Positions 1 to 64,000 of a stretch of DNA of 64,000 nt are shown here, piece after piece. Under the pieces are notes generated by a model. That model ran no database searches. It was not told where the DNA came from and saw only the letters and a program-made list of their open reading frames with translations. The stretch covers positions 3,713 to 67,712 of the forward strand of contig CAMOCC010000003.1 in NCBI GenBank assembly GCA_946610035.1. Direction: 5' to 3'. Within the stretch, counting starts at the first letter, position 1; each line of letters opens with the position of its first letter. The DNA comes from an uncultured Verrucomicrobiota bacterium (lineage in GTDB: Bacteria; Verrucomicrobiota; Kiritimatiellia; RFP12; UBA1067). Both the position numbers and the translations under genes were made by a program.

Positions 1-94
1 TCGGCGTATGCCTGCTCTGCCGCGGTTGACTTTAGGTCCATGCTCGATCCCGGCGATGCCGCCATCATTTATGCCACACAACGCAGGGCCGTTT

Positions 95-103
95 TGGTAT
101 AAT
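95..103 (+). promoter_or_regulatory. Extended -10 promoter TGGTATAAT for hisH; apparent leaderless start
   Basis: Exact TGgTATAAT at 95-103. The hisH ATG at 113 lies 9 nt after the hexamer, with no room for an SD. Confidence 0.6.
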
Positions 104-112
104 ATACGGCCA

Positions 113-724
113 ATGACAGCTATAATAGACTACAAGGCAGGCAATTTGACGAGTGTGAAGCTCGCCTTCGCCGCGTTGGGCGCGGAGGCCGCGGTCACAC
201 GCGACCCCGAGGCGATCCGGAGCGCCGACCGGATCGTCTTCCCCGGTGTCGGCGCGGCGAAAAGCGCGATGGAGAACCTTCGTGCGCTGGGCCTCACGGA
301 CGTCGTCCGCGAGGCCGCCGTTTCCGGTAGGCCCTTTCTTGGCATCTGCCTCGGCATGCAGATACTTTTCGAGCGTTCCGAGGAGGACGGCGGCGTGGAG
401 ACGCTGGGCGTCATCCCCGGGCGCGTGAGGCGCTTCCCCGACGTCCCCGGCTTCAAGGTGCCGGAGATTGGCTGGAACCAGGTCTCGTTCCAGCTGCCAG
501 CCACCAACCACCAGCCGCCAGCCACCAACCACCAGCCGCCCGAATTCTACTTCGTCCACAGCTACTACGCCGAGATATGCCCGTACACCTGCGGGACGAC
601 CGAGTACGCGGGCGTCGAGTTCACGGCGATGGTGAAGAAGGGGAACCTCTGGGCGTGCCAGTTCCATCCGGAGAAGTCCGGCAGGCTCGGGCTCGATTTG
701 CTGAGGAGGTGGCTCTCATGCTGA
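113..724 (+). CDS. hisH: Imidazole glycerol phosphate synthase, glutamine amidotransferase subunit HisH
   Basis: From MTAIIDYKAGNLTSV: class I GATase motifs GICLGMQ, IGWNQV, FYFVHSY, QFHPEKS. I chose the internal ATG at 113 over the ORF-track start at 8 because of the promoter at 95-103. Contains an in-frame 2x21-bp repeat at 497-538. Confidence 0.9.
   Translation: MTAIIDYKAGNLTSVKLAFAALGAEAAVTRDPEAIRSADRIVFPGVGAAKSAMENLRALGLTDVVREAAVSGRPFLGICLGMQILFERSEEDGGVETLGVIPGRVRRFPDVPGFKVPEIGWNQVSFQLPATNHQPPATNHQPPEFYFVHSYYAEICPYTCGTTEYAGVEFTAMVKKGNLWACQFHPEKSGRLGLDLLRRWLSC
497..538 (+). repeat. Perfect 21-bp tandem duplication (ccagccaccaaccaccagccg x2) inside hisH, encoding PATNHQP PATNHQP
   Basis: Read directly: 497-517 and 518-538 are identical. 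In frame, between the conserved GWNQV and FYFVHSY motifs. Confidence 0.95.
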
Positions 725-1494
725 CGAAGAGGGTGATCCCCTGTCTCGACGTGCGCAAGGGGCGCGTCACGAAGGGCGTAAAGTTCAAGAACAACATCGA
801 CCTCGGCGATCCCGTTGAGATGGCCGTCGCCTACTCCGACGGCGGAGCGGACGAACTCGTCTTCTACGACATCACCGCATCGGCGGAGCGCCGACCCATA
901 GACATCGGGATGGTCGAGTCCGTCGCGAAGGCCATCCGCATCCCGTTCGCCGTCGGAGGCGGCATTTCGTCCGTCGCCGACATGGAGCGCGTGATCCTCG
1001 CCGGCGCGGAGAAGATTTCCGTCAATTCGCTCGCCGTCCGCAATCCGCAGGTCATCGCGGAGGGCGCGAAGGCGTTCGGCGCACAGTGCGTCGTCCTCGG
1101 GATGGATCCCGTGAAGAGCGACAACCCGAAGTGTCCGAGCGGCTACGAGATCACGACGCGCGGGTTCCGGGAGTTCACCGGGATGGACGCCGTCGAGTGG
1201 GCGAAGCGGGCGGCCGACCTTGGGGCCGGCGAGATCGTCGTGAACTCAGTGGATGCGGACGGGACGCGCGCCGGGTTCGAGCTCACGATCACGCGGCTCA
1301 TCGCCGAGGCGGTGGGCGTCCCCGTCGTCGCCTCGGGCGGCGCCGGGAAGCCCGAACACCTCGTCACCGTCTTCCGCGAGGCCGGGGCGGACGCCGCGAT
1401 CGTCGCCGGGATGATACACACGGGCGACTGCACAATCGAGCGGATCAAGCGCGAGATGTCCGCCGCCGGCGTCCCGACGAGGATGAGCTGGTAG
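718..1494 (+). CDS. hisF: Imidazole glycerol phosphate synthase cyclase subunit HisF
   Basis: MLTKRVIPCLDV..., a HisF-type TIM barrel signature. The ATG at 718 overlaps the hisH stop (ATGCTGA). Confidence 0.92.
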   Translation: MLTKRVIPCLDVRKGRVTKGVKFKNNIDLGDPVEMAVAYSDGGADELVFYDITASAERRPIDIGMVESVAKAIRIPFAVGGGISSVADMERVILAGAEKISVNSLAVRNPQVIAEGAKAFGAQCVVLGMDPVKSDNPKCPSGYEITTRGFREFTGMDAVEWAKRAADLGAGEIVVNSVDADGTRAGFELTITRLIAEAVGVPVVASGGAGKPEHLVTVFREAGADAAIVAGMIHTGDCTIERIKREMSAAGVPTRMSW

Positions 1495-1531
1495 CGTACC
1501 GCAATGCGACTTAACAACTAAAAAGGCGAAT

Positions 1532-3088
1532 ATGGCCACAGATCATTCCAAGTTCCAGAGGATCGTGATCCTCGACTACGGTTCACAGTACACGCAGCTC
1601 ATCGCAAGGAGGATCCGCGAGCAGCAGGTCTTCTCCGAGATCATCCGCTTCGACACGACGGCGGAGAAGCTCAGGGAGAACATGCCGCAGGGCATAATCC
1701 TCTCGGGTGGGCCCAACAGCGTCTTCGAGGAGGGAGCGCCCGGGATCGACCCCGGGATATTCAACCTCGGCGTCCCAGTCCTTGGCATCTGCTACGGAAT
1801 GCAGCTCATGAGCCAGCAGCTGGGCGGGCGCGTCGAGCCCGGCACCGCGCGCGAGTACGGGAAGACGGAGATGACGACCGAGCCCGGCAACGTGCTCTTC
1901 ACCGGCATCCCCGAGAAGTCGGTCGTATGGATGAGCCACGGCGACCGCGTCGCGGCGATTCCCGAGGGCTTCAAGGTCTCCGCCACGAGCGCGAACTGCC
2001 CGTACGCGGCCATCCGCAACGAGGCGAAGAGGTTCTACGCGATCCAGTTCCACCCCGAGGTCGTCCACACGCAGTTCGGCAACCAGATCATCGCGAACTT
2101 CCTCTTCAAGATCTGCGGGTGCAAGGCGGACTGGAAGCTCTCGACGTGGATCGAGGACACCGTCGAGAGGCTGAAGGAGCAGGTCGGCGACGACGAGGTC
2201 GTGCTGGGTCTCTCGGGCGGTGTCGACTCGTCCGTCGTGGCGGTTCTCCTCCACAAGGCGATTGGACGTCGGCTCCACTGCATCTTCGTGGACAACGGGC
2301 TCCTCCGCTACAACGAGGACGTCCAGGTGGAGGAGATGTTCAAGACCAAGCTCGGGCTGGACCTCACGGTGGCACATGCCGCGCAGAGGTTCTACAAGGA
2401 GCTGAAGGGCGTCTCCGACCCGGAGCAAAAGCGCAAGATCATCGGACGCGAGTTCATCAACGTCTTCGCGGAGGAGGCGAGGAAGTTCAGACACTGCCGG
2501 TTCCTCGGCCAGGGCACGATCTATCCCGACGTCATCGAGAGCTCGCATGCGCTGAAGGGTCCGTCGCAGACGATCAAGTCCCACCACAACGTCGGCGGGC
2601 TTCCGCCGGACCTCAAGTTCGAGCTCGTCGAGCCGCTTCGCGACCTCTTCAAGGACGAGGTGCGCGCCGTCGGACGAGTCCTCGGCATGGACCCGGAGCT
2701 ACTCGACCGCCAGCCGTTCCCGGGGCCGGGACTCGGCGTCAGGATCCTCGGCGAGGTCACGGAGGAGAAGGTGAAGCTCCTGCAGCAGGCGGACTTGCGC
2801 GTCCAGGAGGAGGTCAGGAAGCTTCCCGACTACAAGACGATATGGCAGACGTTCGCGGTGCTGCTGCCGGTGAAGACGGTCGGCGTCATGGGCGACCAGA
2901 GGACATACGAGTACACGTGCGCCATAAGGTCCGTAAACTCCATCGACGCCATGACGGCGGACTGGACCCACCTCCCCTACGAGACCCTCGCCACGATGTC
3001 CAACAGGATCATCAACGAGGTGCGCGGCATCAACCGCGTCGTATACGACATCTCGTCCAAGCCGCCGGCGACGATCGAGTGGGAGTAG
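1532..3088 (+). CDS. guaA: GMP synthase (glutamine-hydrolysing)
   Basis: 518 aa. N-terminal GATase (GICYGMQ, QFHPE), PP-loop SGGVDSSV, C-terminal ...KPPATIEWE. Confidence 0.95.
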   Translation: MATDHSKFQRIVILDYGSQYTQLIARRIREQQVFSEIIRFDTTAEKLRENMPQGIILSGGPNSVFEEGAPGIDPGIFNLGVPVLGICYGMQLMSQQLGGRVEPGTAREYGKTEMTTEPGNVLFTGIPEKSVVWMSHGDRVAAIPEGFKVSATSANCPYAAIRNEAKRFYAIQFHPEVVHTQFGNQIIANFLFKICGCKADWKLSTWIEDTVERLKEQVGDDEVVLGLSGGVDSSVVAVLLHKAIGRRLHCIFVDNGLLRYNEDVQVEEMFKTKLGLDLTVAHAAQRFYKELKGVSDPEQKRKIIGREFINVFAEEARKFRHCRFLGQGTIYPDVIESSHALKGPSQTIKSHHNVGGLPPDLKFELVEPLRDLFKDEVRAVGRVLGMDPELLDRQPFPGPGLGVRILGEVTEEKVKLLQQADLRVQEEVRKLPDYKTIWQTFAVLLPVKTVGVMGDQRTYEYTCAIRSVNSIDAMTADWTHLPYETLATMSNRIINEVRGINRVVYDISSKPPATIEWE

Positions 3089-3172
3089 GGAGAGTTAAGA
3101 GTTAAAAGTTAAGAGTTTAGAGTTGAGGGATGTGAGTTGAGAGTGAAGAGTAGAAAGGAAGGATGAATTGAG

Positions 3173-5020
3173 ATGTGCGGAATAGTAGGATTCACGTCGT
3201 TGTCGACGCCGGCCGTCGGACCGCTTGTGAGCGGCCTGAGGCGGCTTGAATACCGCGGATACGACTCCGCCGGCGTCGCGCTTGAGGGTGCGGACGGAAT
3301 ACACGTCTACAAGCAGACCGGCAAGGTCGCGGAGCTGGACAAGCTCCTCAAGAATGCGCTGAAGACGGACGAGGAGCGCGCGAAGTACACTATAGGCATC
3401 GCACACACGCGCTGGGCGACGCACGGTCTGCCGACGTGCGCAAACGCGCATCCGCACGTTGCGGACGGAGGGAACCTCGCGCTCGTGCACAACGGCATCA
3501 TCGAGAACTACGCCGCGCTGCGTGCTGGGCTGGAGAAGCGCGGATGCAAGTTCCTTTCGCAGACCGACACCGAGGTCCTCGCGCACCTCGTCGCGACGTT
3601 CGACAAGGGCGACCTCCTCTCCGCCGTTTCGCAGGCGCTGAAGCAGGTCGAGGGAACCTACGGGATTGCCGTCATATCCGCCCGCCATCCGGGCGAGATG
3701 ATCGTCGCGCGCAAGGGCTCGCCGCTCGTCATCGGCGTCGGCGAGCACGAGACCGTCGTCGCGAGCGACGTCTCGGCGATCGTCGCCTACACGCGCCAGG
3801 TGATATACTTGAAGGACGGCGACGTCGCGCGCATCACGCCGGAGGGCTTCTCCATCTGCTCGCTGGACAACGCGCCGGTCTCCCGCGAGGTGCAGGAGGT
3901 CGACTGGGACCTCGGCGCGATCGAGAAGGGCGGCTACGAGCACTTCATGCTCAAGGAGATCTTCGAGCAGCCCGATGCGCTGAAGAACACGATCCGCGGA
4001 CGCCTCGACACGTCGGCGGGGACGGCGATCCTCTCGGGGCTCAACCTCCCGCCGCGCGAACTTGCGGCGATAAGGCGGCTCGTCATAATCGGCTGCGGAA
4101 CGTCCCTCCACGCGGGCATGGTCGGCAAGTACCTCTTCGAGGGCCTTGCTGACCTTCCGACCTCGCCGGAGCAGGCGGCGGAGTTCCGGTACTCGAATCC
4201 CATAGTTGGCCCTGACGACTGGGTGATCGCGCTGTCGCAGTCCGGCGAGACGGCGGACACCCTCGCGGCGGTGCGCGAGTCGATCCGCAAGGGTGCGCTC
4301 GTCTCGGGCCTCTGCAACGTCGTCGGCTCGACGATCGCGCGCGAGGCCGGGAGGGGCGTCTACCTGCATGCGGGGCCGGAGATTTCCGTCGCCTCGACCA
4401 AGGCGTTCACCGCGCAGGTTACGGCGCTTCTCATGATGGCGCTCAAGATGGGCCGCACGCGGCGCCTCTCGCGCGAGGCGGGCGACAGGCTGGTGTCCGA
4501 AATCCAGCGCATACCGGAGCTGGTGGCCGAGGTGCTGAAGCAGAACGACGCAATCGCCCGTATCGCGGAGAAGTACGCGAAGGCGGACGACATGTTCTTC
4601 ATCGGACGCGGCATCCTCTATCCGACGGCGCTCGAGGGCGCGCTCAAGATCAAGGAGGTCGCCTACGTCCACGCCGAGGGCTACCAGGCGGCGGAGCTCA
4701 AGCACGGCCCCATCGCGCTCCTCTCGCCCGAGACGCCGGTCGTCGCGCTCCTCGCGGACATCCCCGGCAAGGAGAAGACGGTCGGGAACGTCCAGGAGTG
4801 CAAGGCGCGCCGCGCGCCCGTCATCGGAATAGCGACGGATGGGGACGCCGACGCAGCGGCCCATGTGGACGACGCGATCTTCATACCGCGCGTCTCGCCT
4901 TCGCTCTCGCCGATAGTGACGGTCGTCGCCCTGCAGCTCTTCGCATACCATGTCGCGCGGCTGAGGGGCTGCGAGATCGACCAGCCCAGGAACCTTGCGA
5001 AGTCGGTGACTGTGGAGTGA
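3173..5020 (+). CDS. glmS: Glutamine--fructose-6-phosphate aminotransferase
   Basis: Starts MCGIVGF (Ntn Cys). Two SIS domains. Ends ...NLAKSVTVE. 615 aa. Confidence 0.95.
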   Translation: MCGIVGFTSLSTPAVGPLVSGLRRLEYRGYDSAGVALEGADGIHVYKQTGKVAELDKLLKNALKTDEERAKYTIGIAHTRWATHGLPTCANAHPHVADGGNLALVHNGIIENYAALRAGLEKRGCKFLSQTDTEVLAHLVATFDKGDLLSAVSQALKQVEGTYGIAVISARHPGEMIVARKGSPLVIGVGEHETVVASDVSAIVAYTRQVIYLKDGDVARITPEGFSICSLDNAPVSREVQEVDWDLGAIEKGGYEHFMLKEIFEQPDALKNTIRGRLDTSAGTAILSGLNLPPRELAAIRRLVIIGCGTSLHAGMVGKYLFEGLADLPTSPEQAAEFRYSNPIVGPDDWVIALSQSGETADTLAAVRESIRKGALVSGLCNVVGSTIAREAGRGVYLHAGPEISVASTKAFTAQVTALLMMALKMGRTRRLSREAGDRLVSEIQRIPELVAEVLKQNDAIARIAEKYAKADDMFFIGRGILYPTALEGALKIKEVAYVHAEGYQAAELKHGPIALLSPETPVVALLADIPGKEKTVGNVQECKARRAPVIGIATDGDADAAAHVDDAIFIPRVSPSLSPIVTVVALQLFAYHVARLRGCEIDQPRNLAKSVTVE

Positions 5021-5027
5021 GTCGGCG

Positions 5028-7232
5028 GTGAAGAGGGACGAGCGCAGAGGCTACGGATTCGGGACGTTCCAGGGCGTCTTCACCCCCAGCATACTCACGA
5101 TCATCGGCGTCGTGATGTACCTCCGCTTCGGGTGGATGCTAGGCCACGTCGGCCTTGCGACGTCCCTGGTCATCGTGACGATTGGAAGCATAATAACCTT
5201 CCTGACGGGGCTTTCCATATCCGCCCTCGCATCCAACATGCGTATGGAGGGCGGCGGGGCGTACTACATGCTCTCGCGGTCCTTCGGCGCGGAGGCCGGC
5301 GTTGCGCTCGGGATACCGCTTGCGCTCTCGCAGGCGATAAGCGTCTCGTTCTACGTCGCGGGCTTCGCCGAGGCGCTCGTCAACTCGGGCCTTCCGGTCG
5401 TCGGCGGATGGGACCCCCGCATCGTCGGCTTCACGACGCTTTCGGTCCTCGCGGTCGTCTCGACGATAAGCGCCAACATCGCGCTCAAGAGCCAGTACTT
5501 CATCATGGCGGCGATAGCGTTCTCGCTCGTCGCCTTCTTCATGGGCGGGACGCCGGCGAACCTTGTCGCGCCGCCGGAGGAGCCGGAGTCCATCGGCTTC
5601 TGGCCCGTCTTCGCGGTCTTCTTCCCGGCGGTGACGGGGATACTCTCGGGCGTCGGGATGTCGGGCGACCTGAGGCGTCCGCGCAAGTCGATCCCGCGCG
5701 GCACAATCGCCGCGGTGCTGACCGGGTACGCGGTCTACATGACCGTCCCGATCGTCCTCAACCGTTTCGTGTCCGATCCCGCGATCCTCAAGACCGATTC
5801 GATGATACTCGCCAAGTGCGCCCGCTGGTCGGTCGCGATCCTTGTCGGAGTCTGGGCGGCGACGCTCTCGAGCGCGGTCGGGAGCTTCCTCTGTGCGCCG
5901 CGCGTCTGCCAGGCTCTGGCAAGGGACCGCATCCTGCCGCGCCTCTTCGGAATCGGCTTCGGCAGGACGGACGACCCGAGGCTGGCCGCGATGGTCTGCT
6001 TCGCGATCGCCGCGGCGGGGCTGTGGTTCGGCGACATAAACGTGATAGCGCCGATCCTCACGATGTTCAACCTCTCGACGTACGCCCTGCTCAACCTCTC
6101 GGCGGGGCTGGAGTCCGCAATGGGCAACCCCTCGTGGCGGCCGACATTCCGCGTAAAGGCCGTGTTCTCGCTTCTCGGCTTCGCGCTGTGCATCGGCGCG
6201 ATGTTCATGATAAGTCCGGGATGGACCTTCGCCGCCCTTGGGTGCGAGGCGCTCCTGTACTGGACGGTGAAGCGCCGTGCGCTGAGGGCGCGCTGGGGCG
6301 ACATGCGCACGGGGCTTCTCGTCGCCCTCGCCCGCTTTGCGATGGTGCGGCTGGAGGGCAGGGACAAGGACTTCCGCAACTGGAGGCCGGACGTCCTTGC
6401 GTTCGTGGGGCTGCCGATCAAGTCGTCCGAGGTCGTCCACCTCTCACGTGCGATATCGGGGAACAGGGGGATGGTGACCCTCGCCTCGGTGATTCCCGAG
6501 GCGGCGGGAACGCCCGAGCGCGAGCAGGAGCTGTCGGTCTTCCTCCGCAACGCGGCGAGGAAGGAGGGGCTCAACGCGCTCGTCCGCATCCACGCGGCGC
6601 CGGATCAGTGGAAGGGCATGAAGGAGCTCGTACGGCTCTACGGGTTCGGTCCGTTCGTCCCTGACACGATCCTCCTCGGCGTCCCGGCGAAGGACGCGCA
6701 GCTGGGGCCGATCGCGGAGCTGACGTACTTCCTCTCATCCCGAAGCCGCAACGCCGTTCTTGTGCGCGACAGGCTCGACGTCGCCGAGGATGAGCCCGGT
6801 CCGGAGCGTAGGATCGACATCTGGTGGCGCGGAAAGAACCAGAACGGTCCGTTCATGCTCGCCCTTGCAAGGCTCATGGAGCAGGAGCAGAGCGCGAGGT
6901 GCAGGTTGCGAATCTGCCAGGTTGCCGAGCAGGGCGTCGACCCCGGCGATGCGAAGCGGCTGCTCAAGGCCTTCCTCGACGAGGCGCGAGTGGAGGCTGA
7001 TGTGTTCGTAAAGGCGTACGACCCCGCAACGCCCCCCGTCGACAGCCTCGCCAAGGCGTCCGCCGACGCGGAATTCGCCTTCATCGGACTTCGTTCGCCT
7101 GGCGAAGGGGAGTCCCCGACGGACTATGCGGACTACTTCGCCACGATGCGCGACGCGACTGCGGCGCTTCCGTGTGCGATCTTCGCACTCGCCGCCGAAG
7201 GAGTGGACTTCAAGCGCATATACAGGGAGTGA
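5028..7232 (+). CDS. Cation:chloride cotransporter-like (SLC12/APC superfamily) membrane transporter with cytoplasmic C-terminal domain
   Basis: 734 aa, GTG start. N-terminal FGTFQGVFTPSILTIIGVVMYLRFGWMLG is typical of SLC12-type permeases. About 12 hydrophobic segments, then a ~300-aa soluble tail. Confidence 0.75.
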   Translation: MKRDERRGYGFGTFQGVFTPSILTIIGVVMYLRFGWMLGHVGLATSLVIVTIGSIITFLTGLSISALASNMRMEGGGAYYMLSRSFGAEAGVALGIPLALSQAISVSFYVAGFAEALVNSGLPVVGGWDPRIVGFTTLSVLAVVSTISANIALKSQYFIMAAIAFSLVAFFMGGTPANLVAPPEEPESIGFWPVFAVFFPAVTGILSGVGMSGDLRRPRKSIPRGTIAAVLTGYAVYMTVPIVLNRFVSDPAILKTDSMILAKCARWSVAILVGVWAATLSSAVGSFLCAPRVCQALARDRILPRLFGIGFGRTDDPRLAAMVCFAIAAAGLWFGDINVIAPILTMFNLSTYALLNLSAGLESAMGNPSWRPTFRVKAVFSLLGFALCIGAMFMISPGWTFAALGCEALLYWTVKRRALRARWGDMRTGLLVALARFAMVRLEGRDKDFRNWRPDVLAFVGLPIKSSEVVHLSRAISGNRGMVTLASVIPEAAGTPEREQELSVFLRNAARKEGLNALVRIHAAPDQWKGMKELVRLYGFGPFVPDTILLGVPAKDAQLGPIAELTYFLSSRSRNAVLVRDRLDVAEDEPGPERRIDIWWRGKNQNGPFMLALARLMEQEQSARCRLRICQVAEQGVDPGDAKRLLKAFLDEARVEADVFVKAYDPATPPVDSLAKASADAEFAFIGLRSPGEGESPTDYADYFATMRDATAALPCAIFALAAEGVDFKRIYRE

Positions 7233-7277
7233 CGCCTCGCTGAAATGGGAGGTCGAATTTTTTTTGAAAATACCCCC

Positions 7278-7306
7278 TTGTCCGCTGACGGCAGATATGA
7301 TATACT
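7278..7306 (+). promoter_or_regulatory. Promoter of tRNA-Ala (-35 TTGTCC, 17-nt spacer, extended -10 TGATATACT)
   Basis: TTGTCC at 7278-7283, TG at 7298-7299, TATACT at 7301-7306. The tRNA starts at 7327. Confidence 0.6.
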
Positions 7307-7326
7307 ATCACCTGTTTTCACCACTT

Positions 7327-7402
<76 letters not shown>

Positions 7403-7411
7403 AATCGAAAG

Positions 7412-7451
7412 TGCGTTTCGCCCAATGAATACAAGGGTGAAGCGCATTTTT
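7412..7451 (+). terminator. Rho-independent terminator after tRNA-Ala
   Basis: 12-bp stem 7412-7423 / 7435-7446 (2 G-U pairs), 11-nt loop, then TTTTT at 7447-7451. Confidence 0.65.
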
Positions 7452-7508
7452 GTTTCGTTGAAAGGTCGCTGCTACCCATGTTTGCGGTGGAAATGGGAGC
7501 GCGGATGG

Positions 7509-7516
7509 TGTATAAT
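7509..7516 (+). promoter_or_regulatory. -10 element (GTGTATAAT) driving structured RNA copy A
   Basis: TATAAT at 7511-7516 preceded by TG. It is homologous in position and flanks to the promoter at 18096-18104. Confidence 0.5.
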
Positions 7517-7526
7517 GGCCGCCGTT

Positions 7527-7704
7527 CAAGACATCAAGATGCTTTCGCGCAAGCGAAGCACCAACCGAGCGGAAGCCACGGTGGTTCCGGCAAGATGCCG
7601 GGATGTGTCCCGAAAAGGGAAAACATCTTCCCATCAGGCGCCCGTCTTGAACCGAGACGGGTGGCTTTGCGGTTGCGGGACATGGCGTCTTCTTGATGTG
7701 CTTG
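7527..7704 (+). ncRNA. Candidate structured RNA / conserved 5' leader, copy A (unassigned family)
   Basis: Closing helix 7531-7538 / 7692-7699. GNRA (GCAA) hairpin 7540-7560. Conserved CCAACCGAGCG...GCCACGGTGG. TCCC-GAAAA-GGGA hairpin 7608-7620. Hairpin 7641-7661 followed by GGTGGCTT. Alignable to 18116-18289 with compensatory changes. Confidence 0.55.
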
Positions 7705-7719
7705 TGCGGACAGGATGAC

Positions 7720-8067
7720 ATGATTCCGAAGGAGAAGAAGGACGAATGCGTGGCGCGGTTCACGCAAAACCCCTACTGGCGGGCGTATCTCGACAATGCG
7801 CCCGAAAGCGCAAAGGCGTACATCAAGATGATGTTCACCTTCTCGCTTCTTGGTGAAGGTGAACGCAACGGAGAATTCAAGGAGCAGTTCGCAACTGAAC
7901 GGAATTCTCTACCAGCAGACGCGCTTCTCTCTTTACGAGAACGAGAAAAATACAATGGCGAAGAGAATCTACAAGAAGTTGCTCTACACGAAAGTCGCAA
8001 CGCCCGACGACGACAACGGCGGCGAGCGAACGCACATCACGGAAGACGCGATGCATTCCGCCCTTGA
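7720..8067 (+). CDS. Hypothetical protein (small ORF, overlaps next ORF out of frame; possible frameshifted N-terminus)
   Basis: ATG at 7720 just after RNA copy A. The first ~75 residues look protein-like (MIPKEKKDECVARFTQNPYWRAYLDNAPESAKAYIKMMF...). The Arg-rich tail after about 7955 looks non-coding. Confidence 0.35.
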   Translation: MIPKEKKDECVARFTQNPYWRAYLDNAPESAKAYIKMMFTFSLLGEGERNGEFKEQFATERNSLPADALLSLREREKYNGEENLQEVALHESRNARRRQRRRANAHHGRRDAFRP

Positions 8068-8788
8068 AGCGTTCATAGGCAAGCCGTCGAAGGACGAAAG
8101 CGGCAACGTCGTTTGGGATGGCGGCAACGAATACTGGCGCGACCTCTTCATGGAAGCTCCTACGGTGGCGCGTCTACGCCTTTCCTTGAATTTCTACTTC
8201 TCTGAGAACCACGAGAGACCCAACTTCCCGATGCTTGAATATCGTGCCATCCGCAAGGCAATCGAGGATGCAATGGACTTCGACTCGCTCGAATACCTCA
8301 TCGCAAACGAAAGTAACGTAGCGGCGAAGAACCATTACATAGGCATCTGGAAAGCGCGAATGGGCATGAAAGACAACTCTGATGACGAATGGAAACGCCT
8401 TATGCGCCGTGCAAGTACCGTCACCTCAAAGGCGAGCGTTGGCATGGCGTATCAGCGCATCAAAGGAAAGCCGTTTCCCGTCGCGAAGGCGAGAAGCGCA
8501 CTATGGCGCGGGGTATGGGTCTCTTCCGACGAATATGCCGCCGCACCCGAATGGGCGAAGCGATACTGCGAGCATAACGGATGGGTTGAGTATATCGGCA
8601 GGGGCGAACTGCCAGACGGCAAGGACGGGCGCAAGATGGACTATGCGTACATCTGCACGAAAATGAAAGACGCCGACTGGGACTTCCTCATAAAGCACAC
8701 CCACTCATACGCTCGCGGCATGGCTATCGGCATGGCGCGTAGGCATTACCAGCACAAGGACATTCGCGGCAACCCGATTGAGGGATAG
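7955..8788 (+). CDS. Hypothetical protein (no recognisable domain)
   Basis: Long ORF with balanced composition. I prefer the internal start MAKRIYKKLLY at 7955 to the ORF-track start at 7850. Confidence 0.55.
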   Translation: MAKRIYKKLLYTKVATPDDDNGGERTHITEDAMHSALEAFIGKPSKDESGNVVWDGGNEYWRDLFMEAPTVARLRLSLNFYFSENHERPNFPMLEYRAIRKAIEDAMDFDSLEYLIANESNVAAKNHYIGIWKARMGMKDNSDDEWKRLMRRASTVTSKASVGMAYQRIKGKPFPVAKARSALWRGVWVSSDEYAAAPEWAKRYCEHNGWVEYIGRGELPDGKDGRKMDYAYICTKMKDADWDFLIKHTHSYARGMAIGMARRHYQHKDIRGNPIEG

Positions 8789-8789
8789 G

Positions 8790-10247
8790 CTATGCGGTTT
8801 GCAACTCCGCCAAGCCCTTTGCGGTAAGGCGGTACTTTTGCGTGGGCGAACGCGGAGAATCGGGCTGTGACATTTCAATCAGCCCTTGCTCAAGTGCGGG
8901 GTTCAAATAGCGTGTGCGAAGCCTTTTACGGTCTTTTATGCCGATGCAAAGGAGCAATTCGGCATTGCCTTTTTCCCTGCGTCCAATGGCTTTTAGCAGA
9001 CGAATTACAAGAGCATCTACTGGGGGTGTTACTGGGGGTGTTACTGGGGGTGTCGCTTGTAGGCTACTTGTAGGGTTGCTTGTAGGGTTGATGCCTACTT
9101 GGGGTCTTACTGGGGGTGTTACTTGGGGTGTCGCTTGTTCGGCTTCCACCACCTGCCCCTCCCTGTCCTTGGTGATGTATGGGACGGTCATGCGGATGAA
9201 GTTGTCGAGAAACACGAAGTTCTCCCGCCCGTATTTCTGCATGATGTAGCCCATGCCGGAACCGAGCGATTCGACGAGTTCAAGGTCGCGGAAGATGCGC
9301 ATCAATTCCTTATTGCGCGGAATTGAGACACCCGCGAAGAAGTCATCCTTTGTCAGACCTTCCGGCAAGCGTCCGAACGATGTTATCTCCAGATGGTCGG
9401 AGAAGAGTTCGACCTTGGGCGGCACTTCGCGAGTGTAGTCGTTGTGGACGATGGCGTTGATAACGGCTTCGCGCACGGCTCTTTCGTCCCACAGCGGCGT
9501 GTCAATGCGCTCCAAAGCGGTTTTGCGCGTCCGCACGGTGTTCTCCACCTTCAGCCGTTCGATTACGCGCTTTGTAGCGGTGACGAGCGATGTCATGCCG
9601 TATTCGTTGTTGGCGACGAGTTCCACGCGGTCGCGCCCTGCGTACTTCGCAACCTTGATTGAGTTCGCGTTTTCGTCGGCAAGCAGATATGCGGCGTAGT
9701 TGTATGCGCCGTCGTCCGTCAGCAGTTCCAGCGTCCGCGCAAAATTGTCGTTGAGTTTGAAGCCATGTTCTTGGTAGTAGATGCGCAACTGCTCGAAGGT
9801 GAGGTCTTGGCGGACGGAGCGGATGCGCCCGATGGAGTTGCGCACACGCCTTGCGAACAGGTCTTCTATCATCGACTCCGGCATCGGTTCGCAAGCCGTG
9901 CCAATTCGGATGAAACAGCCTTTGGGGGTCATGCCGTATCGCTTGAGGTAGTACGGCTTCTCGCTCCCGCCGGCAAAGAACACCTTGATTACCTTCACCC
10001 CGCCTACCTCGTCCGCCGTCACGTCGAACAGCCCCATCGCGGACGGAAGTATGTTGTTGCGCAGTCTGTCCTTGATTCGGAGCATATCGCCGTCGATGTC
10101 CTTCACGCCGACAGGATTCCCCAGTTTGTCGATGCCGATGTACAGGATGCCGCCTTCACGTCGATTGAGAAAAGCAACGGACTCTTCTTCAAGGTCGATG
10201 TCGGGCGACAATTCACGCTTGTATTCTATCCTGTCTGTTTCAGTCAT
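8790..10247 (-). CDS. AlbA_2 (Schlafen-like) + HATPase_c_4 ATP-binding protein with C-terminal winged-helix; defence-island type regulator/ATPase
   Basis: N-terminus ETDRIEYKRELSPD...GGILYIGID (AlbA_2 signature). REAVINAIVHNDYT (HATPase_c_4-type). Pro/Thr repeat linker (TPPVTPPVTPPV). C-terminal ...PDSPRSPTQKYRLTAKG wHTH tail. Confidence 0.8.
   Translation of the reverse strand: MTETDRIEYKRELSPDIDLEEESVAFLNRREGGILYIGIDKLGNPVGVKDIDGDMLRIKDRLRNNILPSAMGLFDVTADEVGGVKVIKVFFAGGSEKPYYLKRYGMTPKGCFIRIGTACEPMPESMIEDLFARRVRNSIGRIRSVRQDLTFEQLRIYYQEHGFKLNDNFARTLELLTDDGAYNYAAYLLADENANSIKVAKYAGRDRVELVANNEYGMTSLVTATKRVIERLKVENTVRTRKTALERIDTPLWDERAVREAVINAIVHNDYTREVPPKVELFSDHLEITSFGRLPEGLTKDDFFAGVSIPRNKELMRIFRDLELVESLGSGMGYIMQKYGRENFVFLDNFIRMTVPYITKDREGQVVEAEQATPQVTPPVRPQVGINPTSNPTSSLQATPPVTPPVTPPVDALVIRLLKAIGRREKGNAELLLCIGIKDRKRLRTRYLNPALEQGLIEMSQPDSPRSPTQKYRLTAKGLAELQTA
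9019..9138. repeat. Nested 12-bp/30-bp tandem repeats encoding the Pro/Thr linker of the AlbA_2 protein
   Basis: actgggggtgtt x3 at 9019-9054. The block actgggggtgttactgggggtgtcgcttgt (9031-9060) recurs at 9109-9138 with 1 mismatch. cttgtagggttg occurs x2 in between. Confidence 0.85.
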
Positions 10248-10413
10248 CGGGGCATATTATACCATATTCTCATTCCTCATTGGAGGTGCGACCGAAACGA
10301 AAAAGGCGGCTTGGTGCGGCGGTGCGGCAAACAAACCATTAGAACTTCGGGTAGAAATAACCAACGCCAAAATCGCACTCTTGCGTTTTGCCGCCCACCG
10401 CGAAGCGCAAAAA

Positions 10414-10422
10414 TGGTATAAT
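10414..10422 (+). promoter_or_regulatory. Extended -10 promoter TGGTATAAT upstream of the RM gene leader
   Basis: Exact TGgTATAAT at 10414-10422, about 240 nt upstream of the ATG at 10662. Confidence 0.55.
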
Positions 10423-10525
10423 ACACACCAATTCAAGCCGCCAATGCCCCGGCATGGGCGGCGCGAAGGACATAGCCAACGCGGACATGGTGTCCGTTGA
10501 GGAGTTTGCAGGGAACTGCAACAAT

Positions 10526-10655
10526 CGCTGATTTGAAACCTGAAAAGTTCAGTCTATAGTGATTCGTTGTGGGGTTCACGCGAAAGCGTGGCCTCTCTTC
10601 GTGTACTATAGACTGGCAATCTCAGGGCCTCAAATCAGCGCATGAAAGAGAGGCC
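10526..10655 (+). promoter_or_regulatory. Structured 5' leader of the type IIG RM gene (nested perfect helices; possible SD-sequestering alternative pairing)
   Basis: Perfect 11-bp helix 10526-10536 / 10630-10640. Perfect 11-bp helix 10550-10560 / 10605-10615. GAAA-capped hairpin 10577-10590. 10-bp pairing 10590-10599 with 10646-10655, which covers the purine-rich AGAGAGG just before the ATG. Confidence 0.55.
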
Positions 10656-10661
10656 CTTAAA

Positions 10662-13600
10662 ATGACAAAGAAGAATACGACGAACGCGAAGAACCCTTCT
10701 GCAACGAGGGGTTTGGATGGTCAACATGCCGCCATCAATGACTATATTGCAGATGTCGAAAGGATGTGGAAGACAGGAACAGCCCGCGAACACACGTACC
10801 GTTTCGCACTTGTGAATCTTCTTGAAACTCTCATTCCTGGATCTACGGTTGTGAACGATGGCGCGCAGATTGAGTGCGGTGCGCCGGACTGCACTATCAT
10901 ACGAAACGGCATGGCGGTCGGCTACGTAGAGGCAAAGAACATCGGCGTCGGCGACCTCGAAGGGAAGAAGGCAACCGGCAACAAAGAGCAGTTCGACCGA
11001 TACAAAGCCTCGCTCGACAATATCGCCTTTACGGACTACCTTGAATTTCTTTTCTACAGCAAGGGTCAGCTCATAGATTCCGTGCGCATCGGGGAAATCG
11101 CGGGGAAGGACATCCGCCCCCTATCCGAAAACTTCGGCAAGTTCCTTTCGCTCGTGGAAAAGCTCGGCGACGCCACCCCACAAACGGTTACCTCGCCGAC
11201 CCAACTTGCACAGCTCATGGCGGGCAAGGCGCGGCTTCTTCAGGTCGCGGCGCAGAAGCTCCTTTCGAGCGGACACGCGAAAGGCTCCACTCTTTGGGAG
11301 TTGCTGGAGGGATTCAAGCGCGTCCTCATGCCCAACACCACGTCCGAGGAGTTTTCCGACATCTACGCACAGACGCTGACATACGGCATGTTCGCCGCCC
11401 GTCTCCACGATAATACGCCGGAGAATTTTTCGCGCGAAGAAGCGGCGCGGCTCATCCCGAAAAGCAATCCATTCCTGCGCAAACTCTTCAACCACATCAA
11501 TTCGGACATCGAGAAGGAAATCGAGTGGGCGGTCGACGACATCGTGCGCCTGTTCGCCGCCGCAGATGTGCGTGGCATCATGAAGGACTACGGAACGTCC
11601 AAGAAGCGAAGCGACCCGATGATCCACTTCTACGAGGACTTCCTCAACGCCTACGACGCGGGACTGCGCAAGGACAGGGGCGTATGGTACACGCCGCTCC
11701 CGGTCGTGCGCTTCATCGTCCGTGCCGTCGATGACATCCTCACAAAGCGTTTTGGCATCGCAGATGGCATCGCCAGCCGAGACACTGTGCAGGTTTCTGT
11801 GACAGAGAGTTGCGACACGGGAAAGAAACTGACAAAAAAGGTCAAGAAGACCGTGCCGAAAGTCCAGATTCTCGATCCCGCGACGGGAACGGGAACGTTC
11901 CTCGCCGAATGCATCAACCAAATCTACGACAAATTTGCCGCCAACAAGGGCAAGTGGCCCGGCTATGTCGCCGAGAACCTCATTCCGCGTCTCAACGGCT
12001 TTGAGCTTCTGATGGCCCCCTACACGATGGCGCACATCAAGCTCGACCGCGTTCTCGCCGACACCGGCTATGAACACAATACGGACAAACGCTTCAACAT
12101 CTTCCTGACCAACTCGCTTGAGAAGGCGAAGGACTTGGACGGTACGCTCTTCGACATACTCCTCGGCGCGGAGGCGAACGCCGCGAACGCCGTGAAGCGC
12201 GACTGCCCCGTGATGGTCGTCATGGGCAACCCGCCCTACAGCGGCGAAAGCCAAAACAAAGGCGATTTGTTCAAGGACTTCATGAAACTGATGAATGCCT
12301 ACAAGAAAGAGCCGGGAGGCAAAGAGAAGCTGAAGGAGCGCAACCCGAAGTGGCTGAATGACGACTATGTGAAGTTCATCCGTCTTGCGCAGGATTATGT
12401 GGAGCGCAAGGGCGAAGGAATTCTTGCCTATATCAATCCACACGGATTTCTTGACAACCCGACATTTCGAGGAATGCGCTGGAATCTTCTTAATGCGTTT
12501 GATGAAATCTACGTCCTCAACCTTCACGGGAACGCGAAGAGGCATGAGGTCTGCCCAGACGGAAGCAAAGACGAGAACGTGTTCACAATCATGCAGGGTG
12601 TGAGCATCAACGTTTTCGTCAAGACGGGCAAGAAGCCTGCTGGCGCACTCGGCAAGGTTTACTACGCCGACCTGTGGGGGACGCGCAAAGACAAATACAA
12701 GTTCCTCGAATCTACGGGCTTTGCCGATGTTGCCTATGAAGAGGTTAAGCCTGTCACGCCAATGTACTTCTTTGTGCCGAAGAACACAAAAGGCAAAGGT
12801 GTCTATGAAAATGGCTTTAGCATAAAGGAATTATTCATAGAAGATGGCATGGGGGTGACTTCTGCACATGACACCTTTGCGTATGGTGACTATGACACTC
12901 TCGTGCATCGTTTCACAGCGTTTAAGAATTCTTTAGCGCATGAGAATCTTTACGCGAAGTTTAATGTCCGGGAGAAAGCAGGGTGGGATATCGTAAAAGC
13001 GCATAAAGCTCTTCAGGGGACAAACAACATCAGCGATAGTATTCGTCCAATGACGTATCGACCATTTGACGACACTTGTGTATTTTATGATGATACAGTT
13101 GTGTGGCGTAGTGTTCGAAAAATCTTCAACCATTTCATTGCCGGTGAGAATATTGGTCTATGCTTGATACGTATCAATAGCAGGGATAATAATTCTCCTG
13201 TCTTTGTGACGGACAAGATAACCGACAAGACTATTTTGTCGTCAAAAGACAACGCAAACGTCTTCCCTCTCTATCTCTACCACGATACGCTTGGGAAGGT
13301 GGAGAAAGTGCCGAATCTGAACAAAGATGTCGTCACGAAGATTGAAGAATCTCTCCGCGCCTCTGCGTCTCTGCGTGAGAAACCTACGCCCGAGTCCATC
13401 TTCGACTACATCTATGCCGTTCTGCACACACCCGAATACCGCGAACGCTACAGGGAATTCCTCAAGGTCGATTTTCCGCGCATACCATACCCGACTAACG
13501 CCGCGACCTTCAAGAAACTTGCGAAGATTGGCGGCGAACTGCGCGAAACGCATCTGCTGAAGATCAAACCTACAACCAGCGAACGCAACCGCACAGCGAA

Positions 13601-13877
13601 CTTTCCGAAGGCGGGAAGTAACACCGTCGAGGATGTTCGCTTTGTCAACAGCAAGGTGTACATCAACGACGAACAATACTTCGACCATGTGCCGGAAGAG
13701 GCATGGAGCATGTTCATCGGCGGCTACCAACCCGCACAGAAATGGTTGAAGGACAGGAGAGGCCGCACACTCACGAACGAGGACATCGACCACTACCAGG
13801 AGATCATCTTCGCGCTTTCCCGCACCCGCGCCCTTATGCAGAAACTCTCTGCGCTGTCGAAGGAGTGGCTTGGCTGA
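10662..13877 (+). CDS. Single-polypeptide type IIG/IIL-like restriction-modification enzyme (N-terminal PD-(D/E)XK nuclease, gamma-class N6-adenine methyltransferase, C-terminal specificity domain)
   Basis: Nuclease motif GAPDCTI...VGYVEAK. MTase motif I ILDPATGTGTFL and motif IV VVMGNPPYSGES. C-terminal HTPEYRERYREFLKVDFPRIPYP, typical of type ISP/IIG C-terminal domains. Start MTKKNTT chosen at 10662. Confidence 0.8.
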   Translation: MTKKNTTNAKNPSATRGLDGQHAAINDYIADVERMWKTGTAREHTYRFALVNLLETLIPGSTVVNDGAQIECGAPDCTIIRNGMAVGYVEAKNIGVGDLEGKKATGNKEQFDRYKASLDNIAFTDYLEFLFYSKGQLIDSVRIGEIAGKDIRPLSENFGKFLSLVEKLGDATPQTVTSPTQLAQLMAGKARLLQVAAQKLLSSGHAKGSTLWELLEGFKRVLMPNTTSEEFSDIYAQTLTYGMFAARLHDNTPENFSREEAARLIPKSNPFLRKLFNHINSDIEKEIEWAVDDIVRLFAAADVRGIMKDYGTSKKRSDPMIHFYEDFLNAYDAGLRKDRGVWYTPLPVVRFIVRAVDDILTKRFGIADGIASRDTVQVSVTESCDTGKKLTKKVKKTVPKVQILDPATGTGTFLAECINQIYDKFAANKGKWPGYVAENLIPRLNGFELLMAPYTMAHIKLDRVLADTGYEHNTDKRFNIFLTNSLEKAKDLDGTLFDILLGAEANAANAVKRDCPVMVVMGNPPYSGESQNKGDLFKDFMKLMNAYKKEPGGKEKLKERNPKWLNDDYVKFIRLAQDYVERKGEGILAYINPHGFLDNPTFRGMRWNLLNAFDEIYVLNLHGNAKRHEVCPDGSKDENVFTIMQGVSINVFVKTGKKPAGALGKVYYADLWGTRKDKYKFLESTGFADVAYEEVKPVTPMYFFVPKNTKGKGVYENGFSIKELFIEDGMGVTSAHDTFAYGDYDTLVHRFTAFKNSLAHENLYAKFNVREKAGWDIVKAHKALQGTNNISDSIRPMTYRPFDDTCVFYDDTVVWRSVRKIFNHFIAGENIGLCLIRINSRDNNSPVFVTDKITDKTILSSKDNANVFPLYLYHDTLGKVEKVPNLNKDVVTKIEESLRASASLREKPTPESIFDYIYAVLHTPEYRERYREFLKVDFPRIPYPTNAATFKKLAKIGGELRETHLLKIKPTTSERNRTANFPKAGSNTVEDVRFVNSKVYINDEQYFDHVPEEAWSMFIGGYQPAQKWLKDRRGRTLTNEDIDHYQEIIFALSRTRALMQKLSALSKEWLG

Positions 13878-13921
13878 GCTGTTGTGGATGGGGGCGAATC
13901 GCCGTCTAACGGTCGCATATT

Positions 13922-13930
13922 TGCTATAAT
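13922..13930 (+). promoter_or_regulatory. Extended -10 promoter TGCTATAAT for the secreted hydrolase cassette
   Basis: TGcTATAAT at 13922-13930, 24 nt before the ATG at 13955. Confidence 0.5.
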
Positions 13931-13954
13931 AGTAAGCACGATACCACGGCGTGT

Positions 13955-15826
13955 ATGAAGAAAACAAGGCAGACAGCATCCGTTGGCATGGTTTCCCGCC
14001 TCGCAGGGGCAGGGATGCTCTTCGCGTTCGCGGCGTTTCTGACGCCGTTCGCCGCTCATGCGGAGAGCGACCTTGACGCATATTTGCGCGGCAAGATGTT
14101 CCGCATGTGGGTGAACGACGACGCGGACATCGCCGATGGCGAAGATGATTTTGTCGATATCCCGAATCAGTCCAACGCCGACTGCAAGGACAGCGTGGTG
14201 AACGGACGGCGCGATCTTGTCGACTTCTTCCCGATGTGGCTCAACATTTCACCGTTTCAACCGTGGCTTGAAAGCGGCAAGGTCGGTGTGGGGCTCATGC
14301 ATCCCGACGCGGCGATCAACATTGTGTGGACGAGTCTCGGCAATCTGGAGGCGGGGAAGTTCCACCGCGAAGACATCGGCGGGTGCGGTCCGAATCTTGA
14401 TCAGGCTGCGCACACTGCGGCGGTTGTCAGGGTGACGGCTGCGGGAATCAACGTGCCCGACAACGTGCTGGCGATGATTGCGCAGGATTCGTCAAAGGGC
14501 GTGATGATGGCTGAGGGTATCCGCCCTTCGTCCGCGCCGCTTGTCATTGTTTTCTTTGACAAGACGTCGCGACAAGTCCTGTATTCGTTCGGACTTCCCC
14601 TGTGCATCAGCCATGTCGAGGACATGTACCGCTGGGCGAACATCCGGGCGGCGGCGGGGGTCGATGTCGGGACGGGGCGGGAGTCGAGGCTGTCCGAGCC
14701 GTCTGGACTGCCCGATTCGGACACGAACGGAAAGCACTTCCTTTTCGTCCACGGCTATTCAGTCAGCGAGGAAAAGGCGCGCGGATGGGGCGCGGAGATG
14801 TTCAAGCGGATGTGGCAGGCGGGGGCGAACTGTGCGTTCACGGCTGTGACATGGTACGGCGACGACAGCCGCCACGGGTGGTACCTCGACAACACGCCGA
14901 ATTACTACGTCAACGTGGAACATGCATTTGAGTCGGCGTCTGCGCTCACCAACATCGTCGCGCAGTTGTCTGGCGAGAAGGTCATTGCGGCACACAGTCT
15001 CGGCAACATGCTCGTGTCGAGCGCAATTGCCGACCACGGGATGCAAGTCTCGTCGTACTTCATGCTGAACGCGGCGGTGCCGATGGAGGCATACGACGAT
15101 GGGGCGATAACGGACGAGTCCTCATACAACATGGCGAATCCCGACTGGCATGACTACACCAATCGCCTGTGGGCGAGCCGCTGGCACGAGGCGTGGAAGC
15201 GGCTTGACCCGAACGACGGACGTTGCGGGATGACATGGCGCGGCCGGTTCGCAAGCATCACGAACGCCTACAACTACTATTCGACCGGCGAAGACGTCCT
15301 GACGAACGGCGTGGGGCGACTGATGCCGGTTCTCTCTGCGGATTTTGCCTGGTATAATCAGGAGTCACGCAAGGGACAGTGGACGATGCTCCTGCCGGGG
15401 AACAATGAAGCGGGATGGTCGTTCAACAGCGACTATGACAATCTCCTTTCCCACATGAATCCGACGAACGCGGCGGAATTGGCGGACTTGCTGATTTGCA
15501 CAAACTCATTCTTCGGACTTTTCGATGAGCGTGGACTCTACGGAACAAACGGATCGTTCCTTGCTACGCAACCAGCCATCCGAGCACATGCGCTCGCCGA
15601 CGGCATTCCCGCCGAATCGTATGCAGCAGGGGCGAATGCGATTGATCCTGCTGGAATATGGGAATACCGGAATGAAAACATGCCGGAATTATCGCTAGCC
15701 GCATGGGAACGCTTATATGGGGTTGGACATAATCAAGCTTGGAAGCACAGTGATATAAAGAACCGACCGTATCAAGTAGTCCGTGATGTATTTCTGTCAA
15801 TCATTGAGAAAGGAAATCTACGATGA
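13955..15826 (+). CDS. Secreted alpha/beta-hydrolase (lipase/esterase-like) with ~240-aa N-terminal acidic domain
   Basis: Signal peptide ...LFAFAAFLTPFAAHA|ES. HG oxyanion motif FLFVHGYS. Nucleophile elbow AAHSLGN. 623 aa. Confidence 0.7.
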   Translation: MKKTRQTASVGMVSRLAGAGMLFAFAAFLTPFAAHAESDLDAYLRGKMFRMWVNDDADIADGEDDFVDIPNQSNADCKDSVVNGRRDLVDFFPMWLNISPFQPWLESGKVGVGLMHPDAAINIVWTSLGNLEAGKFHREDIGGCGPNLDQAAHTAAVVRVTAAGINVPDNVLAMIAQDSSKGVMMAEGIRPSSAPLVIVFFDKTSRQVLYSFGLPLCISHVEDMYRWANIRAAAGVDVGTGRESRLSEPSGLPDSDTNGKHFLFVHGYSVSEEKARGWGAEMFKRMWQAGANCAFTAVTWYGDDSRHGWYLDNTPNYYVNVEHAFESASALTNIVAQLSGEKVIAAHSLGNMLVSSAIADHGMQVSSYFMLNAAVPMEAYDDGAITDESSYNMANPDWHDYTNRLWASRWHEAWKRLDPNDGRCGMTWRGRFASITNAYNYYSTGEDVLTNGVGRLMPVLSADFAWYNQESRKGQWTMLLPGNNEAGWSFNSDYDNLLSHMNPTNAAELADLLICTNSFFGLFDERGLYGTNGSFLATQPAIRAHALADGIPAESYAAGANAIDPAGIWEYRNENMPELSLAAWERLYGVGHNQAWKHSDIKNRPYQVVRDVFLSIIEKGNLR

Positions 15827-16806
15827 AGAACGTAATGGCATTGGCAATGCTCTTCGCCGCTTCAGGCTGTACTAATGTAATAGCCGCAGTATTCCAGCGG
15901 AATTCCACGGTACACTTCAAGGTCGTTGACTATAACGACAATGCCGTGAGTAATGCCACTGCAAAAATCAATACAATGAAGAAATGGATTCCCGGAGAAA
16001 ACTTCGGGCGCACGGTTTACATGGACGTTTATGGAAATTCTGATACGAATGGCGAGATACATATTACCTTTCCGTGTAAATCCACGATGTTTTCCTACAC
16101 GATAGGTGCGGAAGGTTTCTATGGTTGCGGCGGCGGGGCGCAGTTTGCGGCAGTTCCCGATGGTCTGGATTTGCGACAGACGCAGTTCGAGACAAATCTT
16201 GTCGTGCAGCTGAAGCCAATTGTGAAGCCGATTCCAATGTGCGTCTTGAGACAAATAATCCACCACCCGATGAAATACCCTAATAATGCCACCTCTGGCG
16301 CATGGGGATTCGATATGGAAAAAGGCGATTGGGTGAAGCCTGATGGGAAAGGCGACATTACAGATTTCGTTGTGGAATGTTCTGACGAACACTTTGCAAA
16401 AGACAAGGCCCTTGATTGCGCACTTGTGTTCACCAATAGTGTACACGATGGATTCTATATGGCGAAATGTACTGGAACGAGATTCCGTTCGGACTATACG
16501 GCAGGTACAAATGCCGTATACATGAAGCGTCTTGATTTTGCTTCGTGGGGCAAGAAGTACAAAGGACGATATGCAACGCAACTTCTTGACGATGACGAAT
16601 ATATAGTCATACGTACTCGTACAAAATGCGATGACAGGGGAAATATAGTTTCCGCGCACTATGCAAAGATATATGGACCAATTAATCTTAAGAGCGGAAT
16701 ATATTCAAAAGGGATGTATTTCAACCCCAACGAGAACGATCCGAACCTTGAGGCGGACACGACGGTCAACCTCATCCCGGGCGGAGAAAAGGGGTTCGCA
16801 CCATGA
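15823..16806 (+). CDS. Probable lipoprotein, partner of the hydrolase (paralog of 17053..17973)
   Basis: ATGA overlap with the upstream stop. Lipobox-like MLFAASGC. Shares VxxKVVD, DW..P.GKG, DGFY, Y.V.R.RT....G.V..AHY, FN...ND.NLE blocks with the ORF at 17053. Confidence 0.7.
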   Translation: MKNVMALAMLFAASGCTNVIAAVFQRNSTVHFKVVDYNDNAVSNATAKINTMKKWIPGENFGRTVYMDVYGNSDTNGEIHITFPCKSTMFSYTIGAEGFYGCGGGAQFAAVPDGLDLRQTQFETNLVVQLKPIVKPIPMCVLRQIIHHPMKYPNNATSGAWGFDMEKGDWVKPDGKGDITDFVVECSDEHFAKDKALDCALVFTNSVHDGFYMAKCTGTRFRSDYTAGTNAVYMKRLDFASWGKKYKGRYATQLLDDDEYIVIRTRTKCDDRGNIVSAHYAKIYGPINLKSGIYSKGMYFNPNENDPNLEADTTVNLIPGGEKGFAP

Positions 16807-16985
16807 TTGATAGCGTATCGCGGCAGATTTGCCGCCGTATCGTAGGATTCCTACTTGCATTCGCGGCGGTTCTGACGCCGTTCGCCGCTCATGCGGAAAA
16901 GGCGAATGTCTTTTTCATTCACGGCGCGAACGTGAGCGAAAACGACGCACGGGCTTGGGCGGGCGGTTCCTTCATTCGGACATAA
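16803..16985 (+). pseudogene. Truncated copy of the secreted alpha/beta-hydrolase (signal peptide fused to the HG-motif region, then stop)
   Basis: 60-aa ORF. 16864-16897 matches 14031-14064 (34 nt, 1 mismatch; signal peptide). NVFFIHGANVSENDARAWAGGSF aligns with HFLFVHGYSVSEEKARGWGAEMF of the full gene. The catalytic Ser region is absent. Confidence 0.7.
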
Positions 16986-17052
16986 AGGACGTCGCATATT
17001 TCTTCGTGCATCCAGTCTTTAGAAAGATTGTTGAAGTTGGAGGGTTGAACCA

Positions 17053-17973
17053 ATGAAAACGCTTGCTTGCCTTCTGGCGGCGGTTGGTGTAGCCAATCTC
17101 GCTGTTGCATACAGCCCAATCATCGACGGGGCTTTGGCAGATGTCAGGATCAAGGTGGTTGACGACATGGGCGAGGCCGTGCCAGACGCCACGATCTCCG
17201 TCACGTTCTACACCGCACCGGAAAAGGTCGATGTCAAGCGCGGCAAGACCAATACGCAGGGGTGCTTCTCCGCCAAGGGGCTTTGCATCGGAGAGGTGCA
17301 TACATGGATTCGGAAAGACGGGTACTATGAAACAAAGGCAGACCCCGTTTTCAGAGTCCTTCCCGACAAGGACGCGGAGAAACATCGCAAGTGGTCGAAT
17401 GGGACTGTTGAGACCGTTGCCGTGTTGAAGAAGAAGCGCAACCCCGTAAGCCTTGCCTTCAAGTTCATAGAATACAAGCGGTTCCCTGCGACAAACGAGG
17501 TTGTCAAACTCGACCTTGAGATGCTTGATTGGTGTCCGCCATACGGCAAGGGGCGTCATGACGACATACACATGGTTTTCGACGGTTGGCGCAACCCGAA
17601 AGACTGGTATGACTTCCATGCGCATCTTTCTGTTGAGTTTCCGAATTGCGCTGACGGCTTCTACCGCCGGACGGCCGACACAACGAGCAGCTGCAGATAT
17701 GACTATGTTGCTTCAACGAATGCGGCGTTTGAGAAAGCATTTGACCTTCGCTATGCCCGTGTCATGAATGCCGTGACGAATCGCATGGAATTTGCGAAAG
17801 ACGATTACCTTGTCTATCGAGTGAGGACGCAGACCAATGAACTCGGACATGTGACCCATGCGCACTATGGACGGATTGGCGAGGGGGTAAGCCAGCAGAT
17901 AGGGTCGTCTATGCGTTCTTGGTTCAACGTCAAGGACAACGACACGAATCTGGAGGACGCCAGAGCGTGGTGA
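17053..17973 (+). CDS. Secreted protein, paralog of 15823..16806 (orphan partner of the truncated hydrolase)
   Basis: Signal peptide MKTLACLLAAVGVANLAVA. Conserved blocks shared with 15823..16806. SD GGAGGG upstream. Confidence 0.7.
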   Translation: MKTLACLLAAVGVANLAVAYSPIIDGALADVRIKVVDDMGEAVPDATISVTFYTAPEKVDVKRGKTNTQGCFSAKGLCIGEVHTWIRKDGYYETKADPVFRVLPDKDAEKHRKWSNGTVETVAVLKKKRNPVSLAFKFIEYKRFPATNEVVKLDLEMLDWCPPYGKGRHDDIHMVFDGWRNPKDWYDFHAHLSVEFPNCADGFYRRTADTTSSCRYDYVASTNAAFEKAFDLRYARVMNAVTNRMEFAKDDYLVYRVRTQTNELGHVTHAHYGRIGEGVSQQIGSSMRSWFNVKDNDTNLEDARAW

Positions 17974-18075
17974 CAGCCTATGGGAAAGAAAGCACCTCGT
18001 TTTGTCAGCCTCCGCCGTGCATCCCGAAACGGGTAGCAACGACCCGTGTTTGCGCCGATTTTTCGCGCAACCCCA

Positions 18076-18104
18076 TTGTCCTCGGACGGCGGATTTGGTA
18101 TAAT
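18076..18104 (+). promoter_or_regulatory. Promoter of structured RNA copy B (-35 TTGTCC, 17-nt spacer, TGGTATAAT)
   Basis: TTGTCC at 18076-18081 and TGgTATAAT at 18096-18104. Confidence 0.6.
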
Positions 18105-18115
18105 ATACAGCGTTC

Positions 18116-18289
18116 AGAACATCATGAGTTCATTGCGAAAGCAATGATGCCAACCGAGCGACGGAACTGCCACGGTGGAGTGCGAAAGCGGATGTGCCCG
18201 AAAGGGAAACTGGGTTCCAGAGCCACCAGTTTTGGACAAAGACTGGTGGCTTGAAGTTTCTCCAAGGGGTGCATTGCTCGTGGTGCTTT
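18116..18289 (+). ncRNA. Candidate structured RNA / conserved 5' leader, copy B (same family as 7527..7704)
   Basis: Closing helix 18116-18128 / 18277-18289 (includes G-U pairs). GNRA (GAAA) hairpin 18130-18147. Conserved CCAACCGAGCG...GCCACGGTGG. CCC-GAAA-GGG 18197-18206. 9-bp hairpin 18222-18250 followed by GGTGGCTT. Confidence 0.55.
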
Positions 18290-18327
18290 GAGCGGACAAA
18301 GAAAAACGAGAAACGAAAGGAGAAACG

Positions 18328-18639
18328 ATGAGACAGGCAAGACCGACGACCTACGCGCTGATGAGCCGGTGCGACATCGGCGACGCGGCGAAAATCATGA
18401 CGCTTGCGGACGCACAGGACGTGACGATGAGCGTCATCGTTGCGCGGCTCGTCCACGATGCTGTGCGCCATGTGGCGGCGACCCCGAAGGCGGAGGCATG
18501 GGCGGCAAGACGCCTCGCCGCCAACACTGCGCGACGGGCGCGTGTGGATGCCGCCGTCCGTGCGGGACGCGACCGCAAGCCCGGATGGGAACACACAAAG
18601 AGGTTTGCGGGCAAGGACAACAGCCAGAGGGGAGCGTGA
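18328..18639 (+). CDS. Hypothetical small protein (possible DNA-binding/regulatory)
   Basis: SD AAAGGAG upstream of the ATG. 103 aa with a basic C-terminus. Preferred over the antisense 262-aa ORF (18130..18918), which has the Arg/Ser/Pro-rich composition of a shadow frame. Confidence 0.45.
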   Translation: MRQARPTTYALMSRCDIGDAAKIMTLADAQDVTMSVIVARLVHDAVRHVAATPKAEAWAARRLAANTARRARVDAAVRAGRDRKPGWEHTKRFAGKDNSQRGA

Positions 18640-18643
18640 CGCC

Positions 18644-19261
18644 ATGCGAGGATTGAACGCGAAGCCAGAAACGTTGACATACGCCTTTGGATGTGATGCC
18701 GGATTGCGGCGACTTAAGGGTTGTTTACCGCCTCTTGAGGTGGTGTATCCCCCGCTTGTCGCGCAGAGAGCCGAAGAGCAGGGGAAAAAGCTGCCGCACA
18801 TCGAAAACCCATGCACGGACGATGGGCTGGGCATTCTTATCGTGCGGTCGCTCTTGATGCAGGAAATGAGACTCCGCCTTGAGGCATTTGCCCAACGGCG
18901 AATACCCAACCTCACCATCTACAACGCAAAGACGCCAGTTCCGCTGCCGCGAATCTGTATTGTCATTGCGGGGCTTGACGATTGGCGCACAAAGAGCGTT
19001 TTGATGTTCCGCCGGGCCGTGGACAGGCTGCTTTCGCTCGGACGAGCCGCCGGATTCAACCTCTCGCCGTTTGGCGAAGGGCGCGACGGAGGCGGCGTAT
19101 TGGGGATGTACGACCGCTACAAGCGAGGGAGCGTCTCGCGGGAGGCCATGATGACGTCGCTTGTCGAAGCCCACACAGCCCAGGCCGTGACGGAAGCAGA
19201 CTACAGTCGCATGATGGACGATGTGCTTGCAGACGTCTATCTTGATGAAAAGCTGATATAG
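18644..19261 (+). CDS. Hypothetical protein
   Basis: Start MRGLNAKPETL at 18644, 4 nt after the previous stop. About 205 aa with no recognised domain. Confidence 0.45.
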   Translation: MRGLNAKPETLTYAFGCDAGLRRLKGCLPPLEVVYPPLVAQRAEEQGKKLPHIENPCTDDGLGILIVRSLLMQEMRLRLEAFAQRRIPNLTIYNAKTPVPLPRICIVIAGLDDWRTKSVLMFRRAVDRLLSLGRAAGFNLSPFGEGRDGGGVLGMYDRYKRGSVSREAMMTSLVEAHTAQAVTEADYSRMMDDVLADVYLDEKLI

Positions 19262-19273
19262 CGAAAGGAGACG

Positions 19274-19564
19274 GTGATGACGGCAGACGAGATACTCAAG
19301 ACGGACACCTCGAAGAAGTCCTTGAACGAACTGGTGAATATGCTCGACAGCGAGATATTCGATGACCCCGAACTTTTCGGCGAGGAAGTGTACAAACTTC
19401 GCGTCCGCAAGGAGGAGGAGACGGGCATACCAATGGAAGAGGACGCCTTCGGGATACAGGAAGCGGAGCTGAAGCGCAGCCTCGGCATTTCATTTGACGA
19501 CGAGGAGATGGACCGCGCGTTGGCGCTGACAGGAGCCGGATCCATTTCTCGAGATACTACATGA
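19274..19564 (+). CDS. Hypothetical small acidic protein
   Basis: 96-aa ORF with SD-like AAAGGAGA upstream. Highly acidic. Confidence 0.4.
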   Translation: MMTADEILKTDTSKKSLNELVNMLDSEIFDDPELFGEEVYKLRVRKEEETGIPMEEDAFGIQEAELKRSLGISFDDEEMDRALALTGAGSISRDTT

Positions 19565-19647
19565 CGCCGCTGATGGAGAAGGGGCTTGTCGCAAGAACCG
19601 ACCCGGACAATCCTATGTCGCCTAGGCAGGAGTACAGTCTGGCATGA
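19540..19647 (+). pseudogene. Remnant of the C-terminal winged-helix of an AlbA_2/Fic-type protein
   Basis: Frame of the ATG at 19561 reads ...HFSRYYMTPLMEKGLVARTDPDNPMSPRQEYSLA*. This parallels RYLNPALEQGLIEMSQPDSPRSPTQKYRLTAKG at the C-terminus of 8790..10247. No upstream domains are present. Confidence 0.6.
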
Positions 19648-19771
19648 TTTACTGTATCAATTCTACTGTATCAATAAGCTCCGACCCTTCTGGCTTCCCG
19701 AGGCGACCGCTAGCGACTGCCGGACATTCCGGCTGTATGCATTGTCCCACTTCCCATGGCGATGGGATTTT

Positions 19772-19780
19772 TGGTATAAT
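19772..19780 (+). promoter_or_regulatory. Extended -10 promoter TGGTATAAT; apparent leaderless start of the RNase R-like gene
   Basis: TGgTATAAT at 19772-19780, with the ATG at 19790 (9-nt gap). Confidence 0.6.
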
Positions 19781-19789
19781 GTATACAAA

Positions 19790-21391
19790 ATGATGATTGA
19801 AGAAAACGAGATGATGTTCCCGCCACCCGGGAGGACGCCGCAGGAGGACACTGCGGCGGTCATGAAGTTCTACAAACTCCCCAAATCCTTTCCCAATGAA
19901 GTTCTGGAGGAGGCGCGCCATGTCGGGGAGCGGCTGAAGGATCCCGGCAAGAGGCTTGATTTGAGGAAGAGGTTCATCTTCACTTGCGATCCGCAGAGCG
20001 CGAGGGACTACGACGATGCGCTTTCGCTTGAGACTGACAGGAGGGGCAACCGCGTCCTCGGCGTCCACATTGCCGACGTCTCGCACTTCGTCCCTCCGGG
20101 CGGCGCCCTCGACCGCGAGGCGTACAGGCGCTCGACGAGCGTGTACCTTGCGGACCGTGTGGTGCCGATGCTTCCAGAGGAGCTCTCCAACGGCGTGTGC
20201 TCGCTGGTTCCGGGCGAGGATCGCCTGGCGTTCTCCGTGTTCATGACCTTCGACAAGTCGGGCGAGATGGTGAAGCGCGTCTTCGCGAAGTCCATCATCC
20301 GCTCGAAGGCCCGCTTCACGTACGAACAGGTGATGAAGGTGATAAAGGGCGGCGCCGAGGGGCCTTCCGGCGCGAAGCTGGGCCGCCGCGAGGCCACGGT
20401 GATCCGCGAGATAGCGGCCCTCGCGCAGGAGCTGAGGTCCGCCAGGTTCGCCTCCGGCGCGCTCGACATAGAGATGCCCGAGGCCGAGGTGATCCTCGAC
20501 GAGGAAGGGGAGATGACGGGCCTCGTGACGCGTCCCTACGACGAGTCGCACCAGATGATCGAGGAGTGCATGGTCGCGGCGAACGAGGCGGTTGCGAAGG
20601 AGCTGTGGTCGAAGGGAGTGAAGATCCTCGCCCGCCTCCACGAGCCGCCGGAGGAGGAGAAGCTGCTGATGCTCAGGGCCGACATGCGCGGACTCGGCGT
20701 GAAGATGGGCAACATCGCGAACCAGAAGGTGTTGGCGCAGTTCCTCAAGTCGATAAAGTCGAATCCGCTCTATCCGACGCTGGCCATGATGGTCCTGCGG
20801 TCCATGAAGAGGGCCGTCTACGACTCGACGAACATGGGGCATTTCGGGCTTGCGAAGCGCTTCTACGCGCATTTCACGTCGCCGATACGCCGCTATCCCG
20901 ACCTCACGCTGCACCGCCAGCTGGCCGCGTACCTCGAGGGCGGCGTCGCGAAGGCGCGCGTCCAGCCGAGGCTCCTCGCCAAGTGGGCCGAGCACACGAG
21001 CGAACGCGAGCAGACCGCCGCCGAGGCGGAGCGCGGGCTTCTGGAGATAAAGAAGTACAGGCTTCTCGAGGAGCAGCTGAACACGCGTCAGATACTCGAC
21101 TACGACGCCGTGGTCGTCAAGTGCGCGCCGTTCGGATGCTTCGTGGAGATACAGGAGCTCGCGGTCTCGGGGCTCGTCCACGTATCGCTCCTCTCGCGCA
21201 AGTTCGTGACGTACAACGAGTCCGACCACTCGCTCTCCGCCCCCGGCGGCGGCAGCTGGCGGATCGGCGATCGCATCCGCGTACACGTCGCAAAGGTCGA
21301 CTTCCGCACACGCCGGATCGACTTCACCCCGGTCGACAGGACTTTTCTCAACCGAAAACCGCCACGCAAGCCCACGAAAGGAAGGCTCTGA
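19790..21391 (+). CDS. rnr: RNase II/R family 3'-5' exoribonuclease (RNB + S1 domains, no N-terminal cold-shock domains)
   Basis: FTCDPQSARDYDDALS and the following RNB motifs. HFGLA..YAHFTSPIRRYPDL. C-terminal S1-like ...GCFVEIQELAVSGLVHVS. Only about 60 aa precede the RNB domain. Confidence 0.85.
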   Translation: MMIEENEMMFPPPGRTPQEDTAAVMKFYKLPKSFPNEVLEEARHVGERLKDPGKRLDLRKRFIFTCDPQSARDYDDALSLETDRRGNRVLGVHIADVSHFVPPGGALDREAYRRSTSVYLADRVVPMLPEELSNGVCSLVPGEDRLAFSVFMTFDKSGEMVKRVFAKSIIRSKARFTYEQVMKVIKGGAEGPSGAKLGRREATVIREIAALAQELRSARFASGALDIEMPEAEVILDEEGEMTGLVTRPYDESHQMIEECMVAANEAVAKELWSKGVKILARLHEPPEEEKLLMLRADMRGLGVKMGNIANQKVLAQFLKSIKSNPLYPTLAMMVLRSMKRAVYDSTNMGHFGLAKRFYAHFTSPIRRYPDLTLHRQLAAYLEGGVAKARVQPRLLAKWAEHTSEREQTAAEAERGLLEIKKYRLLEEQLNTRQILDYDAVVVKCAPFGCFVEIQELAVSGLVHVSLLSRKFVTYNESDHSLSAPGGGSWRIGDRIRVHVAKVDFRTRRIDFTPVDRTFLNRKPPRKPTKGRL

Positions 21392-22503
21392 TGGAACTCT
21401 CGATCCTCGTAAACAAATTCAACATCAAGGGGCGCCTTGTCTCGCTCCAGCCGTTCGGCAACGGCAACATCAACGACACGTTTCTTGCAATATACCGCAA
21501 CACGTTCTCCGAAACGCAGGTCATACTCCAGCGCGTGAACCGCAACGTGTTCCCGCAGCCCGAGGTCATCATGGAGAACATGCACGAGGTGACGAAGCAC
21601 TGCCATGAGAAGCTTGAGAGCGACGCCGAGAAGGGCCTCGACGACCGCGTGTGGCAGATGCCGAGGATAATCAAGGCGAAGGACTCCAGGGACTACGTGA
21701 TCGACGACAAGGGCGAGGTATGGCGCGTCATAACGCGCATCATGTCCGCCCACGCGTTCGACGTCGCACAGGGACCCGAGCACGCGATGGAGTGCGGCGC
21801 CGCGCTCGGACACTTCCACTACCTCATCAGCGACATGGATCCGTCCATCATAAAGGATCCGCTCCCCGGCTTCCACATCACGTCGGGCTACCTCGCCAAG
21901 TACGACGAGACGCTGAAGACGAAGTCGGCGAAGGACCTCCTCTTCGCCTCCATGGAGGCGAAGAGGCTCGCGAAGTTCATCGAGGAGCGTCGCGACCTCG
22001 CGCTCTGCCTGGAAAAGGCGGAGGGCGCGGGCGAGCTCAAGAAGCGCATGTTCCACGGCGACCCGAAGGTGAACAACATCATGATCGACGACGTGACGGG
22101 GAAGGGGACGGCGATGATCGACCTCGACACGGTCAGCCCCGGTCTCATCCACCTCGACTTCGGCGACGCGCTCCGCTCCATCTGCAACCCGGCGGGCGAG
22201 GAGGTGTCCAACCTCTCCAAGGTCGTCTTCGACGAGGACCTGTGCACGGCGTTCTGCAAGGGCTACATGCGCGAGGCGGGGGCGTTCCTAACGGATGCGG
22301 ACCGTGCGTACCTCTACGACTCGATACGGCTTCTCCCGTTCGAGCTCGGGCTGCGCTTCTTCCAGGACTACCTTGCCGGGAACGTCTACTTCAAGACGAC
22401 CCAGCCGGAGCAGAACCTGAACAGGGCGCGCGTGCAGTTCCGCCTGTGCGAGTCGGTCGAGGCCCGCGAGCGCTCGATCAGGGCGCTGCTGAAATCTCTC
22501 TAG
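21391..22503 (+). CDS. Phosphotransferase (APH/choline-kinase fold), N-acetylhexosamine-1-kinase-like
   Basis: MELSILVNKFNI...GNGNINDTF. Catalytic loop HGDPKVNNIMID and IDLDT. The start overlaps the rnr stop by 1 nt. Confidence 0.7.
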   Translation: MELSILVNKFNIKGRLVSLQPFGNGNINDTFLAIYRNTFSETQVILQRVNRNVFPQPEVIMENMHEVTKHCHEKLESDAEKGLDDRVWQMPRIIKAKDSRDYVIDDKGEVWRVITRIMSAHAFDVAQGPEHAMECGAALGHFHYLISDMDPSIIKDPLPGFHITSGYLAKYDETLKTKSAKDLLFASMEAKRLAKFIEERRDLALCLEKAEGAGELKKRMFHGDPKVNNIMIDDVTGKGTAMIDLDTVSPGLIHLDFGDALRSICNPAGEEVSNLSKVVFDEDLCTAFCKGYMREAGAFLTDADRAYLYDSIRLLPFELGLRFFQDYLAGNVYFKTTQPEQNLNRARVQFRLCESVEARERSIRALLKSL

Positions 22504-22531
22504 TCCACAGCGCTTCCTTCGAGGCGTTGGC

Positions 22532-22564
22532 CACAAGTGCAGGTCGCTTCGACCTGCACTTGTG
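22532..22564 (+). terminator. Perfect 15-bp stem / 3-nt loop hairpin after the kinase gene (no U-tract)
   Basis: cacaagtgcaggtcg-ctt-cgacctgcacttgtg, 29 nt after the stop at 22503. Confidence 0.4.
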
Positions 22565-22688
22565 CTTGACGGCGCTCTTTCACGTTCTACACTTTTGGGT
22601 GATGTTCGAATGACCGACAATGTAGTAGAATATGCGTCGTCAAGGCGGAATGGTGTCCCACCGCTTCACTGTCAACAAGGAGAATGAA

Positions 22689-25223
22689 ATGAAGGCTATG
22701 ATAAACGGTATCCTAGCGTGCGCGGCGGCAGTCTCGTCTATGGGGGCGATGGCGGCGGTCGAGCCGCTGGAGGTGGTCCCGCTGGCGGACAACGCGGTTC
22801 GGATCGTAAGGGGCGGACGCTCCGCCGAGGATTTCACCTACCTTGGCGTGAAGCGCGGCGTGAAAGTGAAGCGCAGCACGACCGCGAAGGGCGAGCTGTA
22901 CACCCTCCCGTCGATGTCAGTCGAAGTGGACAAGAAGGCGGGCACCATCACGTTCAAGGACAAGTCCGGCAAGGTCATACTGAAGGAGCTCGCGTCCGAC
23001 CTGCAGGACGGCGAGATCCAGGGCGAGAAGACGCACCGTGCGAGGGCGGAGTTTGACTCTCCCGAGGGCGAGTTCCTGTGCGGACTCGGACAGTTCCAGG
23101 ACGGCTACCTGAACGCGCGCGGGCTTCCCCGCCGCCTCACTCAGGTGAACACGCAGATATCGATGCCGATGGTGACCTCCAGCCGCGGCTGGTCGATGCT
23201 CTGGAACAACCCCGGCCTGACGGAGTTCAACCCCGGCGCGGGACGCGTCAGGATGACCCGCACCGCTGTCGGCGACAAGGCGGTCGTCGCGGACGTCACA
23301 ACCTCGTCGGGCGGTGCCAAGGAGGAGCGCCGCAACGGGCTCTTCACTGCGGAGATCGAAGTCGCCGAGGCGGGCGACTACGCGCTTCTCCTCGACGTCG
23401 GCAGGAAGATGGCGCGCAAGCACAACCTGTCCGTCGACGGCATGAAGGTGTTCGACTTCAACAACACGTGGCTGCCGCCGACGGCCTCCGCCATCGTCCA
23501 TCTGGACGCCGGCAGGCACGTCCTCACGGCCGACATAGAGAAGGACGACGAGCCGTCCGTCGAGTACGGACGCGTCGCGGGCCGCACGGTCTTCGCCTCG
23601 CCCGTCGCCGAAGGGGTCGACTACACGGTCTTCGTCGGCAATGCGGACGAGGCGATCGGCACGTATCGGTCGCTGAGCGGTTCCTCCCCGCTGCCGCCCA
23701 AGTGGGCGTTCGGCTACGTCCACTGCCGCGAGCGCTACCATTCGCAGAAGGAGCTCCTTGAGAACGCGCGGAAGTTCCGCGAACTCGGAATCCCTATCGA
23801 CGTCATAGTCCAGGACTGGCAGTACTGGGGCAAGTACGGATGGAACGCGATGAAGTTCGACGAGGGGAACTACCCCGACCCGAAGGGGATGATGGACGAG
23901 CTCCACTCGATGGACATCCGCTTGATGCTCTCGGTCTGGTCCAAGATCGACCGCGGATCCGAAGTCGGCAAGGAGATGGAGCAGAGGCATTTCAACATAA
24001 AGGGCACCGACTGGATCGACTTCTTCAATCCGGAGGCGGCGAACTTCTACTGGGAGAACTTCAACAAGCGCCTCATCAAGCCGTTTGGCATCGACGCATG
24101 GTGGCTCGACGCGACCGAGCCCGAGAACGACGACCTTGCGGGACGCCGCGTGCGCGGCGGGACGCTCGCCGGAGAGCGTGTCCGCAACTCCTATCCCAAC
24201 CAGGTCAGCAAGACGATCGCCGAGGGCATACGCGGCACCACCGACGAGCGCGTGATGATCCTCACCAGAAGCGGCGCGCCCGGGCTGCACCGCTACGGAT
24301 CGTTCGTCTGGTCCGGCGACGTCGGGCACGACTGGGAGACGCTCCGCCGCCAGCTTGCGGGCGGACTCGGCCTCGCGGCCGCGGGACACCCCTGGTGGAC
24401 GTTCGACGCGGGCGGCTTCTTCCGTCCGTGGGGACAGTACAAGGACGCCGACTACCACGAGACGTTCCTCCGCTGGCTGGAGATTGCGACGTTCTCGCCG
24501 ATGATGCGCGTCCACGGCTTTATCTCCGACACCGAGCCCTGGCGCTACGGAGACGAGGTCCTGGCCGCGGTGCGCAAGCAGATCGCGCTCAGGTACCGCC
24601 TGATGCCCTACATCTACTCGTCCGCCAAGGTCGTCACCGAGGGCGGCACGATGATGCGTCCGCTCGTGATGGACTTCCCCGGGGACAATGGTGCGCTCAA
24701 GGCGGAGACCGAATACATGTTCGGTCGCTCGCTCCTCGTCGCCCCCGTCCTTAAGGCGGGCATAGACAAGATGGACGTCTACCTCCCGAAGGTGGAGGGC
24801 GGATGGTACGGCCTCACAAGCGGACAGGGGCCGCTTCAGTCCGGACGCACGGTCTCGGTGCCGGTGACGCGCGATGAGATCCCGGTGTTCGTGAAGGCTG
24901 GTTCTGTTCTTGTGACGGCGGAGAACCCGATGCGCTCCACCGCGGGGTCCGACAAGGTCGATCTCACGGCGACGGTTTATCCCGGTGCGGACGGCTCGTT
25001 CACGCTCTACGAGGATGCGGGCGTCGATCGCGGGTACGAGCGCGGCGAATGCGCGAACGTGCGCTTCAGCTGGGACGATGCGAATGGCGTGCTGACTATC
25101 GGAGCGCGCGAAGGGTCCTATCCCGGCATGCCGGCGAAGCGCACGATCAAGGTCCGCCGCGTCGGCGGCGGGATTCAGGAGGTTGTCTACGACGGACACG
25201 CCAAGACGGTCCTCCTCAAGTAG
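22689..25223 (+). CDS. Secreted glycoside hydrolase family 31 (alpha-glucosidase/alpha-xylosidase-like)
   Basis: SD AAGGAGA plus the ATG at 22689. Signal peptide MKAMINGILACAAAVSSMGAMA. GH31-like blocks DVIVQDWQYW and IDAWWLDATEPE. Confidence 0.75.
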   Translation: MKAMINGILACAAAVSSMGAMAAVEPLEVVPLADNAVRIVRGGRSAEDFTYLGVKRGVKVKRSTTAKGELYTLPSMSVEVDKKAGTITFKDKSGKVILKELASDLQDGEIQGEKTHRARAEFDSPEGEFLCGLGQFQDGYLNARGLPRRLTQVNTQISMPMVTSSRGWSMLWNNPGLTEFNPGAGRVRMTRTAVGDKAVVADVTTSSGGAKEERRNGLFTAEIEVAEAGDYALLLDVGRKMARKHNLSVDGMKVFDFNNTWLPPTASAIVHLDAGRHVLTADIEKDDEPSVEYGRVAGRTVFASPVAEGVDYTVFVGNADEAIGTYRSLSGSSPLPPKWAFGYVHCRERYHSQKELLENARKFRELGIPIDVIVQDWQYWGKYGWNAMKFDEGNYPDPKGMMDELHSMDIRLMLSVWSKIDRGSEVGKEMEQRHFNIKGTDWIDFFNPEAANFYWENFNKRLIKPFGIDAWWLDATEPENDDLAGRRVRGGTLAGERVRNSYPNQVSKTIAEGIRGTTDERVMILTRSGAPGLHRYGSFVWSGDVGHDWETLRRQLAGGLGLAAAGHPWWTFDAGGFFRPWGQYKDADYHETFLRWLEIATFSPMMRVHGFISDTEPWRYGDEVLAAVRKQIALRYRLMPYIYSSAKVVTEGGTMMRPLVMDFPGDNGALKAETEYMFGRSLLVAPVLKAGIDKMDVYLPKVEGGWYGLTSGQGPLQSGRTVSVPVTRDEIPVFVKAGSVLVTAENPMRSTAGSDKVDLTATVYPGADGSFTLYEDAGVDRGYERGECANVRFSWDDANGVLTIGAREGSYPGMPAKRTIKVRRVGGGIQEVVYDGHAKTVLLK

Positions 25224-25260
25224 GCTGGACAATTTCCAACTGACGCGCGTGGTTGAGATA

Positions 25261-25269
25261 TGGTATAAT
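25261..25269 (+). promoter_or_regulatory. Extended -10 promoter TGGTATAAT
   Basis: Exact motif 39 nt before the ATG at 25309. Confidence 0.5.
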
Positions 25270-25308
25270 ACGACTGTCTGTTAAATGCGAATTGTGCCAT
25301 AAGAAGAA

Positions 25309-26910
25309 ATGAAAAAACTCATCGTCCTTCTCTCTCTCTCCGCCGCGCTCGCCGCTTTGGCGGAATGCACCAGGATCGCCTGCATCGGCGATTCCATCAC
25401 CTACGGCCTCGGCCTCGCCGACCGCGCGAACGAGTCGTACCCGGCGCAGCTCCAGAAGATGCTCGAGGAGCTCGAGCCAGGCAAGTACGAGGTTCGCAAC
25501 TTCGGCAACTCAGGGCGCGGCATCTACCTCGACTCGATGCGCGGCAACGAGAAGCGCGGCTTCCGCTACATGCCCGAGCACAAGGCGGCCCTCGAATGGA
25601 AGCCCGACGTCGTCATCTGCAATCTCGGCATAAACGACAACGGCGAATACATCAAGGAGTACACCGGTGGACGCAGGCGCGGGCAGTTTGAAAGCGACTA
25701 CCTCGCGCTCCTCGACGACTACCGCAAGGCGAATCCAAAGGTGAAATTCGCCATTTGGACGAAGCTCTCGCCGCTCGCGGAAGGACAGAAATTCTATCGC
25801 AGCCCCGAGCCGTTCCTGATGCAGGCCGACCTTGAGGCGGTCGCGAAGAAGGTGAACGCAGTCGGCCTCGACATGCAGGAGCCGCTTCGTGAGAAGATGG
25901 ACGAAATCTTCGCCCGCGACAAGATCCACCCGAATGCAGAAGGCGCGCACATCATAGCAGAGCTGACTTTTGCGAAACTGTTCACCAAGCAATTTCCGTG
26001 CGCGCTTATGCCGGATATTAACAATTTAGTAAGTCTACCGCGTCAGGTTGAGGATGTGCCGCACGAAGTCTGGCTTTGCGTCGGTCAGTCGAACATGCAA
26101 AAGGGGTGGAACGAGTTTAACGCCACGCCGCAGGAGAAGGAACGCGTGAAGGGCGAGATGGCGCGGCTCGCGAAATGCCAGATATGGTTCTGGGACTTCA
26201 ACGACGGCAAATGGACGCAGTTGACGCCCGAAAACGCCATAAGAAAGAGCGCGTTTGGCGTGTCGTTCGTGATACGCCGTGCCGAGTCGACTGGCAAGGC
26301 AATCGCCATGCTCTACGTCGCTGCGGGCGGCGCGCCCACTGAATCGTTCCTCTCCGAGCAGACGATGTGCGCCATGGGCAAGGACGGCAAGCCACTTTAT
26401 CCGCATCTCGCCGCGATCGCGACGAACCGCCACCGTCTCGACCAGAACAGGGATTTCCCGTGCGCCTGGGTCGCTCGCGAGTATCAGCGGCGCCGCGCAA
26501 ACAAGGAAGAAGCCTATTGGTGGCCCGTGTCGAAGATGTACGACGAAGGTGTCAAGCGCATAAAGGAAAGCGGCGTCAATATCGACGGCATCCTCTGGTA
26601 CCAGGGCGAGTCGAACGCCACGACATGCGTCGCGCCCGACACGCCGACCGACCGCGACTACCAGCTCGAGACGCTTCGCGCCCTCGTCTCGGAGCTGCGC
26701 GGAGACAGGAAGATTCCGTTCATTGTGATGGGACTCCCGAAGATGAACCGTTCGTGGGAGCAGTACCGCGCCGTACAGCGCGAGGTCTGCGACGAGACGG
26801 GCGCGATCTTCGTCGACACGTTCGCCGCGGGGCTGGGCGATCCGAACGACGTGCATCCGCGCGACAAGATACCCTTCGCCGAACTGGCCGTCAAGGCGAT
26901 TGACGATTGA
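25309..26910 (+). CDS. Secreted two-domain carbohydrate esterase: SGNH/GDSL hydrolase + sialate O-acetylesterase-like (SASA) domain
   Basis: Signal peptide. GDSL block RIACIGDSITYG with a later DKIHPN. Second domain VWLCVGQSNMQKGW and WYQGESN. Confidence 0.75.
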   Translation: MKKLIVLLSLSAALAALAECTRIACIGDSITYGLGLADRANESYPAQLQKMLEELEPGKYEVRNFGNSGRGIYLDSMRGNEKRGFRYMPEHKAALEWKPDVVICNLGINDNGEYIKEYTGGRRRGQFESDYLALLDDYRKANPKVKFAIWTKLSPLAEGQKFYRSPEPFLMQADLEAVAKKVNAVGLDMQEPLREKMDEIFARDKIHPNAEGAHIIAELTFAKLFTKQFPCALMPDINNLVSLPRQVEDVPHEVWLCVGQSNMQKGWNEFNATPQEKERVKGEMARLAKCQIWFWDFNDGKWTQLTPENAIRKSAFGVSFVIRRAESTGKAIAMLYVAAGGAPTESFLSEQTMCAMGKDGKPLYPHLAAIATNRHRLDQNRDFPCAWVAREYQRRRANKEEAYWWPVSKMYDEGVKRIKESGVNIDGILWYQGESNATTCVAPDTPTDRDYQLETLRALVSELRGDRKIPFIVMGLPKMNRSWEQYRAVQREVCDETGAIFVDTFAAGLGDPNDVHPRDKIPFAELAVKAIDD

Positions 26911-26921
26911 CGCCAACCACC

Positions 26922-27506
26922 ATGTACAAACTTGTCGAAATCTTCGAGTCGTTGCAGGGCGAGGGGCGCAACACGGGGCGTCCGTGCGTCTTCGTGCGAT
27001 TCGCGGGCTGCAATCTGTCGTGTCCATGGTGCGATACCGACGTGAAGCCTCGCTTTTCCCTCTCGCTCGACGACATCCTCGCCGAGGTGGGTCGATACAA
27101 GGCGAAGAGCGTGATCCTGACGGGCGGGGAGCCGACCCTTGTGGAGGAGATGCCGGAACTCGTGGCCGCGCTGAAGCGCGAAGGCTACTGGATCGCGGTG
27201 GAGACGAACGGAACCGCAGAGCCGGACTGGTTCCAGTTTCTGGACTACGTCGCCTGTTCGCCGAAGGCGGAGTTTGCGGACCGCGTGGTCCTGACACGCG
27301 CGGACGAGGTGCGCGTCGTCGCGTCCTCCGAGGCGGCTGCGGACTTCTGCCGCGCCATTCGCGGGAGGATATCGGCTGCTGACTACTACGTTTCGCCGTG
27401 CGACCGCGGCGGTGAAATAGACTTCGCGCTTGCGAAGTCCGTCCTCTCCCGGCTTGACGGATGGTCCCTCTCCGTCCAGCTCCACAAGATACTCGGCTTC
27501 CGCTGA
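26922..27506 (+). CDS. queE: 7-carboxy-7-deazaguanine synthase (radical SAM)
   Basis: MYKLVEIFESLQGEGRNTGRPCVFVRFAGCNLSCPWCDT, the QueE signature with the CxxxCxxC variant. Confidence 0.85.
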   Translation: MYKLVEIFESLQGEGRNTGRPCVFVRFAGCNLSCPWCDTDVKPRFSLSLDDILAEVGRYKAKSVILTGGEPTLVEEMPELVAALKREGYWIAVETNGTAEPDWFQFLDYVACSPKAEFADRVVLTRADEVRVVASSEAAADFCRAIRGRISAADYYVSPCDRGGEIDFALAKSVLSRLDGWSLSVQLHKILGFR

Positions 27507-27640
27507 GACGGATGAAGGAGAGGCCCTTGCGGTACGGCCGTGCATCGAAAATCGATTCAGCGCCTCGGAGGGGAAGGATCTGGTTTGAATGCGGCACCCC
27601 GTAAAAAATGGTCGCATTTCTGCATGAAGAGACCAATTTA

Positions 27641-27649
27641 TGGTATAAT
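27641..27649 (+). promoter_or_regulatory. Extended -10 promoter TGGTATAAT for the three-paralog cluster
   Basis: Exact motif. The leader carries a strong SD AAGGGAGGA before the ATG at 27678. Confidence 0.55.
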
Positions 27650-27677
27650 ATAGGCGAAACAAGGGAGGACCTTTGCC

Positions 27678-28244
27678 ATGGCAAGTATTATCGACCGTAT
27701 CGAGGTCGCTGCCGACCGTATCGGCGGTGAATGGGGGGTGAGCGCCTACGACTACAACCTGAACGGGGTTCATAAGGACCTCCAGGACATGCTCGTCGTC
27801 ATTTCCCAGAACCGCGCCACTGCTATCGAGGCCGAAGTGCAGCCTCTTCAGACCATCATCAACCGCCGGAACGAGAAGCTTGAGAAGTATGGTACGGTGC
27901 TCGCCAAGCTCACCGAACTTCAGGGCCTCTACACCGACGACGACCGGGGCAACAGATCCGTCGGCATCGGCAACACAATCAGCTCGGCCGACTTCGAGGC
28001 GATCATGAAGGAGTGCGGCTACGAGGGGTTCCTCTCAGGCTCGACTCTTACCATGAACAAGGCGAGCTGCGACGGCGCCGTGTCGCGAGTCAAGAGCGGT
28101 GTGGACGAGATGAACAACGCCGCGCAGAAGGACATGACGCGCCTGCAGTCAATAGTCGACCGCCGCGACGAGGCGTACACCACCGCTACGACGATGATGA
28201 CTGCGGTGAGCGACACCAGGTCGAGCTTGATAAAGAACTTGTAG
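27678..28244 (+). CDS. Helical protein, paralog 1 of 3; C-terminal helix resembles T3SS needle/filament-type proteins
   Basis: 188 aa with no signal peptide or TM segment. C-terminus AAQKDMTRLQSIVDRRDEAYTTATTMMTAVSDTRSSLIKNL. Confidence 0.6.
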   Translation: MASIIDRIEVAADRIGGEWGVSAYDYNLNGVHKDLQDMLVVISQNRATAIEAEVQPLQTIINRRNEKLEKYGTVLAKLTELQGLYTDDDRGNRSVGIGNTISSADFEAIMKECGYEGFLSGSTLTMNKASCDGAVSRVKSGVDEMNNAAQKDMTRLQSIVDRRDEAYTTATTMMTAVSDTRSSLIKNL

Positions 28245-28300
28245 CGAATGTAAAATGGCGGTGGAGGTTTTGTTTCGTCGTAAGGGGGAGAAGATCATCT

Positions 28301-28873
28301 ATGGCTAAGATAGAGTCAGTGTCATTGCATGAGATGACTGTTTCCGACGGTGCGGGCAACGCCACGCAGGTCGGCAGCGTCAATCTCTACAACTACGCCG
28401 GCATGGAGGGTCTCACCCTCGGCCAGCTCGTGAACGCCGTTTGCGTCCATGCGGGCGTCGCCATCGAGGACCAGACGGTGAACAAGATGAACATCATCAC
28501 CGTCAACTCCCGCAGGCTGAGGGCTGAGTCCGAAGTGATCGAGAACATTATCGCCCAGACCGGCAACTACGATTCGAAGCTGACCGCGTTGGGGTACGAG
28601 GGGATGACATACCGCGACTTCCTCCAGAACGAGCTCAAGCTGACGATCGGCGGCGACGGGACGCTTCCTGCGTCGCTCGACAGCTACAACGACCGCATGA
28701 AGGCGTTCGCCGCGCTGAAGGAGAAGCTAAATTCCGACGCGACCGCCTCGCAGCAGGACATGATCGACCTCCAGACATACGAGTCGCGGCGCGACGTAGT
28801 CTACTCGACGGCGACGAACATCGTCAAGAACACCGGCATGACGAAGCAGATGACGGTGGCGAACCTGCGATAG
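28301..28873 (+). CDS. Helical protein, paralog 2 of 3
   Basis: Start MAKIESVSL at 28301 after SD AAGGGGGAG. C-terminus SQQDMIDLQTYESRRDVVYSTATNIVKNTGMTKQMTVANLR. Shares the L(T/S)LGQLV.A.C block with paralog 3. Confidence 0.6.
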   Translation: MAKIESVSLHEMTVSDGAGNATQVGSVNLYNYAGMEGLTLGQLVNAVCVHAGVAIEDQTVNKMNIITVNSRRLRAESEVIENIIAQTGNYDSKLTALGYEGMTYRDFLQNELKLTIGGDGTLPASLDSYNDRMKAFAALKEKLNSDATASQQDMIDLQTYESRRDVVYSTATNIVKNTGMTKQMTVANLR

Positions 28874-28920
28874 AAACAATGATGTCGATTGGGGTTTGAA
28901 ACCAAACAAGGGAGATAACA

Positions 28921-29499
28921 ATGGACTTTACGACAGATGCGATAACCTTGAGCCTCAGGAACGCCGAGACGGGCAAGCCGCTCACGGCGAACGTGTACGA
29001 CGTCACGCTCGACAACGGCATCACGCGCACGATGTCCCTCGGCCAGCTCGTCATGGCCATATGCCTCAAGCGGGCGACCGAGAAGGAGGCCGATGTCGTC
29101 GCGATCATGGAGCAGATGGCGCGCGTCACCGCCAACATCGAGGCGATATCCGACATCGAGAAGAAGCTCCTCGACCTGGAAGACGGCGCGACGATAAACT
29201 CCCTCGTCGGCAGCTGGACGGTGTCCTGGACCGACGATCAGGGCGTTGTGCATGAGACGACGTTCATGAACGCCCAGACTGCGCTTAACAGGCTGGGCAT
29301 AACGGCGAACACGTCCATGACGAACGATGCGATCATCGCGAACATCGAATCCAAGCTGGACGAGCTCAACACGATGTCCCAGGAGCAGATGATCACGCTC
29401 CAGAGCGAGACGAACAAGCGCGACCAGAGCTACGAGATGATCTCCAACATCCTCAAGAGCCTCTTCACTGTGATGACGGGCGTCGCCAACAACGTCTAG
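28921..29499 (+). CDS. Helical protein, paralog 3 of 3
   Basis: 192 aa, SD AAGGGAGA. C-terminus SQEQMITLQSETNKRDQSYEMISNILKSLFTVMTGVANNV. Confidence 0.6.
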   Translation: MDFTTDAITLSLRNAETGKPLTANVYDVTLDNGITRTMSLGQLVMAICLKRATEKEADVVAIMEQMARVTANIEAISDIEKKLLDLEDGATINSLVGSWTVSWTDDQGVVHETTFMNAQTALNRLGITANTSMTNDAIIANIESKLDELNTMSQEQMITLQSETNKRDQSYEMISNILKSLFTVMTGVANNV

Positions 29500-29603
29500 C
29501 GCCCTCGTCTGCGCGTTCTCCCTGACTAAGACCTGGTCCGTGGTGATCCCCGGTCTTTTCATATTGTTCAGGGAACTGAGTGTTGAACTGACGGGGTTAG
29601 AAA

Positions 29604-29612
29604 TGATATAAT
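29604..29612 (+). promoter_or_regulatory. Extended -10 promoter TGATATAAT for serS
   Basis: TGaTATAAT at 29604-29612. SD AGGAGA, then the ATG at 29638. Confidence 0.5.
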
Positions 29613-29637
29613 ATCCCCCAACAGGAGAAAAACCGAA

Positions 29638-30921
29638 ATGATCGACATCAAGAAGCTGAGGGATGATTTTGACAACACCGTGGCCGCCCTTGCGCGGCGC
29701 GGAGTGGAGAAGGGGCGCCTTGAGAAGGCGCGCGACCTGGACGCGAAGCGCCGTGCGCTCGTGGCCGAGACGGAGACGCTCAAGGCGAAGCGCAACGCCG
29801 CCTCCAAGGAGATCGGCAAGATCGCCGCGCAGGGAGGGGACATCGCCGCCGCCAAGGCCGAGATGCGCGCCGTGGGCGACCGCATCGCCGAGATCGACAA
29901 GGAGCTCGCGACGGTCGAGCACGACCTCAGGGAGACTCTCCTCATGATCCCCAACATCCCCGCCCCGGAGATTCCGACCGGCCTCGACTCCACTGCCAAC
30001 AAGGTCGTCCGCCTCGTCGGCGAGTGGAAGGACCCCGACTTCAAGATCCTCGACCACATGACAGTCGGCGAGAGGCTCGGCATCTTCGACTTCCCGCGCG
30101 GCGTCAAGCTCACCGGCACGGGCTTCCCGATCATCCTCGGGCAGGGCGCCAAGCTCCAGCGCGCGCTCATCCAGTACATGCTCGATCTCCACTGCCAGAA
30201 GCAGGGCTACACCGAGATGCTGCCGCCGTTCGTCGTCAATTCCGACTCGATGACGGGCACGGGCCAGCTTCCGAAGTTCGCCGAGGACCTCTACCACTGC
30301 CAAATCGACGACTTCTGGCTCATTCCGACCGCCGAGGTCCCTGTCACGAACTACTACCGCGACGACATCCTCGACGGGAAGAGCCTCCCCATCAAGCTTA
30401 CGGCCTACACGCCGTGCTTCCGCCGCGAGGCGGGGTCCGCCGGCAAGATGACGCGCGGCATGCTCCGCGTCCACCAGTTCGACAAGGTTGAGATGGTGAA
30501 CTTCGTCCATCCGGACCACAGCTTCGAGCAGCTCGAGGTCCTCGTCAAGGAGGCGGAGGACGTCCTTACGGGGCTCGGGCTCCACTTCCGCGTACTCCAG
30601 CTCTGCTCGGGCGACATGGGCTTCTCCGCCGCGAAGTGCTACGACCTCGAGCTCTGGGCGCCGGGCGAGCAGCAGTGGCTCGAGGTCTCGTCCTGCTCCT
30701 GTTTCACGGACTACCAGGCACGCCGCCTCAACTGCCGCTTCAAGGATCCTGCGGACGGCAAGACGAAGCTCGTCCACACGCTGAACGGTTCCGGCGTCGC
30801 GCTCCCGCGCCTCATGGTCGCGCTTCTCGAGCAGCACCAGAACGCGGACGGTTCGGTCACGATACCGGAAGTGCTCCGTCCGTACATGAACGGACAGGAG
30901 AGGCTCCTCCCCGTTAAGTAA
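29638..30921 (+). CDS. serS: Seryl-tRNA synthetase
   Basis: 427 aa. N-terminal coiled-coil arm and class II motifs (FRRE, GSG..LPR). Confidence 0.93.
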   Translation: MIDIKKLRDDFDNTVAALARRGVEKGRLEKARDLDAKRRALVAETETLKAKRNAASKEIGKIAAQGGDIAAAKAEMRAVGDRIAEIDKELATVEHDLRETLLMIPNIPAPEIPTGLDSTANKVVRLVGEWKDPDFKILDHMTVGERLGIFDFPRGVKLTGTGFPIILGQGAKLQRALIQYMLDLHCQKQGYTEMLPPFVVNSDSMTGTGQLPKFAEDLYHCQIDDFWLIPTAEVPVTNYYRDDILDGKSLPIKLTAYTPCFRREAGSAGKMTRGMLRVHQFDKVEMVNFVHPDHSFEQLEVLVKEAEDVLTGLGLHFRVLQLCSGDMGFSAAKCYDLELWAPGEQQWLEVSSCSCFTDYQARRLNCRFKDPADGKTKLVHTLNGSGVALPRLMVALLEQHQNADGSVTIPEVLRPYMNGQERLLPVK

Positions 30922-30932
30922 GGAACGTCTCT

Positions 30933-32357
30933 ATGAAAGCCCTGATCCTCGCCGCCCTCGCTCCCATTGCAGCCGTCGGCTCCGAGTCCCCCAAGGCCGT
31001 TGCCGAATCCGTTGACGCCGCCGACGAAACGGGTGTCTTCTCCTTTGACGCGGGCGCCGACCTGCGCATCCGCCAGGAGATAATGCACAACGTGCCGCAG
31101 CTCCCCGGCGGCGGCATGATCAGCCGTCCCGGCGTCTCGCGCGCAAAGACGAAGAACCAGATGCGGTTCCGTCCGCGCGTCTGGGCCGAGGTCAAGGCGG
31201 GCGACCACTGGCGGCTCTACGGCAGGCTCAACGACGAGTTCCGAGCGGGGCTCGTCCAGCCGACACACGCGACGACGTGGCCGGGCGAAGTGGTCGTCGA
31301 CAACTTGTACCTGGAGGGCATGGGACTATTCGATGATGCGACGAGCTGGTTCGATTCGCTGGACGTTTGGGTGGGTCGGCAGGACCTCTACCGTCTCTAC
31401 GGACTCGACCACATTTTCGTGGACGGCACTGCCGGAGACGGGTCGCGTTCGACGTATGCCGACATGGTGCGCCTTGCGCTCCACTTCGACGAGGTGACGC
31501 GGCTCGATGTGTTCGCTCTCCTGAACAAGGACCGCGAGTATATGCGCCTTGGAACCCACCGCAGCTACGAGGCGACGCAGCTCACTGGGCTCGGCGGCAA
31601 CGACACGGAGATGGACGACTGGGGCTTCGGCGCGGTCTTCAGTTCCGCCGTGGAGGCTCTCGACTACCAGCTCTTCGCAATCCAGAAGAACACGGCCAGC
31701 TTCCACAGAAGGGGAGAGAAGCACCCCCGCCGTCAGGTGAACCTCCTGGGGACGAAGCTTGTCCCCCACTGGACTTCGAACTTCTCCACACCGATTGAGT
31801 TGATGACCCAGGTTGGCGAGAACGGGGCGGACGAATCGCTGAGCGCATGGGCTGCGTACGCGGGCGTCTCGTGGAAGGACAAGGACGCAAAGGGCTGGAA
31901 GCCGTTCTTCGACGGCGGGCTCCTCGCCCTGAGCGGCGACAAGGACGCGGCTGACGAAGACGGAGGAAGGCACGGGTGGGACCCGATGTGGTACCGCGGC
32001 GTCGACGACTCCGAGATGATGCTCTACGGGACGACTTACGGCGTCGGCTGGTGGTCCAACATGTACAACCTGAAGGGCGTGGCGGGCGTCGAGTTCGCGC
32101 CGCACCACTCCGCAAGGCTCATGGCGGGACCCATGTTCGCGCAGGAAAAGGACGGCCTTGGCGGCGGGAGCGGCATGTACAAGGGCTTCCTCACGCAGGC
32201 CCGCTACGACTTCCCGCTATGGAGCGCGGACAGGGACAAGGGCGAGAGATTCGAGATTTTCGGGCATATCCTGGCGGAGTGGTTCAACCCCGGCGACTAC
32301 TTTGACACCGACAAGCCGGCGTATTTCGTGAGATGGCAGATCGACTTCAAGTTCTGA
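30933..32357 (+). CDS. Putative outer-membrane beta-barrel protein
   Basis: Signal peptide MKALILAALAPIAAVGS. Alternating aromatic/Gly-rich pattern. C-terminal ...VRWQIDFKF (terminal Phe). Confidence 0.55.
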   Translation: MKALILAALAPIAAVGSESPKAVAESVDAADETGVFSFDAGADLRIRQEIMHNVPQLPGGGMISRPGVSRAKTKNQMRFRPRVWAEVKAGDHWRLYGRLNDEFRAGLVQPTHATTWPGEVVVDNLYLEGMGLFDDATSWFDSLDVWVGRQDLYRLYGLDHIFVDGTAGDGSRSTYADMVRLALHFDEVTRLDVFALLNKDREYMRLGTHRSYEATQLTGLGGNDTEMDDWGFGAVFSSAVEALDYQLFAIQKNTASFHRRGEKHPRRQVNLLGTKLVPHWTSNFSTPIELMTQVGENGADESLSAWAAYAGVSWKDKDAKGWKPFFDGGLLALSGDKDAADEDGGRHGWDPMWYRGVDDSEMMLYGTTYGVGWWSNMYNLKGVAGVEFAPHHSARLMAGPMFAQEKDGLGGGSGMYKGFLTQARYDFPLWSADRDKGERFEIFGHILAEWFNPGDYFDTDKPAYFVRWQIDFKF

Positions 32358-33130
32358 GTGGAAAGTACCGCGCATACGTAGACGCATACCGCGAGGCGGA
32401 CGGGAAGCTGCCGGACATGATGCAGCTGAAGCTCGTCCACACGATGGGCGTCGTCGCAGCCGCCAAGCGCATTGCGAGGGAGGAGGGTTTCGACCCCGTC
32501 GCAGCAGTCGCGGCCGAGGCTGCGGCGTTGCTCCACGACACTGGGCGCTACGAGCAGCTGAAGCGCTACAACACGTTCCGCGATTCCGATTCCGTGGACC
32601 ATGCCGTCTTCTCCCACGACATAGTGAAGGAGCGTGGCTGGCTCGACGATTGGCCCGAGAGGGACGCGATTCTCACGGCCGTGCTCGTCCACAACAGGCG
32701 CGAGATACCGTCCGCAACGATGGACGAGCTGACGCTCACCTGCTCCAGGACCGTGCGGGATGCGGACAAGCTGGACATATTCCGCGTACTCGAGGATCAG
32801 ATCGCGAACCATGACTGGCGCCACGATTCGCGCGCCTTCTGGAACCTCGCAACGGAGGCGCCGCCGAATCCGGTTGTCGTAAATTGCATAAAAGAGGGGA
32901 AACCCGTCGATTATCAAGACATATCGTGCCTTTCGGACTTCGTGCTCATACAGGTTGGATGGATGATATCAGGCCTTGAATACGAGACTTCGCGCAGGAT
33001 GTGCGCAGAACGCGGGCACCTCAAGTTCCGCCGCGAATTCATGCACCAGCTGACCGACTCGTCCGCGATAGACGAAATATGCGACATTGCGGATCGCGTT
33101 CTTTCCTCCCCCAGGTCCGGCGATTTATGA
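32333..33130 (+). CDS. HD-domain phosphohydrolase
   Basis: HTMGV ... LLHDTGRYEQ ... VHN, an HD superfamily pattern. The start is uncertain (25-nt overlap with the upstream gene). Confidence 0.7.
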   Translation: MADRLQVLSGKYRAYVDAYREADGKLPDMMQLKLVHTMGVVAAAKRIAREEGFDPVAAVAAEAAALLHDTGRYEQLKRYNTFRDSDSVDHAVFSHDIVKERGWLDDWPERDAILTAVLVHNRREIPSATMDELTLTCSRTVRDADKLDIFRVLEDQIANHDWRHDSRAFWNLATEAPPNPVVVNCIKEGKPVDYQDISCLSDFVLIQVGWMISGLEYETSRRMCAERGHLKFRREFMHQLTDSSAIDEICDIADRVLSSPRSGDL

Positions 33131-33136
33131 TATAAT
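33128..33136 (+). promoter_or_regulatory. Extended -10 promoter TGATATAAT; apparent leaderless nrnA
   Basis: Motif at 33128-33136, with the ATG at 33147 (10-nt gap). Confidence 0.55.
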
Positions 33137-33146
33137 AAGCGGCCAA

Positions 33147-34205
33147 ATGGGAGAGAGTAAGAGAGAGAACTACGGTGCTGCGAAGCGCCTGATCGAAGGC
33201 GCCCGCCGCATTCTCATATCGGGGCATCTGAGTCCCGACGGAGATTCGCTCGGCTCGATGATTGCGCTGGCGCGGCTTTTGACGAACGCAGGCAAGGACG
33301 CATACGCGACGGCTGACGTAAATGCGCTCGGCAAGCCCGGCTTCCTCGACGGCGTGGACAGGCTTATACCGGTCAGGAAGCTGAAGCACAGGCGTTTCGA
33401 CCTCTTCATCGCCGTTGATTGCAGCGGCTTCTCCCGCATGCCGCCTGAGGTCAAGCCGGTCGCCGAGAAGCTGCCCGCTATATGCATAGACCACCATGTG
33501 ACGAATGACGGCACCTTCGGCGATGTTCAGATCGTCGACCCGGGCGCGTCGAGCGCCGGCGAAATAGTATGGCGGTTTGCAAAGTGGATGGAATGGAAGC
33601 TCGACCTTGCGATTGCGGAGGCGTTGTGGGTCGCGATGGTGACGGATTCCGGCAGGTTCGCCTACGACTCGACCAAGCCGGGCACTCTCCGTGCTGCAGG
33701 CGACCTGCTCAAGTACGGCGTGAGGACGGCCTTCATAAACGACGTCATCTACGGTTCCTTCTCGCGCAAGTCGATAGAGCTCAAGAAGCGGGCGTGGAAG
33801 TCGCTCCACATCTGGAAGAACCGCAAGGTCGCCGAAGTGTCGCTGACGCGCGACGATTTCAGGTCCGTCCGCGGCAACAAGGCGGATGCGGAGGACATCA
33901 TCGAGATTCCGCGCTCAGTCGCGAAGAACGAGATTGCGCTTTTCTTCTACCAGATACCGGACCGCACACGCGAGACGCGCTGTTCCATAAGGACGCGCGG
34001 CGACTGGGACGCGACTGAGCTCGCCGCGAAGTTCGGCGGCGGCGGGCACCGCCGTGCGGCCGGTTGCACAATCAAGGCGACGATGGGCACGGCCAAGCTC
34101 CAGATGCGTTCCGCCGTCAAGGAGATGTTCAAGAACGCCTGCAAGAAGACGTCGCGAATCGTCCTCGACGCGCCGCTGCCGAATTCTGGGACGCCCGCAT
34201 CGTGA
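33147..34205 (+). CDS. nrnA: DHH/DHHA1 phosphoesterase (NrnA-like oligoribonuclease / pAp phosphatase)
   Basis: HLSPDGDSLGS, AVDCS, IDHHVTN and GGGHRRAAG motifs. Confidence 0.85.
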   Translation: MGESKRENYGAAKRLIEGARRILISGHLSPDGDSLGSMIALARLLTNAGKDAYATADVNALGKPGFLDGVDRLIPVRKLKHRRFDLFIAVDCSGFSRMPPEVKPVAEKLPAICIDHHVTNDGTFGDVQIVDPGASSAGEIVWRFAKWMEWKLDLAIAEALWVAMVTDSGRFAYDSTKPGTLRAAGDLLKYGVRTAFINDVIYGSFSRKSIELKKRAWKSLHIWKNRKVAEVSLTRDDFRSVRGNKADAEDIIEIPRSVAKNEIALFFYQIPDRTRETRCSIRTRGDWDATELAAKFGGGGHRRAAGCTIKATMGTAKLQMRSAVKEMFKNACKKTSRIVLDAPLPNSGTPAS

Positions 34206-34241
34206 TACGCATTTTTCCGACTGCAAGGAAGGTTTGCTTCA

Positions 34242-35177
34242 ATGACAAGAGTTTTGATTCTTACGGACGGCAAGGCGGGTCATGAAAACCAGTCCAAGGC
34301 GTTCGTCCGCTCCCTCGGGCTCCAGTACGATCTTCTGCCCGTCCGCTTCAAGTCGAAGTTCCACAAGGCTCTTTCCTACCTCCTCGACCATCTTGGCGTG
34401 AGGACGATGTCCCTCTGGACGACGGCGGACGGCGCGGCGGTCGACTTGAAGGCGATGGACTACGCCGCGGTGGTTGGCACTGGGAGCGGGACGTTCTATC
34501 CGGCGAAGTCGCTCGCGCGCAGGCTCGGTGCGAGGTGCGGCGTCGTCCTATATCCGCGCGGATACGACGTAAATTCCTTCGACTGCATCCTCGCCCCGGA
34601 GTTCGACAACCCGGCGTCCGCGCCGAACATCGTGAAGATTCCGGCGAACCTCGTGGCGAACGACGAGGCGTTCTACGAAAAGGGCGTGGCGGACTTCAAG
34701 TCCCGCCACGAGCCGTCGGACCGTCCGGCGTTCGCCGTCGTCATCGGCGGACCCAACGCGTGCTCCACAATGTCCGTACCCTGGCTCAAGGCGAAGCTTG
34801 ATTCGATATTCGAGGATTCCAAGGCCTGCGAGCACTGGGTTACGACCTCCAGGCGCACCCCACCCGAGGTCGAGGCCCTCGTCGACTCGTATCCATGGGA
34901 CTACAAGCTCATCTACTCGAAGGATCATTTCAATCCTATCCCCGCGTTCGTCATGCTCGCAAGGCGGCTCTACGTGACGGCTGAATCTACGGGCATGCTA
35001 TCGGAGGCCTGCACGTGCGGGTCCGCCGAGGTCTATGCGCTCGACAACCTGAACCCCGGTCCGCACAAGTTCCGCCGCTTCCTCGAGAACCTTGCGGCGG
35101 GCGGATACGTCGAGGGCAACCGCAAGGTCGACCTTTCACCGCAGATTGCCGAGGCTCGCAGGCTCCTCGGAATCTGA
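34242..35177 (+). CDS. ELM1/DUF1022-family putative glycosyltransferase
   Basis: MTRVLILTDGKAGHENQSKAF N-terminus plus ...VTAESTGMLSEA, typical of the ELM1-like family. Confidence 0.6.
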   Translation: MTRVLILTDGKAGHENQSKAFVRSLGLQYDLLPVRFKSKFHKALSYLLDHLGVRTMSLWTTADGAAVDLKAMDYAAVVGTGSGTFYPAKSLARRLGARCGVVLYPRGYDVNSFDCILAPEFDNPASAPNIVKIPANLVANDEAFYEKGVADFKSRHEPSDRPAFAVVIGGPNACSTMSVPWLKAKLDSIFEDSKACEHWVTTSRRTPPEVEALVDSYPWDYKLIYSKDHFNPIPAFVMLARRLYVTAESTGMLSEACTCGSAEVYALDNLNPGPHKFRRFLENLAAGGYVEGNRKVDLSPQIAEARRLLGI

Positions 35178-35179
35178 AG

Positions 35180-36349
35180 ATGCGAACGCTCAATTTCAAG
35201 CTGATCCGAAGCGTGGCGTGCCTCTGCGTGCCGACCGCCGTCGTAATCGCGCTGGCCGTTCGCTTCTACATCATGGACGTTCCCAGGATTACCGAGGGCG
35301 AGCGCAAGAGGGTCGCGTCCGAATGCGAGGAGGTGGCCAACGGACTTCTTGAAGATCCCGGCAGGGCGGACTTCGCATGGCGGCGCGGAGCGGGCGTCGA
35401 AAAGGGAGGCGAGGCGTATGCGCGGCTCTTCCCGTCCGAGATGACGTGGAAGGACTGGCCCACCAGGGGCCCGGTGAAGAAGCGCGAGCGCTGGGGATGG
35501 CGCAAAGTCCCCGAGGGGCGCATCGTATGGGTGCGCGACACAAGAAGGGGCGGGGACGACGACGTCGTCTACGGCAGGTTGACACACATCGAACCTGTGG
35601 CGTACAAGATGATGTTCATCTGTTTCGGCGGTTTCGCGCTCTTCGTCCTCGTCGGCATCACCCTGGTGGGGGCCAAGTACCTCATCGACTATGTAAAGGC
35701 GAGGGACGATTTCATGTCCGCCACCGCCCACGACCTCGCAACCCCGCTTGTCGGGATGCGCTTCTTGATAGGCCGCGACGACGTCGAGGCGAAGAACCTG
35801 AACGAGCGGATGATAAGGCTGGTCGAAAACATCAAGGACTTCATGCGCCTTGGCGGACGCCGACGCAGCCCCGTCCCCGTAGAGTTCGACCTGAAGAGGG
35901 CGTACGACGAGGCGTACACCCTCTTCAGGGAGGACTACAGGGATCTTTTCGACGGACGCGACGTGGAGGTCGTGCTGCCGCCCGCCGACGACCCGGGCAC
36001 CAGGGTCGTCGCAGACGAGACCATGACCGTCCAGATACTCTGGAATCTTCTCGGCAACGATCTCAAGTACGCCGCCCCCTTCGGGAGCGTGAAGGTTGTC
36101 TTCAGAAGGGAGGGTGGCCGCGTTGCCGTCGACTTCATCGACGAGGGAAAGGGCATGTCCCGACGTCAGATGGCAAAGGCGTTCGACAGGTTCTACAGGG
36201 CGAAGACTGTGCTTGAGTCCGGGAAGGGCGGCTTCGGCATCGGACTTTGCACTGCGCGCGAGTTCGCCGTCGCCATGGGCGGGACGCTGACGGTCCGGGC
36301 CAACACGCCCCGCGGCTGCATTTTCACGCTGACCCTTCCAGCCTCCTGA
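35180..36349 (+). CDS. Membrane sensor histidine kinase
   Basis: Start MRTLNFKLIRS at 35180. Two TM segments. H-box FMSATAHDLATPL. HATPase_c N/G boxes (LGNDLKY, GGFGIGL). Confidence 0.85.
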   Translation: MRTLNFKLIRSVACLCVPTAVVIALAVRFYIMDVPRITEGERKRVASECEEVANGLLEDPGRADFAWRRGAGVEKGGEAYARLFPSEMTWKDWPTRGPVKKRERWGWRKVPEGRIVWVRDTRRGGDDDVVYGRLTHIEPVAYKMMFICFGGFALFVLVGITLVGAKYLIDYVKARDDFMSATAHDLATPLVGMRFLIGRDDVEAKNLNERMIRLVENIKDFMRLGGRRRSPVPVEFDLKRAYDEAYTLFREDYRDLFDGRDVEVVLPPADDPGTRVVADETMTVQILWNLLGNDLKYAAPFGSVKVVFRREGGRVAVDFIDEGKGMSRRQMAKAFDRFYRAKTVLESGKGGFGIGLCTAREFAVAMGGTLTVRANTPRGCIFTLTLPAS

Positions 36350-36394
36350 CCTTCGCCGCGCCGAGTTGCCAGGAGCCTCGTGCAAGAGGGTGCG

Positions 36395-36750
36395 ATAACT
36401 CAAACTATCGACTAACGACTTACAACTAACGACTCCTTTCAATTTACATTTTACATTTCCGTGTCCCGCGAATGCGGGCGTCCGTGTATTCCGTGGTTAT
36501 AAACCGTAAAAGAAGTTTACACTACATTCCCATCCACGTCGTTTCTTGTTCCGTCGCGGAGCGACGGAACCCACTGTGACGCCCGGTTGTCACAAGTTAC
36601 TGCTGTAGGGGGTTGCGTCGCTCCGCGACACAACAAATAAGGGCATGGAGCAATCGACCCCATCCACATCGTTTCTTGTTCCGTCGCGGAGCGACGGAAC
36701 CCCCTATAATGTGCCCTTGCAATAGTCGTTAGTCGATAGTCGTTAGTTAT
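36395..36750. repeat. REP/BIME-like or MITE-like palindrome cluster bounded by ~26-bp imperfect inverted repeats
   Basis: Flank 36395-36420 (ataactcaaactatcgactaacgact) versus the reverse complement of 36722-36750. 44-bp direct repeats at 36529-36572 and 36659-36702 (1 mismatch), each with the perfect hairpin gttccgtcgc-gga-gcgacggaac. A related copy in inverse orientation at 36608-36640. An extra hairpin at 36575-36594. Confidence 0.75.
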
Positions 36751-36845
36751 GGTTTAGGGGGGGGGGAGGTTTCCTAACCCAACTTTCTAAACCTTCGTGC
36801 TGCAAAATGATAGGCGACATGGCACTACACAAGTCGGCAATAATT

Positions 36846-36854
36846 TGGTATAAT
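36846..36854 (+). promoter_or_regulatory. Extended -10 promoter TGGTATAAT; apparent leaderless nadE
   Basis: Motif at 36846-36854, with the ATG at 36863 (8-nt gap). Confidence 0.55.
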
Positions 36855-36862
36855 CATGGCAA

Positions 36863-38773
36863 ATGAATGATTTTCTTAGAGTTGCGGCTGCGGTCCCGCA
36901 AGTGAGGCCGTGCGATGTCGGTGGCAATACGGCGAGCGTGAAGCGCATTTTGGAGGCGTCTGTGCGCGAGGGCGTCGACGTCGTCGTGTTCCCCGAACTT
37001 TGCATCACGGGATATACATGTGCGGACCTTTTCTACACGCCGTCGCTTCTTGATGATTCCGAAAGGGCGCTCGCGTCGCTCGTCGAGGCGTCCGCAAAGC
37101 CGGGGACGCCGGTCTTCGCCGTCGGGCTGCCCGTGCGAATCGGCGGGCGGATATTCAACTGCGCGGCGGTCGTCTCGGGCGGACGTCTACGCGGGCTCGT
37201 CCCGAAGACGTATCTTCCAAGCACCCACGAATTCTACGAGGCGCGCTGGTTCGCAAGCGCGCTCGAGGCGACGGATCCCGAGGCGACGCTTGCCGGCTTC
37301 ACCGTCCCGTTCGGTAACGACCTCGTCTTCGACGCCGGCGACGGGGCGGTGATCGGCGTCGAGATATGCGAGGACATGTGGACGGCGAATCCTCCGTCCA
37401 CGCGGCTCACACTGCGCGGCGCGAACGTCGTCCTCAACCTGAGCGCCTCCAACGAACTTGTCGGCAAGACCGAGTACAGGAAGTCGCTTGTCGCCGGACA
37501 GTCCGCGCGCTGCATTGCGGCGTATGTGTACGCGGGCGCGGGAGTCGGTGAGTCCACGACCGACCTCGTGTTCGGCGGGCACACGCTCATCGCGGAGAAC
37601 GGTGCGCTTCTCGCAGAGGGGGAGCGTTTCGGACGGGAGGAGCGCTTTACGACGGCGGACGTCGACGTCGGCTTCCTCGACTTCGAAAGGTCCGCCAACT
37701 ACGCGTTCCGCAACGCGGCGACGACGGTGGGGACGGTCCGCAGGGTGGACCTGGGAGCGCCCGCGCGCCCCGGGCGCGCGGAGTTGAGGAGGTCCGTCGA
37801 CGCGCACCCCTTCGTCCCGGATGCGGCGGCGGACCGCAATGCGCGGTGCAGGGAGATACTTGCAATACAGTCTACCGGACTCGCCACGCGCCTTTCGGCG
37901 ATAGGGTGCAGGGACGTCGTAATCGGGCTTTCGGGCGGGCTCGACAGCGCTCTCGCGCTTCTCGTCTGCGTCGAGGCGTTCGACAGGCTCGGCCTCGACA
38001 GAAAGGGCGTCCACGCCTTCACCATGCCCGGGTTCGGGACTACGAAGCGGACGAAGGGCAATGCGGAGATCCTGTGCGAGGGTTTGGGAGTTCCGCTGGA
38101 GACGATAGACATAACCGCGATGTCCCGCAGGCACCTCGCCGACCTCGGGCGCGACGAGTCGGTCAAGGACATAACGTACGAGAACACGCAGGCGCGCGGA
38201 CGCACGTACATCCTCATGGACAAGGCGAATCAGCTTGGCGGACTCGTCATCGGGACGGGAGACCTTTCCGAACTCGCGCTTGGATGGTGCACCTACAACG
38301 GCGACCACATGAGCATGTACGGGGTCAATGCGGGCGTCCCGAAGACGCTGGTGAAGTACATCGTCAAGTGGTACGCGGAAGAACGCTGCCGTGAGGGGTC
38401 CGCCGCGAGCAGGGCGTTGACCGACATCCTTGCGACGCCTGTGTCGCCCGAGCTCCTGCCGGCGAAGGCCGACGGCACGATAGCGCAGGTGACGGAGGAC
38501 AAGGTCGGCCCCTACGAACTGCACGACTTCTTCCTCTACCACTTCGTCCGCCGCGGCGCACCGAAGGAGAAGATCCGCCGCCTGGCGGAGATTGCGTTCA
38601 ATGGCGTCTACGAAGCCGGGTTCATCGCAAAGTGGCTTGATGTCTTCATGCGCAGGTTCTACTCGCAGCAGTTCAAGCGCAGCTGCATGCCGGACGGACC
38701 GAAGGTCGGAAGCATAAACCTTTCACCGCGCGGCGACTGGAGGATGCCGAGCGATGCGGGAGGCATGAGGTAG
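36863..38773 (+). CDS. nadE: Glutamine-dependent NAD+ synthetase
   Basis: 636 aa. N-terminal CN-hydrolase domain. PP-loop GLSGGLDSALAL. Confidence 0.9.
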   Translation: MNDFLRVAAAVPQVRPCDVGGNTASVKRILEASVREGVDVVVFPELCITGYTCADLFYTPSLLDDSERALASLVEASAKPGTPVFAVGLPVRIGGRIFNCAAVVSGGRLRGLVPKTYLPSTHEFYEARWFASALEATDPEATLAGFTVPFGNDLVFDAGDGAVIGVEICEDMWTANPPSTRLTLRGANVVLNLSASNELVGKTEYRKSLVAGQSARCIAAYVYAGAGVGESTTDLVFGGHTLIAENGALLAEGERFGREERFTTADVDVGFLDFERSANYAFRNAATTVGTVRRVDLGAPARPGRAELRRSVDAHPFVPDAAADRNARCREILAIQSTGLATRLSAIGCRDVVIGLSGGLDSALALLVCVEAFDRLGLDRKGVHAFTMPGFGTTKRTKGNAEILCEGLGVPLETIDITAMSRRHLADLGRDESVKDITYENTQARGRTYILMDKANQLGGLVIGTGDLSELALGWCTYNGDHMSMYGVNAGVPKTLVKYIVKWYAEERCREGSAASRALTDILATPVSPELLPAKADGTIAQVTEDKVGPYELHDFFLYHFVRRGAPKEKIRRLAEIAFNGVYEAGFIAKWLDVFMRRFYSQQFKRSCMPDGPKVGSINLSPRGDWRMPSDAGGMR

Positions 38774-39020
38774 GAGGTTCATGGAAGAATGAAAACTGTG
38801 TTGTTCTTTGCATCTGCGACGCGTCAGTCGTGCCGCAAGAGGCGGGGCGCTTCCGTACTTCCGCAACGTCCGCATCCGCAGCCTCCGCGGCAAGGCCAAG
38901 GCGGACAATTGAGTCCTTTATAAAGGGTTGACGCAATGAAATTCCGGAATGCGACGCTGGCAGGGACGCGTCATCCTTAAATGGTATTTTGACTACTTTC
39001 CGCACTCTGAAAATTCGCTA

Positions 39021-39050
39021 TTGCCGCATTAGAGGGTTTAATGGTATAAT
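39021..39050 (+). promoter_or_regulatory. Promoter of glgB (-35 TTGCCG, 18-nt spacer, TGGTATAAT)
   Basis: TTGCCG at 39021-39026 and TGgTATAAT at 39042-39050. SD GGAGGA before the ATG at 39086. Confidence 0.55.
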
Positions 39051-39085
39051 ACGAATATACAATAAAAATCTTCTACGGAGGAACC

Positions 39086-41128
39086 ATGGCTAGACTTCTC
39101 GACGATGCGTATCTGAAACCCTTCGAAAAGGCGATTCGCGGTCGTGCCGAACATGCGTATGCAAGGGCGCGCGAGCTTACATGCGGCGCGGAGTCACTTG
39201 CCGACTGGGCGCAGGCGCACGAGTTCTACGGCCTTCACCGCACCAAGGGTGGGTGGGTGTTCCGCGAATGGGCGCCGAACGCGACCAGCATGTGGCTCGT
39301 AGGGGACTTCTCCGGCTGGAAGATCGACCCCAGGTACGAGCTTTCCCGGATCCCCGGCACGGGCAAGTGGGGGCGCGAGTTCCCGGCTGACGCCTTCAAG
39401 CACGGCGACAACTACCGCCTTGAGATGCGCTGGGAAGGGGGGCGCGGCGAGCGCATCCCCGCATACGCGCGGTATGTCGTACAGGATCCGCAGACCAAGC
39501 TCTTCTCGGCCCAGGTGTGGGATCCTCCGAAGAAGTTCCGCTGGCAGCACTCCCCCGCCCCCAGTCGCGGCGACCCCGCCGCCAAGAAGCGCGCCGCGGC
39601 ATTCGTCCCGACCATATACGAGGCGCACGTCGGCATGGGCGGCGAGGAGGAGAGGCTCCACACATACGCCGAGTTCAGGGACAACGTACTGCCGCGCATC
39701 AAGAAGGCCGGCTACAACACCGTCCAGCTCATGGCCGTCATGGAGCATCCGTACTACGGCAGCTTCGGCTACCACGTAAGCTCCTTCTTCGCCGCGTCCT
39801 CGCGCTTCGGCACGCCCGACGACCTCAAGTCGCTCATCGACACGGCGCACGGGATGGGTCTCAAGGTCATAATGGACCTCGTCCACTCGCACGCCGTGAA
39901 GAACGAGCGCGACGGCCTGTCCCTCTTCGACGGCACCGACTACCAGTACTTCCACTCGGGCGCGAAGGGCTGGCACACCGCGTGGGACAGCCGCTGCTTC
40001 GACTACGGGAAGACGGACGTCATACACTTCCTCCTCTCGAACTGCCGCTTCTGGCTCGACGAGTACCGCTTCGACGGCTACCGCTTCGACGGAGTGACGT
40101 CGATGCTGTTCTGGGACCACGGCCTCGGCGACGCCTTCACCAACTACGGCATGTACTTCAACGGCTCCATGGACGACGACGCGTGGTGCTACCTGCAGAT
40201 GGCGAACCGCGTCATCCACGAGGTGAACCCCGAGGCGATAACGATCGCCGAGGACGTGTCCGGCATGCCGGGCTGCGCCGCGCCGATGGAGGACTGCGGC
40301 ATCGGCTTCGACTACCGCATGGCGATGGGCGAGCCGGACTTCTGGTTCAGGCTGGCGGACACGGTCCGCGACGAAGACTGGCCGATGGGCGGGCTCTTCT
40401 GGGAGCTGACCAACAAGCGCGCGGAGGAGAAGGTCGTAAGCTACGTCGAGTCCCACGACCAGGCGCTCGTCGGCGGGAAGACGTTCTTCTTCCAGCTTGC
40501 GGACGCTGCGATCTACTGGGGGATGCGCCAGGACCAGCACGGACTTGAGGTCGAGCGCGCGATAGCGCTCCACAAGATGGCCCGCCTTGCGACGTTCTCG
40601 CTCAACGGAGGCGCGTACCTGAACTTCATGGGCAACGAGTTCGGCCACCCCGAGTGGATCGACTTCCCGCGCCTGGAGAACGGATGGAGCTACCACCATG
40701 CGCGCCGCCAGTGGTCGCTGCGCGACAATCCTGAGCTCCGGTTCAAGGCGCTCGGCGACTTCGACGAGTTGATGCTTGCGGAGCTCAAGTCCGCCCTCAA
40801 GCCGCGCGGACGCGGCAGGCAGCTGCGTCCGATAAAGCTCGTCGCCAACGAGTCGGACAAGGTGCTTGCGTACATACGCGGCGAACTGCTGTTCGTGTTC
40901 AACTTCCATCCCACCAAGTCGTTCACGGACTACGGCATCATCGTCCCGCCGGCGACGAAGTGGAAGCACCTCTTCGACACGGACGAGTCGCGCTTCGGCG
41001 GACAGGGCCGCATTGCGGAGAAGATGGTCTACGGGCCTGCTCTTGTCGACGACGGGAAGGAGCTCGTCCAGCAGATCAAGCTCTACCTGCCGTCGCGCAC
41101 CGCCCTGGTCCTGCGCCACGCGCGCTAG
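39086..41128 (+). CDS. glgB: 1,4-alpha-glucan branching enzyme, eukaryote-like GH13_8 type
   Basis: IYEAHVGM...LPRIKKAGYNTVQLMAVMEHPYYGSFGYHVSSFFAASSRFGTPDDLK...DLVHSH and DGYRFDGVTSM closely parallel the eukaryotic GBE1-type motifs. Confidence 0.88.
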   Translation: MARLLDDAYLKPFEKAIRGRAEHAYARARELTCGAESLADWAQAHEFYGLHRTKGGWVFREWAPNATSMWLVGDFSGWKIDPRYELSRIPGTGKWGREFPADAFKHGDNYRLEMRWEGGRGERIPAYARYVVQDPQTKLFSAQVWDPPKKFRWQHSPAPSRGDPAAKKRAAAFVPTIYEAHVGMGGEEERLHTYAEFRDNVLPRIKKAGYNTVQLMAVMEHPYYGSFGYHVSSFFAASSRFGTPDDLKSLIDTAHGMGLKVIMDLVHSHAVKNERDGLSLFDGTDYQYFHSGAKGWHTAWDSRCFDYGKTDVIHFLLSNCRFWLDEYRFDGYRFDGVTSMLFWDHGLGDAFTNYGMYFNGSMDDDAWCYLQMANRVIHEVNPEAITIAEDVSGMPGCAAPMEDCGIGFDYRMAMGEPDFWFRLADTVRDEDWPMGGLFWELTNKRAEEKVVSYVESHDQALVGGKTFFFQLADAAIYWGMRQDQHGLEVERAIALHKMARLATFSLNGGAYLNFMGNEFGHPEWIDFPRLENGWSYHHARRQWSLRDNPELRFKALGDFDELMLAELKSALKPRGRGRQLRPIKLVANESDKVLAYIRGELLFVFNFHPTKSFTDYGIIVPPATKWKHLFDTDESRFGGQGRIAEKMVYGPALVDDGKELVQQIKLYLPSRTALVLRHAR

Positions 41129-41188
41129 CCGGGCGCGGGCACAATGCCAGGAGGGGCGTGCGTCAAATCCACAGGGAGCTCAACTACC

Positions 41189-41809
41189 ATGACAACAATT
41201 CTCTCTCATCCGCTTGTTCGGCACCGGATCACATTGCTGCGCGATCGCGCCACTCCGCCCAAGCTCTTCCGCGAGCTTGTCGGCGAAATAACGGAGTTCC
41301 TCGCCTACGAGGCGCTGGGGGATGTCAAGACGCGGGAGGTCGACGTCGAGACCCCCGTCGCCAATACGCGAGGGGCCAGGATCGACGAGAGAATCGTCCT
41401 CGTGCCGATTCTGCGCGCCGGAATGGGCATGCTCGACGCGATGCTGCACGTCCTTCCGTACGCGAAGGTGGGTGTGCTAGGCATGCAGCGAGACGAGTCT
41501 ACCGCCGAGCCTGTTCCATATTATGCGAAAGTGCCGCCGGCGAAGGGCGACGAGCTGGCGCTCGTCATCGACCCGATGCTGGCGACAGGCGGCAGCGCCT
41601 GCGATGCCGTCCAGCAGCTCAAGAAACTCGGATACGTTCGCATCAAGTTCCTGAGCCTCATCGCCGCGCCGGAGGGCATAGCCCGCTTCGAGCGGAATCA
41701 TCCGGACGTCCCCGTCTTCTCGGCGGCGAAGGACGAGCGACTCAACTCCCACTTCTACATCGTGCCCGGACTCGGCGACGCCGGCGATCGCATCTTCGGG
41801 ACTCTTTGA
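41189..41809 (+). CDS. upp: Uracil phosphoribosyltransferase
   Basis: MTTILSHPLVRHRITLLRD... and the PRPP-binding block LVIDPMLATGGS. SD AGGGAG upstream of the ATG at 41189. Confidence 0.9.
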   Translation: MTTILSHPLVRHRITLLRDRATPPKLFRELVGEITEFLAYEALGDVKTREVDVETPVANTRGARIDERIVLVPILRAGMGMLDAMLHVLPYAKVGVLGMQRDESTAEPVPYYAKVPPAKGDELALVIDPMLATGGSACDAVQQLKKLGYVRIKFLSLIAAPEGIARFERNHPDVPVFSAAKDERLNSHFYIVPGLGDAGDRIFGTL

Positions 41810-41832
41810 CCATAGCCACGTGGGTGTAGATT

Positions 41833-41841
41833 TGATATAAT
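41833..41841 (+). promoter_or_regulatory. Extended -10 promoter TGATATAAT; apparent leaderless start
   Basis: Motif at 41833-41841, with the ATG at 41850 (8-nt gap). Confidence 0.55.
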
Positions 41842-41849
41842 ATACACCC

Positions 41850-43136
41850 ATGAGAAAACTGCCATTTGACAAGAACTGGATCGAGAAGACCGCCGAAAAG
41901 TGGCCTACTCCCTTTCACGTGTACGACGCAGCCGCCATTCGCGCCAATGCAAGGCGGCTTAAGGCCGCCTTCGCCTGGAACGAGGGCTTTCGCGAATACT
42001 TCGCCGTCAAGGCCGCTCCCAACCCGCACTTGATGAAGCTCCTCAAGGAGTTCGGCTTCGGAAGCGACTGCTCCTCCATGGCCGAGCTTGTCCTGGCAGA
42101 GAAGGTCGGCAATACGGGCGAACTCATAATGTTCACCTCCAACGACACCCCCGCCGAGGAGTTCAGGAAGGCGTGGGAGCTCGGGGCCATCGTGAACCTC
42201 GACGATATCAGCCACTGGCCGTACTTTGTGGAGGCGGTTGGCGGTGGGAGTTCCGGCGCACCGGCATCCAGACATGTGGAGTTTGGGAACGCCCTCTTTT
42301 GCTGCCGCTACAACCCCGGGCCGTTGAAGGGCGGAAACGCCATCATCGGGAAGCCCGAGGAGGCGAAGTACGGCATGACGCGCGAGCAGCTCTTCGACTG
42401 CTATGCGCAGATGAAGGCCGCTGGCGTGAAGCGCTTCGGGCTCCACACCATGGTCGCCTCGAACGAACTCGATCCCGAGTACATCATCGACACGGCGAAG
42501 CTCCTCTTCCAGCTTGCGGGCGAAATCCACGAGAAGGTCGGAATCGACTTCGAATTCGTCAACATCGGCGGCGGAATAGGCATCCCGTACCGTCCCGACC
42601 AGAAGGCGATGGACCTCGAGCGCGTCGGCGCTGGCATCCACGCCGCCTACGACGAGCTGGTGGTCGCGAAGGGGTTGAAGCCCATCAGGCTCTACATGGA
42701 GTGCGGAAGGTGCATTACGGGTCCGTACGGCTACCTCGTCGCCAAGGTCCGCCACATCAAGGACACCTACCGCAAGTACGTCGGGCTCGATGCGTGCATG
42801 AGCAACTTGATGCGTCCCGCCCTCTACGGCGCCTACCACGAGATAGTCGTCCCCGGCAAGGAGAACGAACCGCAGACGGAGGTCTACGACGTCACGGGTT
42901 CGCTCTGCGAGAACAACGACAAGTTCGCCATACAGCGTCCGCTCCCGCACATCGTCCCCGGCGACTACGTCGTCATCTGCGATGCGGGCGCGCACGGGCA
43001 CGCCATGGGCTTCCAGTACAACGGCAAGCTCAGGAGCGCCGAACTCCTCCTCGAGGAGGACGGCTCGGTCCGCCAGATCCGCCGCGCCGAGACGCTCGAC
43101 GACTACTTCGCGACACTTGACTTCGAGGGACTGTGA
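41850..43136 (+). CDS. Type III PLP-dependent decarboxylase (diaminopimelate/ornithine decarboxylase family)
   Basis: TPFHVYD...YFAVKAAPN (PLP Lys)...GSDCSSMAEL and the later GGG.G.PY block. 428 aa. Confidence 0.75.
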   Translation: MRKLPFDKNWIEKTAEKWPTPFHVYDAAAIRANARRLKAAFAWNEGFREYFAVKAAPNPHLMKLLKEFGFGSDCSSMAELVLAEKVGNTGELIMFTSNDTPAEEFRKAWELGAIVNLDDISHWPYFVEAVGGGSSGAPASRHVEFGNALFCCRYNPGPLKGGNAIIGKPEEAKYGMTREQLFDCYAQMKAAGVKRFGLHTMVASNELDPEYIIDTAKLLFQLAGEIHEKVGIDFEFVNIGGGIGIPYRPDQKAMDLERVGAGIHAAYDELVVAKGLKPIRLYMECGRCITGPYGYLVAKVRHIKDTYRKYVGLDACMSNLMRPALYGAYHEIVVPGKENEPQTEVYDVTGSLCENNDKFAIQRPLPHIVPGDYVVICDAGAHGHAMGFQYNGKLRSAELLLEEDGSVRQIRRAETLDDYFATLDFEGL

Positions 43137-45478
43137 AAGCCGAACTCCTAGCCCCGGCGGGGGATTTCGAAACCGCCCTCGCCGCGTTCGACGCGGGGGC
43201 GGACGCCGTCTACTGCGGAATGAGGTCCTTCTCCGCCCGCGCCTTCGCGAAGAACTTCAGCGAGGACGACCTCAAGGACCTCATGCGCGTCGCACGGGCG
43301 AAGGGGCGGAAGGTCTACGTCACATTCAACACACTCGTCAAGGAGGACGGCGTAGAGGAGGCCGTGAGGGAGCTTTCGGCGCTTGACGAAATCCACCCCG
43401 ACGCGCTCATCGTGCAGGATCTCGGCATCGCCAGGCTTGCGCGCAAGTACTTTCCCGGCTTGGAGCTTCATGCCTCCACACAGCTCGTCACCCACAACCT
43501 CGCAGGCGTCATGGCGCTCAAGGAACTCGGCTTCTCCCGCGTCGTCCCCGCCAGGGAGCTGAGCGCGGCGGAAGTGGAGTCCCTTGTGAAGCGTTCGGGC
43601 GGAATGGAGTTCGAGTGCTTCATACACGGGGCGCTGTGCTACTCCATTTCCGGACTCTGCCTCTTCTCGGCGCTCGAGAAGGGCAGAAGCGGGAATTGCG
43701 GACAGTGCGCCTACTGCTGCAGGCTTCCCTACGAGGATGCGAACGGGCGGAAGGTCTTTCCATTCTCCATGAAGGATCTGCGTCTCGGGGAGGATGTGAA
43801 GAAGCTTGTCGACGCTGGCGTCGCCTCGCTGAAGATTGAGGGGCGCATGAAGAGTGCGCTCTATGTCGCCAGCGTGGTCAAGTGGTACAGGCAGATTCTT
43901 GATAGGGTCGAGTTAGGGTCGGATAGGGTCGGAGCAGGGGCTAATAAGGCTGCGTCGAGGTCGGATAAGGGGCCGAAGGTGACTCTTGCGGACCTTGAGA
44001 CAGTCTTTTCAAGAAGGACGACCGAACTCTACCTGAACGGACGACCCACCAACCACCAATCACCAACCACCAACCACCAATCACCAATCGACCCGACTTC
44101 GCTGGGGCATCTCGGTGCGGCGATCGGGACGGTCAAGCGTGTCACGCGCGACCGTGAAGGCGGCGCGTGGCTGAGGTTTCACACCTCGCGTGCGTTGGAG
44201 AAGCATGACGGACTCCAATTCGCCTCCCCGGACGGCGGCAAGCCGCTGGGCTTTGGCATAACGCTCATGCGCCAGGCGATTTCGCGCACCCCGGTCTTCG
44301 AGGTGGCGGCGGGGACCGATGTCGAAATCCTGATTCCCGAGGCTGCGCCGTCATACGACGACCGCTCCGGCGGACGCCGTCCGCAGCAAGGGGCGGGGCC
44401 GTCCGGCACCGACACGCTTGCATCGCGGATTCGCCCCGGCTCGACGGTCTACTGTTCGATGTCCAACGCAGTGAAGCGGATGTTCCCCGCGCCGTCCTTC
44501 AGGCCGAGCGACTACGAGGGTGGTGTCGCAATAGACCTCAAGGTGGTCCTTGGCGAAAGCGCGATCAAAGCAGTGGTCGAGAAGCCCTGCAAGCTTGAAG
44601 TCGAAATTCCATTCGCCCCGCAGAAGGCGCAGCATCCCGAAAAGACGGCTGAAGGGGTCCGCAAGGCCCTCGCCAAGCTTGGCGAGACGGACTACAGGCT
44701 TGGCAGGCTCGTCGTCGACGACCCGGCGAAGCTGTATGCGCCAATGAGCGTCCTTAACGACCTGAGGCGCGACATAGTGGAGAGGCTCGACGACGTTAGG
44801 CGCGAGGAGAGGTCCGAAAGGCTGGAGCGCGCACTGGGCGACGAGCCGCTTGCGCCGGAGCGCGAAGGCGGGACGGAAGGTCCGATGAAGCGGATCAAGC
44901 TCCGTCCCGGACAGAAGCTTCCGGCGGGCGACTGGGACGAGGTCGTCTACGCGATAGACGCGGAGACGCGCGCGGAGGAGCTTGCGCCGTCGGCCAGGCT
45001 GGCTCTTCCCGTCTTCACGCCGGAGGGCGAGTTCGGACGCCTCAGGGTCGCCGTGAAGCGGTTGGTGAGGTCCGGATTCGCCAAGTGGGAGGTCGCGGAC
45101 CTTGCGACGCTGCACATGCTGAAGGAGCTTGGGATTTCTGACATAACGGCGGACTGGACGCTTTATGCGATGAACGCGAGCGCACTCAAGGCGCTAAGCG
45201 ACATGGGTGTGAAGAGGTTCGTTGCGAGTCCCGAAAACGACAGGTCCAACCTCGCATTCCTCGCCGAGAGCGGATACGACGTTGAGTTCCTGACGCAGGA
45301 GTCGACGCCGCTGTTCATCTCGCTGACGCGTCCCGAAGACGGCGGCAGCGGTCTTGCCGGACAGCTTGCGTACTACGAGAGGAACGGACTCTGGATTTCG
45401 ACGAAGAAGACTCCGCGTACGTTCGATCCGCCGGAAGGCGTGTCTACCAGGGCCGATTTGAGCTGGGATGCGATATGA
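43133..45478 (+). CDS. U32-family peptidase-like protein (long form)
   Basis: KAELLAPAGDFETALAAFDAGADAVYCG and E..HGALC.S.SG.C motifs. GTG start overlaps the previous stop. Contains an in-frame 2x21-bp repeat at 44045-44086. Confidence 0.8.
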   Translation: MKAELLAPAGDFETALAAFDAGADAVYCGMRSFSARAFAKNFSEDDLKDLMRVARAKGRKVYVTFNTLVKEDGVEEAVRELSALDEIHPDALIVQDLGIARLARKYFPGLELHASTQLVTHNLAGVMALKELGFSRVVPARELSAAEVESLVKRSGGMEFECFIHGALCYSISGLCLFSALEKGRSGNCGQCAYCCRLPYEDANGRKVFPFSMKDLRLGEDVKKLVDAGVASLKIEGRMKSALYVASVVKWYRQILDRVELGSDRVGAGANKAASRSDKGPKVTLADLETVFSRRTTELYLNGRPTNHQSPTTNHQSPIDPTSLGHLGAAIGTVKRVTRDREGGAWLRFHTSRALEKHDGLQFASPDGGKPLGFGITLMRQAISRTPVFEVAAGTDVEILIPEAAPSYDDRSGGRRPQQGAGPSGTDTLASRIRPGSTVYCSMSNAVKRMFPAPSFRPSDYEGGVAIDLKVVLGESAIKAVVEKPCKLEVEIPFAPQKAQHPEKTAEGVRKALAKLGETDYRLGRLVVDDPAKLYAPMSVLNDLRRDIVERLDDVRREERSERLERALGDEPLAPEREGGTEGPMKRIKLRPGQKLPAGDWDEVVYAIDAETRAEELAPSARLALPVFTPEGEFGRLRVAVKRLVRSGFAKWEVADLATLHMLKELGISDITADWTLYAMNASALKALSDMGVKRFVASPENDRSNLAFLAESGYDVEFLTQESTPLFISLTRPEDGGSGLAGQLAYYERNGLWISTKKTPRTFDPPEGVSTRADLSWDAI
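44045..44086 (+). repeat. 21-bp tandem duplication (20/21 identical) encoding PTNHQSP TTNHQSP inside the U32 gene
   Basis: cccaccaaccaccaatcacca / accaccaaccaccaatcacca. Shares the 13-nt core ccaccaaccacca with the hisH repeat at 497-538. Confidence 0.95.
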
Positions 45479-47172
45479 TAAGGCGAATACTTAGACGGCT
45501 TCCGCTACTCCTCTGGTTCGTTCCGGGGTTCCTGCTGTGGGCGAGCTTCCCGCCGATGGGCGAGAGGATGGACGTCTTCTTCGCGCTTGCGCCGATCCTC
45601 TGGTTCGCGCGGCACAATTCGCCCGGAAGGAGCTTCCGCTGCTGGTTCATGAACGGACTCTTCTTCTGGGTCGCGACGCTCTCGTGGATGCCGGCGATAG
45701 TGAAGAACGGAGGTCCCTGGCCGCTCGTCGTCCTCGGCTGGGGGGCGCTCGCCGCGTACTGCGCACTTTATTTCGGCGTCTTCGGGTGGCTCTCGGCCAA
45801 TGTCTGGCGCTTCACCCGGACGCGCAGCTACGCCTGGCGTCTGGGGGCGCTCCTCCTCGCCGAGCCGATACTCTGGGCCGGACTGGAGATCGTCCGCTCC
45901 CGTTTCGGCGGCGGATTCGCGTGGAACCAGCTGGGCGTAGCCCCGGTGAACGGCGGCCTCGGTGGGCCGGCCGCGCTCGGAGGCGTTTACCTCGTCAGCG
46001 CGCTCGTCGTCCTCGTGAACGGAACCTTCGCCTCCATTGCGGAGCGGATGCTTGCGCAGTTCTTCCCCGGCGAAGACGGCGCGGCCGGGGTGCCGAAGTG
46101 GGCGAGGTCCGTAGAGACGCTCGTCCCGCTCCTGCTCGTCCTGGGCGTGTACCGCGCGTCGTCCGCCGAATTCAGCGCGAGGCGCAGAGCAGCGGAGGAG
46201 GGGCGCGAGGTGGATGCGCTTGCCGCGGGACTCGTCCAGCGGAACTTCCCGTGCGTCTTCAAGGCTGCGGAGGAGGATCCCGTCGACGTCTACAGGTCGC
46301 TCTTCTCGGTGCTGGCGCATGCGAAGCCGGACATCCTAGTGCTGCCGGAGAGTGCGCTGTGCGAATTCGGCTCGGTCGACTCGCGCAACGCGTACGCCTT
46401 CGCCGAGTTCGCGCAAAGGGAGACGGGGGCGCGCGCGGTGATAGCGGGCGGTTTGCGGCGCGAAGGCGGGAAGGAGTACAATTCGTCCGGTTTGTACCAG
46501 AATGGGGCGCAGTTCTACGACAAGGTCCACCTCGTCCCGTTCGGCGAGTTCATCCCCGGCGACAAGTGGATAACGGCGCTGCAGAAGCTCGCCCCGGTGG
46601 GGAGCTGCACGCCAGGGGAACTCAAGACTCTCGACCTCGTCCTCCGCGAAGGCGGCGAGCCGGTGAAGCTAGGCGTCGCGATCTGCTTCGAGGACACGGA
46701 CTCGGCGCAGATGCGCGAATTGGCGCGAATGGGGGCGGAAGCGCTCGTTTTCATCACGAACGACAGCTGGTTCTCGGCATCCATCGAGGCGGAGCAGCAT
46801 GCGTGGCAGGCGGTTGCTCGGGCGATAGAGACGGGGCTTCCCGTTATGAGGGCGGGCAACTCAGGGGTGACGGGGGTGGTCCGTCCCGACGGCGGCTTCA
46901 GATGGCTTTCGGACGCCTCGGGACTGCCCGTGGTGGACAGCCGCGGCACCATGTGCGAGGGCGTGGCGGTGGTCCGCAGGCCCAGTGCGACGCCGTATGC
47001 GAGAGTCGGCGACGCTCCGATTTTCACACTGTTTCTGCTTCTCATCACGGCGATGGGTATGATACAATATACATTCAACCGAAGAAACCGCAGCCTGATG
47101 CCTGTCACTGGCGCGGCGGATGCGGAAACGAATGTTGAACCTGAAGAAAAATATACAACGGAAGAATCATGA
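45475..47172 (+). CDS. lnt: Apolipoprotein N-acyltransferase
   Basis: N-terminal polytopic membrane domain plus a C-terminal CN-hydrolase domain (PE..., [16 protein letters not shown]). 565 aa. Confidence 0.85.
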
Positions 47173-47672
47173 ACAACGAAGAAAAGTGTCCCTGCAACTC
47201 CGGCAAGACCTACGGCGAGTGCTGCGGTCCCATTCTCGACGGCAAGGTGAAGGCGCCGACGGCCGAGGCCCTCATGCGCGCGCGCTACTCGGCTTACGTG
47301 ACGGAGCACATCCAGTTCCTCAAGTCCAGCGCCGTCAAGGCCGTGCAGGACGAGTTCGACGAGAAGTCGTCCACGGCGTGGAGCCGTGCGGCCGAATGGC
47401 ACGGCCTTGAGATCATCCGCACCGAGAAGGGCGGCGAGGGCGACACGACGGGCGTAGTCGAGTTCCGTGCGATCTACACCGCCAACGGCGAGTTCTGCAA
47501 CCACCACGAAGTCTCCACGTTCGTCAAGGAGAAGGACGGCTGGAAGTTCGAGGACGGCGAGCTCGTCGGCGAGAAGCCGACGGTCCGCGAGACGCCCAAG
47601 GTCGGGCGCAACGATCCGTGTCCGTGCGGAAGCGGGAAGAAGTACAAGAAGTGCTGCGGGAAGGACAAGTGA
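47169..47672 (+). CDS. YchJ-like SEC-C motif protein (UPF0225)
   Basis: N-terminal [15 protein letters not shown] and C-terminal [19 protein letters not shown] overlap with the lnt stop. Confidence 0.8.
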
Positions 47673-47678
47673 CCTGAC

Positions 47679-48335
47679 GTGAAGCCGGCTGCGTTTCTGT
47701 TCGACCTCGACGGAACCCTCGTCGACACCGAGAAGGTGTGGGCGAGGGCGATGGTGGCGTACATCGTCGATCGCGGGGGGAAGACGACCGTGGAGGACCT
47801 CCTGCCGCGGATCGTCGGGCGCAACTGGCTTGACATCGACGCGGCGCTCCACGAGATGTTCCCGATGCTCGGCGACACGACTCCCATGGAGGACGCGTGC
47901 GAGCTGAGACGCTACTACGAGGCCTTCGCGACGGATCCGGCGTCCATGAGGATCGAAGGCTCCATCGCCTTCTTCAAGAGGGCGTCCGCCGTCGCGCCGT
48001 GCGCGATAGTCTCCGGTTCGCCGAGGCGTGACGTCCTCGCCGCGGCCGCGATGTGCGGCATTGCGGAGAGGACGGCGCTCGTCCTCGGGGCGGGCGACTA
48101 CGCGAAGGGGAAGCCCGATCCCAGCGGATACCTAGAGGCCGCGAGGCGGCTGGGGGTCGATCCGGCGGACTGCGTGGTCGTCGAGGACTCGTCCGTCGGC
48201 GTCGCATCGGGCGTCGCGGCTGGGATGAAGGTGATTGCGCTCGAGAGGGGGGCGGTCCCCCAGACGTTCGACGGCGAGACGTGGCGCGTCGCCGATCTTT
48301 CGGAACTGGATTTCGAGAAGGAGTTTGCCGCATGA
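47679..48335 (+). CDS. HAD-superfamily hydrolase (beta-phosphoglucomutase-like subfamily)
   Basis: GTG start. Motif I FLFDLDGTLVDTE. Later SGS, KGKPDP and VVVEDS. Confidence 0.8.
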   Translation: MKPAAFLFDLDGTLVDTEKVWARAMVAYIVDRGGKTTVEDLLPRIVGRNWLDIDAALHEMFPMLGDTTPMEDACELRRYYEAFATDPASMRIEGSIAFFKRASAVAPCAIVSGSPRRDVLAAAAMCGIAERTALVLGAGDYAKGKPDPSGYLEAARRLGVDPADCVVVEDSSVGVASGVAAGMKVIALERGAVPQTFDGETWRVADLSELDFEKEFAA

Positions 48336-48865
48336 GTTCGAATCCCGATTTCGACAGGTGGTACGCAGCGAGGAAGACGAGGATCCTCGTCTCGCCGTCG
48401 CATCAACTCGAGACGTTCGGGTCGACGCTCGTGAACTACCACCTCATATCCGAGCTGGACGACATACCCGGCAAGATCCGCATCAGGGAGGGGCGCCTTG
48501 AGGCGCACCAGCCCCTCGTCATCACGCCGAGGTTGTTCTCCGAATTGACGACGGAGGGGCTCGGCGACGAGGCGAAGGCGTACCTGGAGTTCCTGAAGGA
48601 GACGGAGGAGCACCTGCGCATACTGCGCTACGGCTACCACCTCAAGAGCGACAACTTCTCCGAGCAGATCGTCACCGATTCGCTTGCCGCCGTGACCGAG
48701 CGCGTCAAGGCGGCTGTGAAGGCGTCAAACGACTCGTTCGCCGCCGTTCTGCAGGGTGTGGACGATCCGTGGGACGTCGCGCTCGTGGTCCTGTGGCGGC
48801 ACGAGGTCGAGCGCTCGGCCGGGCGCAACATCAAAGAGCTTAACGAAAAAGGCAAGTTGTTCTGA
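48332..48865 (+). CDS. Conserved hypothetical protein
   Basis: Start MSSNPDFDRWY at 48332 (ATGA overlap with the previous stop). 177 aa with no domain recognised. Confidence 0.55.
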   Translation: MSSNPDFDRWYAARKTRILVSPSHQLETFGSTLVNYHLISELDDIPGKIRIREGRLEAHQPLVITPRLFSELTTEGLGDEAKAYLEFLKETEEHLRILRYGYHLKSDNFSEQIVTDSLAAVTERVKAAVKASNDSFAAVLQGVDDPWDVALVVLWRHEVERSAGRNIKELNEKGKLF

Positions 48866-48866
48866 T

Positions 48867-49844
48867 ATGGAAAGAAGAACCAAAGTAATTGCAATAGCAA
48901 ACCAGAAGGGCGGCGTGGGCAAGACCACGACTGTGGTGAATCTGGCGGCGGCGCTCTCCGCACGCAAAAGGGCGGTCCTCGTCGTGGACCTCGATCCGCA
49001 GGCGCATGCGACGCTCGGGCTCGGCCTCGAGAAGCAGCAGGGCATATCCCTCTACCCCGTCCTCGTCGGGACGAAGGCGATAGAGGACGTGATCCAGCCG
49101 ACGAAGTGGAACAACCTCAACGTCATCCCGTCGGAGGTCGACCTTGCGGGAGCGGAGCTCGAGTTCAGCGCGCGCGAGGACCGTCTCGAGATGATAAGGA
49201 ACGCCCTGGCTCCCGTGAAGGAGTCCGGTGCGTTCGACTACATCATACTCGACTGCCCGCCGTCGCTGGGCATCGTCATGACGAGTTCGCTCGTCGCGTG
49301 CGACGGCGTCCTCATCCCGATCCAGGCGGAGTTCCTCGCGATGGACGGCCTCGCCCTCATCACGGGCTCGATAGAGCGAATCCGCGCTTCGGTGAACCCC
49401 GCGCTGGAGCTGAACGGCATCGTCTTCACGATGGTCAACAGCCAGGCGCGGCTCACGCAGGACGTGATGGAGGAGGTGCGCGGACACTTCGGCGACAAGG
49501 TGTACGAGACGGCGATACCGCGCAACGTGCGCGTGTCGGAGGCGCCCTCCATGGGGACGCCCGTCGTCTTCCTCGATCCGCGTTCGAAGGGCGCGGAGAG
49601 CTACAAGGCGTTCGCGTGGGAGTTCATGGCGAAGAACCCGACGCGCTTCGATGCGGCTCAGGTGCAGCCCCAGGCGGCGAAGCCGGAACCCCCGAAGGCC
49701 GATGAGCCGCAGCAGCAGGACGGCGAGCCCGCGAAGGACGATGCAGCGCCTGCGGTCGAAGAGCCTGCTGTCGAAGCGCCCACGGCCGAAGATCCTGCGC
49801 AGGAGGCGCCGGCACCGGCGGACGAAGGGGGCGTCGCCCAGTAA
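48867..49844 (+). CDS. parA: ParA/Soj-family ATPase with Pro/Glu/Ala-rich C-terminal extension
   Basis: Deviant Walker A KVIAIANQKGGVGKTTT. DLDPQ. ILDCPPSLG. About 65-aa low-complexity tail PQAAKPEPPKADEPQQQDGEPAKDD.... Confidence 0.85.
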   Translation: MERRTKVIAIANQKGGVGKTTTVVNLAAALSARKRAVLVVDLDPQAHATLGLGLEKQQGISLYPVLVGTKAIEDVIQPTKWNNLNVIPSEVDLAGAELEFSAREDRLEMIRNALAPVKESGAFDYIILDCPPSLGIVMTSSLVACDGVLIPIQAEFLAMDGLALITGSIERIRASVNPALELNGIVFTMVNSQARLTQDVMEEVRGHFGDKVYETAIPRNVRVSEAPSMGTPVVFLDPRSKGAESYKAFAWEFMAKNPTRFDAAQVQPQAAKPEPPKADEPQQQDGEPAKDDAAPAVEEPAVEAPTAEDPAQEAPAPADEGGVAQ

Positions 49845-50007
49845 TGGCGGACGGCGCATACGAGCGTCGCGGTCCGCGCGAGGCGGAACTCGCCCATCTG
49901 AAGCGGCTCCTCGCCGAGCAGTCGAAGGGCCGGGCGGCGTGTGCGCCCGACAATGTGAAAGACTCTAGCGAAGCCAAACTTCCCGTTTGATAATTTCCGC
50001 CAAATAC

Positions 50008-50015
50008 TGTATAAT
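50008..50015 (+). promoter_or_regulatory. -10 element (CTGTATAAT); apparent leaderless V-ATPase D gene
   Basis: TATAAT at 50010-50015, with the ATG at 50025 (9-nt gap). Confidence 0.5.
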
Positions 50016-50024
50016 ATTCGACAA

Positions 50025-50639
50025 ATGGCAAAGATAAAACTCACGAAGACGGAGCTGAAGGCTCAGACGGACGCATTGAAGCGCTTCCAGCGTTTCCTGC
50101 CGATGCTGCAGCTGAAGAAGCAGCAGCTCCAAAGCGAAATCGCCGGAATCACGGCGAAGGCGGACGAAGTGAGCGCGAGGGAGCGCATGGTCCGCGAAGG
50201 GCTCGCCCGCTGGGTCGGGCTGTTCGCCACGGACGAGTCCCTTGTCGAAGGGCTTGTCAAGGTTAAGGGCATCAATACGGGGACGGCCAACATCGCAGGC
50301 GTGGCCATTCCGACGTTTGACTCCATAGAGACGGAAGTTAAGGAGGTCGATCCGTGGGCGACGCCCGCCTGGGTCGACGACGCCGTCGAGACGACGACGA
50401 AGGTCCTTTCGCTCCAGTGCGAGCGTGCGATATACGAGGAGCAGCGCCGTCTTGTGACGGTCGAGCTTCAGCAGACATCCCAGAGGGTGAACCTTTTCGA
50501 GAAGGTGAAGATCCCGCAGTGCAAGGAGGCGATCCGCGTCATCAAGATCGCCCTCGGCGACGAGCAGACCGCCGCCGTCACACGCGGCAAGATCGCGAAG
50601 TCCAGGACGCCTGAAACAAAGGAGGAGGACGCGGCATGA
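50025..50639 (+). CDS. atpD: V-type ATP synthase subunit D
   Basis: MAKIKLTKTELKAQTDALKRFQRFLPMLQLKKQQL, the V/A-ATPase D signature. 204 aa. Confidence 0.85.
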   Translation: MAKIKLTKTELKAQTDALKRFQRFLPMLQLKKQQLQSEIAGITAKADEVSARERMVREGLARWVGLFATDESLVEGLVKVKGINTGTANIAGVAIPTFDSIETEVKEVDPWATPAWVDDAVETTTKVLSLQCERAIYEEQRRLVTVELQQTSQRVNLFEKVKIPQCKEAIRVIKIALGDEQTAAVTRGKIAKSRTPETKEEDAA

Positions 50640-52273
50640 TAGTCAAGATGCAGCATTTGGACCTCCTCTGCGTAGCGTCCGACAAGTCGAAGACTCTTGA
50701 ACGCCTTCGCGAACTGGGGGTCGTCCATCTCGATCTCTCCTCCGCCTGCGGAGTCGAGGTTTCGTCCGCGAAGGGTGCGGCGGCGGACGCCGAAAGGGCT
50801 GTTCGCGCCATTCTCAAGGCACGCGGCAAGTCCAAGGTGGAGCGTCTGGTCCGCACGCCCGTGAGCGACGTACTCGCACTTCAATCGGCGATGGAGGCGA
50901 AGGCGGCGACTGTCGAGGAGCTCGACCGCGTCATAGCGGAATACGAACCATACGGAGATTTCGATCCCGCGCTTGCGCAGAAGCTCCTGGACGAGGGAAT
51001 CGACCTCAAGTCCGTAGCCGAGCTTCCAGAGGTCCTTCCGCCGAAGCGCCTTTCCGCCCTCAAGCGCGACCGTTCTGACGTAATCCTGTCGATGGCCGAG
51101 GACGAGGCGCGACTCTCCGAGTGCGACGAGAAGGCGATTCTCGATAGCTATCCAGACCTTGCGGACCGCATTGCGTTCGCCGCCGCGAAGGAGCTGATGA
51201 CGCAGGAGGGGTCTGTCGCCTATATTTCGGGATGGGTTCCCGCGCCAAAGGTCGAGGCGCTCCGCGCCGAGGTCAACGCGTCCGGCTGGGGCGCGCTCAT
51301 ACGCGATCCCGCCGCAGGGGAGGTTCCCCCAACCCTCGTCGAGCCGCCTAGTGTGTTCCGGCCGATGAAGGCGCTTTTCGACGGACTCGGCATTGCGCCC
51401 GCGTACACCGAGGCGGACGTTTCCGTTCCGTTCATGTGCTATTTCTCGCTTTTCTTCGCGATGCTCGTCGGCGACGGCGCATACGGTCTCATCTTCCTCA
51501 TCGGCACGCTCGCCGCCAGGAAGGTCCTGTCCAGGAGCTGGTTCGTGCTTCTCACGACCTTCTCCGTCTCGACTGTCGTGTGGGGGCTGCTCTCCAACAC
51601 GTGGTTCGGTGCGAACATACCGTGGTGCGCGAACTGGCCGACCGTCAAGTGGCTGGCGGACCCGAGCTATCACAACATGATGCTCCTCTGCTTCACGATC
51701 GGCGTATCCCACCTGATGCTGGCGCGAATATGGAACGGTGTGTGCCGACTTCCCGACTCGACTGCGATTGCGGAGTTCGGCTGGGCGGGGGTGCTCCTAT
51801 TCATGTACCTCGTGACGAATTCAATCGTCGGCATATTCAGCGGAATCCCGACATGGGCGTTCTACGTCTTCGGGGCGTCGCTCGTGGCGGTTTTCGGTTT
51901 CTCCGTGAAGCCGTCGGAACTGAAGACGCGCGGCGCGGAGCTGGGGATGCTTCCGTTGAACATCATGAGCGCGTTGGGCGACATCATCAGCTACGTGCGT
52001 CTCTTCGCCGTCGGGCTCGCCTCGGTGAAAGTCGCGGAGAACTTCAATGCGATGGCGACCGGGCTGGTCGCCGGGGCGGACGCCGTGTGGCTGAAGGCGA
52101 TCATGTCCGTCGCGATGGTCGCAATCCTCGTCGTGGGACACGGGCTGAACCTCGCGATGGCGGCGCTTTCGATTCTCGTGCATGCGGTGCGTCTCAACAC
52201 CCTGGAGTTCTCCAACCACAAGGGAGTCTCGTGGGCGGGGTACGCCTTCAGGCCTTTCAAGAAGATCGTTTGA
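50636..52273 (+). CDS. atpI: V-type ATP synthase subunit I (a-subunit)
   Basis: 545 aa. Soluble N-terminal half, then a C-terminal multi-TM half with SYVRLFAVGLAS (conserved Arg). Overlaps the D stop. Confidence 0.8.
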   Translation: MIVKMQHLDLLCVASDKSKTLERLRELGVVHLDLSSACGVEVSSAKGAAADAERAVRAILKARGKSKVERLVRTPVSDVLALQSAMEAKAATVEELDRVIAEYEPYGDFDPALAQKLLDEGIDLKSVAELPEVLPPKRLSALKRDRSDVILSMAEDEARLSECDEKAILDSYPDLADRIAFAAAKELMTQEGSVAYISGWVPAPKVEALRAEVNASGWGALIRDPAAGEVPPTLVEPPSVFRPMKALFDGLGIAPAYTEADVSVPFMCYFSLFFAMLVGDGAYGLIFLIGTLAARKVLSRSWFVLLTTFSVSTVVWGLLSNTWFGANIPWCANWPTVKWLADPSYHNMMLLCFTIGVSHLMLARIWNGVCRLPDSTAIAEFGWAGVLLFMYLVTNSIVGIFSGIPTWAFYVFGASLVAVFGFSVKPSELKTRGAELGMLPLNIMSALGDIISYVRLFAVGLASVKVAENFNAMATGLVAGADAVWLKAIMSVAMVAILVVGHGLNLAMAALSILVHAVRLNTLEFSNHKGVSWAGYAFRPFKKIV

Positions 52274-52334
52274 TATGTTCGATTTGAAATTCTCAAACTT
52301 CAATCTACCAACTACAAACTAAAAGGAGATACAA

Positions 52335-52787
52335 ATGAGTGATGCAGCAATGATCGTAGCGGGCGCAGTCGCCTGCCTGGGGCTCGCCGGAGCGGGAAGC
52401 GCGTTCGGCACTGGATTCGCAGCCGCCGCGGCCGTCGGAGCGTGGAAGAAGTGCTATGCCGCGAACAAGCCGGCGCCGTTCCTCCTCCTCTCGTTCGTCG
52501 GTGCGCCCATCACCCAGACCCTGTACGGAATGATTCTGATGTTCATCATGCTCGGCAAGACGGGAGTCGCCGGAGCGGGCGTGCCCGTTCTCGTCGCCGG
52601 AATCTTCGCGGGCCTCGCCATCGGACTTTCCGCGCTATTCCAGGGACGCGCCGGCGCGGCCGCGTGCGATGCCCAGGCTGAGACGAACCAGGGCTTCACG
52701 AACTACCTCGCCGCGCTCGGCATCGTCGAGACGGTCGCTATCTTCGCGATGGTGTTCGCCCTCATCGCCCTCGGTTACATCAAGTAG
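52335..52787 (+). CDS. atpK: V-type ATP synthase subunit K (proteolipid c)
   Basis: 150 aa, Gly/Ala-rich four-helix proteolipid. SD AAGGAGA upstream. Confidence 0.8.
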   Translation: MSDAAMIVAGAVACLGLAGAGSAFGTGFAAAAAVGAWKKCYAANKPAPFLLLSFVGAPITQTLYGMILMFIMLGKTGVAGAGVPVLVAGIFAGLAIGLSALFQGRAGAAACDAQAETNQGFTNYLAALGIVETVAIFAMVFALIALGYIK

Positions 52788-52790
52788 TCC

Positions 52791-54506
52791 ATGACCATAA
52801 AACCCAAGTGGGCTTGGTTCAGCGCCTTCACCGCGGTCTTCGCGGTGTTGGCTGTTTTCGTATTCTGGGGGGCGTGGGCGCTGGACAAGGTGCCGGTCAT
52901 GCCGGATTGTCCGACGTCCTTCCCCGTCGACTACATCGAAGACTGGATGCGCGGCTGGAACCAGAGCGGAAAGTTCGTCCCGAGCGACATCATCGCATTC
53001 CTGGGAAGCCCCTACCTCTGGGTTGAGCTAAGGTACGTCATCGCGATCTACTGTGCGGCGCTCGGGATGGCCTACTTCCTTCGCGGAAGGGGGCTCTCGA
53101 GGCTTGCGTCGTACGGGGCTGGACTCCTGCTTGCATTCTCGGGCTATTGGCTGACGCTTTTCTCGGCGGGGCATCTCGGCTGGTTCCAGTGGATGACATA
53201 CGGCGTATTCGCGTTCGGACTCGTCGACCGCGCACTCGCAAAGGGAAAGGTACGCCACTGGCTCTGCCTCGGCGCGTGCCTCGCATGGGGAAGCTTCCAC
53301 CAGCCGGACCTCTGGCTTCTCTTCACCGTCTTCACGGCGGTCTACTTCGTTTTCAGGTATGTGACGCTCGCCCGCCACACGGACGACGCGACCGGCGTCG
53401 CGCGTTGGCTGCCGCGCAGGTGGCTCAAGGGCGCGGCAATCGCGCTCGCATCGTTTGTCATTATCGGTCTTCCGAGCTTCAGGAGCGCGATTTTCAGCGA
53501 CCTTGCCGGACGCGACAGGCAGATCGAGGAGGGGCAGACTGTCGGCGGCGACGTCAAGGACGACGCGGAGAAGCGTTGGCTCTTCGTCACCAACTGGTCC
53601 ATGCCGCCCGAGGACACTGTTGAATTTTTCAAGGCGAGGGCGCACGGGGACACGAGCTGTCCGATGACGCTCGCCATCGGACAGTATCGCGGCAACGGCA
53701 TCAAGTCCTACACGGGACGCCTCGGTCGCCCCAAGGACGCGCCCTCGGGCAACTACCGCCAGCATTCGCTCTATGTGGGTTGGGCGACGTGCATTCTAGC
53801 ACTGCTCGGCGTTTTGACGGCGTTGGGTGTCCGTCGGCGGCAATCGACTGCCGTCGAAGGCAGTCGAGGCACCATACTCTTCTTCCTGATATCTGGGATC
53901 GTCTTCTACGTGTTCTCGCTCGGGCGTTTCTGCGAACCCGTGTACCGGCTGGTGTATGCGCTCCCGATGGGCGACTACCTGCGCGCGCCAGTGAAGTGGC
54001 ACCACCTTACGGAGTTCTGCATCGTCGTCCTCGCCGGGTTTGGAATCGACGGACTGCTGAAGGCGGCCTGCGCCACCAAGAAGAAGGCCCCCGTGATTCT
54101 TGCCGCGCTCTTCATCCTCTTCGGAGTCTTCGATCTCGCAGTCGAGGCCCATCGCTTCTGTGCGCCGCACAATGCCGACACCCAGATTGCGCCGTTCACG
54201 CAGTATCCGATACCTGCGGATCCCGCGCTTGAGTCGAAGTTCGCGGATGCGGTGAGAAAGCGCGGATTCAATCCCGTAGGGAAGAGCGAGATGACGTTCC
54301 AGCTTGCGGACGGAAGCCTCAAGCAGATGCAAGTCTTCTGGGTGGAGCAGAAAGTGCCGCGTCCGAAAGTGCGCGACGCCGGGAAGACGCTCGGCGACGG
54401 TGCGTATTTCATGGCTGTGGCGTCCGTCCTGGCAACCGGATTGGTCTGCGGATTCCTTCTCGTCTGCGTATTCAACAAGCGCCTAGGGGCGATGAGGGTA
54501 GGATGA
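52791..54506 (+). CDS. Polytopic membrane protein, possibly GT-C/YfhO-like glycosyltransferase
   Basis: 571 aa with many TM segments and a central loop containing NWSMPPEDTVEFF. The functional assignment is tentative. Confidence 0.45.
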   Translation: MTIKPKWAWFSAFTAVFAVLAVFVFWGAWALDKVPVMPDCPTSFPVDYIEDWMRGWNQSGKFVPSDIIAFLGSPYLWVELRYVIAIYCAALGMAYFLRGRGLSRLASYGAGLLLAFSGYWLTLFSAGHLGWFQWMTYGVFAFGLVDRALAKGKVRHWLCLGACLAWGSFHQPDLWLLFTVFTAVYFVFRYVTLARHTDDATGVARWLPRRWLKGAAIALASFVIIGLPSFRSAIFSDLAGRDRQIEEGQTVGGDVKDDAEKRWLFVTNWSMPPEDTVEFFKARAHGDTSCPMTLAIGQYRGNGIKSYTGRLGRPKDAPSGNYRQHSLYVGWATCILALLGVLTALGVRRRQSTAVEGSRGTILFFLISGIVFYVFSLGRFCEPVYRLVYALPMGDYLRAPVKWHHLTEFCIVVLAGFGIDGLLKAACATKKKAPVILAALFILFGVFDLAVEAHRFCAPHNADTQIAPFTQYPIPADPALESKFADAVRKRGFNPVGKSEMTFQLADGSLKQMQVFWVEQKVPRPKVRDAGKTLGDGAYFMAVASVLATGLVCGFLLVCVFNKRLGAMRVG

Positions 54507-54742
54507 CAAACGCAGAGACATTCGCGGACAACTCGAAGCGCGAGGCTTTCCTTGCGCTTGCCGCGCGCATTTTCGGAGTCGATGCGGAGAAGCTCCAATG
54601 GACGACCGCGCGCGGTTCGATACCGGAGTGGGACAGCGTCAACCACCTCCGGCTCGTCATGGAGGCGGAGTCCGAATTCGGCGTAAGGTATCCGCTGGAG
54701 CGCATACCTGGCTTGTCGACGCTTGAAGATTTCATCAAATAA
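54503..54742 (+). CDS. Acyl carrier protein-like (phosphopantetheine-binding)
   Basis: 79 aa. EWDSVNHLRLVMEAESEFG matches the carrier-protein Ser motif and helix II. ATGA overlap with the upstream gene. Confidence 0.65.
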   Translation: MTNAETFADNSKREAFLALAARIFGVDAEKLQWTTARGSIPEWDSVNHLRLVMEAESEFGVRYPLERIPGLSTLEDFIK

Positions 54743-54755
54743 AAAGGAGTAACAA

Positions 54756-55067
54756 ATGGCCATTCGTGATGTCAATGAAGCCGACTTCGAGGAGGCTGTT
54801 GCAAATGGGGTTTCGCTCGTTGATTTCTGGGCGACGTGGTGCGGACCCTGCAAGATGCAGGGCGCGATCCTCGAGACGAAGATCGCCCCGGCGCATCCGG
54901 AACTCAACATACTCAAGGTCGATGTCGACGAGAACCAGAATCTCGCCGCGAAGTTCAATGTGATGTCCATACCTACGCTTCTCGTCTTCAAGGACGGCAA
55001 GGTCGCGCGCGAGTTCGTCGGCGTCACCTCGCCGGACGAGATCATGGCGGCGGTTCAGAGCGTTTGA
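54756..55067 (+). CDS. trxA: Thioredoxin
   Basis: WATWCGPCKM active site. 103 aa. Confidence 0.93.
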   Translation: MAIRDVNEADFEEAVANGVSLVDFWATWCGPCKMQGAILETKIAPAHPELNILKVDVDENQNLAAKFNVMSIPTLLVFKDGKVAREFVGVTSPDEIMAAVQSV

Positions 55068-55080
55068 AAGGCGGAAGACC

Positions 55081-55836
55081 ATGAAGCTTGAACCGAATCT
55101 CCACACGCTTGTGTGGGGCACCGAAAGCTGGGAGGTGTCCGCACACCCCAGCTCCCCGAGCGTCATCGCCGACGGACCCGACAAGGGCCGCAAGCTCTCG
55201 GACGTCAAGGGCGGATTCCCGCTCCTCATCAAGGTTATCGACGCCAAGACGCGTCTTTCCGTACAGGTACATCCGAACGAACGGACGGCCCCGCTCACAG
55301 GCGGCGAGCCTAAGACGGAGATGTGGTGCGTCCTCGAGGCGGGGCCGATATACGCGGGGCTCAAGCCGGGGACGACGCCGGAGGCGGTCGAGAAGGCGAT
55401 CGAGAGCGGCAGGTTCGAGGAGATACTCGTCCGCCACGATGCAAAGCCATTCGAGACGTTCTTCATTCCGGGCGGCCTCGTCCATGCGATCGGCGATGGC
55501 GTGAAGCTGTACGAGGTGCAGCAAAGCTCCAATACGACCTACCGCCTCTACGACTGGGGACGACTGGGGGTGGACGGCAAGCCGCGCGAACTTCACATCG
55601 AGAAGTCCCTGAAGTCCATCGACTTCAACCTCCCCGTCCCCGTGCCTGCACGGGACGTCCGCTGCGCCTTCTTCGACTTCTCCCAGAGGGAATTCGACGC
55701 GCCTACCGAGGTGACGGCCCCGGACAACTCGTTCCTGGTGGTGTATGAAGTCGGAAAGGGCGCTTCCACGCTGCTCGATCCGGGCGAAAAGCTCGCTGTC
55801 GGACCGGGCCGTGTCTTCCTGACGAAGCTGCCGTAG
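55081..55836 (+). CDS. manA: Type I phosphomannose isomerase (short cupin form)
   Basis: LWGTESWEVSAHP...LLIKVIDAKTRLSVQVHPN...GLVHAIG...YEVQQSSNTTYRLYDW. Confidence 0.8.
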   Translation: MKLEPNLHTLVWGTESWEVSAHPSSPSVIADGPDKGRKLSDVKGGFPLLIKVIDAKTRLSVQVHPNERTAPLTGGEPKTEMWCVLEAGPIYAGLKPGTTPEAVEKAIESGRFEEILVRHDAKPFETFFIPGGLVHAIGDGVKLYEVQQSSNTTYRLYDWGRLGVDGKPRELHIEKSLKSIDFNLPVPVPARDVRCAFFDFSQREFDAPTEVTAPDNSFLVVYEVGKGASTLLDPGEKLAVGPGRVFLTKLP

Positions 55837-56095
55837 CCATATATTGTGGACGGCTTGCGTCGCCGCGGCACATTCCATTGTGGTTTTTCAGGGGTCTGAA
55901 ATCCATCTGGAGTGTGCCGCCGATTGTTTTTCGGGGGCCTCGGGCACTATCCGTAGTGCGTTTCATGGACATGAAAACACAACTCAAATGGCGCGCAAGG
56001 GCCTCGAAAGTGCCGCCGGACCCCATAAATACGGCCTTTCGGGTGTGTCAAGCCTCGTCAAAGGCCGATTTTATTGATTTTTTTCATTTTCCCCC

Positions 56096-56124
56096 TTGTC
56101 AAACCCAATAAATATTGGTATATT
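56096..56124 (+). promoter_or_regulatory. Promoter of HU gene (-35 TTGTCA, 17-nt spacer, TGGTATATT)
   Basis: TTGTCA at 56096-56101 and TGgTATATT at 56116-56124. Confidence 0.6.
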
Positions 56125-56176
56125 ATGATCAAACTCGTGAGGGATGGTCCCTTGTGAGACAACTAAGGATCAAAAA

Positions 56177-56479
56177 ATGGCTAAGAAAGAAATCGTCCCG
56201 ACCACCAAGAGTGGTATCATGGCCGCCCTCGCCGAGGCCGGTCAGATCAGCAAGAAGCAGGCCGTCGCCGTGTACGACAAGCTCGTCGACATCGCGATCA
56301 AGGGTGCCAAGCAGGAGGAGAAGGGCCTTACGCTCCCCGCCATTGGCAAGGTCAAGCTCGTCAAGCGTCCTGCTCGCATGGGCCGCAATCCCGCGACCGG
56401 CGAGACGATTAAGATCAAGGCCAAGAAGGTCGTCAAGATCGTCGCTTGCAAGGCGTTCAAGGACGCGATCCTTGGCTAA
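56177..56479 (+). CDS. hup: HU-family DNA-binding protein
   Basis: MAKKEIVPTTKSGIMAAL...RMGRNPATGETIKIKAKKVVK. 100 aa. Confidence 0.9.
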   Translation: MAKKEIVPTTKSGIMAALAEAGQISKKQAVAVYDKLVDIAIKGAKQEEKGLTLPAIGKVKLVKRPARMGRNPATGETIKIKAKKVVKIVACKAFKDAILG

Positions 56480-56504
56480 GGCGCCTTTTCAGGCTGATAG
56501 AGAC

Positions 56505-56534
56505 AAAGACGCGGCTACACGGCCGCGTCTTTTG
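56505..56534 (+). terminator. Rho-independent terminator after hup
   Basis: 11-bp stem 56505-56515 / 56522-56532 (aaagacgcggc / gccgcgtcttt), 6-nt loop, T-run. It abuts the next promoter. Confidence 0.7.
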
Positions 56535-56543
56535 TGGTATAAT
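56535..56543 (+). promoter_or_regulatory. Extended -10 promoter TGGTATAAT; apparent leaderless start
   Basis: Motif at 56535-56543, with the ATG at 56550 (6-nt gap). Confidence 0.55.
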
Positions 56544-56549
56544 AGGGGC

Positions 56550-58328
56550 ATGCGTTCATTCTACACATTCCTCGTTGCATTGGCCGCCTGCGCCGGCCAT
56601 GCGATGTCCGACGCGGGGATCGTCCTGGCCGTAAGGGGGCGTCCGGCGGATGCGTGCATACGCATCGCGAGCGGGGCGGGTCCGTGCGTGAGGTATGCGG
56701 CGGACGAGCTGGCGGCGTACGTTCGGCGGATGACGGGCGTCCTGATGCCGGTCGTGGAGGCGTCAGGAGACGCGGTGGGGCTCAAGGCGGCGGAATTGCG
56801 GGTCCGTCCCGGTTGCGGGCTTGGTCCGGAGGGCTACCGTCTCAAGGCCTCTCAGGCAGGACTTCTCATAGAGGGCGAAACGCCGCGCGGGGTGCTGTTC
56901 GGCGTATACGGGCTTCTTGAGACGTTTGGCGGGGTGGAGTGGCTTTCGTGGACGCAGACGGTCGTGCCGAAACGCGAGGAGTTCTCCGTGCCGTCCGGCC
57001 TTGATGCGACGGAGAGGCCCGCGCTCGACATGAGGGAGTGCTGTTTCGAGGATGCGAAGCACCCCGACTTTGCGGCGCACCTGAGGCTGAACGGGCCTTT
57101 TCACGAACTCCTTGCGCGGCATGGCGCGGACGGGCGGCATGGATTCGTCAGGGGCCTTGGCAGGTGCCACACGCTCCCGAGTCTCATGCCGGCGAAGGAG
57201 TTCTTCAAGGACCATCCGGAGTATTTCGCCATGATGGACGGGAAGCGGGTCCCGTACGGACAGCTCTGCCTCACGAATCCCGACGTAATCAGGATCGTCA
57301 CGGAGCGCGTCCTTGAGAGGATAAGGAAGGATCCCGTTCCGAAGTACTACGGGGTGAGCCAGGCGGATGCGCTGTGCTGGTGCGAATGCGAAAGGTGCAC
57401 GGCGGGCTACGACTCGACGGGCGCGTATTCTGGTCCGCTCGTCGCCTTCGTGAACCAGATCGCCTTCGAGGTGGAGAAGGAGTTCCCCGGCAAGATACTG
57501 GAGACGCTCGCCTATCGCTATACGCGCATGCCGCCGCAGAGGATCAAGCTCAGGCCCAACGTGATGATATGCTTCTGCTCGTTCTTCCGGGACTACCGCG
57601 AGCCGCACCGCGTCAGCTCGTATTTCAGGAGCAGGGACCTCGTCCGCGAGCTGGACGGCTGGAGCCGCCTTGCGAACCACCTGATGATCTGGGACTACTC
57701 GCTGGCGGTTCGCCACTATCTCATGCCGTTTCCGGACGTGATGACGTACAAGGACAACATCAAGTTCTACCTTGAGAAGGGCGCGACGGAGATGCTGGTC
57801 CTTGGAAGCGGACATGGCTCGGATTTCGCCGCGCTCAAGATATGGCTGTATGCGAAGCTTATGTGGAATCCCGACCAAGACGTCGACGCGCTCATAGACC
57901 GCTTCCTCGCCGGGTACTACGGTGCGGCGGCGCCGCTTGTCCGCAAGTACTTCGACTCGATATACGCGCTCAGGCGCAACACGGAGAAGATGCCGCTCAC
58001 GTTCTACGAGGAGGTGGACGACGGGAACCTCACGGACGAGGTGCTGGAGAAGGGCATAGCGGTTCTTGAGGCGGCGGAGGAGCTTGTGAAGGGCGATGAC
58101 GTGCGGGCGCAGAACGTCAGGGAGGCGCGGCTTTCGCCCGTGTACGCGCTGCTGCTGCGCCGCGCCCGCCGCGGCGGCGGTGCTCGGGGGGAGGGGCGGC
58201 TGGCCAATGCGCCGCTTCTCGACTTCTTCGAGCGGCAGATGCGCGAGTCCGGTCCGATACGCCTCGCCGAGCGCGTCAGCCAGGTCGACGCAAACATGTC
58301 CGCGATACGCGGGCTTGTGGCGGACTGA
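56550..58328 (+). CDS. Secreted DUF4838-like putative glycoside hydrolase
   Basis: Start MRSFYTFLVALAACAGHA (signal peptide). The N-terminal part of the 737-aa ORF-track entry (56115..) is an out-of-frame read-through of hup. The family call is from overall resemblance and is tentative. Confidence 0.55.
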   Translation: MRSFYTFLVALAACAGHAMSDAGIVLAVRGRPADACIRIASGAGPCVRYAADELAAYVRRMTGVLMPVVEASGDAVGLKAAELRVRPGCGLGPEGYRLKASQAGLLIEGETPRGVLFGVYGLLETFGGVEWLSWTQTVVPKREEFSVPSGLDATERPALDMRECCFEDAKHPDFAAHLRLNGPFHELLARHGADGRHGFVRGLGRCHTLPSLMPAKEFFKDHPEYFAMMDGKRVPYGQLCLTNPDVIRIVTERVLERIRKDPVPKYYGVSQADALCWCECERCTAGYDSTGAYSGPLVAFVNQIAFEVEKEFPGKILETLAYRYTRMPPQRIKLRPNVMICFCSFFRDYREPHRVSSYFRSRDLVRELDGWSRLANHLMIWDYSLAVRHYLMPFPDVMTYKDNIKFYLEKGATEMLVLGSGHGSDFAALKIWLYAKLMWNPDQDVDALIDRFLAGYYGAAAPLVRKYFDSIYALRRNTEKMPLTFYEEVDDGNLTDEVLEKGIAVLEAAEELVKGDDVRAQNVREARLSPVYALLLRRARRGGGARGEGRLANAPLLDFFERQMRESGPIRLAERVSQVDANMSAIRGLVAD

Positions 58329-58357
58329 AACCTCCCCAACACAACGCCGCCACTATT

Positions 58358-58366
58358 TGGTATAAT
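58358..58366 (+). promoter_or_regulatory. Extended -10 promoter TGGTATAAT; apparent leaderless start
   Basis: Motif at 58358-58366, with the ATG at 58377 (10-nt gap). Confidence 0.55.
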
Positions 58367-58376
58367 ATATGACAAC

Positions 58377-61300
58377 ATGAAGCAGACACCGAATCCGCAC
58401 GATTTCCTGCTTAAATGGCGGGGGGACAAACTGACAGTAACGCTTGAACTCGACGCGCCCAGGAAGGGCCGCGCCGCTTTTCGCACAAACATCGGCCACG
58501 CTCGAATCAGGCGGCGCGAAATCATCCGCGAGACGGAGTGCGGCGAGACGCCTCTTGCGCGTGCGTGGACCGACATCGCGCTCCCCGAGGTGGCGCCTGG
58601 CGTGTTCCGGGCGGAGATTCCGCTGAACGAGGTCGGCGTCTTCTCCGGCAAGGCGTGTTTCTTCCCCGAGGGTTCCAACGTCCCCGAGTGGCCCGAGGGC
58701 CTCAACACGCACATAAAGGTCGAGAGCGGCGAGACGAAGCGCAACAACTCGATATACACGATATTCCCGCGTCAGTTCGGCTCCTTCAGGGAGGTCGTCC
58801 GCCGTCTGCCGGTGATAATGGACACGATGGGCTTCCGCCTAATCCAGACCCTGCCGCCTTTCCCCGTCCCGACCACGTATGCGGTAATGGGCGAATACGG
58901 ATGTCCCTTCGCGGCGCTGGACTTCCTGTCCGTCGACCCGGCCATGGCCGAGTTCGACGAATACTCGACGCCGATGGACCAGTTCCTGGAGCTGATAGAC
59001 GCCGTCCATGCGCGGCGTGGGCTCTTCCTCGTCGACCTCCCCGCGAACCACACGGGGTGGGCCTCGGCGCTGCAGACGCACCATCCCGACTGGTTCCACC
59101 GCGAGGCGGACGGACGCTTCGTGTCGCCTGGCGCGTGGGGCGTGAAGTGGGCCGACCTCGTGGAGCTCGACTACAGCAACCCGGAGCTGCGCGCGTACAT
59201 GGCCGACGTGTTCCTCTTCTGGTGCCGCAAGGGCGTTGACGGGTTCCGGTGCGACGCCGGATACATGATCCCCGCCGACACGTGGGAGTACATCGTAGCG
59301 CGCGTTCGCGAAGAATACCCCGATACGATATTCATGCTTGAGGGGCTGGGCGGGGATCTGGCGGTGACGGACAGGCTCCTTTCCGAATCGAATCTCGACT
59401 GGGCGTACTCCGAGATATTCCAGACCTACGACCGCGGCGCCTTCGAGTGGTACCTCCCGCAGGCCGCCGCGCGAAGCGAAAAGTACGGGACGCTCGTGCA
59501 CTTCGCCGAGACGCACGACAACGACAGGCTTGCGAAGAACGGCGTGACGTACGCCAAGCTTCGCGTCCAGCTGGCGGCGCTCCTCAGCTGGCAGGGAGCC
59601 TGGGGGATCGCGAACGGCGTGGAGTGGTTCTGCAAGGAGAAGATCGACGTCCACGGACGCAACGACCTCAACTGGGGCGCGAAGGACAACATGGTGGAGC
59701 TTATTTCGAGGCTGAACTACATCCTCGACACCGATCCCTGCTTCGCCGGCTCCAGTCACCTCGAGGTCGTCACGCGAGGCGCCGGCAACACGCTGGCCGT
59801 CGTCAGGGAGTGCGCCGTCGACAATGGCGACGGAAGCTCCGAGCCCGTGAAGCTCCTCCTCCTCGCGAACCTCGACTGCGGACGCCCGGCGGCGATTGAA
59901 TGGGACCTGAACAGCTTCCCGGAAAAGGAGGCGTTCGACATCGTGACGGAGCGGTACGTCTCGCTGACGGGCCCCGTCCACCTCCAGCCGGGGCAGGTCC
60001 TCTGCCTCAAGCCCGTCGCCAAGGAGGTCCCGAGCCTCCCCGTCGACGCCGACGGCGTGCCTGTGGCGGGCGAAATCGACCCGGATACGATCATCAAGAT
60101 CGTCAAGCCCGTCGGGAACCCGAAGGTCGGGCACTTCTTCCACTGGAAGTTCCCGCGCGACGTCAACCGCGAGGTCGTCGTCCCGGAGGACCAGTGGGTC
60201 GCGGTCTCGGCGCCGTACCATTTCCGCATGCGCGTCATCGACCCGGCCACCGGGAAGACGCTGCGCGTATACCGTGCGCGCAACATAGCCGGCAAGTACA
60301 TGGCGATATTCGACGCGCCCCACTACAAGGGGGACGGCACGCAGTGCCGCAGGCTCCTTTTCATGATGGTCGTCTACCCGACGGGCGGCAAGCCCCAGCG
60401 CGTGCAGTCGACGTTCCTCATCCCGCCGCGCCACGAGTCCGCCAGGATGAAGCTGACGCTTTCCGGGGACGACGTGAGAAGCCACGACGACTGGCGCACC
60501 GTCCTTTCCAACGGCGCCGGCGCGGCCTCGCAGATGCGCGTCGGATGGGGCGAGATCCGCAGCCAGTACGACGCCATCCTCGCGGCGAATCCGAATCCAT
60601 CGTGTCCGTCGGACAGGCTCAACCTCTGGGCGCGGACGCGCTGCTGGCTCCAGCGCGAAGGGTACATGCGCGAGTTCGACAGGAAGTGCGTCACGTCCTT
60701 CACCGCCGATCCGGCGGGACGCTGCGCGCGCTGGGTCTTCCTCGTGCCGTGCGGCATGGGCAAGACGACGTCGTTCGTCTTCGAGGTGTCGCTCGGACAG
60801 GGCGTGAACGCCGCGCGGCTCAAGGTGACGAGGGTCGCGGCAGGCGAGGAGGATGTCGGCGACCAGGTACGCCTCGTGTTCCGTCCCGACATGGAGTGGC
60901 GAAGCTTCCACTCCGTGACGAAGGCGTACACCGGACTTGAGCAGCGCTTCCCGGAGGCCTCGTCGGCGTTTCCCCGCGGCTTCGCCTTCGCCCCCTACGA
61001 CGGCAAGTTCGTGATGACGGTGGAAGGCGGCGAATACCACCACGAGCCGCAGTGGGAATACAACGTCGGGCACCCCGAGGAGGCCGCGCGCGGACAGGAT
61101 CCGTCCGGCGACCTCTACAGCCCGGGATGGGTGTCGGCGGACCTCAAGGTGGGCGAGACGGTGACGCTTACGGGCGAGCTCAACCCGTCGTCCGAAAGGC
61201 CCGTCTTCTTCGACGGCGAATACGTCCTGCGCTGCACGGAGCAGTCCGGAGCGATCCCGATTGCCGAGGCGCTCAAGTCGTCCCTGGACCTCTTCATCGT

Positions 61301-62453
61301 GAAGAGGGACGACCTGAAGACTGTCATAGCAGGCTATCCGTGGTTCCTCGACTGGGGACGCGACACCTTCATTTTCATGCGCGGCATGATCGCGTCCGGC
61401 AGGATCAAGGAGTCAATGGAGATACTCAGGGCGTTCGCCGCCTTCGAGGAAAACGGGACTCTGCCAAACATCATCTACGGCGACAAGGCGGGCAACCGCG
61501 ACACCACCGACGCGCAGCTGTGGTTCATACGCTGCGTCCAGGAGCTGGAGGCGGCCCTGCGGGGGGCTGACGCCCCCGCCTCGGCTGACGGAGCGGACGG
61601 CGTATCGCAGGGCGTGTTCCAGTTCGAGGAGGAGGACGGCGGCATCGCCTTCCTGCGCAAGACGTGCGAATCGCTCGTCGACAACTACATAAAGGGGACG
61701 CCCAACGGCATCAAGGTCGATCCGTCGTCCGGCCTAGTCTGGTCGCCGTCGCACTTCACGTGGATGGACACGAACTATCCGGCATGCACTCCGCGCGTCG
61801 GCTATCCCGTCGAAATCCAGGCGCTCTGGATATCCGCCCTCAGGTACCTCGGACGCGACGCCATGGCCGAGAAGGCGAAGGCGTCCGTCGTGAAGTTCTT
61901 CAAGCGTCCGGACGGCGCAGGCTACTACGACTGCCTTGCCGCGCCCGAAGGCGAAGTCGCGTCGAAGGCCAAGCCGGAGGATACGATCCGTCCGAACCAG
62001 CTTTTCCTCGTAACGCTCGGAATCGTCGACGACGCCTCGATCCTCAACGCGACCGAGGAGCTTCTCGTCCCCGGCGGCATCCGCTCGCTCAACGCGTCGC
62101 ATCCGCTCTACCGCGGCGTGTACGCAGGAGACGAGGATACCTCGAGGAAGCCCGCATACCACAACGGGACAGTCTGGGTGTGGCCGTTCCCGCTCTGGGC
62201 GGAGGCGCTCGTCATGACAGGCGCCGCTTCAGTGGAAGTCGCGCTCGATCTCCTCTCCGGCGCAGTTGAGAACCTGAACGCAGGTTGCATCGGGCACCTG
62301 AGCGAGAATGCGGACGGCGACGCGCCGCATGCGCAGAAGGGCTGCACGGCGCAGGCGTGGAGCGATTCGGAGCTTCTTCGCGTGTGGCTTGGACTGTCAC
62401 GGCGCAACCGCGCCTCGACGTGCGGCGACGGGCAGAGAACCGGAACAATGTGA
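58377..62453 (+). CDS. Eukaryote-type bifunctional glycogen debranching enzyme-like protein (GH13 transferase-like domain + GH133 amylo-alpha-1,6-glucosidase domain)
   Basis: GH13 motifs VDLPANH, GFRCDAGYMIP, FMLEGLGG and FAETHDND in the N-terminal third. C-terminal AGYPWFLDWGRDTFI and following (alpha/alpha)6 GDE_C-type blocks. 1358 aa. Confidence 0.75.
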   Translation: MKQTPNPHDFLLKWRGDKLTVTLELDAPRKGRAAFRTNIGHARIRRREIIRETECGETPLARAWTDIALPEVAPGVFRAEIPLNEVGVFSGKACFFPEGSNVPEWPEGLNTHIKVESGETKRNNSIYTIFPRQFGSFREVVRRLPVIMDTMGFRLIQTLPPFPVPTTYAVMGEYGCPFAALDFLSVDPAMAEFDEYSTPMDQFLELIDAVHARRGLFLVDLPANHTGWASALQTHHPDWFHREADGRFVSPGAWGVKWADLVELDYSNPELRAYMADVFLFWCRKGVDGFRCDAGYMIPADTWEYIVARVREEYPDTIFMLEGLGGDLAVTDRLLSESNLDWAYSEIFQTYDRGAFEWYLPQAAARSEKYGTLVHFAETHDNDRLAKNGVTYAKLRVQLAALLSWQGAWGIANGVEWFCKEKIDVHGRNDLNWGAKDNMVELISRLNYILDTDPCFAGSSHLEVVTRGAGNTLAVVRECAVDNGDGSSEPVKLLLLANLDCGRPAAIEWDLNSFPEKEAFDIVTERYVSLTGPVHLQPGQVLCLKPVAKEVPSLPVDADGVPVAGEIDPDTIIKIVKPVGNPKVGHFFHWKFPRDVNREVVVPEDQWVAVSAPYHFRMRVIDPATGKTLRVYRARNIAGKYMAIFDAPHYKGDGTQCRRLLFMMVVYPTGGKPQRVQSTFLIPPRHESARMKLTLSGDDVRSHDDWRTVLSNGAGAASQMRVGWGEIRSQYDAILAANPNPSCPSDRLNLWARTRCWLQREGYMREFDRKCVTSFTADPAGRCARWVFLVPCGMGKTTSFVFEVSLGQGVNAARLKVTRVAAGEEDVGDQVRLVFRPDMEWRSFHSVTKAYTGLEQRFPEASSAFPRGFAFAPYDGKFVMTVEGGEYHHEPQWEYNVGHPEEAARGQDPSGDLYSPGWVSADLKVGETVTLTGELNPSSERPVFFDGEYVLRCTEQSGAIPIAEALKSSLDLFIVKRDDLKTVIAGYPWFLDWGRDTFIFMRGMIASGRIKESMEILRAFAAFEENGTLPNIIYGDKAGNRDTTDAQLWFIRCVQELEAALRGADAPASADGADGVSQGVFQFEEEDGGIAFLRKTCESLVDNYIKGTPNGIKVDPSSGLVWSPSHFTWMDTNYPACTPRVGYPVEIQALWISALRYLGRDAMAEKAKASVVKFFKRPDGAGYYDCLAAPEGEVASKAKPEDTIRPNQLFLVTLGIVDDASILNATEELLVPGGIRSLNASHPLYRGVYAGDEDTSRKPAYHNGTVWVWPFPLWAEALVMTGAASVEVALDLLSGAVENLNAGCIGHLSENADGDAPHAQKGCTAQAWSDSELLRVWLGLSRRNRASTCGDGQRTGTM

Positions 62454-62466
62454 TTGCATATCCACC

Positions 62467-63933
62467 ATGACCGAAACAAAACGATCCAGCTGGTCCGGCC
62501 AGCTCGCATTCATCCTCGCCGCCGCGGCGTCCGCCATCGGCCTCGGCAACCTCTGGAGGTTTCCGTACCTTGCCGCGCAATACGGCGGCGGCACGTTCAT
62601 CGTCGTATACCTTGCGCTCGTCGTGACGCTTGGCTTCACGCTCATGGTGACGGAGATCTCCGTTGGACGTCTCACGCGGCAGGCGCCTCTCACGGCGTAT
62701 TCGAGGATGCACCGGGGGTGGGGGTTCGTCGGCTTCCTCGGGACGCTCGTCCCGGTGCTGATAGTGCCTTACTACTGCGTCATAGGCGGATGGGTCGTCA
62801 AATACTTCGTCACATACGCGAGGATTGCGCTTACGGGCGCGGTTCCGCCGGAGCTCGCCGGCGATGCGGCGGGCGCGGGTGCGTTCTTCAACGGATTCAT
62901 AACCGCCAACTTCGCGCCTTTCGCCTACGGCTGCGTCTTCGTCCTGATATGCGCGGGCGTGATCGTGCTCGGCGTCAAGAACGGCATCGAGAAGTCCAAT
63001 CTCGTCATGATGCCGTTCCTTTTCGTGCTGGCGCTGGCGATCTCGCTCTATGTCGTCTTCCTCCCCGGATCTGGCGAAGGCCTGAAATACTACCTCGTGC
63101 CGAGCCTTGACGCCCTTGCCGGGCCCGACGGGCACTTCTCGTTCGCCAGGCTTGCGAAGACGATCCTCGGTGCGCTCGGGCAGATGTTCTATTCGCTTTC
63201 GCTCGCAATGGGGATCATGATAACATACGGCTCGTACATGCGCAGGGAGGACTCGATAGAGAAGTGCGTCCGCCGCATCGAGGTGTTCGACACGATAATC
63301 GCCGTCATCGCAGGTCTCATGATCATCCCGGTCGTCTACATGTTCGCCGTCAAGACGGGGACGCCAGTCAAGGAGGCGATGAACGCCGGACCCGGTCTCA
63401 TGTTCATCACGCTTCCAAAGGTCTTCGCGACGATCGGCAAGGCGGGCGCGTGGCTCGGAATGGCGTTCTTCGGACTCGTCATATTCGCCGCGCTAACCTC
63501 CGCCATATCGCTCTACGAGGCATGCGTCGCCTCCGTGTGCGACCTCCTGGAGATCCGCCGCAAGCCGGCGACGTTCTTCATCGGCGCGCTGATACTCTTC
63601 CTTTCGACGTTCTCCGCCCTCGGATACGGAGCGTGGGGCGACATAAGGCTCTTCGCCGGGATCCTCTCGAAGGACGGGCTCCAGTTCCTCGACTTCTTCG
63701 ACTTCATCACGAACTCCGTGTTCATGCCGATAGTCGCACTGTTCACGTGCGTTGCAATCGGCTGGATCATGAAGCCGAAGGTCGTCACGGACGAGGTGGA
63801 GGCTTGCGGCCAGCCATTCAAGGCGAAGGGCATCTACATATTCTTCGTGAAGTTCTTCGCCCCGGTGCTGATGCTCGTTCTCCTTGTTTCGGAGGTGTGC
63901 AGGACGCTTGGCATCAAAGGCTGGAGCATTTAG
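62467..63933 (+). CDS. Sodium:neurotransmitter symporter (SNF) family transporter
   Basis: Start MTETKRSSWSGQLAFILAAAASAIGLGNLWRFPYLAAQYGGGTF, the canonical SNF N-terminal signature. Confidence 0.88.
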   Translation: MTETKRSSWSGQLAFILAAAASAIGLGNLWRFPYLAAQYGGGTFIVVYLALVVTLGFTLMVTEISVGRLTRQAPLTAYSRMHRGWGFVGFLGTLVPVLIVPYYCVIGGWVVKYFVTYARIALTGAVPPELAGDAAGAGAFFNGFITANFAPFAYGCVFVLICAGVIVLGVKNGIEKSNLVMMPFLFVLALAISLYVVFLPGSGEGLKYYLVPSLDALAGPDGHFSFARLAKTILGALGQMFYSLSLAMGIMITYGSYMRREDSIEKCVRRIEVFDTIIAVIAGLMIIPVVYMFAVKTGTPVKEAMNAGPGLMFITLPKVFATIGKAGAWLGMAFFGLVIFAALTSAISLYEACVASVCDLLEIRRKPATFFIGALILFLSTFSALGYGAWGDIRLFAGILSKDGLQFLDFFDFITNSVFMPIVALFTCVAIGWIMKPKVVTDEVEACGQPFKAKGIYIFFVKFFAPVLMLVLLVSEVCRTLGIKGWSI

Positions 63934-64000
63934 GGGCGAGGACGACGGTCAGGATGTTCCTTCCGCCCTCGCGCCGGTAGTCCAGGCTTTCGGACATCCT

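Follow-up and report, generated by a model that had tools for sequence, protein, structure and literature searches.

Predicted SAM-I/IV-class riboswitches head two operons of a mobile-element and defence island in an uncultured Verrucomicrobiota bacterium

A riboswitch that senses a central cofactor normally controls genes for the metabolism of that cofactor. The described classes closest to the locus analysed here are SAM-I (S-box, RF00162), SAM-IV (RF00634) and the variant SAM-I/SAM-IV class (SAM-I/IV, RF01725), whose P2 helix lacks an internal loop (Weinberg et al. 2010, PMC2864571). The window, a stretch of 64,000 nucleotides from contig CAMOCC010000003.1 of assembly GCA_946610035.1, carries two related leader RNAs, copy A and copy B. 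SAM-I belongs to the same clan (CL00012) and has the same pocket as A and B (AUC/GAU in P1, a G in J1/2, CAAC/UG in P3), but its kink-turn in P2, its PK-1 and its P4 in a four-way junction are absent from both copies; their P2 is uninterrupted, and Rfam clan competition retains SAM-I/IV as the best match. SAM-IV has in common with them a 3' hairpin after P1 and a PK-2-type pseudoknot to the P3 loop (PMC6890682), whereas its P2 is split into P2a and P2b with a PK-1 and that of A and B is a simple hairpin. Judged from their sequences, A and B are very probably SAM-I/IV-class riboswitches that have their own promoters, serve as leaders of operons outside SAM metabolism and are predicted to switch these operons off with S-adenosylmethionine (SAM).

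Positions 7460-7719 and 18040-18327 each comprise a promoter and a leader that folds stably into several helices, and the two units are homologous. Their pairwise alignment, which runs from about 60 nt 5' of the -10 box as far as the start codon, has 74% column identity and bears out the homology claimed in an earlier note on this DNA. The blocks listed there as kept in sequence (CCAACCGAGCG, GCCACGGTGG, GGATGTG, CCCGAAA/GGGAAA and GGTGGCTT) are indeed unchanged between A and B, and the TATAAT box that it took for the promoter of copy A is part of a promoter matching the consensus at 10 of 12 positions, identical in two relatives without an aptamer (L186 and L188). The features at the start of the units are as follows.

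7327-7402, + strand: tRNA-Ala(GGC) (Rfam tRNA, 70.1 bits; ARAGORN), left border of the low-GC island
7406-7452, + strand: terminator hairpin of tRNA-Ala (fold -26.9 kcal/mol, z -7.2) followed by the T-run TTTTTGTTT, dividing the tRNA transcript from the leader
7488-7516, + strand: promoter of copy A; -35-like TGGAAA at 7488-7493, 17-nt spacer, -10 box TATAAT at 7511-7516
18076-18104, + strand: promoter of copy B; TTGTCC, 17-nt spacer, extended -10 TG, TATAAT at 18099-18104

Since tRNA-Ala has its own terminator hairpin, the copy A leader should be a separate transcript, which probably starts at about 7523-7525. The ORFs downstream of A and B are unrelated, as had been stated, and the view that conservation applies to the RNA and its promoter and not to a coding gene is supported because different genes follow closely related copies. 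Both elements are promoter-driven, structured, cis-acting leader RNAs. A weak third relative had been suspected after the promoter at 10414-10422. This candidate was rejected: with filters off, the model built from copies A and B gives 8.8 bits at 10425-10535 (E = 5.5), which equals background, Rfam has no match in this region at E <= 1, and only the promoter TGGTATAATAcaca resembles that of copy B.

Assignment of the two RNAs comes from Rfam cmscan, which matches copy A (7526-7636) to RF01725 with 42.8 bits and copy B (18114-18222) with 43.7 bits, both over model positions 1-99 of 99; these scores exceed the gathering score of 41.1 bits by only 1.7-2.6 bits. Relatives linked to metK in Lentisphaerae and Kiritimatiellae score alike on this model (L014, 42.9 bits), and closer relatives of A and B reach 49.9-52.5 bits. 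The model built from the copies themselves scores A at 91.4 and B at 91.8 bits and recovers the metK-linked riboswitches at 60-78 bits. Relatives from gut and rumen PVC bacteria comprise metK-linked (L014, L080, L105, L107, L112, L124), island-type (L018, L095) and type C copies (L113, L132, L167, L174). Neither A nor B precedes a gene of SAM, methionine or sulfur metabolism. Note that a position upstream of SAM genes is a typical association of the class and not a structural criterion, and that relatives of the same lineage do precede metK. On their sequence and predicted structure, copies A and B are members of the known SAM-I/IV class, that is, predicted SAM sensors.

The architecture of the two aptamers is given below; their identification rests on RF01725, on their own model and on covariation of helices and of the pseudoknot.

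7526-7636, + strand: SAM-I/IV aptamer of copy A
7531-7535 with 7602-7606, + strand: P1 of copy A; J1/2 is AAGA at 7536-7539
7541-7559, + strand: P2 of copy A, seven pairs with one bulged U and a GCAA loop
7561-7584, + strand: P3 of copy A (CCAACC...GGUGG), followed by a junction hairpin at 7587-7601 and the 3' hairpin at 7608-7620
7571-7575 with 7627-7631, + strand: pseudoknot of copy A, GGAAG with CUUCC
18114-18222, + strand: SAM-I/IV aptamer of copy B
18119-18123 with 18191-18195, + strand: P1 of copy B; J1/2 is AUGA at 18124-18127
18130-18147, + strand: P2 of copy B, seven pairs and a GAAA loop
18150-18178, + strand: P3 of copy B, followed by the 3' hairpin at 18197-18206
18163-18167 with 18214-18218, + strand: pseudoknot of copy B, GGAAC with GUUCC

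The P2 hairpins correspond to the GCAA- and GAAA-capped hairpins in which the earlier note had seen the stem sequence change and the pairing persist, an observation that is confirmed. Among 96 distinct relatives, in an alignment that had been fitted to the covariance model, all seven P2 pairs are changed on both sides and all three pairs of the 3' hairpin covary, so that the homologues show compensatory changes where the note had asked about non-compensatory ones. In the same alignment 96.9% of cells are paired; shuffles give 80% (0/500 as high) and slid controls 32-45%. The relatives were gathered by one genome and one metagenome scan with a sequence pattern in which P3 is fixed, which limits the covariation test to helices other than P3; neither P3 nor most of P1 varies, and both are uninformative in this respect, partly because the search pattern fixed them. 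The pseudoknot covaries as well (GGAAG/CUUCC, GGAAC/GUUCC, CAUGGG/CCCAUG, CAGAC/GUCUG and CGAAC/GUUCG), with a change from G:C to C:G between A and B that keeps the pairing.

The pocket equivalents in A and B read AUC, GA, CAAC, UGG and A, all of which are the RF01725 consensus; the two copies were mapped onto SAM-I numbering with what we take to be the SAM-I sequence. In SAM-I the residues within 5 Å of SAM are 6-8, 11-12, 44-47, 57-59 and 87 (PMC6890682). A and B depart from the RF01725 consensus at two positions, model positions 10 and 14, which fall outside this 5 Å shell.

These data bear on two alternative identities. The earlier note had recognised no riboswitch in the element and proposed a new structured RNA family unrelated to those known, a reading for which the downstream genes, unlike those expected of any known riboswitch, and Rfam scores close to threshold could be cited. 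That reading is scarcely credible, as both copies match RF01725 over the full model length, have the same pocket nucleotides with the pseudoknot at the expected place, and lie on a sequence continuum that reaches metK-linked SAM-I/IV riboswitches. The note had itself named a cmscan match to a known family as evidence against novelty, and the scan, once run, returned such a match above the gathering score, while the covariance-model search that it also proposed did yield homologues, the metK-linked ones at 60-78 bits included. The SAM-I/IV fold might instead have been retuned to another ligand, such as SAH, a SAM derivative or SAM-AMP, that suits a mobile-element or defence setting. The gene context of A and B is atypical, other riboswitch variants with changed ligands likewise had atypical gene contexts, and SAM-derived signalling molecules occur in defence systems; with no pocket nucleotide departing from the SAM-I/IV consensus and the same core in metK-linked relatives, such a change of specificity is nevertheless very improbable. 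Recognition of SAM by a SAM-I/IV aptamer is accordingly the reading kept for the expression platform, whose elements are listed next.

7636-7666, + strand: platform hairpin of copy A (fold -22.6 kcal/mol), then GGCTTTGCGG, a decayed T-run
7678-7708, + strand: switching 3' strand of copy A; in the apo fold 7683-7708 pairs with 7524-7543
7711-7722, + strand: ribosome-binding region of copy A, Shine-Dalgarno AGGA at 7712-7715, gene A start codon at 7720-7722
18220-18252, + strand: platform hairpin of copy B (fold -22.7 kcal/mol, z -4.8), then GGCTTGAAG, no T-run
18256-18263, + strand: anti-Shine-Dalgarno strand of copy B, GUUUCUCC, from free and constrained folds
18277-18293, + strand: anti-P1 strand of copy B, CUCGUGGUGCUUUGAGC, paired in the apo fold with the 5' strand GUUCAGAACAUCAUGAG at 18112-18128
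18317-18330, + strand: ribosome-binding region of copy B, Shine-Dalgarno AAGGAG, B1 start codon at 18328-18330

The earlier note had described the pairing of ACATCAAG (7531-7538) with CTTGATGT (7692-7699) as a helix closing a multi-helix domain. The pairing exists and belongs to a longer helix, of about 7524-7543 with about 7683-7708, but the role is a different one: on the fold models, it is more plausibly the pairing that the P1 5' strand adopts in place of P1 when no ligand is bound, which makes it an element of the expression platform. Minimum-free-energy folds of the full leaders are closed by this long-range helix (z -4.8 for A and -5.0 for B; 0/200 shuffles as stable), and its duplex energy of -21.3 kcal/mol in A and -22.8 kcal/mol in B is reached by none of 300 shuffles. 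It is found with compensating base changes in L159 (-18.8 kcal/mol) and is weaker in L131 (-14.4 kcal/mol); in both it is not the minimum-free-energy pairing, and in the A-type relative L142 it is lost (-9.6 kcal/mol, equalled by 120/300 shuffles). Its status as a universal feature was therefore rejected.

When the aptamer of copy A is enforced in a constrained fold, 7678-7697 pairs with 7710-7727, which holds the Shine-Dalgarno and AUG, and the mean probability of the Shine-Dalgarno being unpaired is 0.17, versus 0.59 in the apo ensemble. In copy B the corresponding values are 0.29 and 0.92: GUUUCUCC pairs in the apo fold with GGGAAACU of the aptamer 3' hairpin and tail, and with GGAGAAAC (18319-18326) when the aptamer is enforced. 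Five B-type sequences keep both the anti-Shine-Dalgarno and the anti-P1 strand. The folding models thus predict a SAM-OFF translational switch. Without ligand, the distal 3' strand would take the P1 5' strand and leave the ribosome-binding site open. SAM binding would lock P1 during transcription, ahead of synthesis of the competing strand 50-90 nt downstream, and the freed 3' region would then sequester the Shine-Dalgarno. With P1 locked before its competitor exists, the downstream operon would be translated at low SAM and its translation shut off at high SAM. Control would have to be kinetic, because in A and B enforcing the aptamer costs 15-19 kcal/mol in stability relative to the apo fold. 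In L186 and L188 the promoter, the gene and both switch strands are the same, and what is missing is exactly 7544-7661, from P2 to the platform hairpin; expression thus appears not to need the aptamer, as would be the case for an element that represses.

Comparison with L167 and others shows the platform hairpin of copy A to be a homologue of the type C intrinsic terminator (…GGGTGGCTTCGTTTTTTGCGG), and the hairpin that separates aptamer from switch strand is probably a decayed copy of the terminator still present in these sister copies. Terminator scans detected no intrinsic terminator after the platform hairpin in either leader; the type C relatives have one. A SAM riboswitch acting mainly on transcription, through termination or pausing at this hairpin or through Rho, instead of on the ribosome-binding site, is a rather unlikely alternative for A and B. 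It draws on the homologous hairpin of the type C sisters, which is followed by TTCGTTTTTTG and has a loop, TTGATG, complementary to the P1 5' strand, on Opitutaceae copies that follow the same logic and, by sequence reading, on GUCUUGA (7644-7650) in the copy A hairpin, complementary to UCAAGAC of the 5' strand. However, no T-run lies 3' of the hairpins of A and B (GGCTTTGCGG, GGCTTGAAG), where the terminator scans were empty, the hairpin is present in both apo and enforced folds, and it is the accessibility of the Shine-Dalgarno that shifts strongly between states. The aptamers could also be evolutionary relics on a mobile promoter-leader cassette, ligand-unresponsive and at most a stable 5' UTR. 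Decay is visible in the aptamer-less variants of the same leader, the frameshift of gene A, the deletion in the copy B operon of the window, the lost T-run of the platform terminator and the loss of the long-range helix in L142. Against this, all pocket and core positions are intact though A and B have diverged to about 70% identity elsewhere, P2 is wholly different in sequence yet paired, the pseudoknot survived its G:C to C:G change and the two switch strands persist in the B-type sequences, all of which makes a relic unlikely. The copies of this particular window may no longer matter to the cell, since both operons look damaged (frameshift in gene A, deletion after B1). The translational SAM-OFF switch is the reading carried forward to the genes of the island, where GC drops from about 0.65 to 0.47-0.58 across 7400-19560.

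7720-8788, + strand: gene A, a repeat protein with an uncharacterised helical domain of about 90 residues (NPYW..Y..AP..AK.Y...F...DW.YL)
10569-13877, + strand: type IIG restriction-modification enzyme (PADLOC REase_MTase_IIG, 1.6e-294; Pfam Type_ISP_C and N6_Mtase)
18328-19564, + strand: operon remnant after copy B
18328-18639, + strand: B1, 103 aa
18641-19261, + strand: B2, 206 aa, weakly FtsK/SpoIIIE-like
19274-19564, + strand: ORF of 96 aa

No attR or direct repeat of the tRNA 3' end was found within 7300-20000. The type IIG gene sits between copies A and B. Gene A is split in the window by a 2-nt gap after 7926 and is a single ORF of 386/389 aa in L136 and L186. Its product has no match in Pfam, PHROGs, PADLOC, NCBIfam or PDB sequences. 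The full-length AlphaFold model is poor (pLDDT 62) and gave no Foldseek match; the single-domain model is good (pLDDT 85.8, pTM 0.72; five or six helices) and gave no significant match in PDB or BFVD. A profile search found 170 clusters only, mostly stand-alone proteins of 90-130 aa, with Sel1 repeats as the sole informative fusion. The operon of copy B has in L012 and L131 an additional 116-aa ORF and an FtsK-like ORF of about 290 aa, and in L012 the operon extends further, through a 402-aa ORF and an HTH_17 excisionase-like gene as far as a tyrosine integrase. A related rumen genome retains the FtsK-like/Rep module of the integrative element in full, and in this window the module is deleted. 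The genes regulated by A and B appear to be carried as cargo by a tRNA-Ala-linked integrative element and defence island and to lie outside SAM metabolism: copy A would control the repeat protein adjoining the type IIG gene, and copy B the FtsK-like/Rep module.

Riboswitch copies fronting mobile-element and defence-island genes, not methionine-metabolism genes, are an atypical setting. The same aptamer and promoter recur before shuffled cassettes that code for the uncharacterised helical-domain family, the replication/transfer module of the integrative element, or ADP-ribosylglycohydrolase, J-domain, HIRAN, Sel1 and ankyrin proteins, and that often adjoin SAM-dependent restriction-modification genes. 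A pattern scan of viral contigs returned eight matches; seven were rejected as chance matches in coding sequence, and only L002, from a viral collection, is a real riboswitch. We tentatively suggest, as a possibility well below even chances, that integrative elements and conflict islands in PVC bacteria of the rumen and gut captured a SAM-I/IV lineage together with its promoter as a portable control cassette, with which they would read the host SAM pool. In line with this, A and B flank the type IIG gene, the link between gene A and a type IIG gene recurs in L186-L188, and the SAM-I/IV riboswitch of L002 heads an operon ending in a C5 DNA methyltransferase. If so, a fall in SAM, from starvation or a phage SAM-degrading enzyme, could de-repress the FtsK-like/Rep module and the cassette proteins adjoining SAM-dependent restriction-modification enzymes, and the riboswitch would be a sensor for escape, restriction alleviation or defence, not for methionine homeostasis. 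Mobile elements would then, if the copies are functional, use the host SAM level as a decision signal; the aptamer-deleted natural allele of L186 and L188 is a ready control for testing this idea. The literature searched, in which the name 'SAM-I/IV' is itself unsearchable, held no relevant report of SAM riboswitches in mobile elements, anti-phage defence or restriction-modification.

Compared with their relatives, A and B have the same P3 sequence, CCAACCGAGC...GCCACGGTGG, as the SAM-I/IV copies of gut and rumen PVC bacteria, several of which precede proteins with the uncharacterised domain of gene A. Island-type relatives also have in common with them the tail GGGAAAAC, the pseudoknot and a homologous platform hairpin. 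The metK-linked relatives differ in platform, and no pseudoknot was detected in them within 22 nt of the 3' hairpin; type C relatives, unlike A and B, retain a true terminator. With SAM-I/IV as described (RF01725), A and B share the core nucleotides of P1-P2-P3, the plain P2, the hairpin 3' of P1, the pseudoknot between P3 loop and 3' tail and, as predicted, the OFF logic. They differ from it in the additional hairpin that copy A carries in the P3-P1 junction, in a platform that combines a long-range helix (about 150 nt) to the P1 5' strand with Shine-Dalgarno sequestration, and in the genes that follow, which are mobile-element and defence-island cargo in place of SAM or methionine genes.

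The leaders at 7460-7719 (copy A) and 18040-18327 (copy B) share 74% column identity in an alignment that extends from ~60 nt upstream of the -10 box to the start codon. tRNA searches, promoter scans and folding delimit the following features:

7327-7402, tRNA-Ala(GGC) gene, immediately upstream of copy A
7406-7452, strong terminator hairpin of the tRNA-Ala followed by a T-run (fold)
7488-7516, sigma-70-like promoter of copy A, TGGAAA-17-TATAAT (promoter scan)
18076-18104, sigma-70-like promoter of copy B, TTGTCC-17-TATAAT with an extended-10 TG (promoter scan)

Since the tRNA gene has its own terminator, the copy A leader is an independent transcript. Folds of the two leaders are much more stable than those of shuffled sequences (-93.7 kcal/mol, z -4.8, for copy A; -85.5 kcal/mol, z -5.0, for copy B). 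The alignment and folds thus bear out the observation of two homologous structured leaders made in an earlier note. The 8-bp closing helix described there is real and is a portion of a longer 17-19-bp helix, and the proposed hairpin is present at 7541-7559 (GCAA loop) and, in copy B, at 18130-18147 (GAAA loop) with unrelated stem sequences. The note also proposed a new structured RNA family, to be abandoned if cmscan assigned the leaders to a known one. Rfam cmscan of the whole window does so: its three matches above gathering score are the tRNA and two SAM-I/IV riboswitches (RF01725), at 7526-7636 (42.8 bits) and 18114-18222 (43.7 bits), each covering model positions 1-99 of 99 and only narrowly exceeding the gathering score of 41.1. 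A permissive Rfam scan of the window gave no further matches. A suggested third, weak copy is unsupported: a promoter similar to that of copy B does precede the type IIG gene at 10393-10422 (TGGTATAATAcaca), but what comes after it is a GC-rich hairpin (GCCGCCAATGCCCCGGCATGGGCGGC, 10437-10462) and no aptamer.

The small Rfam margin led to an independent test of the assignment. A conserved-core pattern search of public genomes and metagenomes yielded many relatives from Opitutaceae, Kiritimatiellae, Lentisphaerae and rumen/gut assemblies. Some lie directly upstream of metK (…FTSESVSEGHPDK) and have a P3 sequence identical to that of the window copies; the metK-linked L014 scores 42.9 bits with RF01725, near threshold like the window copies, and closer relatives score 49.9-52.5 bits. 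RNAalifold on nine sequences recovered P1, P2, P3 and the 3' hairpin. The covariance model built from this alignment has exactly two matches in the window (~91 bits) and 100 in the relatives' loci, including metK-linked non-seed ones at 60-78 bits. Paired cells in its alignment reach 96.9%, versus 80% when shuffled and 32-45% with partners slid, and covarying pairs number 7/7 in P2 and 3/3 in the 3' hairpin; P3 is invariant but was fixed by the search patterns, which makes it uninformative either way. The full-model Rfam matches and these tests, together with the P2, pseudoknot and pocket features given below, file both copies as SAM-I/IV riboswitches: they are two new members of this class and not a new RNA family. 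In a Kiritimatiellae MAG, L105 2568-2722 matches 6S RNA (47.1 bits) and precedes a metK-linked riboswitch by ~2 kb.

Ligand binding and regulation are predictions drawn from sequence, structural and comparative data. When either leader is folded without constraints (apo fold), the distal 3' strand occupies the P1 5' strand, pairing GUUCAAGACAUCAAGAUGC with GCGUCUUCUUGAUGUGCUUGUGC in copy A and GUUCAGAACAUCAUGAG with CUCGUGGUGCUUUGAGC in copy B, and the Shine-Dalgarno site and AUG are open. The duplex energy of the two switch strands (-21.3 kcal/mol in A, -22.8 kcal/mol in B) was equalled by 0/300 shuffles. This helix is kept with different bases in the relative L159 (CAUCCAGAG/CUCUGGA, -18.8), kept at -14.4 in L131 and lost in L142. 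When the aptamer is enforced (P1, P2, P3 and 3' hairpin imposed, pseudoknot bases held unpaired), the freed 3' region of both copies pairs with the ribosome-binding site: 7678-7697 with 7710-7727 in copy A, including UCUU with the Shine-Dalgarno AGGA, and GUUUCUCC (18256-18263) with GGAGAAAC (18319-18326) in copy B. Enforcing the aptamer lowers mean Shine-Dalgarno accessibility in copy A (0.59 to 0.17) and in copy B (0.92 to 0.29). The platform is thus modelled as a predicted SAM-OFF switch acting by Shine-Dalgarno sequestration. Because the enforced fold is less favourable than the apo fold by 15-19 kcal/mol, ligand control would have to be kinetic: SAM would trap the aptamer ahead of transcription of the competing strand, whose start lies 50-90 nt past the aptamer end.

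A transcriptional component of control is the rival reading, and the platform hairpin bears on it:

7636-7666 (copy A) and 18220-18252 (copy B), hairpin between aptamer and switch strand, homologous to the type C terminator

In type C relatives, which are island-type, this hairpin is a genuine terminator (…GGGTGGCTTCGTTTTTTGCGG) with a loop, TTGATG, complementary to the P1 5' strand. Terminator scans and folds show, however, that the T-run is gone in the window copies, and translational control is therefore favoured at both. Type C and metK-linked copies also occur ~20 kb apart on UMGS1035 contig URIT01000021.1 (L113, L124); a tRNA gene (L113 4979-5052, minus strand) marks the end of the type C island.

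A natural allele lacks the aptamer and serves as a useful control. Three independent assemblies (L186-L188) share the tRNA-Ala and both switch strands with the window, match the copy A promoter exactly and carry gene A, the ORF downstream of copy A; they miss precisely the 118 nt of window 7544-7661, from P2 through the platform hairpin:

L186 2745-2985 and L188 1807-2047, aptamer-less allele, also present in L187

Expression therefore does not require the aptamer, which is what a repressing element would predict. Downstream in these loci are a PIN toxin-antitoxin pair and a type IIG restriction-modification gene. Gene A is a single ORF of 386-389 aa in relatives (L136, L186); in the window (7720-8788) a 2-nt gap after 7926 splits it into a 115-aa and a ~277-aa ORF, so that the gene is a pseudogene here or the assembly is in error. 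The encoded protein is built from repeated copies of a ~90-aa helical domain (NPYW..Y..AP..AK.Y) for which sequence-family, profile and structure searches gave no annotation or structural match. Proteins with this domain are also encoded downstream of type C and L140 riboswitch copies, among genes for ADP-ribosylglycohydrolase, J-domain, HIRAN, Sel1, ankyrin, DUF6717 and beta-flower proteins. A stand-alone family member (P0093; L195, L196) lies at the end of an array of small, unknown genes, where an FGase-family gene and a WYL/WCX regulator are also present. The riboswitch in L030, too, has an FGase-like gene downstream.

The window is a scaffold of an ENA metagenome assembly with ~62-66% GC, in which an island of 47-58% GC separates the tRNA-Ala from an RNase II-like gene:

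7400-19560, low-GC island: gene A; Schlafen/AlbA_2-type gene (minus strand); type IIG restriction-modification gene; three unknown genes; copy B with its ORFs B1 and B2 and one more ORF

PADLOC identifies the type IIG gene at 1.6e-294. A locus of rumen genome RUG12088 (L012) matches copy B at 98% identity. There copy B lies directly 3' of the type IIG gene, with the three or four unknown genes of window 13872-18025 absent, and heads an operon coding B1, a 116-aa ORF, an FtsK-like ORF, B2, a 145-aa ORF and a 402-aa ORF. An HTH_17 excisionase-like gene and a tyrosine integrase end the element; L131 carries the same operon. In the window, the integrase end is gone and the operon has lost ~1.5 kb; the gap at 18646-18654, between B1 and B2, corresponds to L012 5063-6537 (~1.47 kb, the 116-aa and FtsK-like ORFs). 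This gene content and comparison indicate that both riboswitches are part of a decayed integrative element/defence island. The minus-strand Schlafen/AlbA_2-Fic_C gene contains tandem 12-nt repeats (CTACTGGGGGTGTTA-like, 9005-9150) encoding a PVTPP-type low-complexity linker. A 54-nt direct repeat (85% identical; 14011-14064 and 16844-16897) near the 5' ends of ORFs 13955-15826 and 16829-17056 probably encodes a common N-terminal signal sequence.

SAM-dependent restriction-modification genes adjoin both copies, a type IIG gene also accompanies gene A in L186-L188, and a SAM-I/IV riboswitch heads an operon on a viral-collection contig:

L002 (IMG/VR UViG_3300037781_000208) 9326-12751, minus strand: riboswitch, then terminator, 75-aa, 216-aa and 209-aa ORFs, and C5 cytosine DNA methylase (PF00145, 1e-54)

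These associations are suggestive of a role for SAM sensing in the island. In Opitutaceae (L015, L060, L077, L087, L165 and ~30 other loci) the riboswitch and a terminator precede a conserved ~75-aa ORF (…NPNHHLWNNHGTWFLHYTVH…LGTKDLAEARQRRD) resembling the N-terminal arm-binding region of tyrosine integrases; this ORF is also present 3' of the riboswitch on L002 (12330-12540, minus strand). It may code a riboswitch-controlled DNA-binding protein.

A literature search found no paper describing SAM-I/IV riboswitches in such a mobile-element/defence setting, and this atypical setting gives the copies modest interest and a testable hypothesis. The motifs AUC, GA, CAAC, UGG and A, identical in both copies to the RF01725 consensus, presumably correspond to the SAM-I pocket, as mapped through the SAM-I sequence. 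The SAM-I residues within 5 A of SAM are 6-8, 11-12, 44-47, 57-59 and 87 (PMC6890682). SAM-I/IV was originally set apart from SAM-I and SAM-IV by a P2 without internal loop (PMC2864571; PMC6890682), and P2 of the window copies has none. The pseudoknot between P3 loop and 3' tail expected of the class is found in both, as GGAAG (7571-7575) with CUUCC (7627-7631) in copy A and GGAAC with GUUCC in copy B, and it covaries among relatives (CAUGGG/CCCAUG, CAGAC/GUCUG, CGAAC/GUUCG and others).
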